A stretch of DNA of 64,000 nucleotides from a virus. The notes below the pieces were generated by a model. That model made no database searches and was not told the DNA's origin. It saw nothing but the letters and a program-made list of their open reading frames with translations. Positions 1 through 64,000 of the stretch are shown in pieces; position 1 is the first letter of the stretch; each line of letters begins with the position of its first letter. Position numbers and translations under genes: made by a program. The stretch is from positions 21,895-85,894 of the IMG/VR virus record IMGVR_UViG_3300045988_115355. One strand, written 5' to 3'.

Positions 1-590
1 AAAATAATCCTTATAGTAGAGTTATTACAGATAACATTAACTATTATATCACTACTAACTTTAGAGTTATAATAGAAAATGACATGCTACCTGTCTTAAG
101 ATACTTAGCTAAGCCTTCTATTCATGAAAGGAGATATACAGTAAGTGTAATTACTGATATTGGTGTTACAAGAGAGTTTAACAGGCATAGATGCCACTCT
201 ATAACAGAAGAGAGTACAAGATATTGTAACTATTCAAAAGATAAATTTGGCAATGGACTTACATTTGTTATCCCTGCATGGAGTAATATTCCTGAAGGAG
301 TTAACTATAGTGAATCTGATAATTTCTTTAATACTCCTAAAGCAGATTATACCTATATGATGTCTTGTTTAGTAGCAGAAAACAACTATACTCAACTTAT
401 AGCTTTAGGATGGAAGCCACAGCAAGCAAGAGAAGTGTTACCTTTAGGACTTAAAACACAAGTTATCCATACTGCTTTTAAGTCTGATTGGGTTGATTTC
501 ATCAATTTAAGAAGTAAGGAAATAAGTGGCAAGGCACATCCTAATATAAAAATTATCGCTGATAAGATTAAGGTTTTACTTAATCTTTAA
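1..590 (+). CDS. thyX: Flavin-dependent thymidylate synthase ThyX, 5'-truncated by window edge (frame open from nt 3)
   Basis: Contains ThyX signature RHR-x7-S (NRHRCHSITEES) and ES.RY; reading frame stays open upstream of the annotated ATG to nt 3, so the gene starts outside the window. Confidence 0.65.
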   Translation, partial: NNPYSRVITDNINYYITTNFRVIIENDMLPVLRYLAKPSIHERRYTVSVITDIGVTREFNRHRCHSITEESTRYCNYSKDKFGNGLTFVIPAWSNIPEGVNYSESDNFFNTPKADYTYMMSCLVAENNYTQLIALGWKPQQAREVLPLGLKTQVIHTAFKSDWVDFINLRSKEISGKAHPNIKIIADKIKVLLNL

Positions 591-617
591 ATTAGTTCTT
601 TTTTAAGAAAAAAGACT

Positions 618-656
618 AACCCTGTAAGTATGTATTGCTTACAGGGTTTTTATTTA
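618..656. terminator. Bidirectional rho-independent terminator between convergent thyX and 1354-aa gene
   Basis: 11-bp stem AACCCTGTAAG/CTTACAGGGTT with 9-nt loop, flanked by A-run upstream and T-run (TTTTTATTTAT) downstream. Confidence 0.7.
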
Positions 657-672
657 TGTCTTTGACTATTAA

Positions 673-3600
673 CTATTTATTAGTAGACTGTTTAAATACA
701 TTAAAGACATAGTCCTCTTCATCAATATTAAACTGCTTCACTATCTGACTATAGAAGGGTATAACCCTCTTGAACTTATGCCAATAGAGATTTTCTCCTT
801 TATCTTTACCATTCTCTACTACACTAAAGAGATTAGTAACATCTATTAAAGCTCCTATATCATTAATCATGTTAGTAGAAGCAATAGGAGAGTTTAAAGT
901 AGTCACTATGTTGTTAACAAAACCCATAGCACCTTGTCCACTAAAAGGCATAGGAATAGGTGTTGAAGCCTGTGTTTCCATCAGCATTCTCTTAATCTGA
1001 TAGACAAGGTTTCTATAAGCCCTGTTTCCTCTTTTATCTTTATAATCACCAAGAGAGAGATTACTTGCAGTAAGCATAGCAAAGATAGCTACTTCTGCAA
1101 TACATCTTTTCATATTATATTTATCCATTTCAGATAACTCTTCCCATCTTGTCTGTATCTGCGGTCTTGCTTTTACAAGTCCTTCAGCACATCCTTTAAG
1201 ATAGTTCCATAGAGAAACATAATACCCTCTTCTGAATTCTCCTAAGTCTTGGTCATAATGAAGCCCCATAAATCTTCTACCATAGTGTGTAGGCATCCAT
1301 TGTCTGAAATTCATAATCAATCTACCTACTACATATCTATGAGCCATACCTTTATCTATATCACTAAAAGCACCGTGCATGGTCTTATTAGCATAGGTAA
1401 TTATCTTCTCAACTCTTTCTTCATCTTTTTCTGTGATAGGTCTGTAAGATACATTACCATCTTTATCTTTCTCTATCCATTGGTATCTCTTATCCAATAT
1501 AAGTTTACCATTGTTATCTTTCTTCTCTACTTCATAAGCCTCTCTTAAGGAAACATCTGTATTAGTTTTACTGTCATGTACCTTAGTATGATTTAAAATA
1601 GCATACATAGTAACAGCATGCAACATGTGTTCCCCCATACCATATAGCATAAAGAGATTAGCATTGCTAAGCATTCTACCTAAAGCTGATTTATGAAACC
1701 CTTTAGACTTTAAAGAGCCGTAGAAATCCTCTAATATATCAAATTTCTCCATTAATAATCCCATCTTTGAAGACTTGTTATTACTATTAAGTTCTAATAA
1801 GAAAGGAGCTAACTCTTTAAAATATTCATATTCTCCTATTCCTAAATCCTTAAGATTGTAGAACTCTCCTGCACCACCATCAATAAGCATTTGCAGTTTA
1901 CCTACTAATACATTAGCTTGTGCACCTAACATATTAGTAACAAGGCCTGTAGTAGAGGTATAAGTAGTAGCCCAATCAGCTATCTTATTTTTATCAATCC
2001 TTACCCCAAATAGATAGAAGCTGCCATTATCTATCTTTGTTTTACCATATACACTTTTTTCATAGAAGTCTGTCAGTAATCCTTCTGTATAACCATTCTT
2101 TTTATACACAGATTTAATGACCATATCTCTACCCCATGTAAAGATATCATTGGCTACTCTATTACCTTCTGTTTGAGTATATTTTCTTTCTCCTAATATC
2201 CAATCTTTACTAAGCATTAAGGCATCAATGATTTTACTCATTTCCATATACTGAATACTTGTAGCCATCATAGCCATCATGCCTTTTGAGAAGTCAGTAG
2301 ATAATCTTGTTTTATCTTTAATCTCTCTTGTAAAGAATAATGGTATTCTCATTAACTCCTGACCATTTAAATCAGATACTACTCTCTTAATACCATTTAA
2401 CTCTAATACATCGTCAAAGTCTTGACCATAATCAGTGTCATCTTCTCTTCTTTGTATAGCATCAGTAAGTATGTTCTTTACAGCATGATATACTTGCATA
2501 GGATTACCACCTGAATCTTTAATCAGTTGTGTGTAATCAGCTGCTACCTGAATAGCTTGAAAGAAGTCTGTTTCCTTGGTAGGATTTCTACTACTCATAA
2601 TCATCTTTAAAGCCATCATCTTATAGTAGTAATCTCTTTGTGCAGGGCTTAAACTAAAGACATCCTTCACAGCATATCTACTTCTCTTTGGAACCCTGAT
2701 ACTATATATATATTCATCAGGGTTTACTTTCTCCCCAAAGATTTCATGTACCATTTCCCTAATGATATTTTGCGGAAAACCTTCTTTAAATAAATCTGTC
2801 TTTTCTGTATTAGCTTTTATCCATTTATCCACTTTATAGTCAATAGATGTTTTACTTAAACCTTGCTCTTTCAAGGACTTAATATAGGCTTCCTTATCTC
2901 TATTAAAGGCTTTAAAGTCGTAGGGAGAAATAAGATACCCTGTTGGAACACCTTTCTCATCCCTGATATACATAAAATCAGATTTATTTCCTGACTTATA
3001 GAGAGCATCTGTAGCCTGTCTTACAATATACAGTCCTCTGTTTAACTCTTTATTTCTTTCTCTATTTCTCTCTTTAACAGCACCATAGATAAGATTTAAG
3101 ACAACATCGTTACTCTCATTCATAGAATAGACAAACCTATCAAAGAAATTAATATCTTTCTGTGCTATTCTAAGCATACTCTCTAAGGAATAAATCTCAT
3201 GGTCAAACTCTTTAGTATCTTCATTTCCCCAATATAACTTTAGAAAAGAATAGATAACATCAAATTGTTTATCTCTTGCACCGCTCTCTACATTCTCTAA
3301 TAGTGTATTTAATGATACCGCCTTATCACTTATCTGCGGTAATATATCCTTTAAATCTTCTTTCTCTTCATCTGTAAGATAGTCAAAGTTTGTAAGAGCT
3401 TTCATCGCAGGTTTATAAGCATTAGCTATCATTAAACCATTTCTAATAGCTCCTGACAGCCGATTAATAATATCCAAGGAATCAGGATTCATCTTATAAG
3501 AATCCTCTATCATGTTATATTCATCATTGAGTGTCTGTAACTCTATCTGAAAGTTATCAAGCATAGCGATAATAGCTGAAGTATAATCTTTAGCTTGCAT

Positions 3601-4737
3601 GAGTTTAGTGACCTCTTTTAAAGCCTTATCATCACCTTCACTTTTACCTTTCTTTGTTCTGTTTATCTCTAACTGTTGCAATCTTAAATTCAACAGTCTT
3701 TCAGCTGCTTCTTGTAGAGATTCTATTTTATCCTTAATACCATCAATAATTTCTTTATCTATATGATAGGTTTTATATAATTCTCTTAAAGTCTTCTTTA
3801 CTTCTTTTACTTCTGTTCCTTCAGTAGTTGTTGTGTTTTTATTTAGAGAGTTTCTATTTGCTTCTACAAAGGCATTTAAATCTTTGAGGTTGATAGAGCC
3901 TAATTTCTCTTTAACAGATAGAAGCATGATATCTATTTTCTCTTTCCAATAGTCATTGAGATTATTCAATGCTTCAGGCTCTAAACCATAAGCCCTGTTT
4001 CCCGACATAAAGGCAAGAACATTGGGAGTAAAGTCACCAAATTTATCTACAATCCTTTGCATCAAAGGATTTTCTTTAAATAACTCTTGAATAAATTTAG
4101 CTGTTACCTCATTATATAAATAACCATCAGCTCCTGAACTAAAGATAATATCCTTTACAGTGCTATAGAAACTCTTAGCATTTATTACATTGACAAAGGT
4201 ACTAAGTAAAGACTTTGTAAATACAGTGTTAACTTTTAATTTATCATTAAGATATTGCAATACACTATCTTTGATAATTCTATTATCTTCTAAGGTGAAG
4301 TTAGTATCAAAGTTATCAGCATTTAAAGGCTCTACTTCTATATGGAACATACCTTTTGTATAGGCAATAGTAGCTCTAAGATTCTTTTCTCTATTATTAA
4401 AGTCAAGAACCTTAGTTAATATCTCTTCAGGGGTACTATATTCTATAATATGACCCCTATCATCTACAGCACCTATCTCTTCTTTTTTATCTTCTATTAG
4501 CTTTTTACTTCTTACAATATCCTCTATACCTATCTTCTCTAAGAACTTAGGACTTCTGATTTCATCTTGGCTATTAAAGTCTTTCTTATCAAACTTATCT
4601 TTAATCTCTTGTTGAAGAGATAGGCTATATAAATAGTTTGCTAACTTTCTGTCTTTTCCTGTAGCTTTAAAGATATCCTTATAAAGCTCACTTGGTTTAC
4701 CTTTTACAATAGGTACTAATACACATACTGCTCCCAT
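673..4737 (-). CDS. Giant virion (putative ejected/cargo) protein, 1354 aa, unknown function
   Basis: Long intact ORF with ATG start; last gene of the block of giant genes next to the RNAP-like gene; no recognisable catalytic motif. Confidence 0.6.
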   Translation of the reverse strand: MGAVCVLVPIVKGKPSELYKDIFKATGKDRKLANYLYSLSLQQEIKDKFDKKDFNSQDEIRSPKFLEKIGIEDIVRSKKLIEDKKEEIGAVDDRGHIIEYSTPEEILTKVLDFNNREKNLRATIAYTKGMFHIEVEPLNADNFDTNFTLEDNRIIKDSVLQYLNDKLKVNTVFTKSLLSTFVNVINAKSFYSTVKDIIFSSGADGYLYNEVTAKFIQELFKENPLMQRIVDKFGDFTPNVLAFMSGNRAYGLEPEALNNLNDYWKEKIDIMLLSVKEKLGSINLKDLNAFVEANRNSLNKNTTTTEGTEVKEVKKTLRELYKTYHIDKEIIDGIKDKIESLQEAAERLLNLRLQQLEINRTKKGKSEGDDKALKEVTKLMQAKDYTSAIIAMLDNFQIELQTLNDEYNMIEDSYKMNPDSLDIINRLSGAIRNGLMIANAYKPAMKALTNFDYLTDEEKEDLKDILPQISDKAVSLNTLLENVESGARDKQFDVIYSFLKLYWGNEDTKEFDHEIYSLESMLRIAQKDINFFDRFVYSMNESNDVVLNLIYGAVKERNRERNKELNRGLYIVRQATDALYKSGNKSDFMYIRDEKGVPTGYLISPYDFKAFNRDKEAYIKSLKEQGLSKTSIDYKVDKWIKANTEKTDLFKEGFPQNIIREMVHEIFGEKVNPDEYIYSIRVPKRSRYAVKDVFSLSPAQRDYYYKMMALKMIMSSRNPTKETDFFQAIQVAADYTQLIKDSGGNPMQVYHAVKNILTDAIQRREDDTDYGQDFDDVLELNGIKRVVSDLNGQELMRIPLFFTREIKDKTRLSTDFSKGMMAMMATSIQYMEMSKIIDALMLSKDWILGERKYTQTEGNRVANDIFTWGRDMVIKSVYKKNGYTEGLLTDFYEKSVYGKTKIDNGSFYLFGVRIDKNKIADWATTYTSTTGLVTNMLGAQANVLVGKLQMLIDGGAGEFYNLKDLGIGEYEYFKELAPFLLELNSNNKSSKMGLLMEKFDILEDFYGSLKSKGFHKSALGRMLSNANLFMLYGMGEHMLHAVTMYAILNHTKVHDSKTNTDVSLREAYEVEKKDNNGKLILDKRYQWIEKDKDGNVSYRPITEKDEERVEKIITYANKTMHGAFSDIDKGMAHRYVVGRLIMNFRQWMPTHYGRRFMGLHYDQDLGEFRRGYYVSLWNYLKGCAEGLVKARPQIQTRWEELSEMDKYNMKRCIAEVAIFAMLTASNLSLGDYKDKRGNRAYRNLVYQIKRMLMETQASTPIPMPFSGQGAMGFVNNIVTTLNSPIASTNMINDIGALIDVTNLFSVVENGKDKGENLYWHKFKRVIPFYSQIVKQFNIDEEDYVFNVFKQSTNK

Positions 4738-4758
4738 ATTATAATCTTTATTTCTTTA

Positions 4759-4766
4759 CAAAATTA
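4759..4766 (-). promoter_or_regulatory. Putative Bacteroides-type -7 box (TAATTTTG on minus strand) upstream of 1354-aa gene
   Basis: Plus-strand CAAAATTA = minus TAnnTTTG consensus, ~20 nt upstream of ATG at 4737 in a 29-nt intergenic gap. Confidence 0.4.
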
Positions 4767-7700
4767 CTAACATAATTTCAATTCCTCAATAGTCTTCTTA
4801 GCATTCTCCATAGTAAGTTCTGCTTTAGAAGCATCACCCACTATCTGTCTAATCTTATTAGCTACTTCATCTGTTATCATAGGGAAAGCCATAGAGTTAT
4901 ATTGGTAAGTTTCAAGGCTTTTTTCCAAGCCTTTAACCTTAGCTATCTCATCCATAGCTTCATAGTTCTCAAACTCTTTACCAAAGAATAACATGTGAGC
5001 AACATAATCATAAGCACTGCTATAAGTAGGAGTGTTCTTCTCCCCTTCCTTACCTGTAGAGGGTTGTGTATCTACATTTTCTACTTCTGTAGTTTCAGTA
5101 CTATTATTCTGTGCTTCCTTTTCAGCTTCTTCAGCTTCTTTCTTAGCAGCTATTCTCTCATTAATCTTAGTCCATATAGTATTAGGGAAATAAACATTAG
5201 GGTCTATCTCAAAACTATTTCCATTCCCACCTAAGCTATCTACTATTTGTACAATAGAAGTAGCTTTATCCCTATGCTTACTATAACCTCTGTATAGCTT
5301 ACCATCAGGAGCTTTAAACCTAATGATAGTAGGAGTAAAGGTAGTGATAGGAGCTAAGAAATAATGATTGCCAAACTTATCTTCTTGTAAGGTAATACCC
5401 TCTTTACTCAAATCATAGTACTTACCTAAGTTATTATTCAGCATAAACTGAACAACCATCTTAGTGATATGCTTTTCTATATCTATCTCATTATTACTTA
5501 GATTAGTGATATAATTAGGCAGCTTCGTCTTTAAAGTATTAGGCATAAGCTGTAAGAAAGTCTTAGGGCTAAAACCAAATGACCCTCTGAAATAGTTATA
5601 TTCCACTAACTGTAAAGCAAGTTTAGGGTCTTTCTCATATAAATCTTCCCATGCTCCTTTAAGTTCATCAATCTTATCTCTACTCATTCCCCTTACATCT
5701 AAGTTGAGTACAGTGATGCCATTCTTCTGTGTCTCTATAGTAATAGCTTTAATAAGAGGATTGTCAATATATTTAGTTTTAATCTCATTAAAGTCTACAG
5801 GGAACCTCTCTGCATAGTAAAGTCTATGCTTATAGTCATTATTAAATACAGGGTTCTCAATATTCACATAATAGGACATAAAGAAATTCATAAAATTAGT
5901 AGCTATAGATTCATTCATATAACCCGATGCTTTATAAAGATACATAAAACTATCTGTGAAAGATTCATTACCTTGTACAAGATTATTTCCTAATAAGATA
6001 TTATGTAATCCATAACTCTCTGTTTTAAAAGAACTTACAATAGGAAGACCTTTAAGGTAATTCTTTAATACAGTGTGTATATGTTCATCATCTTCAAACT
6101 TTGCATCCTTAATCATCATCATCAAAGTATTAGCCATTGTAGGACCAAGAGCATGTGAAATACTATTATAAGATGTCATGTGAGTTAAATTTCTAAAGGT
6201 ATCGGATATCTTGTTTACTTTTCCATACAACTCTAAGATAGTCATATTTCTAATATAACTATCAATACCTTCATCTTCCTCTTTAATAGCTTCTTTGAAA
6301 TCTTCATTCTTAAGAGATACATTTTGTACAACACCTGTGATAGAGGAATCTAATGCTTTAGCTTTTTCAAGCTCTTCAACAGTTAAATCAAGTATCATTT
6401 CATCAATGTTAACATAATCACCTGAAGAAGCTCTTACAGCATATTCATTAGCTAATTTTTGTATAATAGGAGTACTTAAGAACAGTCCTACTGTCTCTAA
6501 AGAGAAGCCTAATCTCACTAAGGTAGTTACAATATTCACAGTGTTCATATTGATACCCATAAGGTTTAATATAGGGTCTTTTACAGCATCTACAGAAGCT
6601 GCTAATAACTGCGCTAAGTTCTCACTTATTCTTGTAACACCATCAAAAGAATATTCCTCATCAATAGATACATCCCTTCTTATATCATGACCATTTAATG
6701 TAAATTCTTGCTCTGCTTCTATACCTATCTTATGTATAGGAGCATTCATGATAATAGAATGAGAGATATTAGATACTGCAAATACACCAATCAACTTAGC
6801 TGCTACCATATTTTGTTTATGGAATCTAAGTTGAGTATCTGCATACATCAAAGATTGTGAGCTATAGCTTATATCTTTAAGTTCTTTGATACTCATCTTA
6901 CCTAATTCATCGAAGTCTTCTTCTGATGTTCTTGCAGCTTCAATCATATAACCTACTCTCTTAAGCTCATCAAAGTTACCTGCCGATAACACTTGGCTCA
7001 TGGCTTGTGGAGAAGTAAGGATAGCCCATTGAGTAGCAACATTTAAATTATCATTAGCTTCCTTACCTACTTTAGGAGACCTATAGATAACTCTCTTTCC
7101 TTGATAGTTCTTCCAAGCATCCCTAATAAGTTCTGCTTGTGTGCTTAACTTTTCAGCTTCAGTGCTATCTTTACTAATAATATCTCTTACTAATTCTTTA
7201 GATAACCCTGTTTCCTTTGCAGCCCATTCTACAAATCCTTTCTTATCTTTTACTTTAAATCTATTTAAGGAGTATCTCATGATATAGAGTTTATCTATAT
7301 CAAAGTCAGAACCTGAAAGTAGTGTAATTTCTTTAGGCAACATAATAGCTTCTCCTGCTTCAGCAGGTAAGAAACCTTTAATTCTGATAGGTACCATAGA
7401 ATACTTTGCTTCTGTAGGAATTCTATAACCAACCATTTCTAATAATCTTGGGTTGGCTTGCGCCATAGCTTTAATATCTATAGTACCATCTTCCTTAGCA
7501 AAGTCTCTAATGATATTCTCATCATAAATAGGTAAGTAACATTCAAAGTAAGCTACACTATTCTGATGCTTGGCTTTATATTCATCATAAGTCTTCTCCT
7601 TATCAATCTTAATATATTTGTTATCTTGCTTACCTGTCTTAAGAGCTTCATTAAATTCCTTTTCTGTGAGTAAAATATTACCTTTTTTATCTTGGAATCT

Positions 7701-10700
7701 AATATTAAGATTATCAGATAAACCATAAGAAGAAGTCTGTACTACAGGACCACCTGCTATCTTCTGTTTATAAACAGTATTTTTAATAATACTGTTAAGA
7801 AGTTGCTGTATTCTGTAGGTTTGTACAGGGTCACTAAGAGGAATATTAAATTCACCATTCTCATCAGTAGAACAAGCCCATAGTAAATCTAAATCGCCTC
7901 TACCACTACTTAGAATCTCTTGTTGTAAGATTCTACTTAGTTGTACATTTCTTAGTTTTTGATTCTGAAAGTTAACACCTAATCTTTCAGATAACTCCTG
8001 CACACTCGTCTTTACATTCTCCTTGATAGCTTTATAGTAGTTTTGTTTAGCTTCAGCAACTGTTATTTCCTTAGCTACTCTTCTACCATATTCATCTTCC
8101 TCATAGATAACAACCTTATTATCATTACCTGCTTCATCTGTATCAGGCATATCAGCAACTATCAAAGCTCTATCTTGTGAACCTTGTTGCTGCTCTCCTT
8201 GGAAGTGTTTAGGTATCTCCTGCTGTAAGCTGTAATCTTCAAATGGTAATTCATGAACATTATCCATATTATAACTACCATCTGCATTATACATCTTCTT
8301 TTTAAAGAGTTCTTTAATCTCATCATAAGAGAGATTGTTAATATCTAAGGCTTCCATTAAACCTGTCTTAACAGTGGATTCAAACTGTATAGTATCAATA
8401 CCTTTAGTATTAGCTTCTCCTTTCAGAGTATTACCCTCAATCTTCATCCCTTGACTTTCTTCCATTACATCAAAGAGAGCTGTAAGTTTTGATTGTACAC
8501 CTTGCCCTCTCATTAGAGCATCAGCCATCACTAAGAGATATTCAGAATCTTTATTCTGTACACCTACTTTCAGTTTAGGTAAATAAGGATTATGTCCATC
8601 CTTTTCTATCTGTGAATAAAGGAAAGGTTTTAAAGGTTGCCATTTACCATTTAAATCTTTTAAAGTGAAATCACCTTTAAGAATTCTATGATAAGCAGCT
8701 TCATCTTCATTATCCCATTTCCCAAATATAATCATCTTCTTCCTATAAGGAGTAGGAGAAGTATAACCTTGTGCATCTGCCCAGTTGATAGACTTAAAAG
8801 CATCTATCAAAGCATCTACTTTTGATAAGGCTAAATCTCTTAATACCTGATTATCTTTATATTTAGGATTTTCAAGTATCTTCTTCTTTACTTCTTCAAG
8901 GTTTGATATTATATCTGAAACAGAAATACTGTCTTTTAAATACATGGTTCTAAACTTACCATCACTAACTCTCTTACCTTGATAAGTAGCATTAACATTA
9001 GGATTTAACCCCGGGGCATGATATTGTGCTAATCTCTTTTGTAAGTCTTCTGCATTCTTATAAAAGGCAGTATCAGTAACCAACAACTGTGTAAGCTGTG
9101 TAGTATAGAAATAATCTTCAAAAAAGAATTGCCTTGTATTTGTATTACTTGTAAGTGTTTCACTATACAGAGGGCTGTTAGTATCTGTAACAGCAGGTTC
9201 AAATTCATATAATTCTCTATAACCTACACTGTTATCCTCATTATCATAATTAGCAGTAATATCTTGTATAATATTCTCACTACTTAAATAATGTAAGAAG
9301 CCCGAATATCTTAACTCTATCGCATCCTCTATTACTTCAGGTAATACCCTTGCAATATAAGCAGCTTCTCCTTTGATAGTTTCTTCTACTATCTCATTTG
9401 TTTTATAATTCTTAGTATGTATAGTAAATTCAGTATCAGGGTCTAAAGCATCTTCATGAATCATCTTATAGATAATCTTACCTATATTATAAACTCTATT
9501 ATTTGAAGTACCTTCCTTTCTACTTTCTAATTCCTCATAAATATTCAGATAGTTATTTAAGAAATCAAGCCATTGAAACTTACTACCATTCTTATCAAAG
9601 TTTGTAATAGTAGGAGCACCATGAGCTTTTCTATAATTAACAGCTTTTATTCTGTTAATCTCCTGATAGAAAGTCTTTTCTGCTAAGAAGTTAACTATAT
9701 CACTAATAGGAAGATGTCTTAATTTAACATATTCCTCTGACGGCTTATTAGACATAATAGGTATTCTAAAGTAACCATAAAGATTCTGTCTATTACCATA
9801 TTCCCACATAGAGAGCATACTATTCAAATACTGATGAGTAGTCTTATCAGTATAACCTATCTTATCATCAGTGAGCAATACTACATGTTTAAGTAATTCC
9901 TTATCCATATCCTTTCTTTCGGCTAACTCTAAGATATAGTTTAGCCAACCTTTAGGACCTGCTTGCATTCTATTACTATCTTCTACTTCAGTACTGTTAT
10001 AGAAGATACCTTCATAAGGTTTAAATTCCTCATTTAATGTATCTTCTACATTCCCTGAAGTGCCATTCAGCTTTTCAAAGAGTTTACTCAAATAGTTTGG
10101 AAGTACATAGCTATAATATAACTTACCATTAGCATAGGTAACAGCTTCCATATCACTACCCATATAAGAAGCTATAGGTCTTAACAACTCATTGATATAG
10201 CTTTTTGTCTTATAAGAGACATATTTAAAGTTAGTCTTATTCTCTTCACTTGCTAATGTTCTACCTAAGTACATTACATACTTACAGAACATTTCAAGAT
10301 TATCCCTTCTTAAGCCTTTATTAATAGCACTTGAAGGATTAAAGATTTGATATAGCTCTTCTACTGTAGGGGTATCTATATTAAGTAGAGTATATATCAT
10401 TTGAATACTCTTAGCATCATCCATAGTGAAGACTCTTCTCTTCTCTTGTTTACCTGTCTTAGGATTTCTGACAAGTCCATATTGATTAGAGAACTGAACA
10501 TAATGAGAAATACCTGTAAGGAGATTATAAATCTCATCCATAATCTTTTCATTGATTTCTCCTTTTTCAGCATCCCATATAGTCAAAGCACCTTTATCTT
10601 TATTACGTTCTTTCTGCTGTAAGTTCTTAATAGCTTCATCAGCAAACTGCTTATCATTCATGATTTTCATAATACCTTTCCCTTGCTCATCTTTATAGAG

Positions 10701-13700
10701 AACAGCATATTTCTGAAAATACATTTTAAACTTACTATAGAACTGTGATTTAAACTGCTCATTACCATCACTTACTAAGATACCTGTCATTTGGTTTCCA
10801 CCAATAAGACCTCCATCCCAATAAGTTCCTACTAATTGGTTAAGCCAAGGTTCTGATTGTAAATGCTTTTGAAGCATACCTATCATAGAGTTATCTTTAT
10901 AACTACCATCAGCATTCTTCTCATCTAAGCTAAGAGCACCTTGTGTATAAAGAAGTATCTTGTTGACAGCTGTAGCACCATCTACTTTTCTTGCAATACC
11001 ATATTCATCTAAATTATAAGTACCGTCAGGATTGATAACATATAATTTATTAATAGCAATCTTTAGTATCTTACTTAAACTACTATGAGCAGATAACTGT
11101 CTAAAGCCTACTTGCCAATGCTCTAAAGAGTTACCAAATATCTCCTGTGTTTCTTGCTCTGTTTCTTCTGTGATAGCTTCTCCATCAGCATTCTCCTGCA
11201 TGTCTATAGGCTTTTCATTTAAAGCTACTTCCTCCATATCAGCTAATGTATCATAGCCTAACTTTACAAATGCTTCAAAGTTATCATAAATCATATTCAT
11301 CTTATCACAGATGTCATCATCATTATCAGCAGGCTCTGTATTTACATTCACATTGAAAACAGTCTCCTTGACAATATTAAGAAGTCTATCTAAACCAACA
11401 GTATTAAGTACTTCTATTCTTGTCATGTGAGTAAAGTCTACATCTTTAAACTCTTTATCAAGACCTAAAATAGCTTTACTTGCTTCATTACTCTGGAGCA
11501 TAGTGATATAATCACTGACCTTAAACATAGTAGTCTTTGCTAAGTGTTTAAGCTCTGAAGCAGTGAATATCTTTGAATCTAAGAAGTCTTTCTTAAACTT
11601 AATATCTCTTAGTTCTGTTTCTGTATAACCTACAGTGTAATTACCAAAGGCAGCTTTATATAAACCATATCTACTTAAGGTATTCAACTTAGCTCTTAAG
11701 CTCTTATTGATATTATTCGTGTAGAGAGTTTCTCCTAACTTTAAATCACCTTTATCAATAGCTTTAATAATCTTATCAGCTACCTCATCATCAGTACCTG
11801 TAAATAAGTCTTCTTCCTCTTTAGGCGTAGCATTTAAAGAGACTACTTCTGTAGTACTCTCAATAGCTTCTTTGACAAAATCATTAATACTGATTCCTAA
11901 CTTATTAGCAGCCTTTAAATCTTCAGCAGTAATAAACAATGCTTTGTGGTTAGCATCTGTATAAATGATTTTATCCTTAAGAGATTGTAAATTATCTTCT
12001 CTACTCTTATTTTCGTCTAAGTCTAATCCTATAAATTTAATACCATCCCTATCAAATACTAAGGCATGTTTATTATACTCGATATATCTATTATCAAAGT
12101 AATCTTCATTAAGTAAAGAATCAGCACCACTGTTATTAATTACCCTTTCAATTCTATATCTGTGAATCTCATTCTCATTATTTCTATGTAATATTCTACC
12201 TTTTAATCTGTCCTTTACTCTATTACTTAAGAAGTCTATAATACGAGTATCTAAGTTTAATCTTTCTTTCTCTGTCTCTACATTAGGTTGTACTACTAAA
12301 TCTGTAAGGACAGGCACTAATTGGTCATATAAAGTATTATTTGTTTTAGGTTTAATAAGTCCTAATATCCAATTAATAAGTTTCTCAAACCATGACATCT
12401 TACTTGTAGGTCTTGGTTTAAGCCTCATTAATAGAGTTTGGAATTCTCTATTAGAAAAGAACTCTGCTATAAACTCTTTAGGATTATACAGAGCATATAT
12501 ATCAAAAGGAACTATTCTACCTTTATATTCACCATCAGGAAATTTATCAGAATAGGATTTTATTTGCTGAATAATATCTACCATCATATTCTTCAACATC
12601 CTAAAGCTAGTAGCATCAGACAATGCTTTCTGTACAGTCAAAGTATGTACTAACTCATGCAATATAACTTTAGGTAAATTGAATTTTACATTACCTCTTG
12701 TATTTACATTAATATTAATTTGGTTTCCCTTGGCAAACCCAGCTCTTAATTTATTCTCATCATGATAGAAATTAATAGTAATTCCAGCATTTTGCACTAA
12801 AGGTAAAAATAATGTAGCTAAAGTAGCATAGTATTTTTGATTATAATCATCACCTGCATTATCTATTAAAGTAGCTAAAACATCTTCAGCTTTTAATTCT
12901 TTATTTACAGGAAATGTTTCTACCTTAACACCTTTTCTTTGGTCTTCTGTGAGACTTTTAAAGCTTAACATTTGTTTGCCTGCTGTAGCTTTATATATAG
13001 CATCTAAAACTTTATCTCCTGATGCTTTTACTTCTTCTTCTGTAATAGTAGGAGGTGTAGCTACCTGCATTAAATCATCAGAATGTAACTTAATTACATC
13101 AGATTCTTTAGTAGTAGCAAAAGGAAAGAACTCACTCTTATTTGCTTCATAGTCTAATATTTTACTTCCTACATTGTCTCTGTGGAATTTATAATAGATG
13201 CCTGTACTATCAAAGTAAGCTAATAAATCTTTCTTAATAGCAGCATCCTGCATTCTTCTTTGTACAGCATTCCTTGGTGATTGCTTATAAGCATTATTAA
13301 TGCTTTTCTGATAATCTATTTTACCTGCTTCAGCAGTCTTTAAAGATAATACAGGAGCTTTAATAACTACTTTCCAAGTTCCTTTATCAGGTTCTGTGTA
13401 TTCACTACTATGTTTCAAAGGAGCTATTTCCTCCTTTGAAGGTTGTCTATATATAAAGACATTCCCCTTACCAAACTTAGGTGATAACTCTTTATCTCTA
13501 AACTTTTCAGCATCACCCTTAGAATTGAAAGTAAAGGTGTTCCCTATTTTTCTATAGTATCTTACTTGTGCTACAGTACCTTCAAAAGATAAATGTTCTA
13601 CATAAGCCTTTATCTGATTAGCAGTAGGCATAAAATCATCTTGATGTAATACCTCTCTAAAGTATTTTATTAGATAGTTTACTATATCAAGTGAATACCC

Positions 13701-21079: not shown

Positions 21080-24000
21080 TTAAAATCTTCTTTTCTTCTT
21101 AAGACTACCACCTAAACTCTTCTTAGTACTATTCAAAGGTGTTGAAGCAGTACTTGGGATATTAAGTGGATTTGTAATCCCAGCACCATCTTTCCACATA
21201 TTATGCTCCATGTCTCCTGCAAAAACACCTCTTTCAGCTAATGAGGTAAGCCAATTCCTTTGCATATTCTCCCATCCCATATCTCCTAATCCTTGTAAAG
21301 CATTAGTGATATTAGCACTGATAGCAGCTTTTCTTTGATCATCTAATGCTTGCCTCATAGCATAACCTCTTGCTAAACCATTCATCATAAAGGATTTCTG
21401 ATTAGCATTAAGCTGTGCTTCTGTCAGATTTCTTTGGTTATCAGATTGAGCATTAAACATATTAGTACCTCTATTAAATTCTGATACCTGTGCATCATCT
21501 GCTCTATTAGATAAATAAGATTGTCTTGCAGCTTCTGCTAAACTTCTCTCATTGTTGTAATTATTAGCCATGATAGCTGCTAATCCCATAGCCCTGTTAC
21601 CATTAGTAATGTCTTGTGCTATCCTATTAGCAGCAGCATTATTCTGCATTATCTGATTGGCGAGATACCTTTCATCAAAAGGCTTCTTTTGCCTGTAATC
21701 TCCTATTACACTAACAGGAATGCTAACAGGTCTTCCTGCATTATAAGCAGCATCTATGATAGCATTCGCATTCCTATAATCAGGTTTACTTAATATATTA
21801 TCCAAAGCCATAGCAAAGCTGCCCATCATAGGAGCATATCTCATCCATGTAGATAGATATTTAGCTTTGGGATTTCCCTTTGTGGGTATATTATTCCCAA
21901 CATTATTAGGTAATTTATTCACTAAAGGATTTAAATAACCTTTATCCTCTTTAGGTTTACTGCCTGACAGAATATCTAAATTCTTATTAAAGTTCTTTTC
22001 CTTTAATATCTCATTAGCTACATGGTGCATAAAACCATACTTCCCATCTAAAGCTCCTTGCCTCCACTGTTCATCTGTAAGAGTATCTAAGGTGTTTCCT
22101 CTCTTCAGATAACTAAGAAAAGAAGGGTCATTAGGATGCTGTTTAGTCCACTTTCTAATATAATCAGCTGTTAAAGAGTTAACTAAATTTCTGTAGTCAT
22201 CTGTATAATCATAAGCATGACCTGCCTTATCATATTTAAAACCCCAACCTATAGGAGAGGAATCTTTCATGATATCATTGTAATACTTATAAAGTTCAAT
22301 TCTCTTTCCCATTTCTATGGGAGATATATTACCTATACTACCATCAGTAATATCTCCACCATCAGGATAGAGATTACCTCCAAAAGCATAAGTGTTATCT
22401 TCGTCTATCTCACTATTATAAGCATTATAAAGCTGCTGTAATTTCTCATTCTCCTTAGCAACTTTATCCTGCTGTTTCTCATATTCTTTTTGCTCCATAG
22501 CAGCTTTCTGTGCTTCCTGTGTATCTTCAAACTCTGCTAAGTTACCCTGCATAGTCTTTTGAGAGATACTGTCATTAGGTCTTTCTTTAGCTTCTCTTGA
22601 TAATTTCTTTGAGGCTTCAGCATAGGTGATACCTTTAGGCAACCTATATTTCTCCGCCAACTCATCAGGAATAGTTAATCTATCAGAGAAGACATAATCT
22701 CCTTTCCATATAGTCTCTCCTTGTTCCACTAAGTTAGGAACACCTTCATTGTCTGTACCTATAGGTACACCACCATGGGGATTAGTCTCATGTCTACCAC
22801 CTTCATTAATAGCTGTCAAGCTCCCATTCTCACTTAACTTTCCACCTTTTGCATATACACTTGCTAATGAAGGGTTATATGTATCAAATTTTAATTTACC
22901 ACCCATTGCATTATAATTTTGTAAAGCTCTATAATCATTTAAATCATCAACCTTTTCAGCAGCATACATCAAGTTATGATTAACTCTCTCATTAGCTGCG
23001 TTTATCTTATCATTTAACTCTCTTGCTTTTCTCTTAGCTTTCCCTATACCTATGATAGAACCAACAACTGAAGAGACACCTCCTACTATACCTCCTATAG
23101 CAGCACCCCAAGGACCAAAAGAAGAGCCAGCATTAAACCCTTCAAAAGAAGCAGGTACTGAAGAGAGGAAATCATCAAAGTAAGATTTATCTCTTATATC
23201 TCTATAATTAAGATTACCATTGATGTTGGTCTTATTATTAAAGAGATTAAGAACATCAGAAGTAGTGTTCACATTTCCTACAGCATCATCAATAGAATGA
23301 GAGAAGTTATCTATCTTATTCTCAATAGCTGTAGTACTCTGAAGAGTTGATTGGTTTTTAAAGTTACTTGCTAACTTTAGAACTGAATTAGCTATATTAG
23401 CATAATTCATCATATTCCCACCACCTGCAAAGAGATTGCCACCATTATTATATAAACCTATCTTCTCTTCCAAGGAAGGTCTATTGTGTTTTGTGAATCC
23501 TCTGATAGCATTTAGAATATCATAGGTACCCATTCCTAATTGTCCTGCCATACCATAAGAACCACTACCACTGTTTCTACCTAACATAGGATTTTCCTTA
23601 CCCCATGTTCCTATAGTGGTAGCTAATGTCCCTGCTTGACCTAACCAACCATTGATATTACCCATCATATTACCCATCTGTCCTATTCCTGCGGTGGTAA
23701 GACTACCCCCATCAGCATAAGTATTTAGGTCTCCCATATTGTAACTCTCTAAAATAGATTCTACTGAAGGAATAGTAGAGATAATAGGAGATTGTGGTCT
23801 TTGAATATAGTTACTAAGAGTATTTAAATCTACATTACTTTTATTGAATGTAGGTATAGTAGGTATAATAGACTTCTGTGAAGGAGAGATATTAAAATCT
23901 ATATTACCTCTCTTAACATTGAAGTCAGGGACAGGTAATGATTTAAATTCCTCATTCTCTATAGGCATATTCATAGGTGGCTTAGCCACCCTTAAAGCAT

Positions 24001-25267
24001 CAGGAACAGCTACTTGCTGTGTATTTACTTTAGGTAGATTGTAGTTACCACCTGCATATACACTTTTCCTAATGTTATTTCTTTTATCATATCCTTTTAC
24101 CCCTAAGTAGTTAACAGCATTCTTATCTCCTGCCATTACAGCCTTATGAAATCTTGACCCCCTACTTACAGCTATAGGACTTTGATAATAGGTATCTAAA
24201 ATAGCAGCTACCTGATTAGCATTTAAAGGAGTATCACCATAAGTATTTCTTAGCGTAGAAGCTGCCCTATTTAAATACCAATCTAACTCTTGTTCTGCTT
24301 GCTGTTTAGACATTCCATGAGGATAACTATTTGTGATACCATCCTTATATCTTTCTCTAAACCCTGCATTTGTAAATCCATAACCAATAGTGGCATTCCC
24401 TAAATGGTCTTTATAAGTAGCACTTCTCCACCCTTCATTCCTTCTGATAATATCTTTAGCTTTAGTTACTCCTGCTTTCCATACATCACCTCCTGAAGCT
24501 AACACATGGTTTAAACTACCACCATTAGCCATATAGTTTGTCATAACCCTTACATCATTTAAACTATCTACATTATCTGCTGTATGGAGGATAGAGTTGA
24601 AATAATCACTGTTAGCACCATCAATCATTGTATTTAAAGCATTGGTCTTTCTTCTTGCTTTATGAGAGAACCAACCATCTTTACCTACTTCAGATTTAAT
24701 AACATTAGTCATAATAGCATTATTAGCAAAGTCTGCCAATAGGCTATCGTTGGTAGTGGCTTCTGAAGTGAAGTTTCTTAAAGCCTTTGCTTTAGCTTCT
24801 GTTGCATGGATAAAATCTGTATTTAACTTACTGCCAAACATGGTGTTAATAACACCACCTAATGTTGAAAGCCCTGGTATAGCACTAATAATATTTCCTA
24901 CTTTTGATTCTCTTCCATTAGCTACCATCTTAGCTATGTTTCCCCCCATAGTATCAGCAGCTAAAGCTATCCCCATGATATCTCCACCACCATTAGAATT
25001 AGAGAACATGGAACCTAAAGAACCTAAAGGGTTATTATTGCTATTAGTAGTAGCACTGTTTAGTCCTGCATTTCTAAACATATTACCAAAGTTAAAGGTA
25101 CTGTCATAATTGGTATTGGCAGTACCATTAAACATCTGTAATCCTGAATTACCTACAAAGCTGTTAGTACCTCCTGACAGGCTACCACTACCCATGTTCC
25201 CTATAAGGCTATTAGAGTAATTCTGAAATTGCTGTAAAGAGTTATTATTAATATTATTAGTGTTCAT
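21080..25267 (-). CDS. Large tail/internal virion protein (1395 aa) with GH24 (T4-lysozyme-like) muralytic domain and Gly/Asn/Ser-rich N-terminus
   Basis: Residues ~272-298 NEGWRSATYKDHLGNATIGYGF match E-G-x-R-x3-Y-K-D-x2-G-x2-T-I-G-x-G catalytic pattern of T4 lysozyme (nt 24373-24456); G/N/S/M-rich repeats like tape-measure/ejection proteins. Confidence 0.65.
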   Translation of the reverse strand: MNTNNINNNSLQQFQNYSNSLIGNMGSGSLSGGTNSFVGNSGLQMFNGTANTNYDSTFNFGNMFRNAGLNSATTNSNNNPLGSLGSMFSNSNGGGDIMGIALAADTMGGNIAKMVANGRESKVGNIISAIPGLSTLGGVINTMFGSKLNTDFIHATEAKAKALRNFTSEATTNDSLLADFANNAIMTNVIKSEVGKDGWFSHKARRKTNALNTMIDGANSDYFNSILHTADNVDSLNDVRVMTNYMANGGSLNHVLASGGDVWKAGVTKAKDIIRRNEGWRSATYKDHLGNATIGYGFTNAGFRERYKDGITNSYPHGMSKQQAEQELDWYLNRAASTLRNTYGDTPLNANQVAAILDTYYQSPIAVSRGSRFHKAVMAGDKNAVNYLGVKGYDKRNNIRKSVYAGGNYNLPKVNTQQVAVPDALRVAKPPMNMPIENEEFKSLPVPDFNVKRGNIDFNISPSQKSIIPTIPTFNKSNVDLNTLSNYIQRPQSPIISTIPSVESILESYNMGDLNTYADGGSLTTAGIGQMGNMMGNINGWLGQAGTLATTIGTWGKENPMLGRNSGSGSYGMAGQLGMGTYDILNAIRGFTKHNRPSLEEKIGLYNNGGNLFAGGGNMMNYANIANSVLKLASNFKNQSTLQSTTAIENKIDNFSHSIDDAVGNVNTTSDVLNLFNNKTNINGNLNYRDIRDKSYFDDFLSSVPASFEGFNAGSSFGPWGAAIGGIVGGVSSVVGSIIGIGKAKRKARELNDKINAANERVNHNLMYAAEKVDDLNDYRALQNYNAMGGKLKFDTYNPSLASVYAKGGKLSENGSLTAINEGGRHETNPHGGVPIGTDNEGVPNLVEQGETIWKGDYVFSDRLTIPDELAEKYRLPKGITYAEASKKLSREAKERPNDSISQKTMQGNLAEFEDTQEAQKAAMEQKEYEKQQDKVAKENEKLQQLYNAYNSEIDEDNTYAFGGNLYPDGGDITDGSIGNISPIEMGKRIELYKYYNDIMKDSSPIGWGFKYDKAGHAYDYTDDYRNLVNSLTADYIRKWTKQHPNDPSFLSYLKRGNTLDTLTDEQWRQGALDGKYGFMHHVANEILKEKNFNKNLDILSGSKPKEDKGYLNPLVNKLPNNVGNNIPTKGNPKAKYLSTWMRYAPMMGSFAMALDNILSKPDYRNANAIIDAAYNAGRPVSIPVSVIGDYRQKKPFDERYLANQIMQNNAAANRIAQDITNGNRAMGLAAIMANNYNNERSLAEAARQSYLSNRADDAQVSEFNRGTNMFNAQSDNQRNLTEAQLNANQKSFMMNGLARGYAMRQALDDQRKAAISANITNALQGLGDMGWENMQRNWLTSLAERGVFAGDMEHNMWKDGAGITNPLNIPSTASTPLNSTKKSLGGSLKKKRRF

Positions 25268-25291
25268 ATTATTTCTACTACTTTATGGTTA

Positions 25292-25299
25292 CAAAAATA
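25292..25299 (-). promoter_or_regulatory. Putative -7 box (TATTTTTG on minus strand) upstream of 1395-aa gene
   Basis: Plus CAAAAATA 25 nt upstream of ATG at 25267, directly downstream of terminator hairpin. Confidence 0.4.
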
Positions 25300-25343
25300 G
25301 CTATAATAAACATTTATACCAATCTTTTACAAGAAAAAGAAAT

Positions 25344-25372
25344 ATCCCAATAAGTAAAATTCTTATTGGGAT
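25344..25372 (-). terminator. Intrinsic terminator/attenuator between 1674-aa and 1395-aa genes
   Basis: Perfect 11-bp stem ATCCCAATAAG/CTTATTGGGAT, 7-nt loop; on minus-strand RNA followed by UUCUUUUUCUUG. Confidence 0.6.
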
Positions 25373-25389
25373 AGTCTTTTATATTCATT

Positions 25390-28300
25390 TTAGATATTAT
25401 AATTTACTCCTATATCATGCAAAGTAAACTTACCCATATTCATGTTATTCATTTGAGAGGAAGAAAGGGTTATCTCTGCCCATGTTCCATTCATTCTATT
25501 TAAATGATAATTGAGTAGTTTACCATTATTCTTCCTACTGTCTCTTGGCAGGATAACATTCCATACATTAAACTTCTTTTGAAGATTTGAAGGATGATTC
25601 CTTACCCATTTAAGTACTGCTGAAGAATGTTGTCTTTCAGTAGTTATCTCTACACTGTCAAATGTCTTCTTATCATAATCTTCCACATTCTCTTTATTCA
25701 TATCATTAGTCTTATCTGCATAATAACTTCTAATATCTAAAGTGTTGAATACCTTGTTATAGATAGAGTTATCATTTGAAATAAAAGAGATACTGAAAGG
25801 TCTGATAACATCATAGATATTATTATATTCGCCTTTGAAGCATTCATACATATCAGTACCATAAATAGCAAAAGTACTGTCTAAGATATTTCCTAAGAAA
25901 GAAGTAGTGCCATAGGAGAATCTTGAAGTAAACCGCTCTAATATTTCAGAGTAGCACAGTGCTTCTTTATTTCCTACAATATAAATATCACTATATACCT
26001 CATCATAGTATAAAGCCACATCATAGGTATCTTCAAAGATATAATTAAAAAAATTGTAATTACTCAAATTGAAATTATTCATATCTTTAAAATAGGAAGA
26101 CATTCCTTTAGCTATGGAGATATTCTCCATACCATTACCTAATCTATATAAATATCTGCTGTTACTATCTAAGAAGTACAGACCTTTAGGAGTAGAACAA
26201 ATACTGTATTTATTAATACATCCTATGGTATTTGAGATATATCTTAAACCTTGCATCTTAAGACCATTGGTAATCTCAATAGGCTGCCCATCAGATGTAG
26301 GAATCTGCACTCTTGAATTAAATAATAGCTGTGCTATTCCATTATCTTGAAAAGCATATAACTCACTATTAAAGGTTCTGATAGCAGTATTTTCTCCTTT
26401 ATTCCCTTCTAAGTCTATGGTATTGGTCAAATCAATAGAACACCATTTATCTATCTCTTCTCCTAATACTTTCTCTAAAGACCATGTAATCATATTAGGG
26501 AAATAAGGGGTACTGTATTTATCAGTATCTAAGTAAGCGTAGGTAAAATAGTTATTACTCTGATTATATCCTAAAAGATTAAACTGATTAAAGTTCTGTG
26601 CATTGATAAAAGTATTATCTTTTAAGAACCTGTTTCTATCTACTCTCTCATCCAAATGTACCCTTGATTCTACTTCTGTTGATAATATCTCAATGATAGA
26701 ATTAGGGTCTTCATTGGTGAAAGGTTTAGTCTTTAAACAGTCATATCTCTCTAAATAAGTATCACCTTCTTTAAACACAATCTCTACGCTTGGAGCATCC
26801 AAGTCTACAGCATCCCCACATCTATGCCATATATTATTTGCAATAGCTTCCTTACTGTTTCCCCCAAACCTTGCATCTAACTCTTCTTTGGTAAATACTC
26901 TATAGAGTTCCCCAATGTATAGTCCTGCATATTTAATATCATTCCCTACACCTACATAAGTCTTCTTAGTGTTTTCATCTTCCCAAAAGTTGCTATGTTT
27001 ATCTTCCCATACCATATCTTCGGTAGCTGTTCTAAGATAAAAGCTGTATTTACCGTTATCTTTGAATTTCAATACAAGATGTGGAGTACTCTTATATTTC
27101 ATAGAGATAGGGTCTCTTGACCATACACCTGAATCAACATTAAAAATTTCTGTTCTTGTGAATTCTCCAAAGGAATGGTTATTACCATTCTTTAATTGCA
27201 GTTGGTTATTCTCCCACCAAGTCATGGAGTTACTATCAATGAAGATACCATGATTGAGTATCTCATTAAAAGTATATTGATGGTTATTCAATATCCAATA
27301 ATCTGCTGCTGATAAAGCTGTAGCAAAGGGGTCTACTGTAGGAGCACCATTATCAGGAACTTTAAACCATTCAAACTTAATAGGATAACCCTGTGCTTTA
27401 TTAGAACCATGACAGGTTAAATCTCTCTTTTCTGTTGATAATGTCTTATAAGACTTAGTAACAAACTCATAAGATGATAAGTCTATATTGTTATAGGTAA
27501 GCACCTTATCTATGTTACCATAATAAAGAAGAGTTTTATTAATACCTCCTGAAGTATTAATTTTAATAAGCTCTACTTGGTCAGAATTAAATAACTGTGG
27601 GGTCTCAATAGCTACATTCATAGCACTCTTAGTGTTAATAGTAGCTGCTGGCTCTACAGATGAATATTCATTATAGTTATCGTCTATTCTTTGTATCTCA
27701 TCAAAATACTCTGTACAACCATAATAGATATTAGCCCATTTCTTATATTGTAATTCAGCAGTCCTTCTCCAAGCATTCTTCAGCTGTCCTGAAGTTAAAC
27801 TATCTTGATTATTTAAAGACCCATTTCTATGCCAAGGGTATACTTTCCAACCATATAAAATACTCTGTCCTTTAAAAGGAGTAAGGTTTTCAGAATCATA
27901 CACATCTACTTGACTATCAACATAATAACCACCTGCATATCTTGTAAAGTCTACATCCTTTAAAAACTGTGCATCCTTATTAAGACCTACACTCTTAGTA
28001 GTGCAGTAGATATTTGTAGAGTAATTTAATTCTTTCTGCAACTTCTTATCAGCATTATCCCCTGTCATTCTAATAGGTAATGGATTACTGATATTAGTAG
28101 CTCCTATAATTCTCAAAGAACAATTCTCAAAATCTGATTCTTTTAACTCTTCTCCTACTTCTATTTCGGGAGAATTAAAAGTAAGGATATTACAATCTAA
28201 ATAAAAGTACTCTTTAAAATACTCTGCAAACTTACTATTCTCTAACTTCTTTACAGTACCATTATCTTTATATTCTATATAAGGAAAAATAAGATAAGGC

Positions 28301-30414
28301 TCAAAGTTATTCTGTATTTCATCATTCCCTCCAAATAAACCTACAGGTGCTGTCAGTGACATATTATGTCTCTCTACACTATTCACACTATGATAGCCAT
28401 TATGAGCATTGATATAATTCTCATTTGTAAATCTGAAATACCACGAAGCCTGTGCATAAGGAGAGTTAGTCATCCTGTCCTTTACATTATACACAGTAGG
28501 AGATAATAACCCTTGACAGATAACTTTTCTATCAGACATTAAAGGATATACTGCTACGGGGGCCACCCTTCTAAACCCTGCGGTCTTAAGAGCCACTATA
28601 GTATCAGTATCTAACTTATATTTCCATGTGCCTGTACTATAAGTGACAGAGTAATCTGCTGTATTTTCAGCATGTAATACAGGTACTTGTGTTTGGTCAT
28701 AATCTCCTAAATAAAGAACATCAGACCAAGAACCATCTTTATATTGAGCTATATAGCCTAATCTGTAATTCTCTCCAAACTTAAATCTCTTAACAGCATA
28801 ACTACTTCTGTTGTTGTCAACATCATAATTACCAAATAGTCTATCAGAAGGATTATAGGATGTTTTATCTAAAACACCTTCATAACCTATAACAGCAGGT
28901 AAAACTTCATTCTTATTGGTATTAAGTTGTAAGGTTGTATAATCCTGCAAGGGAACCTTATTAACAGGTATAGTCCCTATCAACTTCTTAACTTGTTTTA
29001 TGTTCCCTAAGAATAAAGTATTATCTTTTTGTGCTATATGCTTAGCTATAAAATTCTCTCCCCCTATAAAGAGTAAAGCAGTAGCATCAATAGTATGTCC
29101 ATAAGTACCTGTGTCTACAATAGTGATACTACCTTTTGTAGTAGTCTTGATATAAGGGGCACTATACTCTGCTTGTACATAAGTAGCTTTCTTTACAGTA
29201 CTTCCTGAAGGAGCATAAACTGTAAGATTTAATCCTTGGCTATCAGGATAATAAATAGTATTTGAAGAAGTATCATATAACACATACCTGTCTCCTAAAT
29301 CAGTTCTATTAAAATAGAAATCTGTTTCAAGATAAGAACCTCCTAAGATAGATGTAGAAGATTCCTGTGGATTATAATGATTGAAATCATCTATATTTCC
29401 TGTAAGAAGGTCTAACATCTTGATATTATCAAGGTTAGTATCTAATATAGTTTTTCTTTTATTAGTGTTATGAGGGTCTTTGGGAAGTAGATGCTTAGCA
29501 CTTAACTGATGGGTAGTACTTACTTTAGGGATATTATAATCCCCTACTACCCTACACTGTAGAGTAGCATTCTCTGAACTTCTTACAATAGCATATAATC
29601 TCACATAATCAAAGGTAGTATCTAATCCTTTTAAGTTAATATGGAAAGAACAGTTGCTGACAGTATCTGCCTTTAAACCTCTATTCTTAGGAGAGAGATA
29701 ATATAAAGGAGACTGTTCTACTATCTTTGATTCCTGATGGAACTTATTAAAATAGGAAAAAGCATATTGCACAGTACCTGCTGAAAAAGAACCTCCTGTG
29801 TTATTTTTAATAACTTCCATGGTATGCTTAAGAGCTACTTCAGGAGCAAAATCTATATGAGTGGTAGCACTGTCATACTCTTTATTCACAGCAATATTTA
29901 ACATTCTTGTCTGATGAATACCATCTACCCAATAGACTTTTTGTAGGTTATCTTTCTCATATACCCCTATAGCTTCTATAGGATGTAAATAATTAAACCC
30001 TAAGTTACCTCTATACAGAACCATTCTTTTTATGGTAGTAACATCATTATCCTTTGTAAAAGTATAACGCATAATCATACTATCATAAGTAGAAGTAATC
30101 ATGTTTTGTTTACAATCTAAAAAGAGTATAAGATGGTTATTTAAGACAGTATATCCTACTATTACAAAAGGAATAGTGGTCTTATCAAGATACCCAAACT
30201 CTTCTTCTGTACAAGTATTTTTAAAATTAATATCTTCCCAACTTGGAGTTAACTTTAATGTACCTTTCTCATTGTGAATAATATAACCATGATTACTATC
30301 ATCCCTTGTGGTAATTCTTATATTTAAAGCATCTACAGCTGAATCTGTCTTAATCTTAGATTCAGCACTATCCCTGTCTAAACCTAAGATAACATGTAAA
30401 TCTTTCTTATTCAT
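25390..30414 (-). CDS. Large tail protein (1674 aa; tail fibre/spike or nozzle component), function unknown
   Basis: Intact ORF with ATG start located between small structural genes and the giant-protein block. Confidence 0.55.
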   Translation of the reverse strand: MNKKDLHVILGLDRDSAESKIKTDSAVDALNIRITTRDDSNHGYIIHNEKGTLKLTPSWEDINFKNTCTEEEFGYLDKTTIPFVIVGYTVLNNHLILFLDCKQNMITSTYDSMIMRYTFTKDNDVTTIKRMVLYRGNLGFNYLHPIEAIGVYEKDNLQKVYWVDGIHQTRMLNIAVNKEYDSATTHIDFAPEVALKHTMEVIKNNTGGSFSAGTVQYAFSYFNKFHQESKIVEQSPLYYLSPKNRGLKADTVSNCSFHINLKGLDTTFDYVRLYAIVRSSENATLQCRVVGDYNIPKVSTTHQLSAKHLLPKDPHNTNKRKTILDTNLDNIKMLDLLTGNIDDFNHYNPQESSTSILGGSYLETDFYFNRTDLGDRYVLYDTSSNTIYYPDSQGLNLTVYAPSGSTVKKATYVQAEYSAPYIKTTTKGSITIVDTGTYGHTIDATALLFIGGENFIAKHIAQKDNTLFLGNIKQVKKLIGTIPVNKVPLQDYTTLQLNTNKNEVLPAVIGYEGVLDKTSYNPSDRLFGNYDVDNNRSSYAVKRFKFGENYRLGYIAQYKDGSWSDVLYLGDYDQTQVPVLHAENTADYSVTYSTGTWKYKLDTDTIVALKTAGFRRVAPVAVYPLMSDRKVICQGLLSPTVYNVKDRMTNSPYAQASWYFRFTNENYINAHNGYHSVNSVERHNMSLTAPVGLFGGNDEIQNNFEPYLIFPYIEYKDNGTVKKLENSKFAEYFKEYFYLDCNILTFNSPEIEVGEELKESDFENCSLRIIGATNISNPLPIRMTGDNADKKLQKELNYSTNIYCTTKSVGLNKDAQFLKDVDFTRYAGGYYVDSQVDVYDSENLTPFKGQSILYGWKVYPWHRNGSLNNQDSLTSGQLKNAWRRTAELQYKKWANIYYGCTEYFDEIQRIDDNYNEYSSVEPAATINTKSAMNVAIETPQLFNSDQVELIKINTSGGINKTLLYYGNIDKVLTYNNIDLSSYEFVTKSYKTLSTEKRDLTCHGSNKAQGYPIKFEWFKVPDNGAPTVDPFATALSAADYWILNNHQYTFNEILNHGIFIDSNSMTWWENNQLQLKNGNNHSFGEFTRTEIFNVDSGVWSRDPISMKYKSTPHLVLKFKDNGKYSFYLRTATEDMVWEDKHSNFWEDENTKKTYVGVGNDIKYAGLYIGELYRVFTKEELDARFGGNSKEAIANNIWHRCGDAVDLDAPSVEIVFKEGDTYLERYDCLKTKPFTNEDPNSIIEILSTEVESRVHLDERVDRNRFLKDNTFINAQNFNQFNLLGYNQSNNYFTYAYLDTDKYSTPYFPNMITWSLEKVLGEEIDKWCSIDLTNTIDLEGNKGENTAIRTFNSELYAFQDNGIAQLLFNSRVQIPTSDGQPIEITNGLKMQGLRYISNTIGCINKYSICSTPKGLYFLDSNSRYLYRLGNGMENISIAKGMSSYFKDMNNFNLSNYNFFNYIFEDTYDVALYYDEVYSDIYIVGNKEALCYSEILERFTSRFSYGTTSFLGNILDSTFAIYGTDMYECFKGEYNNIYDVIRPFSISFISNDNSIYNKVFNTLDIRSYYADKTNDMNKENVEDYDKKTFDSVEITTERQHSSAVLKWVRNHPSNLQKKFNVWNVILPRDSRKNNGKLLNYHLNRMNGTWAEITLSSSQMNNMNMGKFTLHDIGVNYNI

Positions 30415-31106
30415 CCTTGATGTTGTTTAATATATTCAGTATCTCCTAATGTCTTAAACCCTCTACTAAACTCTGTGTTATTAGGTAATAACCTATGTAA
30501 CATACTTGTGATACTTTGCATTTCGCTTAAAGAAAGCATCTTATACCTGTTACTTACTTGACCAGCAGCAAAATAATATTGCTGTTGTATGTTCTGTAAG
30601 ATAGCCATAGATGCTAACTTACCACATTCAAAGAGTGTAGTAAAGCATTGTAATCTAATATACAACTCTAAAGCTCTCATAAAGACAGTATCATCAGGAA
30701 TTAAAGGTAGTCCTTCTTCATCTGTCTTCATAGTTTTATAAGCTATCTCAATCTTACCTTCCTTAAAGGAAGTATAGATGATATCCCCTTGTATCTTAAA
30801 AGATAACTCACTTTCTATATGATTCTGTTTTTCATTGAAAGTATCTGTCATTGCTCTTAGGAACCTCTTACTGCAATACTCTCTTACCTGAATAACCTGT
30901 ATAACCTTACAAGGTAGTTTGCCTCTATAATCTTTAATATCGATAGTATCATTTCTATCTTCATAGATAACAGGTAAACCCATAATTCTAATAAAGTCTA
31001 CAGCATATTGTATAGCTGCTTCTAAATTAAAATCCTGAAGCATAGGATGCCTTAGCACCCTACTTATCACCTCTCTTATATTAGTATATTCGAGCTTGTC
31101 TATCAT
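30411..31106 (-). CDS. Structural-module protein, 231 aa
   Basis: ORF with 4-nt overlap to downstream gene; compact operon context. Confidence 0.5.
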   Translation of the reverse strand: MIDKLEYTNIREVISRVLRHPMLQDFNLEAAIQYAVDFIRIMGLPVIYEDRNDTIDIKDYRGKLPCKVIQVIQVREYCSKRFLRAMTDTFNEKQNHIESELSFKIQGDIIYTSFKEGKIEIAYKTMKTDEEGLPLIPDDTVFMRALELYIRLQCFTTLFECGKLASMAILQNIQQQYYFAAGQVSNRYKMLSLSEMQSITSMLHRLLPNNTEFSRGFKTLGDTEYIKQHQG

Positions 31107-31659
31107 AACTATGTTTATTTAAAGGATATTCCATTCCATTCTTAATAGCCGCACTTAAAGCATATTTAAAAGAAGTAGCAGCATGAAACATTGCAAAGAG
31201 TTTAAACTTTAGATTAGCACGATGAGCTTTACATAAATAAATAGTATGTGTACAGTTGGTATCAAAATACACAAATACTCTATTCTTTCTTGCTTCCTCA
31301 TCTTTAAACCAAAGTTCAGTAGTTGCTCCCCAATTAATTATCTTTCTATTAATCAGTCTACCATTCTTTATTTCAGGAGTAAGGTCTACTTTGATAATTC
31401 TTACATTACCCATTCCATAAGGTAATTTAAGAACACCACCTTGAATGATATACTCTCTTTGCAACATTAACATCCTATTCATGATAACCCTGAATTTCTC
31501 TCTATTCATATTATATTCAGGCTTATTATCAGGAATCAGCGTCTTATAATGTCTGTGATAATCTTTATACCTATAACAGTTATGGGCTTTATTTTTAGGC
31601 CTACACCCTTTTCTTGTAGACCTAAACTGACGTAAAGCCTCTTTATCTATCTCTTCCAT
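31081..31659 (-). CDS. Structural-module protein, 192 aa
   Basis: ORF overlapping neighbours (26 nt), consistent with translational coupling. Confidence 0.5.
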   Translation of the reverse strand: MEEIDKEALRQFRSTRKGCRPKNKAHNCYRYKDYHRHYKTLIPDNKPEYNMNREKFRVIMNRMLMLQREYIIQGGVLKLPYGMGNVRIIKVDLTPEIKNGRLINRKIINWGATTELWFKDEEARKNRVFVYFDTNCTHTIYLCKAHRANLKFKLFAMFHAATSFKYALSAAIKNGMEYPLNKHSYDRQARIY

Positions 31660-31660
31660 A

Positions 31661-32389
31661 CTATCCTTCTATCTGCTGTTGTAAGCTGTTCTTCATATTC
31701 CTTCTAATGAAAGTCATCATATCTGACATATCATCTGAAGCATTATTCTCACTATCTTCAGGTTTATAAATAGCAGCAGTGAGTTCTCTTACCACTAACT
31801 GAATTAAGTTATTCACCTGATTATCTTCTAAGGGATATTCCCTCTCTAAGATATCACAGTCTTCTCCATTACATCTATTGGCTAAATCTGAAGCCTTATC
31901 AGCATCTTCAAATATAGCAGTAATGCTTGCACTCTCTAACATAGAGAATTGAGGATTTCCTGATGTAAAATACAAATGGCCATCAGGATGTAAACTGCAA
32001 TAAATGATATTCTTTAACCATTTATTATACCCTACATATTTCATTCTATTCCTACTGATATAAGCTATCCTATCATCATTGTAAAAGTCTATAGGATATA
32101 TCATAGGCTCTCCAAACCCTTTAATAATAGGAGGAATTTCCTCTTTACTTTTAAGGAGAGTTTTATCCTCACAAGGTACATTGTTATTCACGGGTTCTAA
32201 AGTGAGACAGATGGTCTGATAATTAGCTTCTGATATAGGTTTAGGAGCCTTTGTATCATATTCCATCTTTAATATCTTAGCCCTATATTTATTACATAGA
32301 AATCTGATGTGATCTAAAGTAAAATAAGCATCATCACTTATATTCTTTAGCTCATCATTAATCATGTATAATAATTCTTTGTATTTCAT
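31661..32389 (-). CDS. Structural-module protein (~243 aa from ATG at 32389; ORF track used TTG at 32419)
   Basis: ORF-track start codon is TTG; first in-frame ATG (MKYKELLYMIN...) at 32389 leaves a promoter-like gap upstream. Confidence 0.5.
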   Translation of the reverse strand: MKYKELLYMINDELKNISDDAYFTLDHIRFLCNKYRAKILKMEYDTKAPKPISEANYQTICLTLEPVNNNVPCEDKTLLKSKEEIPPIIKGFGEPMIYPIDFYNDDRIAYISRNRMKYVGYNKWLKNIIYCSLHPDGHLYFTSGNPQFSMLESASITAIFEDADKASDLANRCNGEDCDILEREYPLEDNQVNNLIQLVVRELTAAIYKPEDSENNASDDMSDMMTFIRRNMKNSLQQQIEG

Positions 32390-32408
32390 TACAGTAATAT
32401 TAATAAAT

Positions 32409-32451
32409 AACCTTTGCAAATATACTTAAAACAAATATATAAGCAAAGGTT
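32409..32451 (-). promoter_or_regulatory. Putative Bacteroides sigma-A-type promoter (-33 TTTG, 19-nt spacer, -7 TATATTTG; second TATATTTG copy) embedded in a 9-bp inverted repeat
   Basis: Plus CAAATATA at 32417-32424 and 32432-32439, CAAA at 32444-32447; inverted repeat AACCTTTGC...GCAAAGGTT spans the element. Confidence 0.45.
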
Positions 32452-32470
32452 ATGATAGATTTAATAGAAC

Positions 32471-32794
32471 TTATGTATGAAGATAACTCCTAAACTCTCT
32501 TTTATTCTCTCCTACAGGATATACATTATACTTATAAGTATAGGAAGGATTATGCTTTACAGGGTTATTTAACATACAATCCTGTGAAGTCATACAAGCA
32601 AATACTCTTCTAAAGGTACTTTCCTCTTCAGGAGAGAGAAAAGCCTCATAATCTTCATAAAACCTATAGGTAAGCAAAAGTCTAAGTAGGTTAATATAGC
32701 CTACTCTTCTCTTATATCCATAATACTTCAAGGTCTGGTAATAAGAAGACAGACCTTGTGTAATTAATAATTTAATATTATCCATGACAACCAC
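32471..32794 (-). CDS. Small structural-module protein, 107 aa
   Basis: ORF overlapping upstream gene by 17 nt. Confidence 0.45.
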   Translation of the reverse strand: MVVMDNIKLLITQGLSSYYQTLKYYGYKRRVGYINLLRLLLTYRFYEDYEAFLSPEEESTFRRVFACMTSQDCMLNNPVKHNPSYTYKYNVYPVGENKREFRSYLHT

Positions 32795-33341
32795 ATCCTT
32801 TAATCTTACTACTTTCAGGGGCTATACCTTTGAGTTTTTTCCATAGCTCTATAGCCAGCATATAGTTCCCTGTATCTAAAGCTAACTTAAAAGCATTATA
32901 TAGTAATAACCAATTCTCATAACCCATAGGTACTTCACAATCTAAAGATAAATCTTTGATATAACCCATACCTAACTTAAAAGGTATCTCTTCATCATAG
33001 AGTACACATAAGGCTGTCATCACATCTTCCCCACAAGGAGTATTAGGAGAAGGGGTTCCTTTGAGAGTTACCCATACAAAGAGTAAATCATCTTTATGTA
33101 ATTTTTCTTTATAGTCTTTCAGGCTAAAAGAGACACTTGCTACCTTTAAAGTAAAAGCATCAAAGTCTGCTACCTTGACAGCAGTAGACGATGGTCCAGC
33201 CTCTATAAAGGTATCTTGATTATCTATCTTAAAATCTTTAATAGTGATGTTTGAGAGGTAAGGCTTATTTTTGACTTTCACATCAATAATAGCTTTCTCA
33301 CCTCCCCAAGTCATCCTACATTCAAGGAAATCTACCATCAT
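32778..33341 (-). CDS. Structural-module protein, 187 aa
   Basis: ORF with ATG start immediately downstream of terminator hairpin. Confidence 0.5.
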   Translation of the reverse strand: MMVDFLECRMTWGGEKAIIDVKVKNKPYLSNITIKDFKIDNQDTFIEAGPSSTAVKVADFDAFTLKVASVSFSLKDYKEKLHKDDLLFVWVTLKGTPSPNTPCGEDVMTALCVLYDEEIPFKLGMGYIKDLSLDCEVPMGYENWLLLYNAFKLALDTGNYMLAIELWKKLKGIAPESSKIKGCGCHG

Positions 33342-33369
33342 AATAATAACAATTTAATGTTTAAACAAT

Positions 33370-33395
33370 AAAGGAGGGTCATGAAACCCTCCTTA
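33370..33395 (-). terminator. Intrinsic terminator downstream of 299-aa gene
   Basis: Perfect stem AAGGAGGGT/ACCCTCCTT with 6-nt loop, followed on minus RNA by AUUGUUUAAACAUUAAAUUGUUAUU. Confidence 0.55.
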
Positions 33396-33429
33396 TATGA
33401 AACTAAAACACAATACTTTTATACTAACA

Positions 33430-34329
33430 TTAATCCAAATGAGCAGGACTACCAGCAGCAGCACCTGTCATAGCATTAATACTCGCAATAAATGCAGTAG
33501 TCTTAGCAGTAGGAACAGCTATCTGAATATCCTTTTCAGACTTACCTGAATCCATGCACTCACCCTCATCAAAATAGTGAATGGTAACTACATCATAGGT
33601 AGCATTGAGGTCTGTCAAGTATTGAGTGTCAAAGTTATTAGGATAACCCATATCTCTATACTCATCACCTCTTGTACCCATGCAGAAATATTCAAGGTCT
33701 GCAATCTTCTTGGCAGCATCATTGGCAGCAGTTGAAGCCCCCTTAGTGATAGTTGCCCATGCGGTGGTCTCTACACCATTTGAAAGGATAGGTGCTACAC
33801 TAACCATAACAGGCATAACAGCTACAGGGAATTTACCTCTTTGCCAAGGTTGCTCAACCTCTGCAATATTAATAGTATCTGTAGTAACAGTTACCTTGAT
33901 AATGTTCTCTCTCTTGGTGTTAAGCTCTAAAGACTTACCTAACTTATCTGCAATGATAGCAGCAGTATCACCTGTAACAGCAGTATAAGCTCCTAATCTT
34001 ACAGCGGTATCACCTGCACCACCTCCAATATAGTTTTGAAGATGTACCTTGATAATATAAGTCTGACCAACAGCTACTGTGACAATCTTAGCATTAACAG
34101 AATTCAGTTTAGTATTAAGATTAGCAGCTACAGTCTTCTTAGCATAGAGGATATTAGCAGGATTAATCTTATCACTTGCTACTACACCACCATGCCCTTT
34201 CTGCTTAAAGTAGAGGGACTTGCCAGCAACACCACATACTGTAAGCTCTCCTAAAGTTGCAGGAGCGGCATTATCTGCACCCACAGCATTAGCTACATAA
34301 AAGTTTCTAACTTGATGAATTGAAAACAT
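33430..34329 (-). CDS. Ala/Gly/Thr-rich beta-type structural protein (299 aa), probably abundant virion component
   Basis: Composition typical of Ig-like/decoration or tube proteins; followed by a strong terminator hairpin. Confidence 0.5.
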   Translation of the reverse strand: MFSIHQVRNFYVANAVGADNAAPATLGELTVCGVAGKSLYFKQKGHGGVVASDKINPANILYAKKTVAANLNTKLNSVNAKIVTVAVGQTYIIKVHLQNYIGGGAGDTAVRLGAYTAVTGDTAAIIADKLGKSLELNTKRENIIKVTVTTDTINIAEVEQPWQRGKFPVAVMPVMVSVAPILSNGVETTAWATITKGASTAANDAAKKIADLEYFCMGTRGDEYRDMGYPNNFDTQYLTDLNATYDVVTIHYFDEGECMDSGKSEKDIQIAVPTAKTTAFIASINAMTGAAAGSPAHLD

Positions 34330-34354
34330 ACTTGTATAATTTATAAATTAAACA

Positions 34355-35065
34355 TTAGGAAGCATTTGCAACTACTCCTATCATTCTACTCTTAATAGCT
34401 GCACTGACAGCCATCTTTAAGATAGTATCATGGACGGAAGTATGCAGTTTGCAGTCCATTATATTAGAGTAGCCTTCAATAGTCAAATCTTCTAAAGGAG
34501 TTAATATGATAGGTGTAGGTTTCATTATATATCTAATGATATACTCTGAAATTGGGTAGGTAGAAATTAACTCTGAAAAAGATTCTCCTAAATCAAGCCT
34601 TAATACTCTCGTTTTACTTGCACCCTTGAAAGGGTTCTTAATCACTATATTGATATCATCATGTCTTACAGGTGTGACATCCATTACTTTCCCACTAAGA
34701 CATTTATCTTCCATATCTCCTAATACAGCTTGTTCAGCTATAATATACCAACAGTCATCAGGTCTCTTGAAGACAGTGCTCTTCTTAAAAGCATTAGCCT
34801 GTATAGCAGGCTCTGCCTTTACACCATTCCCTTGTTTAATTAAGGTAATCAAAGATTCCCTTAAGTACTCATTACCTTCAAAAGGCTCTCGGTGAATACT
34901 TTCACCACTATAATAATCCCTTACTAAGTCATTTTGAGCTTCTGTAAGGAACACAGATTTCTCATATTCAGAGAACTTTAAATCCTGAATAGAAGAGGAT
35001 AAAGCAGTCTTATCATAACTGTTTACTAAAGTATCAAAAGCTGTGCTAAACTCTAAGTAATTCAT
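34355..35065 (-). CDS. Structural-module protein, 236 aa
   Basis: ORF with ATG start, 1-nt overlap with upstream gene. Confidence 0.5.
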   Translation of the reverse strand: MNYLEFSTAFDTLVNSYDKTALSSSIQDLKFSEYEKSVFLTEAQNDLVRDYYSGESIHREPFEGNEYLRESLITLIKQGNGVKAEPAIQANAFKKSTVFKRPDDCWYIIAEQAVLGDMEDKCLSGKVMDVTPVRHDDINIVIKNPFKGASKTRVLRLDLGESFSELISTYPISEYIIRYIMKPTPIILTPLEDLTIEGYSNIMDCKLHTSVHDTILKMAVSAAIKSRMIGVVANAS

Positions 35066-35904
35066 TATTCACTCCTTTCTCCTAACTGTGTTATAATCTG
35101 TGTATTATCAGCAGGGTAAGAACCCTTTGCTATTTCCACAGCTCTTTGTACTATCTCTCTATGTATTTCTTCATTTAACTCACAAGGAGAAGTACCATTG
35201 TAAATAGGCTCATTGCCTACCTTACCATCAATAGTCAAACCTTGATATTCTCCTACTAAAGGCTCTACAATAATAGGTCTCGGTTTTCTGATATATTTTA
35301 ACTTGTAAGTGTAAACAGGTCCTGTTAAATAGGAGATGTTAGATTTAAGAACCACCCCATAAGTAGTGTTGAAAGAAGCATCTTTCAACCTGTAAAAGAT
35401 ATTGGGAATAACATAAGCAGCATTTCTTTGGTTATTCTGTAACAGTCTCCACGCCTGCTTTCTTAAGGGCTCTCCAAAAGGTTTAGACATCAATCTGTTA
35501 TAGTCACTATTGGTAATAGGTAAAATAACAGCTTCTTTTGTGAGTGTCTTATTGGTATTACCTTCCTTATAGGTATATACTATCTTTAACTTCTCATTAA
35601 TAATGAAAAGTAAGTCTTGTGGTAATACAAAAGCAATAGCTCTACTGTCTATAGTTTGAGGAAAAGCTGATGCAGGTGCTTCTATATAGGAAGTAAGATT
35701 AACAAAATCTATCTGTCTCTTAGCACTGTCATCATAACCTTGTTTATACTTATTCCCAAGAGGATTGAAGTACTCCTTAACTAATTGCTCTTGGCCTTTA
35801 GTAAGGAATACTGATATTTCATAAGAAGACAGCCCTGTAACAACATTACTATTGATGTTGTTATATAGAACATTAAACTCCTGATAAAATTCCTCTTTGG
35901 TCAT
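35065..35904 (-). CDS. Structural-module protein, 279 aa
   Basis: ORF, ATG start, tight spacing. Confidence 0.5.
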   Translation of the reverse strand: MTKEEFYQEFNVLYNNINSNVVTGLSSYEISVFLTKGQEQLVKEYFNPLGNKYKQGYDDSAKRQIDFVNLTSYIEAPASAFPQTIDSRAIAFVLPQDLLFIINEKLKIVYTYKEGNTNKTLTKEAVILPITNSDYNRLMSKPFGEPLRKQAWRLLQNNQRNAAYVIPNIFYRLKDASFNTTYGVVLKSNISYLTGPVYTYKLKYIRKPRPIIVEPLVGEYQGLTIDGKVGNEPIYNGTSPCELNEEIHREIVQRAVEIAKGSYPADNTQIITQLGERSE

Positions 35905-35913
35905 AATATATTA

Positions 35914-36864
35914 TTATTTATCAAACTCATTAATCTTAGCCTCAATAAACATCTTCAATGTTTGATTGACAGGCTTATTGATATAAGCAGCAGCTACTGA
36001 GAGAATAGCATCACCCTTATCACATAAAGGTTTACCATCAACAGTAAAGAAAAAACCATTTCTTACAATGATAGCTCCTACTTCTGCGCCTCTCTTAATA
36101 AGCAGTTTAGAGTAGAACATGGGGTCTTCTACAATCCTTAAGAAGAGCTTAGCATCTGCCTTGATAAGTTTATCAATCTTATCAGATAAGACGTCTGAAG
36201 AGGTATTTACAGCATAGGGTTTTCCTTCTGCCATTTCTAAGATAAATCTCATCTTATGTTTATCATCTTCAATCTTACCAAACTCCTTATAAGCAGCAAC
36301 AGTGGCATTCACTCTCTTCTTATTGGCTTTTGCTTCTTCTGTCTCATGTAAGATAACAAACTCATAAGTAGCTTTAGGTCTATTCTGAAGCATATCTAAA
36401 GAAGGAGCAATAAAGTCCTTGTTAGCCAACAGTACCTTATATTTGATATAATCTTCAGGAACACTTAAATCTAAGTAGTTATCCTGCTTCTGTAGTCTTA
36501 CAAAGAAATTCTTCCAAAAGTTATCCTTCTTTCTATATACAGAGAGAGCGTTATCTTCAAGCCCCATAGCCTTCTCTAAGAATGATTTTTCAGTCTTAGT
36601 AAGCACATCTACTAATTGCCCTGACCTAAGCATAGGAACAGTAAACCATCGTGAAGCCTCTTCAGACATACCACCATAGTTAATATGCTTGGGGTTATGA
36701 ATTAAGGCAGATTCTTTAGGAACGTGCTTTACAATAACTCTTTCATTTCTCAAAGGGTTTTCCTTTACTTCCTCTTGCTCTGTATATACTTCTGCCATAT
36801 CTTCTTGTACTACAGTTTCTTCAATTTCTTTAGGCTTTTTGCCTTTCTTCTTAGTCTCTTCCAT
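35914..36864 (-). CDS. Structural-module protein, 316 aa with Lys/Glu-rich N-terminus
   Basis: ORF with ATG start downstream of the MCP terminator. Confidence 0.5.
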   Translation of the reverse strand: MEETKKKGKKPKEIEETVVQEDMAEVYTEQEEVKENPLRNERVIVKHVPKESALIHNPKHINYGGMSEEASRWFTVPMLRSGQLVDVLTKTEKSFLEKAMGLEDNALSVYRKKDNFWKNFFVRLQKQDNYLDLSVPEDYIKYKVLLANKDFIAPSLDMLQNRPKATYEFVILHETEEAKANKKRVNATVAAYKEFGKIEDDKHKMRFILEMAEGKPYAVNTSSDVLSDKIDKLIKADAKLFLRIVEDPMFYSKLLIKRGAEVGAIIVRNGFFFTVDGKPLCDKGDAILSVAAAYINKPVNQTLKMFIEAKINEFDK

Positions 36865-36905
36865 TTATTATTCTCCCTATAATATTATTATTTAAATTAA
36901 AAGTA

Positions 36906-36935
36906 CCTCGAGGGTATAATTAAATACCCTCAAGG
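36906..36935 (-). terminator. Intrinsic terminator immediately downstream of putative major capsid gene
   Basis: Stem CCTCGAGGGTAT / ATACCCTCAAGG (9 perfect bp GAGGGTAT/ATACCCTC) with 6-nt loop, U-rich after on minus RNA. Confidence 0.5.
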
Positions 36936-36950
36936 TTGATAGTTGATATA

Positions 36951-38486
36951 TTAAGAAGCTAAAATACTAGGTATAATAGCCATGGTCTTCGTGGGGTCAT
37001 AAACAATAGTACCGAAAGTAGCCATCTTATGAACAGTTGCAGAATCTTCTGAATAGCTCATGTTGTTGATGTTTCTTTCACCTGTGAAAGGATTTCTAAA
37101 TCCTGATTCATAACCTCTTACCTCATAGTCACCCTTAATAGCTGTCTTTTGGATATTAGGAGTTTCCTCGTCTGCACCAATATACCAAATATCAAATCTA
37201 TAACTAAAGGCAACACCACCTTCAGGATGTAAGATTTTATTTCTTACCTTATCATCATAGAAGGGGTCTACATTAAGTTTTACATAAACACCATTAGGAG
37301 CCTGCCATTCAGTAACCTGATAGTCAGTAATTCTAACAGCATTCGTAGGAGCAAACTTTGAAGCTACCTTAGAAACAGCAGCAGGATTACCATCACTATG
37401 AGTGAAGATAGGCATCCATCCTGAAGTCTCCTTCTTAGCCTCTCTATTAAAGATAAGAGCACCTCTCTCACCTGTATTAATGACAAACTTTCTATTAGCA
37501 AAGTTTAGCTTACCTTCAGAGAGTTCTGACAAAGCATTGATAATCAACTTCATAACAGTAGTAGTGTCATTGTAATACATAGCATTAGCTACCTCTGATT
37601 GCTCAAAGATACCAGCACCCATTCTAATCACATTACCTGACTTACCAAAGTTAAGATACTCACCATTGGCATTTCTGTTACATCTACCAAAGGCCATAGC
37701 AGTGTTCTTTTGGTCTTGGAACTCTGTTTCAAACTGCCAATCCACATAGTGCATCCACATGTTTGAATTATCCTTAACCTGATTACCACTTGCATCCTGC
37801 TTAACCATAGGAATACCAAAGGCAAGTTTTCTATTCATCTTATTACCTGCTACCTTATGAGAAAGTCTGATAGTCGTCCAACCATTTCTCATAGCTACAG
37901 GAGTAGTAAAATGAATATCACCAACCTTTCTTGAAAGCTCTGCCTCTACAGGAGTATATTCAATAGAGAATCTCTCACCAGCAAGCAGTCTTTCAGCAGG
38001 AATACCTTCTGTAATACCACCCATCAACTCACAGCAATAGACAGCATTAGTACCTTCAAATCTTGCACTACCCTTCACTCTAATAGGATAAGCCTCATTA
38101 AGATTACCACCAATCACTGTACCATCAGGGAACCAATCTTCAGGAAATACCAAGTAGAAGTCAGAACCACCAACACCTACATTGTTACCACCTGCTACTA
38201 CAACAGTAGTACCATCCTGCTCTCTTGCTTCAATCAGAGGTACATTCTTCTTAGAAGAGCCTAAGACATTCCAAAAATACTCTGTATCATCATCAAACTC
38301 CTTAGTAGGGAATTGATTCAGGAAAGTCTCCAAGGTGTTACCTCTATTTGCTGCAAGCAATCTAATCATAATGTCAGAAGCTCTTTGAGGTTGTTTTTGG
38401 AACATAGCTCCTAAGTGATTATCAGAGGTTAAACCTGTCCAACCTGTAAATCCGAGTGTCTGAAATTTACCTAATTTACCAGCCAT
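36951..38486 (-). CDS. Putative major capsid protein (511 aa)
   Basis: Size and position (after acidic scaffold-like gene, followed by terminator, own upstream promoter) fit an HK97-fold MCP; no direct motif evidence. Confidence 0.45.
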   Translation of the reverse strand: MAGKLGKFQTLGFTGWTGLTSDNHLGAMFQKQPQRASDIMIRLLAANRGNTLETFLNQFPTKEFDDDTEYFWNVLGSSKKNVPLIEAREQDGTTVVVAGGNNVGVGGSDFYLVFPEDWFPDGTVIGGNLNEAYPIRVKGSARFEGTNAVYCCELMGGITEGIPAERLLAGERFSIEYTPVEAELSRKVGDIHFTTPVAMRNGWTTIRLSHKVAGNKMNRKLAFGIPMVKQDASGNQVKDNSNMWMHYVDWQFETEFQDQKNTAMAFGRCNRNANGEYLNFGKSGNVIRMGAGIFEQSEVANAMYYNDTTTVMKLIINALSELSEGKLNFANRKFVINTGERGALIFNREAKKETSGWMPIFTHSDGNPAAVSKVASKFAPTNAVRITDYQVTEWQAPNGVYVKLNVDPFYDDKVRNKILHPEGGVAFSYRFDIWYIGADEETPNIQKTAIKGDYEVRGYESGFRNPFTGERNINNMSYSEDSATVHKMATFGTIVYDPTKTMAIIPSILAS

Positions 38487-38505
38487 AATTCAATTTAAAA
38501 TTTAA

Positions 38506-39684
38506 TTAATACTTACTATTATCAAGTAACCATCCATCGTTTTTCATCACATCATTAAGGCCATTACCTCTATCACCTTCAGCATAAGCCAAACTACCAC
38601 CCATGGGCGATGTACTTAACTTTGTTTCAAAATCACTAAGACGAGATTTCACTTGCTTTTTAACTTGTTTGTTTATAATTCCATCTAAGCTCTCAAAGCC
38701 ATTGGTTAAAGTAAAGAGAACACCTAAAGCTTTTCTAAACTCTACAGGGTGTTCATCAGCATATTGCTGTACCTTAGTAACAGGGTTTCCTTCAGTATCT
38801 TTCCCTACAATCTTAGTCATCACTTCATAGGCTTTCTGCCTTGTAGGAGCATCTAACTGAATACCATTAAATACTTCTTTACTTTCTAAAAGAGATTTCT
38901 TAAACTCTTCAGCCTCTTTCTTTACTTTTGCTTGAGCTTCTTTCTCTTTTTCCTTAGCTTCATTAACAGTACTATCATACTTATTCTGATAGAACTGTTT
39001 AACACTTTCAAGAGCATCCTTAGCATCCTCTTTGTCAGTACCTGCATCAATACTTCTTTTAGTTAAAGTCTTTGCTTTTTCTTCAGAAATACCTTTGTTA
39101 ATAAAGTCCTGATAGATGAGGTTAGCTCTAATATTCTGCCCTTCATCTGTTTCAGCATTTATTCTATCTTCATCAATACTATTTAAGTTATTAATGATGT
39201 TAGTATAATTCTGAATAGATTCCTGTGGAATACCATAATCAAGAGCTTCTTTGATTCTCTTCTGCTCTTCAGTAAGTCTTGCAGTTACTTCTTTCTCAAT
39301 AGCTTCTGCCATACTTTGAGCATCTTTGATACCATTTAAAGTCTCTTCATCTAAGTTTTGAAGATAGCCGTCTTCCCTCATAGCCTTGGCAAAGGAAGAG
39401 ACAAAATTGTTATTGGGAGAAACATCCTCTTTTTGAGAAGACGGCTCTTCAATATCTTTTTTATTCTCTTCACCACCTACGCTCTTTGGTTTACTATCCT
39501 CGCCAAACAAATTTTCAGCAGTCTCTATAACCTCGGTAGTGTTTTTTACTTCATCATTAGACTTCTCTTCCTCCACTTGCTTACCACTGTTATCAGTAGT
39601 ATCATCAACTTTCTCTTCCGTATTATTGCCAAATAATACAGAAGCATCTGTAAAAGCTGAATCATTTAAAACAAATTCTCCCAT
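38506..39684 (-). CDS. Acidic Lys/Glu-rich coiled-coil protein (392 aa), putative scaffolding or head-fibre protein
   Basis: High E/K content and predicted coiled coils (EKEKEAQAKVKKEAEEFKK), located immediately upstream of the putative MCP. Confidence 0.4.
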   Translation of the reverse strand: MGEFVLNDSAFTDASVLFGNNTEEKVDDTTDNSGKQVEEEKSNDEVKNTTEVIETAENLFGEDSKPKSVGGEENKKDIEEPSSQKEDVSPNNNFVSSFAKAMREDGYLQNLDEETLNGIKDAQSMAEAIEKEVTARLTEEQKRIKEALDYGIPQESIQNYTNIINNLNSIDEDRINAETDEGQNIRANLIYQDFINKGISEEKAKTLTKRSIDAGTDKEDAKDALESVKQFYQNKYDSTVNEAKEKEKEAQAKVKKEAEEFKKSLLESKEVFNGIQLDAPTRQKAYEVMTKIVGKDTEGNPVTKVQQYADEHPVEFRKALGVLFTLTNGFESLDGIINKQVKKQVKSRLSDFETKLSTSPMGGSLAYAEGDRGNGLNDVMKNDGWLLDNSKY

Positions 39685-39702
39685 AGTCTTTTAAATTTAT
39701 TA

Positions 39703-39710
39703 CAAAATTA
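39703..39710 (-). promoter_or_regulatory. Putative -7 box (TAATTTTG on minus) upstream of scaffold-like/MCP genes
   Basis: Plus CAAAATTA 19 nt upstream of ATG at 39684 in an 88-nt AT-rich gap. Confidence 0.4.
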
Positions 39711-39772
39711 AATGTTATTTTATTGTTAAAATTTATGTCACATATTATCACTAATAGATGCTTATGATAAAA

Positions 39773-40195
39773 CTAATAGCTTACAGTCAGATATACCTTA
39801 TCAGCACTTTTGATTCTCTCTAAAAGCCTATTATAAGTATCTTTACTATTAAGTACTTTTCCTTTAGCTTTATTCTCTCCTACTAAGATACAACCATCTG
39901 TATCTTCTGAAGTATTACCTGCATGGATTCTAATCCCTGCAAAGCCTTTCACATTCATCACTAAAGGCATGATTCTTTTAAACCTATTACTGTAATTTAA
40001 AATAACAGTATAAGTCCCTGTAGGAATAGCAGTGATATGAGGCTTCTTTAAGAACATTATCTTCTCTATAGGCATGTTCTCTTCAAGACCCCTATCCTTA
40101 TCTTCTAAAGTATCACAGAAATAAGCACCGTCAATATAAAGTTTACCTATTGTATAGGTATCCTTTAAAGCAATTCTTTTTACTTCAATATTCAT
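39773..40195 (-). CDS. L,D-transpeptidase (YkuD)-fold-like protein, 140 aa; candidate cell-wall peptidase/endolysin
   Basis: Motif IRIHAGNTSEDTDGCILVG resembles the catalytic H...(S/T)xGC(I/V) region of YkuD-type L,D-transpeptidases. Confidence 0.4.
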   Translation of the reverse strand: MNIEVKRIALKDTYTIGKLYIDGAYFCDTLEDKDRGLEENMPIEKIMFLKKPHITAIPTGTYTVILNYSNRFKRIMPLVMNVKGFAGIRIHAGNTSEDTDGCILVGENKAKGKVLNSKDTYNRLLERIKSADKVYLTVSY

Positions 40196-40995
40196 TATTT
40201 ATAAATTTTATTGTATGCGTAAATATATAAGTAGGGCTTAGCTTCAACAGCCCACTCTTTTAATATTTTGTAAATAGTAATACTGTCAGGTCTGTACTTT
40301 AAATTATTCTCTTTCCAAGCTACAGAGATAATAGATAAAGGAAGGTTATCTTCATGTACAAAATACATAGCTTTATATCCTACTTCTGCCTCCCTCATCC
40401 TTAAAGAATAGTCTTCATCTATCTTGTATAAATCTTTAGCACTACCTGCCCAAAAATTATCTTTGTTTTCTCTTAGGTATCTATAAATACCTAAATCTCT
40501 TGTAGGAATATCTACATATCTCTTTGAAGGGTCTCTGTAATATCCTGTAATCTTACTGATATTTCTTTTCTTTGATACCTTCTCATAGCCTTCATCCATA
40601 TACTTAAAGTCTATATTTCCTGAAGTATATTTACCATTGTGAAATAAAGAGATAAGGCATCTGTCAGCATCTAAAGCCTTTAGGATATTGTAAGATATAT
40701 CATTTAGATTATCCTCAATCTCATCACTTAAGATGGCTTCTTTCATCTTATTCCTTACTCTTACAGAATCTACATCTTCAGCAGCATCTACTACTGCTTC
40801 CTTAGTAATATTCTTAATCACAGGGGTATAGTTCTTTAAGCTAATATCTCTATTAAAGATTGAGAATAAAGTATAAATTCCTAAGATAATTACAATGTAC
40901 AAAACTACCTTAAAGAAATTCTTAAGAGAAATACCTACAAGGAATTTATAGACTTTTCTTGCACTATTTATGATTACTTCTATTGTCTTATCCAT
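40195..40995 (-). CDS. Membrane-anchored protein (266 aa, one N-terminal TM helix)
   Basis: Hydrophobic segment VVLYIVIILGIYTLFSIF near N-terminus; start overlaps the downstream peptidase gene. Confidence 0.45.
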   Translation of the reverse strand: MDKTIEVIINSARKVYKFLVGISLKNFFKVVLYIVIILGIYTLFSIFNRDISLKNYTPVIKNITKEAVVDAAEDVDSVRVRNKMKEAILSDEIEDNLNDISYNILKALDADRCLISLFHNGKYTSGNIDFKYMDEGYEKVSKKRNISKITGYYRDPSKRYVDIPTRDLGIYRYLRENKDNFWAGSAKDLYKIDEDYSLRMREAEVGYKAMYFVHEDNLPLSIISVAWKENNLKYRPDSITIYKILKEWAVEAKPYLYIYAYNKIYK

Positions 40996-40996
40996 A

Positions 40997-41647
40997 TTAC
41001 TTCACTATAGTTACAAATCTATTACTATCTGATTTAATGTAAGGATTTCTTTCCTTCACCTCCACATTAATCACAGTATGTTTCTTTTGAAACCACCTTA
41101 ATAAGAAAAACTTCTTAGGAGGCTCAATAGTCTCTTTCCTTGCAAAAGTAATAATATATTTCTCACTCTTAAAGTAAGGACTTACTACTAAAGCATTTGG
41201 ATAATGTAAACTAAGTTTAAGTCTATACCATTCATTATTTAATGTAGTGTCTATCTTTGTATTATTCTTAAAGATAGTATCTCTTAAATGTAGTGTGTCT
41301 ACTTTAGTGATAGTTGTCTTTAAATAACTATAGCTGACTAAAGATTTAGGTTTAACCTTTAGTTGCTTCATAGTGCTTAACAATTCCTTTGATATATAAT
41401 CATTGGCATTCTTAAGCTCTCTTACTTTTAACTCATACATCTTAGCTTTATCAGGCAGAGAATCTTGCTCTGCCTGCATAGCTTTAATAGTGATAACAGC
41501 TCTTTTGTATTCACTCTTATAATAGTGATATTCCTTATAACCTGCTATACATACTATCATAGTTACTATAAAGAAAGTAACATATAATGTTTTTAAATTT
41601 AAGTACCTCATGTTATTCAGCATTTTTATAAGTAAAAGCAGACCCAT
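40997..41647 (-). CDS. N-terminal-TM plus coiled-coil protein (216 aa), spanin-like
   Basis: TM helix LYVTFFIVTMIVCIAG followed by coiled-coil (AMQAEQDSLPDKAKMYELKVRELKNAN). Confidence 0.4.
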   Translation of the reverse strand: MGLLLLIKMLNNMRYLNLKTLYVTFFIVTMIVCIAGYKEYHYYKSEYKRAVITIKAMQAEQDSLPDKAKMYELKVRELKNANDYISKELLSTMKQLKVKPKSLVSYSYLKTTITKVDTLHLRDTIFKNNTKIDTTLNNEWYRLKLSLHYPNALVVSPYFKSEKYIITFARKETIEPPKKFFLLRWFQKKHTVINVEVKERNPYIKSDSNRFVTIVK

Positions 41648-43616
41648 CTAAATCACCTGCAATTCTTTCACCTCTTATAATAGTATCATCCATTAAGAAT
41701 TGCATGTTAAAAGCAAGACCTATAGAATCAGGTAAAAAGCCTCCTATAAAGAAGTTAACTATTTTATCCGTAAAGGTTGAGAAGTCATCCATCTTTACTA
41801 CACAGATAGCTTCATTCTTAGTGCAAGGAGCATCAAAGTCTATAAATAGGAACTTTAATTTATTACCTAAATTATAAACCTTAAATTTGTTATAATAAGA
41901 AATTCCCTTCCTAACAGGTATATCAATATATAATCCATTTAATGTTCCTTTATAGTAATTTAAACCATTAGCAACAGGATGAGGATAAATTCTTAAAGTT
42001 CTCTTATCATCTTGAAGTATTACTAATTGTTTGATTTTAGTAGGTATAGCACTCCAAGGCTTACAAATTCCTCTATATAATAGATTATGGTCTACTTTCC
42101 AAGTAGTAGGATTTATTTGTTTTCTCTCTAACAGAAGACCTGTGTAAATCAAGGTATTTACTAAAGAAGTTGAGAGAGCACTATACAATATAGAATTATT
42201 AGCAATATACTCATTTTTGAAAGCATACCCTAAACCTGTTATTGTGTGCAACTTTGTAGGGTCATCAGGAAACTCATAGAGTTTTAGAGTACACCTATCA
42301 GTTAAAGGTAATAACCAAAAAAGAACAATATATTCATGTAAAGAAATAGTCCTGTTTTTATTATAAGCATACTCATAATGTAAATTAGGGTCAAGTCTTG
42401 TAATAAAACAATCTTTCTCTGAAAAATTGTTATCCGTAGGAGTTGCTTCTACTTTTCCATATATCTCACAATTCTTAGAATCGTGAGAACCTACCAAAAC
42501 TTTCTTATCTGGGTAGATTAAGTTCTTATTATATTTTTTAGAAATACTATTAAAGAATGCTCCAACATACCCCATAGGAAATAGTTGGTATTCATCACTA
42601 ATAGGATATAAAGACAGCCTTATTTCTAAAGTACCCGTATTATCTACTTTCACTTTATAATAAAAAGATTGCCATATTACACAAGTATCTCCTTCTGAAA
42701 AATTTTCATCATAAGCGCTCTCTCCCATGTAATAAGGATTACCTCTCATAGAAGCATAAGGACTACCACCTGCTATCATACAATTTCTCAAAGTATTATG
42801 CACAGGAAGAGTGTAAGACAGAGTTGAGTTACCTACTCTTTCTATCTTATCTAAAGTTTTAAATCTCACACCATAGGACAGCATATCCTCCATAGCTGTA
42901 AGATTAACAGAGCTGCCTCTCAAACTGTTGATAGCATTAGTATTATTTCTAATGTTATTTTCATTAGCAGTAACCTTTGGTGTTAAAGTATTTATACCAT
43001 TCTGAAGAGAGGTAACTTTACCCTCAACGGCAGCTACTCTTGTCTTAAGATTATTGACATCTGTCTTAAGATTTCCTATATCTGTTTTGTTAGTATTGAT
43101 TTGAGCTTTATTGGCTGTATTATCTGTTTTTAAAGAAGCTATGTCATTCTTATTGGTAGTAGCCTGATTATTAACTCCTGTTATTCTATTATTAATAGCA
43201 GGAATAGTAGTATTGTTAATAGTACCTACAGAGTTCTTTAATCCTTCTATCATAGGTTTTCTTGCATCTAAGATAGCTTTATTAGCTGCAATAGCTGTCT
43301 TATTATCATTTATCAACGGTTTAAGATTACTGTTGATATATTGTTGTACAGTATTAGTAACATCTGTTTTAATCTGTTGTAGCTGTGTAGGATTAATTGT
43401 GTTACTATGAGCCTCTAAAGTTAATAATCTATTCTTAATATCTTGTAAATCCTGTGGCGATAAGATACTTGAAAGATTAATCTCTCTCCATGCTTTTGCA
43501 GTCTCATCATAATACTTACTGATGAGTGATACACTTAACCCTGATATATTTAAAGATAGCCAAAGTACTGACTTATCTAATGGTTCTAAACTTCCAAATA
43601 CTACTTGCATAATCAA
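41613..43616 (-). CDS. Tail fibre protein (667 aa) with shared N-terminal anchor motif and Asn/Thr-rich coiled-coil repeats
   Basis: N-terminus LEPLDKSVLWL paralogous to the three upstream genes; repeats NTNKTDIGNLKTDVNNLKTRV typical of fibre shafts. Confidence 0.6.
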   Translation of the reverse strand: MIMQVVFGSLEPLDKSVLWLSLNISGLSVSLISKYYDETAKAWREINLSSILSPQDLQDIKNRLLTLEAHSNTINPTQLQQIKTDVTNTVQQYINSNLKPLINDNKTAIAANKAILDARKPMIEGLKNSVGTINNTTIPAINNRITGVNNQATTNKNDIASLKTDNTANKAQINTNKTDIGNLKTDVNNLKTRVAAVEGKVTSLQNGINTLTPKVTANENNIRNNTNAINSLRGSSVNLTAMEDMLSYGVRFKTLDKIERVGNSTLSYTLPVHNTLRNCMIAGGSPYASMRGNPYYMGESAYDENFSEGDTCVIWQSFYYKVKVDNTGTLEIRLSLYPISDEYQLFPMGYVGAFFNSISKKYNKNLIYPDKKVLVGSHDSKNCEIYGKVEATPTDNNFSEKDCFITRLDPNLHYEYAYNKNRTISLHEYIVLFWLLPLTDRCTLKLYEFPDDPTKLHTITGLGYAFKNEYIANNSILYSALSTSLVNTLIYTGLLLERKQINPTTWKVDHNLLYRGICKPWSAIPTKIKQLVILQDDKRTLRIYPHPVANGLNYYKGTLNGLYIDIPVRKGISYYNKFKVYNLGNKLKFLFIDFDAPCTKNEAICVVKMDDFSTFTDKIVNFFIGGFLPDSIGLAFNMQFLMDDTIIRGERIAGDLDGSAFTYKNAE

Positions 43617-45106
43617 TATATTAAATTAACATGATAATGATTTTCTTCTAAACACATCTTAAGATATTTAATCTCTTCTTCTACAAAGATATTATCTTTC
43701 AATGTTAACTGCAAGGAGACAGAGTGACTTACTTTAGGTAACACAGCTAATAACTCTGTTAAAGAAACATTGAAATTATCTTTATGTGGAATAGTAACGT
43801 TTAAAGATTTAACGTTACTATCCTCTATACTATACAATAAGGATAGGTTATTCTTATCTACACTGTTGGTATAATCTATGGTGAGCCTATCTATAGTAGC
43901 ATTTATAAATACTTCTGTGCCTTTAATACTACCACCATTATCTATAATAGTAACATCCTTAAAAGTACTATTCTTAAACATCCAATACAAGGAAACATCA
44001 TTACACAGCTCTAAGGTTATGTTTGTATTAGGAGCTATAATAGTATTAAAAGTACTATTGAAATCTGTAACATGTTTTCTATACCTATCCTTAAAAAGAG
44101 TTTCTATAAGGAGTACCTTCTCTTTAAATGAAACATCATCTTCTCTACTGTTTAATAGTAAAGATTGAGCTTTGAGTTCCCCTAACAGATAGCTCATACT
44201 ATACTCTTTTAAAGAGGACAGTAAGGAGACAAAGTTATCTTTATCTTCAATATCTGACAAGAGGCAGTCTAATACCTTCGATTTCTGTTGATTATCTCTA
44301 ATAACAGAAGAGTAAGGATTACCTGTACTATCACATTCTGTAATGCTGTAACCATAAAAAACTAAATCTTTTCTATTAACAGGAGGCAGAGTATTATTAA
44401 GATACCCTTCTGTAGTTATGATGGGATACTTCTCTTTTAAGATATCAACCATTTCCTGTGAAAGATTAACTATATGAGATAATTTAATATCCCATAATTC
44501 TCCATCCTCTGTTCTTATAAACTTATCATTTGTATATAATGCTTGAAGAAGGTCCATACCTTGCAGTGATTTATCATTACCAAAAATACCATCTATTAAT
44601 AAAGTATGCTTAACTTTACTTGTAACATCTAAATGATGTAAGAACAACTTACACTGTTCTTTGGTATCTATATTTCCTACTTGAATAGTAAATATCTTAG
44701 GTGTTTCATCTCCTATATACATAGGAGAAGGAACAACTAAATTGGTAGTAGCATCATTCCTGAAAATAGTAATATCAGGTAGTGCTCTGACAGTATTAAC
44801 ATCTATAGTAGTATCTATCACCACACCTTCAAAGGTTTCTACTATTGAAGGGATGCTGTTCTTATTGATATAGTTATCTCTATAGGTGACGATAGGCACC
44901 TCTACTATCTTCTCTACCTCTTCACCTGTCTCTATAACAAAAGGAGGTTTAGTGTTTAAGGTCTTGATGTAATTATCATCTATATACATCTTAGCCACAG
45001 GTCTCCACCCACTATTAGTATAGATGTAAACCAAGTTACCGCCATCCTCTTTATACCAAAGTACAGAAGTACTTGGTGGTTCTGCTATTCCTCTATATAT
45101 CTCCAT
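43613..45106 (-). CDS. Tail fibre/receptor-binding protein paralog (497 aa)
   Basis: N-terminus MEIYRGIAEPPSTSVLWYKEDGGNLVYIYTNSGW shares G.xEP...LW.K...Y.Y.N.GW motif with neighbours. Confidence 0.55.
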   Translation of the reverse strand: MEIYRGIAEPPSTSVLWYKEDGGNLVYIYTNSGWRPVAKMYIDDNYIKTLNTKPPFVIETGEEVEKIVEVPIVTYRDNYINKNSIPSIVETFEGVVIDTTIDVNTVRALPDITIFRNDATTNLVVPSPMYIGDETPKIFTIQVGNIDTKEQCKLFLHHLDVTSKVKHTLLIDGIFGNDKSLQGMDLLQALYTNDKFIRTEDGELWDIKLSHIVNLSQEMVDILKEKYPIITTEGYLNNTLPPVNRKDLVFYGYSITECDSTGNPYSSVIRDNQQKSKVLDCLLSDIEDKDNFVSLLSSLKEYSMSYLLGELKAQSLLLNSREDDVSFKEKVLLIETLFKDRYRKHVTDFNSTFNTIIAPNTNITLELCNDVSLYWMFKNSTFKDVTIIDNGGSIKGTEVFINATIDRLTIDYTNSVDKNNLSLLYSIEDSNVKSLNVTIPHKDNFNVSLTELLAVLPKVSHSVSLQLTLKDNIFVEEEIKYLKMCLEENHYHVNLIY

Positions 45107-45110
45107 TTCT

Positions 45111-46439
45111 TTAAGGTTTAAACACTAATCTGAAAGTGCCATAATAGTTACCATTGTTATTATATACTTGAATCCCAAATGGTTGTATTAATGTATTAAA
45201 TTGAGGTAATTGAATATAATGTGTAAATCCTTTAGTAAAATTAGGATTAGAAGTATTACAAAGGAATGCTAAAGCATTAACATCTATACCTGTCTTAGGT
45301 TTAGGATAATAATACTTGATATTACCTTTTGTGGTAGCAATACCACCATAATACAACTGCATTTCAAAAGGCTCATGAAGCCCCGCACAAGTTATCTTAG
45401 TATTTTCAAAAGTACCTGAGTGGGCACATATATATGAGTAAAAATTAACCAAGCCAAATAAGTTAATCCTATTTTCTTCTACAGTGAAATAAGGATGAAA
45501 GGTGGGTAGTTTAGTAGGTGTGGCAGTTACACTTGCTATATTGATAAAAGAATTATGTCTTTCTATCTCTGACTTATTTACATATTTATTATTCCTTGCA
45601 ATAATATCATAGAGTAATAACTCACCTTCCTTAGTATTTGTTCCTAAAGTAATAGTACAATTCCTACCATCTTTCCCAAAAAACTTGACAAGAGTACTTC
45701 CTATGCCTAATAAGAACAAACAGTTAAATACCCAATAGCTCATGTATTTCTCAAATGTATTTACCTTTGAAGGAATAACATTTGGATTTATATTAGACAT
45801 AGCAGTGGGAAAAGCAGCCTTTGTATATTTAGTTATATTATTGTTATTAGTGTATAATAACCTACTTATAACTATTCTATCTATAACAGCAATGGATGTA
45901 TCTAAATAAATATAGAAGACAACATGCCTGCAATCATCAGATACATGGTAATAACATTTGATAGGAGGAAGCTGAATAAAAGGATAACCCTCACTATCTT
46001 CAAATAAAGATACAGGTTTATACTCTGTATGAGGTCCTAAATAAGAAGTAGGAGTTTCATCAGGTTTTACATAAGCAAAGCTAAATACCTTATTAAACTC
46101 ATTGATATCAAAGTTACAAGACACTGAAAGTGTTTCAGTATCTATCACTTCACTTGCCCTGTTAAAGTCAAAGCTAATCTTAAAATGAGGAACATCTTTA
46201 ATCTGATTTACTTTATTTAAATGGTCTACCTCACTCTTTAAGCTCTCTATATGCTCATTAGCTGTCTGTAGAGAGTTAACCAAGTTATTCACAACACCTG
46301 CTAAGGTAGTAGGGTCTGTTGTTAAAGCCTGCCACCCTTTATTACCATAAGCCATAGCATTAAGGTTATACCCCGTATCATCAGGTTTTAACCATAATGC
46401 TTTTTTATTCTTAGGCTCTTTATATCCTTTATAAATCAT
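45111..46439 (-). CDS. Tail fibre/receptor-binding protein paralog (442 aa)
   Basis: Full-length paralog of the adjacent 447-aa gene (shared IPHFKISF...SCNFD and YFT.E..R.NLFG blocks) plus common N-terminal motif. Confidence 0.55.
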   Translation of the reverse strand: MIYKGYKEPKNKKALWLKPDDTGYNLNAMAYGNKGWQALTTDPTTLAGVVNNLVNSLQTANEHIESLKSEVDHLNKVNQIKDVPHFKISFDFNRASEVIDTETLSVSCNFDINEFNKVFSFAYVKPDETPTSYLGPHTEYKPVSLFEDSEGYPFIQLPPIKCYYHVSDDCRHVVFYIYLDTSIAVIDRIVISRLLYTNNNNITKYTKAAFPTAMSNINPNVIPSKVNTFEKYMSYWVFNCLFLLGIGSTLVKFFGKDGRNCTITLGTNTKEGELLLYDIIARNNKYVNKSEIERHNSFINIASVTATPTKLPTFHPYFTVEENRINLFGLVNFYSYICAHSGTFENTKITCAGLHEPFEMQLYYGGIATTKGNIKYYYPKPKTGIDVNALAFLCNTSNPNFTKGFTHYIQLPQFNTLIQPFGIQVYNNNGNYYGTFRLVFKP

Positions 46440-46443
46440 ATTC

Positions 46444-47787
46444 TTAATTTAATCTTACTCTTACATAAGCCTTATCTGTAGGCTTCAAACATCTTACAGG
46501 AACATAAGGAAATATATGTCCTGAAGCGCTGAAAGCATGTACTGCAAAATCCTTTGTAGTACTCCAATCCATAGGTTCAGCTACCATAAACTCATACCAT
46601 GATTTAGTCTTTTTATACTTCTCATTCTCTGTCCAGCATCTATGGTAACCGTTAAAGAATTGTTGCTCCATTCCATTAATGGGATCTATCTCTCTTCTAT
46701 ACATTTGAATAGTCCCTAATGTATCAGCAAAAGATAATACATCATTTTCAAATGTACCTCCTACAATGATATTTTGATTGGTATTATCTGTACTTATCCA
46801 ATCCCTCATACCAAATAGGTTTACTCTTCCACCTTCTAAAGTAAAGTAGGGTTTAAACTGTGGGAATGTAAAGTTAGGGTCTGGTGATAAAACTGGGTTG
46901 AAGTTTAAAGTCCCTAAATGTAATGAATCTTGCATTACCTTATATAAAGAATAACCTTTATGACCCACAGCTCCATCCTGTGTACATGCAAAACAGTTTG
47001 TATTATGGGTGTGCATGAGTGTCATTGCTATACCTAATAAGGTAAGATTATTATAAGTTCTGAAGTTCATAATACGTCTTTCCTTATACTTTTCAGGTAT
47101 AGTAGTAACAATGCCTTCTGCTTCTGCTTTAGTTACAGGTGTAGGAGGTTCCTTAATCTGAGCTTCTGTAGTTGGCAGACCACCTACAAAATGCTCATTA
47201 TGTAAGTACCTGTTAAACAGAATCCAATAATCTTTATTGGTTATACAATAAAGATAGATAGATAACGTGTAGCTGCTCTTGTCAAAAACTTTGAAAGCTC
47301 TTAGGTTAGGTACTCCTACACAAGAGTAGTTAATACTATCAGTAGTATCTGCATCTACATAATCACCCTCAAAGTGGTCACCATTCCTATAAGCTAACTT
47401 AAATGGGAAGAAATTTAAGAATTTATCCCTATCAAAGTTACAAGATACCTGTAATGTACAATCACCATATAGTGTCATAGGATAAGGATTGGTGAAAGTA
47501 ATCTTCACATGTGGTATACTGTTAATATACTTCAAGGTAGATACATCAGTCAAATCACTATTAGCAGCCTTCAGTGTTTCTACTTCTGAATTTAAGGAAG
47601 CTATTTGGTCTAATATAGGTTGTAGATTAACAGGGGGAGTGGGTGTAGGAGAGCCTGCACCACCAGCACTTGTAGCTTTTACCCATCCTTTATTGGAATA
47701 GGTATATAATACATTCTCACCATTTTCAGGTTTTACCCAAAGTTTAGTCTTATCTTTAGGTTCATCAATACCAACATGTATAGCCAT
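46444..47787 (-). CDS. Tail fibre/receptor-binding protein paralog (447 aa)
   Basis: N-terminus MAIHVGIDEPKDKTKLWVKPENGENVLYTYSNKGW; paralogous to 442-aa gene. Confidence 0.55.
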   Translation of the reverse strand: MAIHVGIDEPKDKTKLWVKPENGENVLYTYSNKGWVKATSAGGAGSPTPTPPVNLQPILDQIASLNSEVETLKAANSDLTDVSTLKYINSIPHVKITFTNPYPMTLYGDCTLQVSCNFDRDKFLNFFPFKLAYRNGDHFEGDYVDADTTDSINYSCVGVPNLRAFKVFDKSSYTLSIYLYCITNKDYWILFNRYLHNEHFVGGLPTTEAQIKEPPTPVTKAEAEGIVTTIPEKYKERRIMNFRTYNNLTLLGIAMTLMHTHNTNCFACTQDGAVGHKGYSLYKVMQDSLHLGTLNFNPVLSPDPNFTFPQFKPYFTLEGGRVNLFGMRDWISTDNTNQNIIVGGTFENDVLSFADTLGTIQMYRREIDPINGMEQQFFNGYHRCWTENEKYKKTKSWYEFMVAEPMDWSTTKDFAVHAFSASGHIFPYVPVRCLKPTDKAYVRVRLN

Positions 47788-47789
47788 AG

Positions 47790-50201
47790 TTATTTCTTTT
47801 TATCTTTATTGTTAATACTTTCTTTCTGTATATCTAACTTCTTATGATCAAGCTCCAACTTCTTATTAAACTCTCTAATCTGTTCTTTGAGTTTCAATCT
47901 CTCATGTTCTGTTTGTGGAGCTACAATACCATCATCTGTATTCTTAATAGTAGCAGCATTTACATCAGCTTCTGCCTGTATCTGTGCTACTTTAATCTTT
48001 GTCTCACTGTCTAAGTCAGCCATATATTTCTTCAACTCTAAAGCTGCTTGTTCCTGTGCTAACCTATCTTCATTCATCTGCTGTTGAGCTTTCAGATTTT
48101 CCTGCTGTGTTTGTTGTGCTTGTTGAATCTTTCTCTGCTCACTTCTCTCAATAATTCTTGTCTTCTGTGCAATACTTGAAGAAGACCATATCTTCATCAA
48201 AGCACTCATATCTACAGTACTATTCTGCATGGCAGCCTGTGCTATCATATCTAACTTCTGTAGTAACTCCATAGAATTACTATCACTGTCAACAGCCAAA
48301 CCATAGTCATTAAGAGCAAACTCATCCCCATCAATCTCCATCACTCTTTGTGATATATCTGATGTGATATATTGAAATTTAAAAGTCTTTCCTCTCATAG
48401 CTATCTTAGCTGCTTCAAGGAATGCTTCCAATACTCTTTTCTTAGTATCATCATGGATATTAAACAAAGCCTCTGTAATATAAGAAGATTGAAGAGTAGC
48501 CCTTTCAACACCTCCTACAGTTTCTCTATTACTTACTTGCCCTTCTCTTTGTCTTGATATTCCTGCTACTTCTCCCATTTCACTCTTAATCCATTCAAGC
48601 AGATTCATCATCTGTTGAATGTAATTACCTGTGTTTGAGGAAATCATACCTCTTGAAGCGTTGTTAAGATTACCTGCAAGTTTACCTTGTGCTACACCTG
48701 CATTACCTTCCTTAAAGGAATCAACTACTCCTATATGATTAATCTTGGCAAAGTATAACCATTTCTGTACATCCCACTCATCAGGAATTTTAGCCAAATC
48801 CACTTCAAGAATATCCCCCCAATTAGCTGCAATAGCATCGTTTAATCTATAATGAAGGATATCATAGAGATAGTTATAATGTTTCATCATATCTACCAAG
48901 GAGAATGGTTTATCATCATTGAGATTGTAGATAGTCCCTATAATACCAAAATGACACTTTGAAGGATTAGACATCCTTGTAAACTGTACAGGTCTTGGTC
49001 TCATGTTAACAAAGATACCACTATTAGTATTAAAAGTATCTGTAGGATTAATACTCTTATTCCCTCCTATCAGAGTTCCTTCCCATGCCTCATTAATCCA
49101 TAGTGTAGTAGCTTCTTCTCCTAAGTCTTTCCTTACTACATAGTTCTCTGCATAATAAGAAAAAACTTCCTCCCCTGTTTCTTGATTATATCTCTTTACT
49201 TTAAGTATCTTTCTCTTTGATTTCCAATATACTCTAAGTACTCTGATGTTTCCTAAGACATCATAAGGCATGAGAGATTGCAAATTCCTACCAAAGAAAG
49301 CACTTGCAGGGGTTTCAAAATTATATCCTGACAGGAAGGTATTGACAAATCCTAACCTCTCATCCCTATTACCCATACTATCTACAGGTTGGCTATTATA
49401 GGTATTTATACCTTCTATAAAGTCAATATCTTTAGGAGTAAGCTCTTCATAAAAGGTATCTATAATCTTTCCTGCTGACCAATAATCTTCAATGATTACC
49501 ACATCAGCATCTTCTATTCTATTGGAATAACCTGATTTAAAGACATGCACCTTCAAAGGGTTTAACCTTTCAAGGGTAGGCTCACCACCTACTATATCTA
49601 CTTGATAAATCTCTTCCCCTACAGTTAAAGCATCTACAAAACCATGATTGAAGATAACAGGCATATTGAGTTCTTTCTTATAATGGTTAAGTAGCTCATT
49701 AGCCCTTAACTCCATAATATCCTGCCATTCATAATTAGCATAATCATCTAACTTCTCTATCTGCTTGTTATACTCATCTTCTGATAAATGCTCATCTTCA
49801 ATGAGTTGTTTCAAAGAAGTAAAGAGCATATTCTTTTTATTCTCTTCAACCTCACTGATAGCATCAGGATTGGTGACAACTACTCTATAATCAAAAGGTC
49901 TTTTTATCTCTTCACCCCTAAGCACGTTAATCTTAGAGTTCATGATAGGATAATGCTGTATAGTATTAGGGATAAAGTTAGCCTGTATGTTATCAGGATT
50001 TAGGATAAGCTGCACATCTTGCATGTGTATCTTACCTTCTAATAAATCATAGTTAATCTTCTTATGAATTACAGATTTCCTTACCAAAGAGTAATTAAAG
50101 AAGGTTTTATTGTCAGCCCATAAAATACATTGTTTTCTCCATTCAGTAGTCTTCTTACTGAAGGATAACATCTGTCTTGGGAAAGTACGTACATCATTCA
50201 T
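47790..50201 (-). CDS. Putative portal protein (803 aa)
   Basis: Large gene immediately downstream of terminase large subunit; acidic/coiled C-terminus; size matches crAss-like portals. Confidence 0.5.
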   Translation of the reverse strand: MNDVRTFPRQMLSFSKKTTEWRKQCILWADNKTFFNYSLVRKSVIHKKINYDLLEGKIHMQDVQLILNPDNIQANFIPNTIQHYPIMNSKINVLRGEEIKRPFDYRVVVTNPDAISEVEENKKNMLFTSLKQLIEDEHLSEDEYNKQIEKLDDYANYEWQDIMELRANELLNHYKKELNMPVIFNHGFVDALTVGEEIYQVDIVGGEPTLERLNPLKVHVFKSGYSNRIEDADVVIIEDYWSAGKIIDTFYEELTPKDIDFIEGINTYNSQPVDSMGNRDERLGFVNTFLSGYNFETPASAFFGRNLQSLMPYDVLGNIRVLRVYWKSKRKILKVKRYNQETGEEVFSYYAENYVVRKDLGEEATTLWINEAWEGTLIGGNKSINPTDTFNTNSGIFVNMRPRPVQFTRMSNPSKCHFGIIGTIYNLNDDKPFSLVDMMKHYNYLYDILHYRLNDAIAANWGDILEVDLAKIPDEWDVQKWLYFAKINHIGVVDSFKEGNAGVAQGKLAGNLNNASRGMISSNTGNYIQQMMNLLEWIKSEMGEVAGISRQREGQVSNRETVGGVERATLQSSYITEALFNIHDDTKKRVLEAFLEAAKIAMRGKTFKFQYITSDISQRVMEIDGDEFALNDYGLAVDSDSNSMELLQKLDMIAQAAMQNSTVDMSALMKIWSSSSIAQKTRIIERSEQRKIQQAQQTQQENLKAQQQMNEDRLAQEQAALELKKYMADLDSETKIKVAQIQAEADVNAATIKNTDDGIVAPQTEHERLKLKEQIREFNKKLELDHKKLDIQKESINNKDKKK

Positions 50202-50223
50202 ATCAATACCTTTATTTTACTTG

Positions 50224-50231
50224 CAAATATA
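50224..50231 (-). promoter_or_regulatory. Putative -7 box (TATATTTG on minus) upstream of portal gene
   Basis: Plus CAAATATA 23 nt upstream of ATG at 50201. Confidence 0.35.
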
Positions 50232-50256
50232 GAGATTATTATTTTATGTAAGTTCA

Positions 50257-52515
50257 TTATAATTTATTATCTAACTGCTTATTATCTACTTTTTTAAACT
50301 TAGCATCATAATTACTTGAAAAGAAATTATCATTACCTTTATAGGTAGCATCATGCTTTCTTTCTGCCTGCTGTGGATTACCTGAATAAAGTATCATCTT
50401 ATCCTCTCTAAGCAACATTAACATACCCATAGCAGACACTCTATCAAAGTTACCATCAGGATTCCACTGTGATAACTCTTCAAGTAAGGCTTTACACCTT
50501 AAAGTATATAACCTCTTGATAGTCACCTCTTTTATCTCATCCCCTTCTTTCTTCTGTATAGTAACAGGAGAGATTAACCAATCCCTTATTAAACTTCTTG
50601 CAGCATCATTAATAGGCTTTGAAGCATTAGTACCTTTCTGTTTATTACCATAAGAATCCTTACCACTGCTGTCTCTATCTTTTAAAAACTCTAAGGTATC
50701 TGTTAAGAGATAACTGCAATTCATTCTTTGAAAATAAGCAAACAGTCCTTTCTTATTATTTTCATAGTTCAGTCTTGCATTATAATAGAGAAGTAATAAC
50801 CTTACTTGCTCATAATAATCATTGGCAAATAAAGGTCTACCTGTATATTCAGCAACTATTGTGTCTGTCCATAAGTCAAGGATAAAAGTAGAACCTAAAG
50901 AAGTGGTCTGTGAGGCATCATCATCATAAGGGTCATTACCTGCAATATATCTACCTGCAAAGACTTTCCCTTGTTTATTCTTCTGTGGTAATTTGAATAT
51001 CTCTATAGCTCCTTCAAGTTTATTATCTTTATGAGGAAAAAACCTGATAGGCATATCTGTAGTTACCTTGAATTCAGGATTACCATTCTTAATCACCATC
51101 TTTCCTGTATAAACATCATCATACTCTGAAGGATTACTGTCTAACTGTAATACCCTTTCTTTTAAGTCTGACACAGGGAAGATAGTACTACTTCTTCTCA
51201 TGATAGCATCTTGCAAGGTAATAGGGTCTTCAGCTTTTGTTCTTGTAAGCTGCATAGGGTCTGATGTATTATACTTGGCATTATACCTTTCCACACATAT
51301 CTCTAATAGGGCTTTAGTAACATCGGATATACCATCTTTATTATAGCATCCTTTTCTATTCACATAAGCAGGAAAACACCATATAGATACACCCTTACCT
51401 TGTTGGGATTTATCCCATACATTATCAAAAGCCATCAGGTAATATCCTTTAGGACGGTAAATCATTTCTAAAGCACCGCTAAAATCAGAACCTTCAGAAC
51501 CACCTGTACCTATTAATATCATCTGTCCAAAGGCTTTACTCCCTTCTCTTACAGACCTAAGCATCACATTATAGACATCTGTTATCTTAGGGAAAGCACC
51601 AAACTCTTCACCTATAATAGTGATACTTCTCTTACCTCTTGGCTTATCAGGGTCATCTTTAATGGCCACTCCCATCACCTGATTTTTAGTTCCTTTCTTA
51701 GCTCCTGTATCTAAGTCTATATAACCCATCTGCCAAAACATTTCCCCTAAAGAAGACTTTAATCTCTTTGAAGGAAAATTAGTATTTTCAGCAATGAAGT
51801 CTATCATATTCTCAAACTTATTAAGAGTACCATCCTTAGTAAGATACTCCCTTGTATAAGCCACTATCATTCCTCTGACATTCTTTGAGGAAGTTTTATT
51901 CTCTCCTATGATAAAATTCTTTGATAGCTTTGCAGCTGTAGAATAAGACTTTGAGGAACCACGCTTTGATATTTCTGCAAAGTTAAGTGCTTGCTGTCTT
52001 GCTTGATACCATCCTAATGTCCTCCATAATATCCCTTCCCAAAATTCAGGAAACCCATCTACTCTATCTGCCATATTAGAATCTTCGTAAGTAACAGTCT
52101 TCTGTATCATCACATAATTTAAATACCAATACATATCTCCTGTTACCCATGCACCATCCGAAGGTCTAATATAGCCTTCCCAAGCTCTTCTTACTTCCTC
52201 TTTCACCCATTTCATATATTCTGAATTAGGGTTTCTGTTAGGTCTTAAAGAAGTGAAAGTACCTGTCTTTTCAAAGTGGATAGCTGTAGGTCTGAAATAA
52301 TCTATATCTTCTATAATAGGAGGATTAGTCAGGTCTATAATAGCCCTTCCTTTTTCATCCCTTGGGAGGTCTTCACATAAAGGTCTATTCTTTGATACAA
52401 GCCTCTGTATAAAAGGAACACTATAGAAGTTCTCTAAAAACTCTTCCTGTACTTCTTTAGGATACTGCTCTAAATGTAAATCCTCTATAGGTGTCTGATA
52501 TTTATTTAATTCCAT
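50257..52515 (-). CDS. terL: Terminase large subunit (752 aa)
   Basis: ATPase Walker-B-like SITIIGEEFGAF, P-loop-like RGSSKSYST, C-terminal nuclease Asp cluster YIAGNDPYDDD; position before portal. Confidence 0.65.
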   Translation of the reverse strand: MELNKYQTPIEDLHLEQYPKEVQEEFLENFYSVPFIQRLVSKNRPLCEDLPRDEKGRAIIDLTNPPIIEDIDYFRPTAIHFEKTGTFTSLRPNRNPNSEYMKWVKEEVRRAWEGYIRPSDGAWVTGDMYWYLNYVMIQKTVTYEDSNMADRVDGFPEFWEGILWRTLGWYQARQQALNFAEISKRGSSKSYSTAAKLSKNFIIGENKTSSKNVRGMIVAYTREYLTKDGTLNKFENMIDFIAENTNFPSKRLKSSLGEMFWQMGYIDLDTGAKKGTKNQVMGVAIKDDPDKPRGKRSITIIGEEFGAFPKITDVYNVMLRSVREGSKAFGQMILIGTGGSEGSDFSGALEMIYRPKGYYLMAFDNVWDKSQQGKGVSIWCFPAYVNRKGCYNKDGISDVTKALLEICVERYNAKYNTSDPMQLTRTKAEDPITLQDAIMRRSSTIFPVSDLKERVLQLDSNPSEYDDVYTGKMVIKNGNPEFKVTTDMPIRFFPHKDNKLEGAIEIFKLPQKNKQGKVFAGRYIAGNDPYDDDASQTTSLGSTFILDLWTDTIVAEYTGRPLFANDYYEQVRLLLLYYNARLNYENNKKGLFAYFQRMNCSYLLTDTLEFLKDRDSSGKDSYGNKQKGTNASKPINDAARSLIRDWLISPVTIQKKEGDEIKEVTIKRLYTLRCKALLEELSQWNPDGNFDRVSAMGMLMLLREDKMILYSGNPQQAERKHDATYKGNDNFFSSNYDAKFKKVDNKQLDNKL

Positions 52516-52786
52516 CCTTTATAGCATCTAAAAGTGTCGAGGATTCATCCAAAAGAAAATAAATACAATTCTCTTCAAGTGTGCTGTAAGCACTATCTAT
52601 ATGAGCAGACTTGATAGTAGAAGTAAAGAGTTTAATCTTTTTAATACCTTCCACATAATAAAGCTCTATAGTAACACTCTTAATAGCCTTAATAAGTGAT
52701 GATTCCTCATAATACTTCTTTATAATCACCCGCCCTTTAAAGCCTTTATGACTTAATAGTTTATTGAATATATTGATTACCTGCAT
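52502..52786 (-). CDS. Small protein (94 aa) overlapping terL start; possible small terminase or accessory
   Basis: 14-nt overlap with terL suggests translational coupling. Confidence 0.4.
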   Translation of the reverse strand: MQVINIFNKLLSHKGFKGRVIIKKYYEESSLIKAIKSVTIELYYVEGIKKIKLFTSTIKSAHIDSAYSTLEENCIYFLLDESSTLLDAIKDGIK

Positions 52787-52806
52787 AGTATTATTTTAAA
52801 AATAAT

Positions 52807-53352
52807 TTAAAACCCATCTTCAAACATTGAAAGGTCAGTACCTCTCACTCTACTTTGCTCACTAATCTCCTGCTCTACCTTTTGTTCAAGCTCTTGTAAC
52901 TGTGGAACTAAATCAGTAACATTCTTTAGAGCTGTAGTAACAGTACTCACTTGATACTTTGGTTTACCTTTATCATCTTCTTCTGTAAGGTCTATATTCT
53001 CTAAGAACACCCTTACCCTATCACAGGCTTTCCTTGCACTCTGTAAGAGTTCCACTCCTTTAGTAACAGTGTGGTTCTTATAAATATCCATAGCCTCCTT
53101 AAGGAGTTTTGAAGGTTTAAAATCTTTAGCCAAACCCTCTTGCTCTATAATAGCTTTAGCCCTTAGGGTATCATCTATAATATACCCATAGGTACTCCTT
53201 GGGTCTACCATAAAATATAAGTAACTCATCTGTTCATAGAAATTCTCCTTATCTTTTGATTTATCCTTACGGTATAACTCTCTGATAGGTCTTACTAACA
53301 AAGCCTCATCAGCTATCTTTAATTGGTAATTGTCGAAATTTAGTAGTTTCAT
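52807..53352 (-). CDS. Protein of 181 aa with coiled-coil C-terminus; small-terminase candidate
   Basis: Position two genes upstream of terL; C-terminal coiled coil QLQELEQKVEQEISEQ. Confidence 0.35.
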   Translation of the reverse strand: MKLLNFDNYQLKIADEALLVRPIRELYRKDKSKDKENFYEQMSYLYFMVDPRSTYGYIIDDTLRAKAIIEQEGLAKDFKPSKLLKEAMDIYKNHTVTKGVELLQSARKACDRVRVFLENIDLTEEDDKGKPKYQVSTVTTALKNVTDLVPQLQELEQKVEQEISEQSRVRGTDLSMFEDGF

Positions 53353-53383
53353 ATCCTTTATCTTAAAAAATAAAAGACCTAAA

Positions 53384-53404
53384 CTCTTATTTAGGAGATA
53401 AGAG
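53384..53404 (-). terminator. Intrinsic terminator downstream of GroES-like gene
   Basis: Stem CTCTTAT/ATAAGAG with 7-nt loop; minus-strand RNA continues UUUAGGUCUUUUAUUUUUUAAG. Confidence 0.6.
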
Positions 53405-53432
53405 AATAGGCCCTATGCAAACAAGAACTTCT

Positions 53433-53873
53433 TTATAATGTCAGTGTAGGTTTATCTTCAGTAACTACAGGAGGACATTCATCAAATTCCTCCCCTTCAG
53501 CACTAAAGAATATATCATTATCACTAATCAATAATACCTCTCTACAGCCACCATCTTCTCTATCATAAACAGGATAATGAGGAATATTAAAGTTAATGTG
53601 CATATTATCTTTCTGTACATTATCCTCATCAGCAAGTCCATGCTTATGCGCCATAGTGGTAAACCTCTTAGGGTTGATAAATACAACATCCCCTACCTTT
53701 AAATCTCCTTTAGCTTTAACCATAGGACCTACTGCCAAGATAGTCTGATACTCCTTAATAGTATTGGCTCTTGTAGTATCAATGAGACTACCTACCTTAA
53801 GGTTGTCATCATACATATCCATGGTAGTAACCACCTGATTGAATAAAGGCTTAATCTTCTTTATTTTAAACAT
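53433..53873 (-). CDS. GroES/cpn10-like co-chaperonin with ~40-aa insertion (146 aa)
   Basis: Aligns to GroES blocks: IKPLFNQVV (cf. IRPLHDRVIV), ILAVGPM (cf. VLAVGNG), LKVGDVVFIN (cf. VKVGDIVIFN), EVLLISDNDI (cf. EVLIMSESDI). Confidence 0.55.
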   Translation of the reverse strand: MFKIKKIKPLFNQVVTTMDMYDDNLKVGSLIDTTRANTIKEYQTILAVGPMVKAKGDLKVGDVVFINPKRFTTMAHKHGLADEDNVQKDNMHINFNIPHYPVYDREDGGCREVLLISDNDIFFSAEGEEFDECPPVVTEDKPTLTL

Positions 53874-54148
53874 CTTTCTTTATATTTTTGACGTGTTTCT
53901 AAATTCTTCTTATACTTCTTAATATGCTTGTTATATCTCCAAGCAGGCATATATATCTTACCAAACTTATTGAGAGAAAAAGCAAGTCTTAACTTGTCTA
54001 CTTCTTCATCTGTATAGCTATCCTTAATAGGAATATCCTTATAAGTTTGTAAGACAAAATGCCATATACTTTTGAAAATTAACTCTGCACACCCTACAGG
54101 TATATCAAACTCCTTTGCTACTTGATTTATTATTTCCTTTTGTGTCAT
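53861..54148 (-). CDS. HU/IHF-like small DNA-binding protein candidate (95 aa)
   Basis: N-terminus MTQKEIINQVAKEFDIP resembles HU/IHF helix 1 (MNKTELINAVAE...); basic C-terminal tail; arm motif not obvious. Confidence 0.35.
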   Translation of the reverse strand: MTQKEIINQVAKEFDIPVGCAELIFKSIWHFVLQTYKDIPIKDSYTDEEVDKLRLAFSLNKFGKIYMPAWRYNKHIKKYKKNLETRQKYKERCLK

Positions 54149-54524
54149 CTATCTTCATTAAATAAGTAAGACATACTACACCATCCTCATTCAAAGGAGG
54201 AATATATAAAGGATTAATCTTCCCATTCTTAATAACACCTGCTTGTCTTAACTTTGACATTACCACCTGAAAGAAAGCACATGATACTCCTGTCATCTTC
54301 CTTACCTCTTTCTTACATTTCTCTTGCATGACAACATCATCCAATAAGTCAGGGTCAGTGATAGAGTGACTTAAGTCATGCCTTAATTTCACAAAAGCAG
54401 CAATCACATCTGCTTCTTTATTAGTCAAATGATGCACAGGTTTTAATACTTCAAACCACCATCTGAAGAAGGTATCTGAAGTACAAGGAAGATTAATAAC
54501 CTTTGTAACCTTACTGATATCCAT
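54105..54524 (-). CDS. Hypothetical protein, 139 aa
   Basis: ORF in operon, overlaps neighbours. Confidence 0.45.
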   Translation of the reverse strand: MDISKVTKVINLPCTSDTFFRWWFEVLKPVHHLTNKEADVIAAFVKLRHDLSHSITDPDLLDDVVMQEKCKKEVRKMTGVSCAFFQVVMSKLRQAGVIKNGKINPLYIPPLNEDGVVCLTYLMKIDDTKGNNKSSSKGV

Positions 54525-54525
54525 A

Positions 54526-54774
54526 CTACTTACTTTCAGGGGTCATCATATCTTCAATTCTCTTAGCACAGTCTTTCTTAAATTGTTCACTGAAATACTT
54601 AGAATCTGAAGATACAATCTTAAAATTCCAATCTAACAAAGCAAAGAACTCTGTCTTCTTGTAAGCATTTAACTGCTCTTGAAGATATTGGTTCTGTGCA
54701 CTAATCTGATTAAGAGCCTCATGAAGCTGTTTCTCATCTAACTTCTGATTGTTCATTTTAACTTCCTTTGCCAT
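54526..54774 (-). CDS. Small coiled-coil protein, 82 aa
   Basis: ORF with ATG start; heptad-rich (QYLQEQLNAYKK). Confidence 0.45.
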   Translation of the reverse strand: MAKEVKMNNQKLDEKQLHEALNQISAQNQYLQEQLNAYKKTEFFALLDWNFKIVSSDSKYFSEQFKKDCAKRIEDMMTPESK

Positions 54775-54786
54775 AACTATAACTAT

Positions 54787-54993
54787 TTAAAATTCAACAT
54801 AATATTTACCATATCTCTTTTTATATCTTTCCTCCCATTCATCTATTGTACTCTCCTTAATATCTGTACAACCACATTCCATACAACAATCCATACCCAT
54901 AGGAGTATGCTCTACCTTTAAAGAAAGACAATTAGCACAATATCCTACTAACTCTTCATCATAATCTACTTTCTTATTTATCTCTTCTTGCAT
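54787..54993 (-). CDS. Cys-rich zinc-ribbon protein, 68 aa
   Basis: CANC...x12...CCMECGC metal-binding cysteine pattern. Confidence 0.5.
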   Translation of the reverse strand: MQEEINKKVDYDEELVGYCANCLSLKVEHTPMGMDCCMECGCTDIKESTIDEWEERYKKRYGKYYVEF

Positions 54994-55135
54994 AATAAAT
55001 AATTGTAAATTCTCCTGAAGGAAGAGCTAATACCTGTACTATCTCTAATGTATAGCCATGTAAAGCATTAGCACTGTTAAAGGCTTGTAGGACCTCTCTC
55101 AAAGTATCTCTTGTAAAACTACATAATTCCTTCAT
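54974..55135 (-). CDS. Small unannotated ORF (53 aa), first gene after late promoter
   Basis: ATG at 55135 sits 19 nt downstream of predicted TSS; ORF MKELCSFTRDTLREVLQAF... overlaps start of 68-aa gene in another frame; below ORF-track size cutoff. Confidence 0.3.
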   Translation of the reverse strand: MKELCSFTRDTLREVLQAFNSANALHGYTLEIVQVLALPSGEFTIIYYARRDK

Positions 55136-55160
55136 ATCTCAAGTTACTTAAAAACAGGTA

Positions 55161-55192
55161 CAAATATAAGTGTTTTTCTTTAATAAGACAAA
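55161..55192 (-). promoter_or_regulatory. Bacteroides sigma-A-type promoter for the leftward late operon (-33 TTTG, 20-nt spacer, -7 TATATTTG)
   Basis: Plus CAAATATA at 55161-55168 and CAAA at 55189-55192 (minus-strand TTTG...TAnnTTTG with canonical spacing). Confidence 0.5.
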
Positions 55193-55547
55193 TAAATACC
55201 TTAAATATTACAGGATAGGCCTTAAAAAAGGTTTAAATGTTTCACAACACCTAAACCTACAGAAAACAATCATCCAAACGGTTCATCAAACAAAAAATAA
55301 ATAAATCAAAATAAGAAACAAAACTTGCCCAAATAAACCACCTAACATAGTGGATAACTAATCATTCCAATCATACATTCTACAATATTGGTAATCTTTA
55401 AACTCTAAAGCTGTGGCTACACCTAACACACAGAGAATAGTAAAGAAAACCCAATAGGCACAGCATAGATAAAATGCTTATCTCTATTACTCTTCTTAAA
55501 CCATTCTATTACCTTCATCATACGCAATCCTTTAACTTATGAATTTG

Positions 55548-55621
55548 TGGCCCTTATAAGATTCGAACTTATAACTTACAGCTTAGAAGGCTGTTGCTCT
55601 ATCCTAGTAAGTTAAAGAGCC
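55548..55621 (-). tRNA. tRNA-Arg (anticodon UCU), CCA not encoded
   Basis: Manual cloverleaf fold: 7-bp acceptor stem with one G-U pair, D-loop with A14/G18G19, anticodon stem ACAGC/GCTGT with loop CU-UCU-AA, T-arm ATAAG-TTCGAAT-CTTAT, discriminator A; 74 nt. Confidence 0.75.
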
Positions 55622-55769
55622 AAAAGCTACTCTATAACCCAAGTAGCAAGGCCTACCTTACGATGTAGTTAATTGTAATCTCTACAACTAAATTTACGGT
55701 TGTATAACCAACTAATATCTATTGAAGACAAGATAATAAACAAATCCTATTGCAAAGATATGAATTAAT

Positions 55770-56159
55770 CTAATTCCCACCAAGTTTATTAGCCCATTTC
55801 TCTGTATAGAACCAAAAATAATCAATCCTCAATCCTAACACCTTTGTAACAAAAGTATGAAACACAGCCCATAATAATGAAGGTATAGCTATGATAAGAA
55901 TATAGAAGATACCAAGAATCCTACTCTGAATAGTATGCCCGTATTCATGCTTCATAATATATTCTGAATACCTATACTTACTATTCATAAATACACTATT
56001 TCCTATGGAAACAGCACCATAGAATCTACCCACATAATAAGTAACACCATCCTTATATATAATATCCTCTACCCTGCTATCTACTATAGCTAAATAAATA
56101 TCAGCTATAAAAAGTTGTACACAACACCATACATTCAACAACACTTCCTTAAAGACCAT
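55770..56159 (-). CDS. Small membrane protein with HExxH zincin-like motif (129 aa)
   Basis: HEYGH followed by hydrophobic helix ILGIFYILIIAIPSLLWAVF; resembles DUF3267-type putative zincin peptidases; sits alone in the non-coding control region. Confidence 0.4.
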   Translation of the reverse strand: MVFKEVLLNVWCCVQLFIADIYLAIVDSRVEDIIYKDGVTYYVGRFYGAVSIGNSVFMNSKYRYSEYIMKHEYGHTIQSRILGIFYILIIAIPSLLWAVFHTFVTKVLGLRIDYFWFYTEKWANKLGGN

Positions 56160-57790
56160 AAGATACCACTATAATTGAAAGTAAAAACAAACTACCCTAA
56201 GCAAGGGTAATACACCAAAATAAATTCAACACTACAAGTAAACTAAAATACTAATGTAAATAAAATAGAAATCTCTTAGTTTCCAGAGTCCCTGCAAAAT
56301 TTTTGGCTCCAAAATTAAAGATTTTCAGTATTTCAAATGTTAAATGTTCTTAAACATAAAGAGTTCTGAAAAACTTAATTTTCTTGGATTTATAAAAAAT
56401 GAGGAATAACCAATCATTTCTTACTTCCTTAGATTAATATTGCTATTAACCATTAACTTAGAATCTTATGTAGAGGCGGTTAATTCTTCCCCAAGAGCCT
56501 TTTACCCTCAACCTTTTCTCATCCTTGTTGGTAGGCTACTCTACTTTATATCTAAGTCATTTTTGAGCTAGGGATTAAATCTCTTTACTATGGTGTTCTA
56601 AAAGAACTGTAAATACCACCCCTAAAAGAAAAGGACACTGAAATGTCTAATTTTGAAATCCTTCTGAATAACAATGCAAGGAATCACTGTTGCTCAATGC
56701 AAAGATACTATAATAAGGTGTGATAAGCAAATAATTAACCCTAAAAGTATAAGAAAATTATAAAGAATTATAGTTATTTAAGAAGTAAATATAGAAAGTA
56801 AAAGAAATATTGTGTACCTTTGTAGGTAAGAAAGATAAATACCGTAGTAAGGAAATACCCTATAAGTATATAGAGTTTTAAGGTTTTTTGATTTTTTTTT
56901 CCTTTAACTCCTTATGAAGGTACTACCCTAAAATGATTTTTCTTTCAGTTTTGTCATTTTATAGTTTAGATGGACTTTTAAAGTAACTGTATGTGAATAT
57001 AGTTACTTTTTTATTATATTATAGGATAATATATCTCCTTATTATAGGCTAAAAGAAGTAGAGAAATGAATGTTTGAATAGGCTTCTAAATGGAATAAAG
57101 AGAGTAAAGAAAGAGTATAAAAGAATATACTATACACCTATATAGGATGATAAAGATATACCCTATAGGAGTATATAAATATCCCCCTATAGAAGGTATG
57201 TAAAAACAAATATATAATATACTATTAACCCCTTTAAAAGTGTAGAGACTATACACTATACCTTTTATTTGTTTTATTTATAAGGATTAAATTCAATTTT
57301 AATAGCTCTAATTTTAATTATATTATAGGGCAGTTTTGTGGGAAAAGTAGTGTTTCTTTGAGTGTTTTAGTAGGGCTAAAAGAGTGTTAGAAACACCATT
57401 AAAGATGATGATTAAATGCTGTTTTAAGGTGTAAAGAAATGCTGTTTAATGAATGTGGAAATAGCATATTTAAGCAAGCATAAAACCATAGTTGTTTTTA
57501 TATTTTTTATTGTGTTCACATGAGAATGAGATAACCCACTCTTACCACCCCGTGGTAATATCCCTTTGGGCTATTCCCCCTTGGGTGTTCAGAGTTAATG
57601 TTATCCCACTATTTTCAGACATTGAGCGAGCATGAGTAACTTGGTTATATTATGTAGTGAAAGGTGTGAAGGACAGTAGCACCATGCACTATTTACCAAT
57701 TAGTGCATAACAAGTAACTGCTATATATATAATAAGGTGAAAATGCTCACTCACATCCATGCAGGTTATACACCATAAGACATGGATTAA

Positions 57791-58114
57791 ATGAGTTCTA
57801 TTATGGAATTTACAGAGAACAAACAAACAAATTGGTTAACAGAGGAACAAAGCTTGTCACTCTTTGTTAGTAACCATGGACCAGCAACTCCTATGGAAAG
57901 TGCTATCCAAGGTAGACTGATGATAGGGTTTGCTGATGGCACTAAAGCACTACTTAGTGAGAAAACTGAACAAAAAGTCCTCAAAGCTAAGAAGCTGGTA
58001 GCCAGTGACTTAGTAGTACGGCAATACCAAAAAGAGGATGGTCAAAAAGGTTTCATGGCCTACTATGCTGGAGCCAACAAACCTCTTGAGACCAAAAAGT
58101 TTACTATCAAGTAA
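57791..58114 (+). CDS. First rightward (early) gene, 107 aa, unknown function
   Basis: ATG start preceded by hairpins; followed by strong terminator; GC-richer than surroundings. Confidence 0.5.
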   Translation: MSSIMEFTENKQTNWLTEEQSLSLFVSNHGPATPMESAIQGRLMIGFADGTKALLSEKTEQKVLKAKKLVASDLVVRQYQKEDGQKGFMAYYAGANKPLETKKFTIK

Positions 58115-58132
58115 AACTGGAGTAGCCCACCA

Positions 58133-58170
58133 CCTTGCAGTGAACAACAGTAGCTGCAAGGTGTTTTATC
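58133..58170 (+). terminator. Intrinsic terminator after 107-aa early gene
   Basis: Perfect 8-bp stem CCTTGCAG/CTGCAAGG, 13-nt loop, followed by TGTTTTATC. Confidence 0.6.
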
Positions 58171-58470
58171 ACAAGGAATTATGTAAATTTAGACTATACA
58201 TATTAACAAACAAGAATAATGCTAAGGCGTGGTAGCCTAAACATAAGGTCAATGTGCAGGAAGGTAGTTTTGTTAATGGGTTTTGATTGTTTTCATAGTG
58301 TATAGTTGTAAAAAACAAAAGTGCTCACAGTAAAAGGTTATACACCTGTGATGTGAGACAAATATATGTGTAGTGTCCTCCATTAGAGGGAGTAAGTGTT
58401 AATCTTATTATGATTAATCGTGGATGCAACTTTTCACCTACATGTAGACCAATACTTAGGCAAGTAGTAA

Positions 58471-58773
58471 TTGCCTCGCCTATCTGTGCATGATGTGGTA
58501 CTTAATGATGGTACTGTATATCCAGCAACAGGTGAAGTAGCAAGAGTATCTGCCACTTTTAGTGAGGTAGATTCTAATGGTTTCTGCAAGCAATCTTATG
58601 GTGAGATTGTAAATCTCCCAGAGCCTGTAGAAGATACTTACTATCTTGTAAGTGCTTTAGTGTTTAATGCTACTGATAGAGAGGATGTAGTAGCACCTGC
58701 TACAGGGCATCCATTATGTAAGAGAAATGACAAAGGACAGATTATATCTGTACCTTGTTTACTTAAACATTAA
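58471..58773 (+). CDS. Hypothetical 100-aa ORF requiring TTG start
   Basis: Only ORF in a 1-kb gap, but no in-frame ATG; weak. Confidence 0.2.
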   Translation: MPRLSVHDVVLNDGTVYPATGEVARVSATFSEVDSNGFCKQSYGEIVNLPEPVEDTYYLVSALVFNATDREDVVAPATGHPLCKRNDKGQIISVPCLLKH

Positions 58774-58819
58774 TAAAGAAAAGGTCTATTCACTATACTT
58801 GGTAACTATTTAGTTTATT

Positions 58820-64000: not shown

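Follow-up and report, generated by a model that had tools for sequence, protein, structure and literature searches.

In Cellulophaga phage phi14:2, six co-directional genes (g070-g065) encode a tail protein, gp69, gp68, gp67, the virion RNA polymerase (RNAP) gp66 and gp65, with all products annotated from MS/MS of virions, and these genes belong to the middle class that is transcribed by the host RNAP. The gp66 crystal-structure paper placed a Connector (residues 1095-1238) between two DPBB domains and found the aspartates of the DFDID motif (1361-1365) to be essential for activity. Virions of Bacteroides phage crAss001 contain gp45, gp46, gp47, gp49 and gp50, as detected by mass spectrometry (Bayfield 2023). 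The 'RNAP subunit' labels of crAss001 gp47 and gp49 are GenBank annotations of putative subunits. A comparable strategy is used by coliphage N4 (Schitoviridae), in which the giant capsid-stored polymerase gp50 is co-ejected with the helpers gp51/gp52 and starts early transcription; in N4 gp50 and in 'polyvalent proteins' (Iyer et al. 2017) the polymerase chain is fused to a HExxH (zincin-type) metallopeptidase and sometimes to a lysozyme.

We analysed a window of 64,000 nt (the whole stretch of viral DNA from IMG/VR record IMGVR_UViG_3300045988_115355, positions 21,895 to 85,894) and found six consecutive minus-strand ORFs, separated by gaps of 122, 25, 7, 12 and 29 nt from the muzzle gene to the gene for the 1354-aa protein (Table 1). 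Their order is identical to that of phi14:2 g070-g065, and crAss001 gp44-gp50 include orthologues of all six proteins. A preliminary description of this DNA had reported contiguous giant ORFs with near-zero spacing, and the same ORFs were recovered from the ORF listing. Its reading of the block as a crAss-like cargo and RNAP layout is upheld by Pfam matches for the muzzle and cargo proteins 1 and 2 and by homology of the distal three proteins to crAss001 gp47, gp50 and gp49; the searches that it had proposed, against crAss001 gp45-gp50 and phi14:2 gp66, returned matches to gp45-gp47, gp49, gp50 and gp66. Two of its terms have to be narrowed: the layout of six giant virion genes holds, but the 1674-aa product is a muzzle, hence a tail structural protein and not cargo, and 'late operon' is only approximate, as a terminator/promoter pair parts the cargo genes from the upstream structural genes.

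Table 1. Positions of genes, domains, motifs and predicted transcription signals in the window.
Feature	Position (nt)	Strand	Remarks
Muzzle ORF	25390-30414	minus	1674 aa (ORF listing)
Intrinsic-terminator-like hairpin	25343-25373	minus	12-bp stem, then TTTCTTTTTC; directly after muzzle stop codon
TAttTTTG, Bacteroidetes-type -7 box	25292-25299	minus	24 nt before C1 ATG
Cargo protein 1 (C1) ORF	21080-25267	minus	1395 aa (ORF listing)
T4/P22-type lysozyme (muramidase) domain in C1	24113-24439	minus	aa 277-385; PF00959
Glycine-zipper hydrophobic helix of C1	23042-23107	minus	aa 721-742, GAAIGGIVGGVSSVVGSIIGIG; Kyte-Doolittle 1.91
Cargo protein 2 ORF	19249-21054	minus	601 aa (ORF listing)
gp47/gp67-like giant cargo protein ORF	13770-19241	minus	1823 aa (ORF listing)
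Virion RNA polymerase ORF	4767-13757	minus	2996 aa (ORF listing)
HExxH metallopeptidase-like (zincin-type motif) module	12258-12860	minus	RNAP N-terminus, aa ~300-500; motif only
HELVH	12645-12659	minus	RNAP aa 367-371; motif
Glu helix NPKEFIAEFF	12456-12485	minus	RNAP aa 425-434; motif
Catalytic DFDID motif	7293-7307	minus	aa 2151-2155 within SGSDFDIDK; pairs with gp66 1361-1365
TAatTTTG box	4759-4766	minus	In 29-nt gap, 21 nt before ATG of 1354-aa gene
gp49/gp65-like giant cargo protein ORF	673-4737	minus	1354 aa (ORF listing)
Degenerate peptidase site NEVTA	within 4051-4116	minus	1354-aa protein aa 209-213; alignment
Conserved hydrophobic helix	1048-1104	minus	1354-aa protein aa 1212-1230; family mean KD 1.48
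Bidirectional terminator hairpin	618-648		13-bp stem on scanned plus strand, T-runs on both sides

An independent IMG/VR contig, L005, carries intact copies of these genes, with 93-99% amino acid identity across the four that were compared (C1 is cut there by the end of the locus). Since dN/dS, taken over the full compared lengths, lies between 0.04 and 0.13, we take the ORFs of the block to be coding genes under purifying selection and exclude chance ORFs. The major capsid protein shares 68% identity with its Kolpuevirus counterpart, and on this basis the phage was placed in the Steigviridae. By homology, the block is the standard set of crAss-like gut phages (a muzzle, two small and three giant ejected proteins), and the window is a divergent new example of an arrangement already known and not a new kind of system.

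The identity of the first three products could be read from family matches. The 1674-aa protein matched crAss_MUZ (PF25731, 2.9e-241) and crAss_MUZ_C (PF25729, 5e-10) as well as crAss001 gp44 (BLASTP up to 1e-112), which identifies it as the gp44 orthologue, with a structural or gating role in the tail. Similarly, PF25712 (7.4e-37) and crAss001 gp46 (BLASTP 6e-26) assign the 601-aa protein as the gp46 orthologue, cargo protein 2. The 1395-aa protein matched the cargo protein 1 family PF25725 (6.7e-39) and chain M of PDB 7qog ('Cargo protein 1 gp45', 1.6e-76), with query residue 666 pairing with gp45 residue 85, and is accordingly assigned as the orthologue of crAss001 gp45. The glycine-zipper helix of C1 lies in the stretch 666-795 that aligns to gp45 residues 85-215 and, judged from this alignment, corresponds to the transmembrane helix predicted at gp45 residues 136-158 (Bayfield 2023).

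Upstream of this aligned part, C1 bears an N-terminal extension of ~665 aa that is absent from gp45. The extension includes a predicted T4/P22-type lysozyme domain (PF00959, 8.7e-10, 39.4 bits against a cut-off of 22.3; PHROG 7 endolysin, 3.7e-10), which aligns to the P22 lysozyme 2anv and to the endolysin 8app. Its sequence, NEGWRSATYKDHLGNATIGYG, retains E, D and T at positions that we take to be those of the catalytic Glu, Asp and Thr of T4 lysozyme. As opposed to the window C1, that of crAss001 (842 aa) is without lysozyme, and phi14:2 gp69 (420 aa; first cargo protein by position, orthology assumed) showed neither a Pfam match nor a detectable lysozyme; no homologue of the lysozyme segment was detected in any crass phage among 50,697 phage records. 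The lysozyme is one of two local variations that stand out, the other being a peptidase-like module on the polymerase chain.

That chain, the 2996-aa protein, matched phi14:2 gp66 in PDB 6vr4 (3.2e-16, SGSDFDIDK aligned) and crAss001 gp50 (BLASTP 7e-145). A contiguous alignment with gp66 residues 863-1659 (7e-29) covers both sides of the Connector as well as DFDID, the bridge helix and the trigger loop, the domain boundaries used being those of the gp66 crystal-structure paper. Because this alignment brackets the Connector between the DPBB domains, the 2996-aa protein is, as far as sequence can tell, a complete two-barrel RNAP in a single chain, and the earlier suggestion of a polymerase spread over adjacent giant products is not borne out. 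Identity to the phi14:2 proteins is just 22-24%, and the window RNAP chain is ~800 aa longer, at its N-terminus. From alignments to the loci L006 and L008 we distinguished a variable N-terminal region (aa 1-705) from a conserved core (aa ~706-2866) with the two-barrel RNAP. The closest annotated relative is that of uncultured phage cr116_1 (Pamirivirus, Steigviridae; gp51/gp50/gp49/gp48), which reaches 47% identity in the core; a 215-aa ORF lies within its RNAP gene at the catalytic motif and splits it into two ORFs, whereas the window gene is uninterrupted. The intervening ORF is annotated as hypothetical only (note '17 gene product'). Gene orientation also differs: the RNAP/gp48 block of cr116_1 is inverted, like the gp50-gp49 pair of crAss001 relative to gp44-gp47, whereas the window genes are all collinear.

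The two giants that flank the polymerase are each conserved in part. The 1823-aa protein matched crAss001 gp47 over residues 1-761 only (BLASTP 1e-66) and, weakly, the N-terminus of phi14:2 gp67 (pairwise, 2e-07), while Pfam, PHROG, NCBIfam and PDB gave no match. Its N-terminal 810 aa (nt 16812-19241), which include glycine-rich hydrophobic stretches (aa 103-133 and 199-253), are conserved, and its C-terminal ~1000 aa are lineage-specific, conservation with crAss001 gp47 being limited to the N-terminal ~800 aa; dN/dS of the gene against L005 is 0.12. The 1354-aa protein matched crAss001 gp49 (1e-85) and the C-terminal module of phi14:2 gp65 (2e-23) and has a conserved C-terminal module (aa 388-1354); here, too, cr116_1 is the closest annotated relative (27%, full length). 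The gp49-like family comprises 5478 clusters at 50% identity, and RNAP + gp49-like fusions of 3393-4674 aa were found for 4 of the 150 best family representatives, all four with a DFDxD/DYDYD-type motif upstream of the gp49-like module.

A third link between these proteins is the HExxH module with its downstream Glu helix, of which there is one intact copy per phage among the giant proteins read. It resides in gp65 of phi14:2 and at the C-terminus of gp47 in crAss001; the window, cr116_1, L006 and L008 have it at the N-terminus of the RNAP, and the gp65-like protein of the window retains only a degenerate site, in its N-terminal domain. In a four-way alignment the HExxH motif was in register for the window, cr116_1 gp51 and phi14:2 gp65, whereas crAss001 gp47 was offset at HExxH but shared the Glu helix and the next helix. 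The difference in placement between crAss001 gp47 and the window RNAP suggests a shifted gene boundary; gp47 and gp50 add up to 4753 aa, and their window counterparts (1823 and 2996 aa) to 4819 aa. We call the module peptidase-like from its motifs: the window copy matched Pfam Peptidase_M90 below threshold (0.062), the cr116_1 and phi14:2 copies gave weak SprT-like matches, and the AlphaFold model of the region was poor (pLDDT 44.5). Constant adjacency, the fusions and this migration of the peptidase module lead us to conclude, at the level of sequence, that the polymerase and its two flanking giants are linked in evolution.

We favour, as the probable overall reading, a module for virion delivery and early transcription in which the flanking giants are co-ejected partners of a complete single-chain RNAP. 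The best explanation includes that these partners would contribute no missing catalytic parts and would be obligatory. A different view, that of the preliminary description, which we regard as possible though doubtful, is that they are true accessory subunits (for example in promoter recognition, DNA melting or processivity) that form a holoenzyme with the 2996-aa chain after ejection. Additional factors brought in by the virion are plausible. Early transcription is rifampicin-resistant, so that any phage factors it needs must come with the virion, and the universal adjacency to the RNAP gene, the repeated gp49-like fusions and the GenBank labels ('RNA polymerase associated protein', 'putative RNAP subunit') all fit; however, domain and profile searches detected no nucleic-acid-binding, sigma-like or RNAP-subunit domain in either protein, the catalytic core is whole without them, and fusion is explained equally well by co-packaging and ordered ejection. 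The N4 virion RNAP, moreover, relies on host SSB and gyrase for the same problem with its template and is not known to need virion factors for it.

It is likewise rather unlikely that the two proteins are mainly parts of an ejectosome, forming a trans-envelope channel or anchor like T7 gp15/gp16 or N4 gp51/gp52, with no role in transcription. Members of the gp49-like family share one hydrophobic helix flanked by charged residues (83% exceed 1.2 KD), the glycine-rich stretches in the gp47-like N-terminus are similar to the helix of cargo protein 1, a mostly alpha-helical structure is predicted for both proteins, and the N4 paper likens schitovirus to crassvirus ejection. Yet it is cargo proteins 1 and 2 to which Bayfield et al., like the N4 authors, attribute the channel. 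Comparisons with the ejection proteins of T7, N4 and P22 revealed no likeness in sequence or fold (the fold comparison, made with a poor model, carries no weight), and the family mean is borderline for a transmembrane segment, so that an anchoring role for this helix is only weakly based.

Less likely still, the giants could be 'polyvalent' carriers whose variable regions deliver anti-defence or host-takeover enzymes freed by the peptidase-like module, the polymerase being one payload among several. The RNAP N-terminus of the relative L008 does bear ART-PolyVal (1.2e-14) and PD-(D/E)XK domains, and that of the relative L006 an SF1 helicase C-terminal domain (UvrD_C_2, 2.1e-07) and PD-(D/E)XK at 9.7e-04, below the Pfam cut-off, all upstream of the conserved core. 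In the window, however, the peptidase module was the one effector domain that searches of the variable regions (aa 1-705 of the 2996-aa, 811-1823 of the 1823-aa and 1-387 of the 1354-aa protein) brought up, and apart from this module the reading therefore adds little here. That the giants are tail fibres or adhesins, which the preliminary description had named as the refuting match, or else some other protein of the virion exterior, is favoured only by their size and position after the tail genes and is effectively refuted: family and profile searches gave no fibre, adhesin, Ig-like or beta-helix match, the crAss001 homologues are internal cargo, and one giant is demonstrably an RNAP homologue.

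How this set of genes is expressed can be gauged from its flanks and gaps. Both signals of the preliminary description, one internal terminator/promoter pair (25292-25373) and one -7 box before the last gene, were located. The window has 119 copies of TAnnTTTG (expected, 79), many of which are intragenic, and on its own the motif is weak evidence. The gap between crAss001 gp44 and gp45 nevertheless has the same hairpin and T-run, with TAcaTTTG 19 nt upstream of the gp45 ATG, and for this reason we judge the pair between muzzle and C1 to exceed chance. Its box probably acts as the promoter from which the cargo/RNAP unit is transcribed; in phi14:2 the gap at this place is ~115 nt. The box before the 1354-aa gene has a chance probability of ~0.03 in 29 nt (estimated from strand-specific motif density), and the matching gap is only 2 nt in crAss001 and phi14:2; it is a candidate of uncertain role. 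A terminator closes the block, convergent with a plus-strand ThyX-like gene (fold energy of the 82-nt region around it, -20.5 kcal/mol).

Drawing on crAss001, phi14:2, T7 and N4, we propose that the terminator and host-type promoter after the muzzle gene would set apart a five-gene transcription unit, the products of which would be stored in the capsid and leave it before the DNA does; we infer packaging of the cargo proteins from homologues that are only 22-30% identical. After the muzzle opens, cargo protein 1 would leave first and insert its glycine-zipper helix into the membrane, the added lysozyme domain of the window phage would cut peptidoglycan, and cargo proteins 1 and 2 would form a conduit through which the three giants are threaded partly unfolded. 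Refolded in the cell, the single-chain two-barrel RNAP would then transcribe the early genes. The resemblance to N4 is one of analogy, outside a shared family, because there is no sequence homology, and the two polymerases have unrelated folds (that of N4 is T7-like single-subunit, that of the window two-barrel QDE-1-like). By this analogy, and in our preferred reading, the flanking giants may serve polymerase delivery, membrane anchoring or activation, in the way that the N4 virion RNAP is served by its own N- and C-terminal domains, and the peptidase-like module, if active, may serve cargo processing or activation.

The block is a divergent example of a well-described crassvirus module, with two apparent local variations: a lysozyme domain on cargo protein 1, and an intact HExxH peptidase-like module on the virion RNA polymerase (RNAP) chain together with a degenerate site in the gp49-like protein. 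All six giant minus-strand ORFs listed in a preliminary description are present, exactly in position and strand, with successive gaps of 122, 25, 7, 12 and 29 nt. They make up the downstream end of a ~52-kb co-directional gene run that also encodes the major capsid protein (PF23898, 1.2e-184), an auxiliary capsid protein and ring proteins 1 and 2. The same genes were found in an independent IMG/VR contig (L005), where cargo protein 1 is cut by the locus end; across the four genes compared, amino acid identity between the two was 93-99% and dN/dS was 0.04-0.13 over whole gene lengths, lineage-specific parts included. Because the ORFs are intact in L005 and dN/dS falls in this range, we consider them real genes under purifying selection. 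At the DNA level, no near-identical copy of the block was found among 50,697 phage genomes, and identification was therefore built on protein-level searches.

Features of the giant-gene block in the window, and occurrences of the HExxH module in this phage and its relatives
Feature	Position	Strand	Remark
Muzzle, 1674 aa	25390-30414	-	ORF listing
Cargo protein 1, 1395 aa	21080-25267	-	ORF listing
Cargo protein 2, 601 aa	19249-21054	-	ORF listing
gp47/gp67-like protein, 1823 aa	13770-19241	-	ORF listing
Virion RNAP chain, 2996 aa	4767-13757	-	ORF listing
gp49/gp65-like protein, 1354 aa	673-4737	-	ORF listing
Hairpin, 12-bp stem, then TTTCTTTTTC	25373-25343	-	directly 3' of the muzzle stop codon
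TAttTTTG box	25292-25299	-	24 nt ahead of the cargo protein 1 ATG
TAatTTTG box	4759-4766	-	in the 29-nt gap preceding the 1354-aa gene
Bidirectional terminator	618-648	both	closes the block; ThyX-like gene converges from the other side
HExxH module, window RNAP chain	residue 367		N-terminus; HELVH ... NPKEFIAEFF
HExxH module, phi14:2 gp65	residue 245		
HExxH module, crAss001 gp47	residue 2157		C-terminus
HExxH module, cr116_1 gp51	residue 635		
HExxH module, relatives L006 and L008			

Phage phi14:2 agrees with the window in the order and direction of all six genes (g070-g065), each annotated from virion MS/MS. In crAss001 the gp50-gp49 pair is inverted relative to gp44-gp47; mass spectrometry of crAss001 virions found gp45, gp46, gp47, gp49 and gp50. 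The giants themselves (the 1823-, 2996- and 1354-aa proteins) are only 22-47% identical to anything annotated, the nearest annotated genome being cr116_1 (Pamirivirus), at 27-47%. The major capsid protein is 68% identical to that of Kolpuevirus and 63% to those of crAss001-like phages, values that place the phage, as judged from this protein, as a divergent member of the Steigviridae.

The 1674-aa protein is the muzzle (Pfam PF25731, 2.9e-241, 804.6 bits against a cut-off of 27; PF25729 also matched), in its expected position with ring proteins 1 and 2 (PF24228, PF25702) directly upstream. A 192-aa ORF (31081-31659, minus strand) without any Pfam match lies between the two ring protein genes and overlaps ring protein 1 by 26 nt; in crAss001 an HU/IHF-like protein, gp42, adjoins the tail tubular gp43, just upstream of the muzzle gene. 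The 1395-aa protein is cargo protein 1: it matches PF25725 (Pfam, 6.7e-39, 133.5 bits against a cut-off of 27) and, in three segments, PDB 7qog chain M, 'Cargo protein 1 gp45' (1.6e-76), and it combines the CARG1 domain and a homologous C-terminal domain with the N-proximal glycine-rich transmembrane-type helix (aa 721-742, within the gp45-aligned segment 666-795). The 601-aa protein, encoded between cargo protein 1 and the gp47-like gene, is cargo protein 2 (PF25712, 7.4e-37, 127.9 bits against a cut-off of 27, aa 7-505).

Compared with crAss001 gp45 (842 aa), cargo protein 1 of the window has ~665 extra N-terminal residues, and this region holds a lysozyme domain of the T4/P22 type (PF00959, GH24; 39.4 bits against a cut-off of 22.3) that also matches the PHROG 7 endolysin. 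When aligned to P22 lysozyme (2anv), E, D and T are kept in NEGWRSATYKDHLGNATIGYG; we take these to be the catalytic triad positions of T4 lysozyme. No homologue of the lysozyme segment was detectable in any crass phage among 50,697 phage records; crAss001 gp45 is devoid of a lysozyme domain, and phi14:2 gp69 has no Pfam match. The fused domain would give the first-ejected protein its own wall-cutting ability, a functional likeness to the transglycosylase domain of T7 gp16.

The layout and the cargo identity proposed in the preliminary description thus stand, but its suggestion that the RNAP is spread over several adjacent giant products does not. The 2996-aa protein matches the crystal-structure sequence of gp66, the phi14:2 virion RNAP (6vr4; 3.2e-16, phmmer), as well as crAss001 gp50 (7e-145). 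Its SGSDFDIDK (aa 2145-2156), with a DFDxD-type motif, DFDID, at aa 2151-2155, is in register with gp66 1361-DFDID-1365 and with SGSDFDVDK of crAss001 gp50. According to the gp66 structure paper, a single chain holds both double-psi beta-barrels, with a Connector (1095-1238) between them, DFDID at 1361-1365, a bridge helix at 1529-1559 and a trigger loop at 1598-1636. Residues 1544-2437 of the 2996-aa protein align contiguously with gp66 863-1659 (BLASTP, 7e-29), an interval that covers the Connector, DFDID, the bridge helix and the trigger loop, and both double-psi beta-barrel domains and all of these elements are accordingly predicted to lie on this single polypeptide. With every catalytic element of gp66 assigned to one chain, and with neither gp66 nor any RNAP family matched by the 1823- and 1354-aa proteins, we reject a split or multisubunit polymerase; where the crAss001 record speaks of an 'RNAP subunit', this is an annotation label and nothing more. 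Both packaging in the virion and rifampicin-resistant early transcription are known for phi14:2, and packaging for crAss001.

The uninterrupted RNAP gene of the window differs from that of cr116_1 (L003 14998-25863), which is split into gp51 and gp49 by a 215-aa ORF, cr116_1 gp50, labelled only 'hypothetical protein' with the note '17 gene product'. The two parts meet precisely in the catalytic motif (window 7293-7307): window residues up to 2153 align to gp51 and those from 2154 onwards to gp49. The interruption resembles an insertion into the most conserved site and may be an intron or a homing element. The conserved RNAP core starts near residue 706-730 of the window chain, and relatives carry variable domains upstream of it (chain intervals: L006, 1-9999; L008, which is Logan SRR23924966_444, 897-9998). 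The N-terminal order in the L008 chain (3033 aa) is an ART-PolyVal ADP-ribosyltransferase, HExxH and a PD-(D/E)XK nuclease, and the N-terminus of the L006 chain (4287 aa) holds an SF1 helicase and a sub-threshold PD-(D/E)XK nuclease hit. Judging from their domain content, these variable N-termini conform to what Iyer et al. described as the 'polyvalent protein' pattern. There, HExxH (zincin-type) peptidases are the hub domain, and every N4-type virion polymerase is fused to such a peptidase. In the variable regions of the window giants no effector domain besides the peptidase module was detected: a Pfam search of 10 sub-segments of lineage-specific regions (E up to 1) gave noise only. A word-indexed homologue search with the RNAP N-terminus was thin, with a single match.

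The HExxH module consists of the HExxH helix, a Glu-bearing helix (NxxEFIaE) ~55 residues on and another conserved helix, and its HExxH and Glu-helix motifs are kept across phages. Together crAss001 gp47 and gp50 measure 4753 aa and the 1823- and 2996-aa proteins 4819 aa, near-equal sums that would fit a gene boundary shifted between the two phages. Drobysheva et al. assigned a Zincin-like metallopeptidase domain with HExxH to the gp65 orthologues; HExxH is absent from the 1354-aa protein, and the intact motif lies on the 2996-aa protein instead. At the site aligned to HEAGH/HEFSH of relatives the 1354-aa protein reads NEVTA (EEFAH in crAss001 gp49), suggestive of a decayed copy of the peptidase module. 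Support from hhalign for relating the RNAP-type module to the gp49-like N-terminal domain is weak (P = 0.009, probability 4.5%); with their motifs in register, the two may, tentatively, be paralogous. Pfam Peptidase_M90 reached only 0.062 on the window module, and a profile search with the peptidase-module alignment gave no matches, which reflects a limit of the method and not absence. We regard it as possible, if rather doubtful, that the three giants form one evolutionary and functional unit needing exactly one active HExxH peptidase whose place within the trio is unconstrained (the gp65-like N-terminus in phi14:2, the gp47 C-terminus in crAss001, the RNAP N-terminus here), with a decayed copy at the gp49-like N-terminus. 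On this view the auto-inhibited virion polymerase would be matured or activated after ejection by a protease acting in trans; in addition, wall cutting would have moved onto cargo protein 1 in this lineage by the lysozyme fusion.

As to the giants that flank the polymerase, the 1823-aa protein matches crAss001 gp47 (1e-66) over its first ~760-810 residues only and phi14:2 gp67 weakly (2e-07, aa 68-439), and relatives of its C-terminal ~1000 aa were detected only in near-identical contigs. The 1354-aa protein matches crAss001 gp49 (1e-85, residues 388-1302) and the C-terminal part of phi14:2 gp65 (2e-23), and has the two hallmarks of the gp65/gp49-like group, a conserved ~940-aa C-terminal module and a gene directly downstream of the RNAP gene. 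A profile of this module retrieved 5478 clusters at 50% identity, 2386 of them at 1e-30; almost all are 1300-1400 aa long and carry the module C-terminally. A word-indexed homologue search with the 1354-aa protein, likewise thin, gave six matches. Four of the best 150 members of the gp49-like family are fusions to RNAP (3393-4674 aa), the gp49-like module following a polymerase that has a DFDxD/DYDYD-type motif. These fusions, the occurrence of the HExxH module in different members of the trio and the variable N-termini of the polymerase chains are what links the flanking giants to the polymerase. The order 1823-aa protein, polymerase, 1354-aa protein mirrors the NTD-core-CTD arrangement of the N4 enzyme, and the N4 authors suggest testing this correspondence. 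Modest hydrophobic signals were seen in both flanking giants, for which we favour a role in delivery, anchoring or activation; that they would act as RNAP accessory factors, as initially proposed, carries roughly equal weight. A tail-fibre or adhesin nature was rejected, as Pfam, PHROGs, NCBIfam and PDB revealed no fibre, adhesin, Ig-like or beta-helix domain in the three distal giants, for none of which PHROGs or NCBIfam returned anything.

Structural searches were of little help. The gp49-like and gp47-like alignment profiles gave only coiled-coil/AAA noise, above 0.02, against PDB sequences. AlphaFold2 models were of low confidence because only five sequences were supplied (pLDDT 44.5 for the peptidase module; pLDDT 52 and pTM 0.36 for the conserved module of the 1354-aa protein), and both are too poor for interpretation; Foldseek of the latter against PDB returned no match below E = 0.1.

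The terminator/promoter pair after the muzzle gene recurs in crAss001, where the gp44-gp45 gap contains a strong hairpin with a T-run as well as TAcaTTTG 19 nt ahead of the ATG. Since this pair is kept between phages whose capsid proteins are only 63% identical, the hairpin and TAttTTTG box very probably mark a separately promoted unit. The box before the last gene is likewise present and is at most a candidate internal promoter: TAnnTTTG is too frequent in so AT-rich a genome to single it out (the window has 119 copies, with 79 expected), and the gap at this position is only 2 nt in both crAss001 and phi14:2. The label 'late operon' is only approximately right, as the phi14:2 counterparts are middle-class genes, which the host polymerase transcribes and whose activity persists late.

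Several further observations concern the surroundings of the block and its relatives. The ThyX-like ORF convergent with the block end (84-590, plus strand, 168 aa) matches PF02511 (4.3e-20) over profile positions 59-182 only; Thy1-family genes are also present in two relatives, in L006 past the gp49-like gene and on the opposite strand, and in L008 upstream of the RNAP gene. The ~5.8-kb stretch 53353-59167 is without any ORF of at least 150 aa and contains a tRNA-Arg(TCT) (55547-55621, minus strand); the sign of the GC skew flips at ~56-58 kb, where genes turn from minus to plus. It may be here that the structural module gives way to the replication module, or the stretch may be an origin region. 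In L008 (14045-23972) the genes beyond the gp49-like gene (2027-aa gp47-like, cargo 2, cargo 1) hold dozens of in-frame stops under table 11 and translation of the gp49-like gene does not give the product on record. The polymerase gene, by contrast, is open throughout, a pattern that suggests stop-codon reassignment in part of this genome. Such reassignment has been reported for some crAss-like phages; the window needs no recoding.

In the mechanism we envisage, the muzzle would open and cargo protein 1 would leave first, inserting its glycine-zipper helix and cutting the peptidoglycan. Cargo proteins 1 and 2 would then make a conduit through which the three giants would be threaded partly unfolded before refolding, and the single-chain polymerase would transcribe the early genes. 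With this window the module gains a divergent version that is both uninterrupted and collinear and that, on sequence grounds, would serve as a comparison point at which the polymerase chain appears self-contained. It also indicates that cargo protein 1 can acquire a lysozyme and that the HExxH peptidase-like module shifts between the three giant proteins. These observations bear on how an auto-inhibited polymerase is activated, and leave the picture of crassvirus biology unchanged.

Follow-up and report, generated by a model that had tools for sequence, protein, structure and literature searches.

A fibre-gene array in a gut crAss-like phage with an N-terminal module probably related to the crassvirus head fibre

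Introduction

Four consecutive fibre-like genes separate the portal and lysis genes of the phage considered here, and the locus raises the question of where on the virion their products are attached, and by what means. The DNA analysed, referred to as the window, is a stretch of 64,000 nucleotides that contains the entire late-gene block, with ~24 kb of the genome lying outside it. An earlier note on this DNA had labelled the four products tail fibres or receptor-binding proteins, in which a conserved attachment domain is fused to divergent distal domains.

Cassettes of modular receptor-binding proteins, in which C-termini that can be swapped are joined to a conserved anchor at the N-terminus, are familiar from SP6/K1-5-like phages and Klebsiella podoviruses, where the tail itself or an adaptor fibre receives the anchor. 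A conceptual model for head fibres is provided by gp8.5 of Bacillus phage phi29 (PF11133), a capsid-attached trimeric fibre that is thought to assist adsorption. In the crassvirus PhiCrAss001, cryo-EM has shown that residues 1–38 of the head fibre gp21 (HFT; PDB 7QOF, 7QOH, 7QOI and 8CKB) insert as a trimer into the central hexon pocket of the major and auxiliary capsid proteins (Bayfield et al. 2023, PMC10172136). Residues 1–26 of the PhiCrAss001 tail fibre gp22 dock in the THA2-THB hub.

Results and discussion

Four fibre genes in the portal-to-lysis slot

On sequence grounds the phage is a gut crAss-like, Steigviridae-like crassvirus. Its capsid protein is 63–68% identical to Steigviridae counterparts, and homologs of the PhiCrAss001 virion proteins gp19, gp20, gp27, gp30–36, gp38–40, gp42–47, gp49 and gp50 are found in the window with their order kept. 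Upstream, the fibre slot is bounded by the portal gene (47790..50201, minus strand; phrog_6547, E 3e-139), a gp20 homolog, and downstream by a gp27-like lysis gene (DUF6549; 40997..41647, minus strand; gp27, E 4.5e-42). In PhiCrAss001 this slot holds gp21 and the tail fibres gp22–gp26, so that consecutive fibre genes lie between portal and lysis genes in both phages. Here it is filled by four minus-strand ORFs that are tightly packed, with gaps of 2–4 nt, in the order and with the lengths of 447, 442, 497 and 667 aa that the earlier note had given. The first of these, p447 (46444..47787), starts 2 nt beyond the portal stop codon, and is followed by p442 (45111..46439), p497 (43613..45106) and p667 (41613..43610) as the second, third and fourth genes beyond the portal. 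The length of 667 aa for p667 corresponds to a TTG start at 43616 (41613-43616); the ATG two codons further in, at 43610, yields 665 aa; it improves the alignment to the other three proteins and is chosen by gene callers in relatives.

The layout of p447 comprises a putative HFT-type plug (aa 1–40; 47668..47787, minus strand), a Gly/Ser/Pro linker (41–54), a coiled coil (~56–90) and an orphan distal domain. Its AF2 model places four short strands in residues 1–40 (pLDDT 72–78) and a helix at 56–90. The architecture of p442 is alike, with its plug at aa 1–41 (46317..46439, minus strand). The plug of p497 (aa 1–38; 44993..45106, minus strand) is the most canonical of the HFT type and precedes an orphan body in which a coiled coil was not evident, the AF2 model of this protein being poor. 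In p667 a half-conserved plug is followed by a coiled coil of ~190 aa, against ~35 aa in p447 and p442, and by an orphan C-terminal domain of ~430 aa. The Asn/Thr-rich shaft that had been noticed in p667 is borne out by composition, periodicity and coiled-coil PHROG matches (aa ~50–240; 42897..43469, minus strand): residues 50–240 contain 18% Asn and 13% Thr and show a hydrophobic period of 3.5 residues, and the underlying DNA carries a 21-nt repeat at 43041-43085.

None of the four distal domains matched Pfam or PHROG families or any known receptor-binding or depolymerase domain, and their AF2 models had pLDDT values of 37–43. Among 1.84 billion cluster representatives, the p447 distal domain has relatives in two clusters, its own and that of p442 (P0019).

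A common N-terminal module

The 447- and 442-aa proteins are full-length paralogs, as had been proposed, with 26% identity across 383 aa (BLASTP, 86 bits, E 1e-22) and common blocks (I/V)PH(V/F)KI(T/S)F, VSCNFD and YFT(L/V)E..R(V/I)NLFG. Past residue 50, similarity is confined to this pair. In whole-protein BLASTP comparisons p497 matched p447 (E 7e-7, 49% over 35 aa) and p442 (E 3e-5), and hhalign comparison of the N-terminal modules of the three proteins gave P values of 7e-11 to 2e-6, with P 6e-9 for the p442 and p447 plugs. The claim of a module conserved in all four proteins therefore stands for ~40 aa of p447, p442 and p497, while the part of p667 in it is marginal and appears to extend over about its first 20 residues. 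When an HMM of the other three N-termini was run against 676 six-frame window segments, p667 ranked top, but at E 0.069 and over model positions 1–18; hhalign gave P 5e-4 across 19 columns. On these alignments, the motif half MxxxxGxxEPxxxxxLW would be present in all four proteins and the YxYxNxGW half in three. No additional copy of the module was found in the six frames of the window by HMM search. At their 5' ends the four genes are no more than ~50–60% alike in DNA, which argues that the module is conserved at the protein level and that gene conversion is not the cause.

Relationship of the module to gp21

The shared plug is very probably of the HFT type, homologous to residues 1–38 of PhiCrAss001 gp21. 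When the window N-termini were compared by hhalign with gp21-family N-termini from 79 related loci, they aligned end to end (Prob 89–91.5%, P 1–2e-6, score 28–30); the best score among 200 column-shuffled control profiles was 15.2. Taken singly, p497 matched the core HFT N-termini (Prob 93%, P 2.9e-7, columns 1–38 onto 1–38) and p447 matched a 'bridge' HFT subtype with which it has an indel in common (Prob 93%, P 3.4e-7); matches to the HFT family were obtained for p442 at Prob 70% and P 4e-5 and for p667 at P 0.003 across 17 columns. Reciprocally, an HMM of the four window N-termini was searched against 1514 ORFs of relatives, and its best 13 matches were all of the HFT type (best E 6.5e-4).

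The short length of the module and a homology probability of ~90%, short of near-certain, give some room to the reading that the shared N-terminus is a trimerisation, folding or assembly signal and not a virion anchor, its resemblance to gp21 being convergent or coincidental. It is also in keeping with a PDB-wide profile search that returned nothing significant and did not reach gp21, and with the absence of a curated family that covers the module. In a plain HMM search the gp21 link reached only E 0.0015–0.02. We nevertheless regard this reading as very improbable, as the gp21 link is specific, reciprocal and end to end, and has an indel pattern in common with the 'bridge' subtype. The module also has the position of the gp21 family, at the extreme N-terminus and in genes right after the portal, and is nearly invariant in the lineage while the remainder of each protein varies.

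Further likenesses to gp21 are the size of the module, ~40 aa in both, and the order of parts in p447, whose gene directly follows the portal gene and encodes a plug and then a fibre and head region. The window plug is a divergent subtype with an insertion of 4–6 residues relative to gp21, and half of it is retained in p667. gp21 itself is a protein of 97 aa with a phi29 gp8.5-like tip (PF11133), whereas the window proteins of 442–667 aa carry unrelated orphan heads. Neither PF11133 nor a head-fibre PHROG was matched by the four window proteins, which have no sequence similarity to phi29 gp8.5; in gp21, likeness to phi29 is limited to the C-terminal tip. PF11133 is matched by gp21 and by its 358-aa relative L015, but many HFT-plug proteins of other relatives are without it, so it marks gp21 orthologs and not the plug family.

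A tail-fibre anchor was considered as the identity of the shared module and rejected, the profile match being specific to gp21 with none to tail-fibre N-termini. Five types of tail-fibre N-terminus gave P above 0.1, and the plug had no similarity to those of the gp22, gp23, gp24/MGKIKK or MALNI type (all P >= 0.08). In hhalign, P was 0.11–0.8 against 26 gp22-type N-termini and 0.17–0.72 against the gp24/MGKIKK type ('MKDIQQLIKKN...IFPKTF' or 'MGKIKKILENELVGGTQ'). Six-frame scans of the window, and with it of the late-gene block, recovered neither a gp22-type N-terminus (HMM, best E 3.1) nor a gp24/MGKIKK-type one. The modelled four-strand beta meander of residues 1–40 differs from the gp22 N-terminus. 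No sequence similarity to gp22–gp26 was found in the N-termini or bodies of the window proteins, and no beta-helix or depolymerase domain; PF13229 (right-handed beta-helix), which gp22 and gp23 do match, gave no match even at E <= 1. Unlike the window array, gp22–gp26 have no single common N-terminal module.

Strain variation and exchange of distal domains

Between strains, the four fibre genes are the fastest-evolving structural genes, at 92–95% aa identity compared with 98.6–99.6% for portal, terminase and capsid. Almost no variation was seen in the first 40 residues, in the case of the p447 plug across 9 strains, in contrast to the linker and patches of the distal domains. Three relatives carry the same four-gene array, and the cassette swapping that the earlier note had suggested looking for across related genomes was not found within the lineage.

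Exchange was instead detected with the myovirus-like phage L003. The p447 segment that encodes the coiled coil and distal domain (~codon 61 to stop; 46444..47606, minus strand) is 91.9% identical over 1164 nt to positions 10422-11584 of L003, and the two proteins have 94% aa identity across 395 aa. The N-terminus of the L003 gene is unrelated to that of p447, with the breakpoint exactly at the stalk start. Judged from this alignment, the outer domain of p447 is a recent exchange with an unrelated contractile-tailed phage, in which the copy is placed between capsid and neck genes, outside the baseplate module. An invariant plug, variable distal parts and the exchanged p447 head support the earlier proposal of a conserved attachment module joined to divergent, exchangeable distal domains. 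The array is thus like the SP6/K1-5-like and Klebsiella podovirus cassettes in its conserved anchor, divergent heads and recombination at a domain boundary (92% nt identity in the myovirus exchange). The likely relation of its anchor to a capsid-docking module sets it apart from the anchors of those phages as they are generally known, and it is not known to be related to them in sequence.

Docking sites and location on the virion

Candidate docking sites of both kinds are encoded in the window. As in PhiCrAss001, the major capsid protein (36951..38486, minus strand; PF23898, 615 bits) and the auxiliary capsid protein (33430..34329, minus strand; PF25650, 221 bits) are conserved and would each form half of the hexon pocket. 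Tail hub protein A (THA; 32778..33341, minus strand; gp38, E 7e-28; PF25724, 125 bits) is a candidate alternative site, together with a divergent candidate for tail hub protein B (THB; 32471..32794, minus strand; gp39, E 5e-5) that scored 19.1 bits against PF25711, under the 27-bit cutoff. By analogy with gp21, we infer that the capsid-pocket binding mode carries over to the plugs of this phage. At least p447 is probably bound to the capsid, and homology suggests that at least three of the four proteins may be placed on the capsid rather than the tail. The label of tail fibre or receptor-binding protein consequently finds no backing in a gp21-like module and in distal domains without a known receptor-binding or depolymerase match.

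Across relatives the module is invariably placed at residues 1 to ~42, in proteins of 95–1407 aa whose gene is the first or second beyond the portal. Relatives have one or two copies of the plug, in some Steigviridae as two HFT-type genes in tandem, compared with four in the window. In L018, L021 and L023 the plug is joined to bodies that have homology with the gp22, gp23 and gp24 tail fibres, and in L020 and L051 to PHROG 'tail protein/tail fibre' domains, so the plug alone is no proof of a capsid location. In the L064–L077 clade, short HFT-type proteins occur alongside a separate gp24-type tail fibre; L065 has the tail fibre without the HFT type, which is therefore dispensable for tail-fibre docking there. 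A capsid location is favoured by this dispensability in the L065 clade, the head/neck placement of the L003 copy and the dissimilarity of the AF2 plug to the gp22 N-terminus.

All four proteins could be tail fibres, with the HFT-type plug re-purposed for attachment to the THA/THB hubs or between the fibres themselves and the array functionally replacing gp22–gp26. The genes do sit in the tail-fibre slot, no other fibre candidate was found in the complete late block, and the plug is borne on gp22/gp23-like tailspike bodies in L018, L021 and L023, two of which (L018 and L023) are also without a gp22-type N-terminus. Conservation of THA together with divergence of THB could reflect an altered docking partner. 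Moreover, among 42 relatives whose slot is complete, not one carries HFT-type genes only; each keeps at least one non-HFT fibre, as do all Steigviridae phages with long HFT-type proteins, unlike the window, and some protein must fill that role here. We consider an all-tail array rather unlikely all the same, because the sole structure-backed role of the module is binding to the capsid hexon pocket, and because it resembles neither the hub-docking N-terminus of gp22 nor gp24-type N-termini. Four single-plug fibres would also compete for just 12 hubs, the myovirus homolog lies within a head/neck module, and the L065 clade does without HFT-type genes for its tail fibre.

The converse, that all four are head fibres with no hub-docked fibre, and that receptors are recognised by the muzzle or by the capsid fibres, is quite improbable. 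It agrees with the homology of the plug to gp21 and with a muzzle protein enlarged to 1674 aa, compared with 1371 aa in PhiCrAss001. An HMM of 16 gp29 homologs (HFD, PF25641) had no match among the window proteins or in any of the six translated frames (E > 0.09), and absence of gp29 would free 60 winged hexons for more paralogs; gp29 is likewise absent from 4/4 loci with two HFT-type genes, but this trend, against 18/28 loci with one, is not statistically significant. The tail hub proteins are kept, however, and with 0/42 relatives having an HFT-only slot, an all-head array would leave the hubs empty. The plug of p667 is, in addition, just half conserved, and receptor-binding proteins attached to the tail are, as far as we know, present in every podovirus.

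As the tail-hub proteins are conserved and a gp22/gp24-type fibre is absent, at least one of the four proteins may be located on the tail. The account that we prefer, to which we give slightly less than an even chance as a whole, is that the array encodes virion-surface fibres of one plan, three on the head and p667 as the tail-hub candidate. The plan consists of a beta-rich plug of ~40 residues, then a short flexible linker, a trimeric stalk of coiled coil (none being evident in p497) and an orphan distal domain. The plug would anchor each protein to the particle; the distal parts are interchangeable heads, with recombination at the border of plug and stalk, as the myovirus exchange shows. 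With their complete plugs, p447, p442 and p497 would most likely be head fibres that share or partition the hexon pockets, giving a capsid with several different adhesive heads. Their function may be reversible adhesion to host-surface or mucus glycans. Because the late-gene block has no gp22- or gp24-type tail fibre, p667 would be the best candidate for a fibre docked on the THA/THB hubs, an assignment made only by elimination and from the divergence of its plug and the length of its shaft. The exact division into three head fibres (p447, p442 and p497) and one tail fibre (p667) is somewhat less likely than not.

A broader and unlikely possibility is that the head-fibre plug acts as a universal adaptor to sockets, by which one family of HFT-type fibres in this lineage fills both the hexon pockets and the 12 tail hubs. 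If so, the entire host-recognition apparatus of head and tail would be built on one anchor, and its binding heads would be traded, at ~92% nt identity, even across morphotypes. Long HFT-type proteins of Steigviridae in IMG/VR (L018, 706 aa; L021, 1407 aa; L020, 575 aa; L015, 358 aa) likewise combine the plug with differing distal parts. Those distal parts are recognisable as a gp22/gp23-like tailspike, phrog_5302 or a phi29-like tip, in contrast to the orphans of the window. Residues 228–285 of p667 do resemble the start of the phrog_5302-like domain in the 575-aa protein of L020 (E 1e-6).

A four-gene fibre array fills the slot between the portal and lysis genes of a crAss-like phage

No phages of the human gut are more abundant than crassviruses, yet their host recognition is poorly understood and, to our knowledge, only one virion structure is available. 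The source of the window is a crAss-like phage, with a capsid protein 63-68% identical to its counterparts in three Steigviridae (Kolpuevirus, DAC15 and PhiCrAss001); phmmer and Pfam searches recovered PhiCrAss001 homologs in the same order: the gp19 terminase, gp20 portal, gp27, gp30, gp31, gp32 capsid protein, gp33, the ring proteins, the gp36 auxiliary capsid protein, gp38, gp40, gp42, gp43, the gp44 muzzle, gp45-47, gp49 and gp50. The late block is one unbroken minus-strand run, from 56159 to 673, and lies entirely within the window. Helicases, together with Sak4-like and thymidylate-synthase-like proteins, are encoded on the plus strand at both window ends, so that the ~24 kb of the genome not covered by the window would belong to the replication block.

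In PhiCrAss001, the slot between the portal gene and gp27 holds the head fibre gp21 followed by the tail fibres gp22-26. Exactly this slot is occupied here by four minus-strand genes, named for their lengths in amino acids: p447 (46444-47787), p442 (45111-46439), p497 (43613-45106) and p667 (41613-43616). The array directly follows an 803-aa portal gene, the gaps between the ORFs are 2-4 nt, and phmmer found no match between the four and gp21-26, gp28 or gp29. The p667 ORF opens with a TTG that overlaps the p497 stop codon (43610-43616); an ATG two codons in (43610), for a protein of 665 aa, lines up with the starts of the other three genes, is the one chosen by gene callers in relatives, and is more likely to be the true start. 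A second start-codon ambiguity concerns a 216-aa gp27-like ORF that shares 35 nt with the end of p667 (41611-41647); in relatives, the called start is an internal Met, which gives 204 aa. Two low-complexity, Leu/Ile/Phe-rich ORFs on the plus strand, of 96 aa inside p497 (43878-44168) and 92 aa inside the gp31-like gene (39358-39636), are antisense and most likely spurious.

An earlier note on this DNA had described the first two genes as full-length paralogs, and BLASTP bears this out (86 bits, E 1e-22, 26% identity over 383 aa); the internal blocks quoted for the pair are present, and past residue 50 they are the sole similar pair among the four. The N-terminal module that the note assigned to all four is clearly shared by p447, p442 and p497 (whole-protein BLASTP E 7e-7 and 3e-5; hhalign P 7e-11 to 2e-6), but p667 matches in its first ~20 residues only (MQVVFGSLEPLDKSVLWL). 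An HMM of the other three N-termini ranked p667 first of 676 six-frame window segments (E 0.069), and hhalign gave P 5e-4 over 19 columns; among the same segments, an HMM of the N-termini revealed no further copies of the module. The Asn/Thr-rich coiled-coil shaft attributed to p667 is likewise evident, as residues 50-240 contain 18% Asn and 13% Thr with heptad periodicity and a 21-nt repeat. We conclude that the four-gene fibre array is real and that its fourth member is partial only. Because the 5' DNA of the genes is only ~50-60% alike, conservation of the N-termini is selected at the protein level, and recent gene conversion as their source was ruled out on the same ground.

The shared N-terminus resembles the capsid plug of the head fibre gp21

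According to the cryo-EM study of PhiCrAss001 (PMC10172136), gp21 trimers occupy the central pocket of planar capsid hexons through their residues 1-38, and the tail fibre gp22 is anchored by residues 1-26 in a hub of two tail hub A proteins and one tail hub B protein. We assembled a comparison set of 79 related loci retrieved via the portal gene (58-62% identity), together with one same-species contig, and found that the first gene after the portal nearly always starts with a gp21-type N-terminus. An iterated HMM gathered 74 gp21-type proteins; every one carries the module at residues 1 to ~42 and is encoded first or second downstream of the portal. The gp21 family and its capsid socket were already known; what is new is that this plug defines a large modular family, whose members in relatives range from 95 to 1407 aa.

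Profile-profile comparison aligned the window N-termini end to end with the gp21-type family (Prob 89-91.5%, P 1-2e-6, score 28-30), the best of 200 column-shuffled control profiles scoring 15.2. Five other fibre N-terminus types of the same loci (gp22, gp23, gp24, MGKIKK and MALNI) gave P >0.2 with the pooled profile and at least 0.08 with single-protein profiles, and a distant kinship between gp22-type N-termini and the plug was considered and dropped (P 0.17). A bridging gp21-like subtype, '...EPTDTNVGWLKPLPDGNFKLFFFNNGGW', carries the same insertion as the window plugs and connects them (P 1.2e-6) to the core type (P 3e-9). Taken singly, p497 matched the core type (Prob 93%, P 2.9e-7) and p447 the bridging type (Prob 93%, P 3.4e-7); the p442 match was weaker (Prob 70%, P 4e-5) and that of p667 unconvincing (P 0.003). 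In the reverse search, an HMM of the four window N-termini was run against 1514 ORFs of relatives, and the best 13 matches were all of gp21 type (top E 6.5e-4). As a plain HMM of the gp21 family scored the window N-termini at E 0.0015-0.02 only, and a profile search of PDB sequences gave nothing significant, the relationship is remote but specific.

No curated family covers the plug. In the annotated phage collection the region was unmatched at the DNA level and p447 at the protein level, and the matches to the p447 N-terminus were no better than chance (E 6-9). A phmmer search of PDB sequences gave nothing significant, and IMG/VR scans with p442, p497, p667 and the N-terminal profile returned the same-species contig only. 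AlphaFold2 modelled residues 1-40 of p447 as four short strands (pLDDT 72-78), behind which come a linker and then a helix (56-90). The four proteins are very probably modular virion fibres with a gp21-type plug, a conclusion much firmer than any model of their location. That the shared N-terminus is no anchor at all seems very unlikely.

Relatives fill the same slot with mixed fibre types

We surveyed the slot in the 42 relatives in which it is complete. The usual order is a short gp21-type fibre (95-358 aa), a gp22-type fibre, a MALNI- or gp23-type fibre and a gp24-type fibre. One clade has only the gp21-type and gp24-type fibres, and in L065 the gp24-type gene stands alone, so that there the tail fibre does not need a gp21-type fibre. 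A few relatives carry two gp21-type genes, yet none of the 42 has a slot made up of that type alone, and the window is unique in this respect. Also new is that, in this lineage, the plug would head all four fibre genes, with no canonical tail fibre present. A correlation between the absence of gp29 and extra gp21-type copies was considered and dropped (4/4 vs 18/28, not significant).

The plug is not confined to gp21-like bodies. In L018 (9381-11501), L021 (12860-17083) and L023 (12768-15539) the bodies joined to it are homologs of gp22 (E 1e-19 to 1e-28), gp23 and gp24, and no gp22-type N-terminus was found in any frame of L018, L023 or the window. The L020 plug is joined to a phrog_5302 'tail protein' domain (E 8e-84), the start of which resembles residues 228-285 of p667. 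L021 and L051 encode short proteins (188 and 127 aa) with little beyond a gp22-type N-terminus. Position in the crassvirus 'tail-fibre slot' alone is insufficient for annotation as a tail fibre.

The distal part of p447 appears to have been exchanged with a myovirus

A conserved anchor with swappable heads is a classical principle of phage fibres; new here is that the heads are orphans. Pfam and PHROGs searches with the four proteins and their distal parts gave only coiled-coil noise, for p667. A search of 5.8 billion proteins returned only close relatives (at least 83% identity for p447 and at least 85% for p667), to which the p667 C-terminal domain alone added nothing, and exhaustive HMMER with a p447+p442 profile against 1.84 billion representatives recovered only their own two clusters. 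AlphaFold2 models were poor: the mean pLDDT was 37 for p447, with 11 aligned sequences as input, and 43 for p497, modelled from one sequence. Foldseek matches to the PDB were therefore uninformative.

The relatives of p447 fall into two architectures: eight crassvirus proteins of 444-449 aa, and four clusters of 515-527 aa in which residues 53-447 recur (86-94% identity) but are preceded by another N-terminus, ~130 aa long. One of the latter, P0009, was traced to a myovirus-like contig, L003 (Logan SRR24136772_749), where the capsid gene and one for a PKD-domain protein flank its gene on one side and Neck1 on the other. The sheath, tube and tape-measure genes lie further downstream, which places the gene in a head/neck module. 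Window positions 46444-47606 and L003 positions 10422-11584 are 91.9% identical over 1164 nt (94% at the amino acid level), from the first coiled-coil heptads to the stop codon. The proposal that the myovirus N-terminus is itself a plug was abandoned (hhalign P 0.02-0.19). With stalk and head exchanged and the N-termini unrelated, the earlier idea of a conserved anchor with an exchangeable distal part gains support. A complete stalk and head thus passed recently between two virion architectures. Such an exchange, itself new, implies a common ecological niche for the crassvirus and the L003-type myovirus, and probably a common host. It fixes the recombination junction, and is useful for host prediction and for engineering fibres of swapped specificity. 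An extra 698-aa fibre-like gene follows the gp30-like gene in L073 (19274-21370); its N-terminal motif, 'LP..G.PNRIYFIP...NEYLWV...HWELVG..DLTDY', resembles that of P0009, and it also has a domain, 'YGVEWD...RIGN..LHK.LPIQS', present behind two other anchor types (L020 and L066).

Within the lineage the array is stable, with genes of 446-449, 442-443, 497 and 665 aa in L005 and L169; in L004 the fourth gene ends at the contig edge. The four are the most divergent structural genes between strains (92-95% vs 98.6-99.6%), the plug being nearly invariant and the linker and distal patches variable.

Candidate locations on the head and tail

We tentatively favour, at somewhat less than an even chance, a division in which three of the fibres are on the head and p667 is on the tail. 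p447, p442 and p497, with complete plugs, would be head fibres sharing or partitioning the hexon pockets, and p667, with its half-conserved plug and ~190-aa shaft, would most likely be the hub-docked fibre. Since the window lacks a homolog of gp29, the dimeric head fibre, 60 winged hexons would be without a gp29 occupant. A capsid location agrees with the one function that experiments have defined for the module, capsid binding, with the position of p447, equivalent to that of gp21, with conservation of the proteins that form the pocket, with the lack of kinship between the module and the gp22- or gp24-type N-termini that related phages carry, and with the head/neck setting of the myovirus homolog. 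Extending that location to all four fibres seems quite improbable: the hub proteins are retained, the late block is complete and holds no other fibre candidate, and every relative keeps a fibre that is not of gp21 type. The same observations would suit all four fibres on the tail, as would the tail-fibre bodies carried by the plug in other phages; against the points for the capsid, we consider this arrangement unlikely, if a more serious contender than an all-head one.

Of the hub proteins, tail hub A (the gp38 homolog) is well conserved (PF25724, 125 bits). The adjoining candidate for tail hub B (gp39; 32471-32794, minus strand) is divergent, matching PF25711 at 19.1 bits against a 27-bit cutoff (E 0.0013), and this divergence might reflect a changed fibre-docking partner. 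A head-type anchor on every fibre gene would mean either that capsid fibres are far more important in adsorption than assumed or that the plug fits both head and tail sockets; were one plug indeed to serve both, the interest of the array would rise sharply.

Other features of the late block and its surroundings

The muzzle protein (25390-30414, minus strand) has 1674 aa vs 1371 aa in PhiCrAss001, its Pfam crAss_MUZ match starting only at residue 521, so that surface properties or contact with a receptor could be influenced by the ~300 additional residues. The position of PhiCrAss001 gp28 (holin-like) and gp29 is taken here by a 266-aa protein (40195-40995, minus strand) that has an N-terminal transmembrane segment and matches no family. 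The homing endonuclease genes gp37 and gp41, which interrupt the PhiCrAss001 structural module, are absent at 30411-36864, as judged by comparison with L085. At the upstream end of the late block is a single tRNA-Arg gene (anticodon TCT; 55547-55621, minus strand). Where the minus-strand late block gives way to plus-strand replication genes (helicases, Sak4-like protein), a strand switch and a change in the sign of GC skew mark ~56200-57800 as a divergent promoter or origin-like region. Related genomes are ~85-88 kb, vs 102.7 kb.
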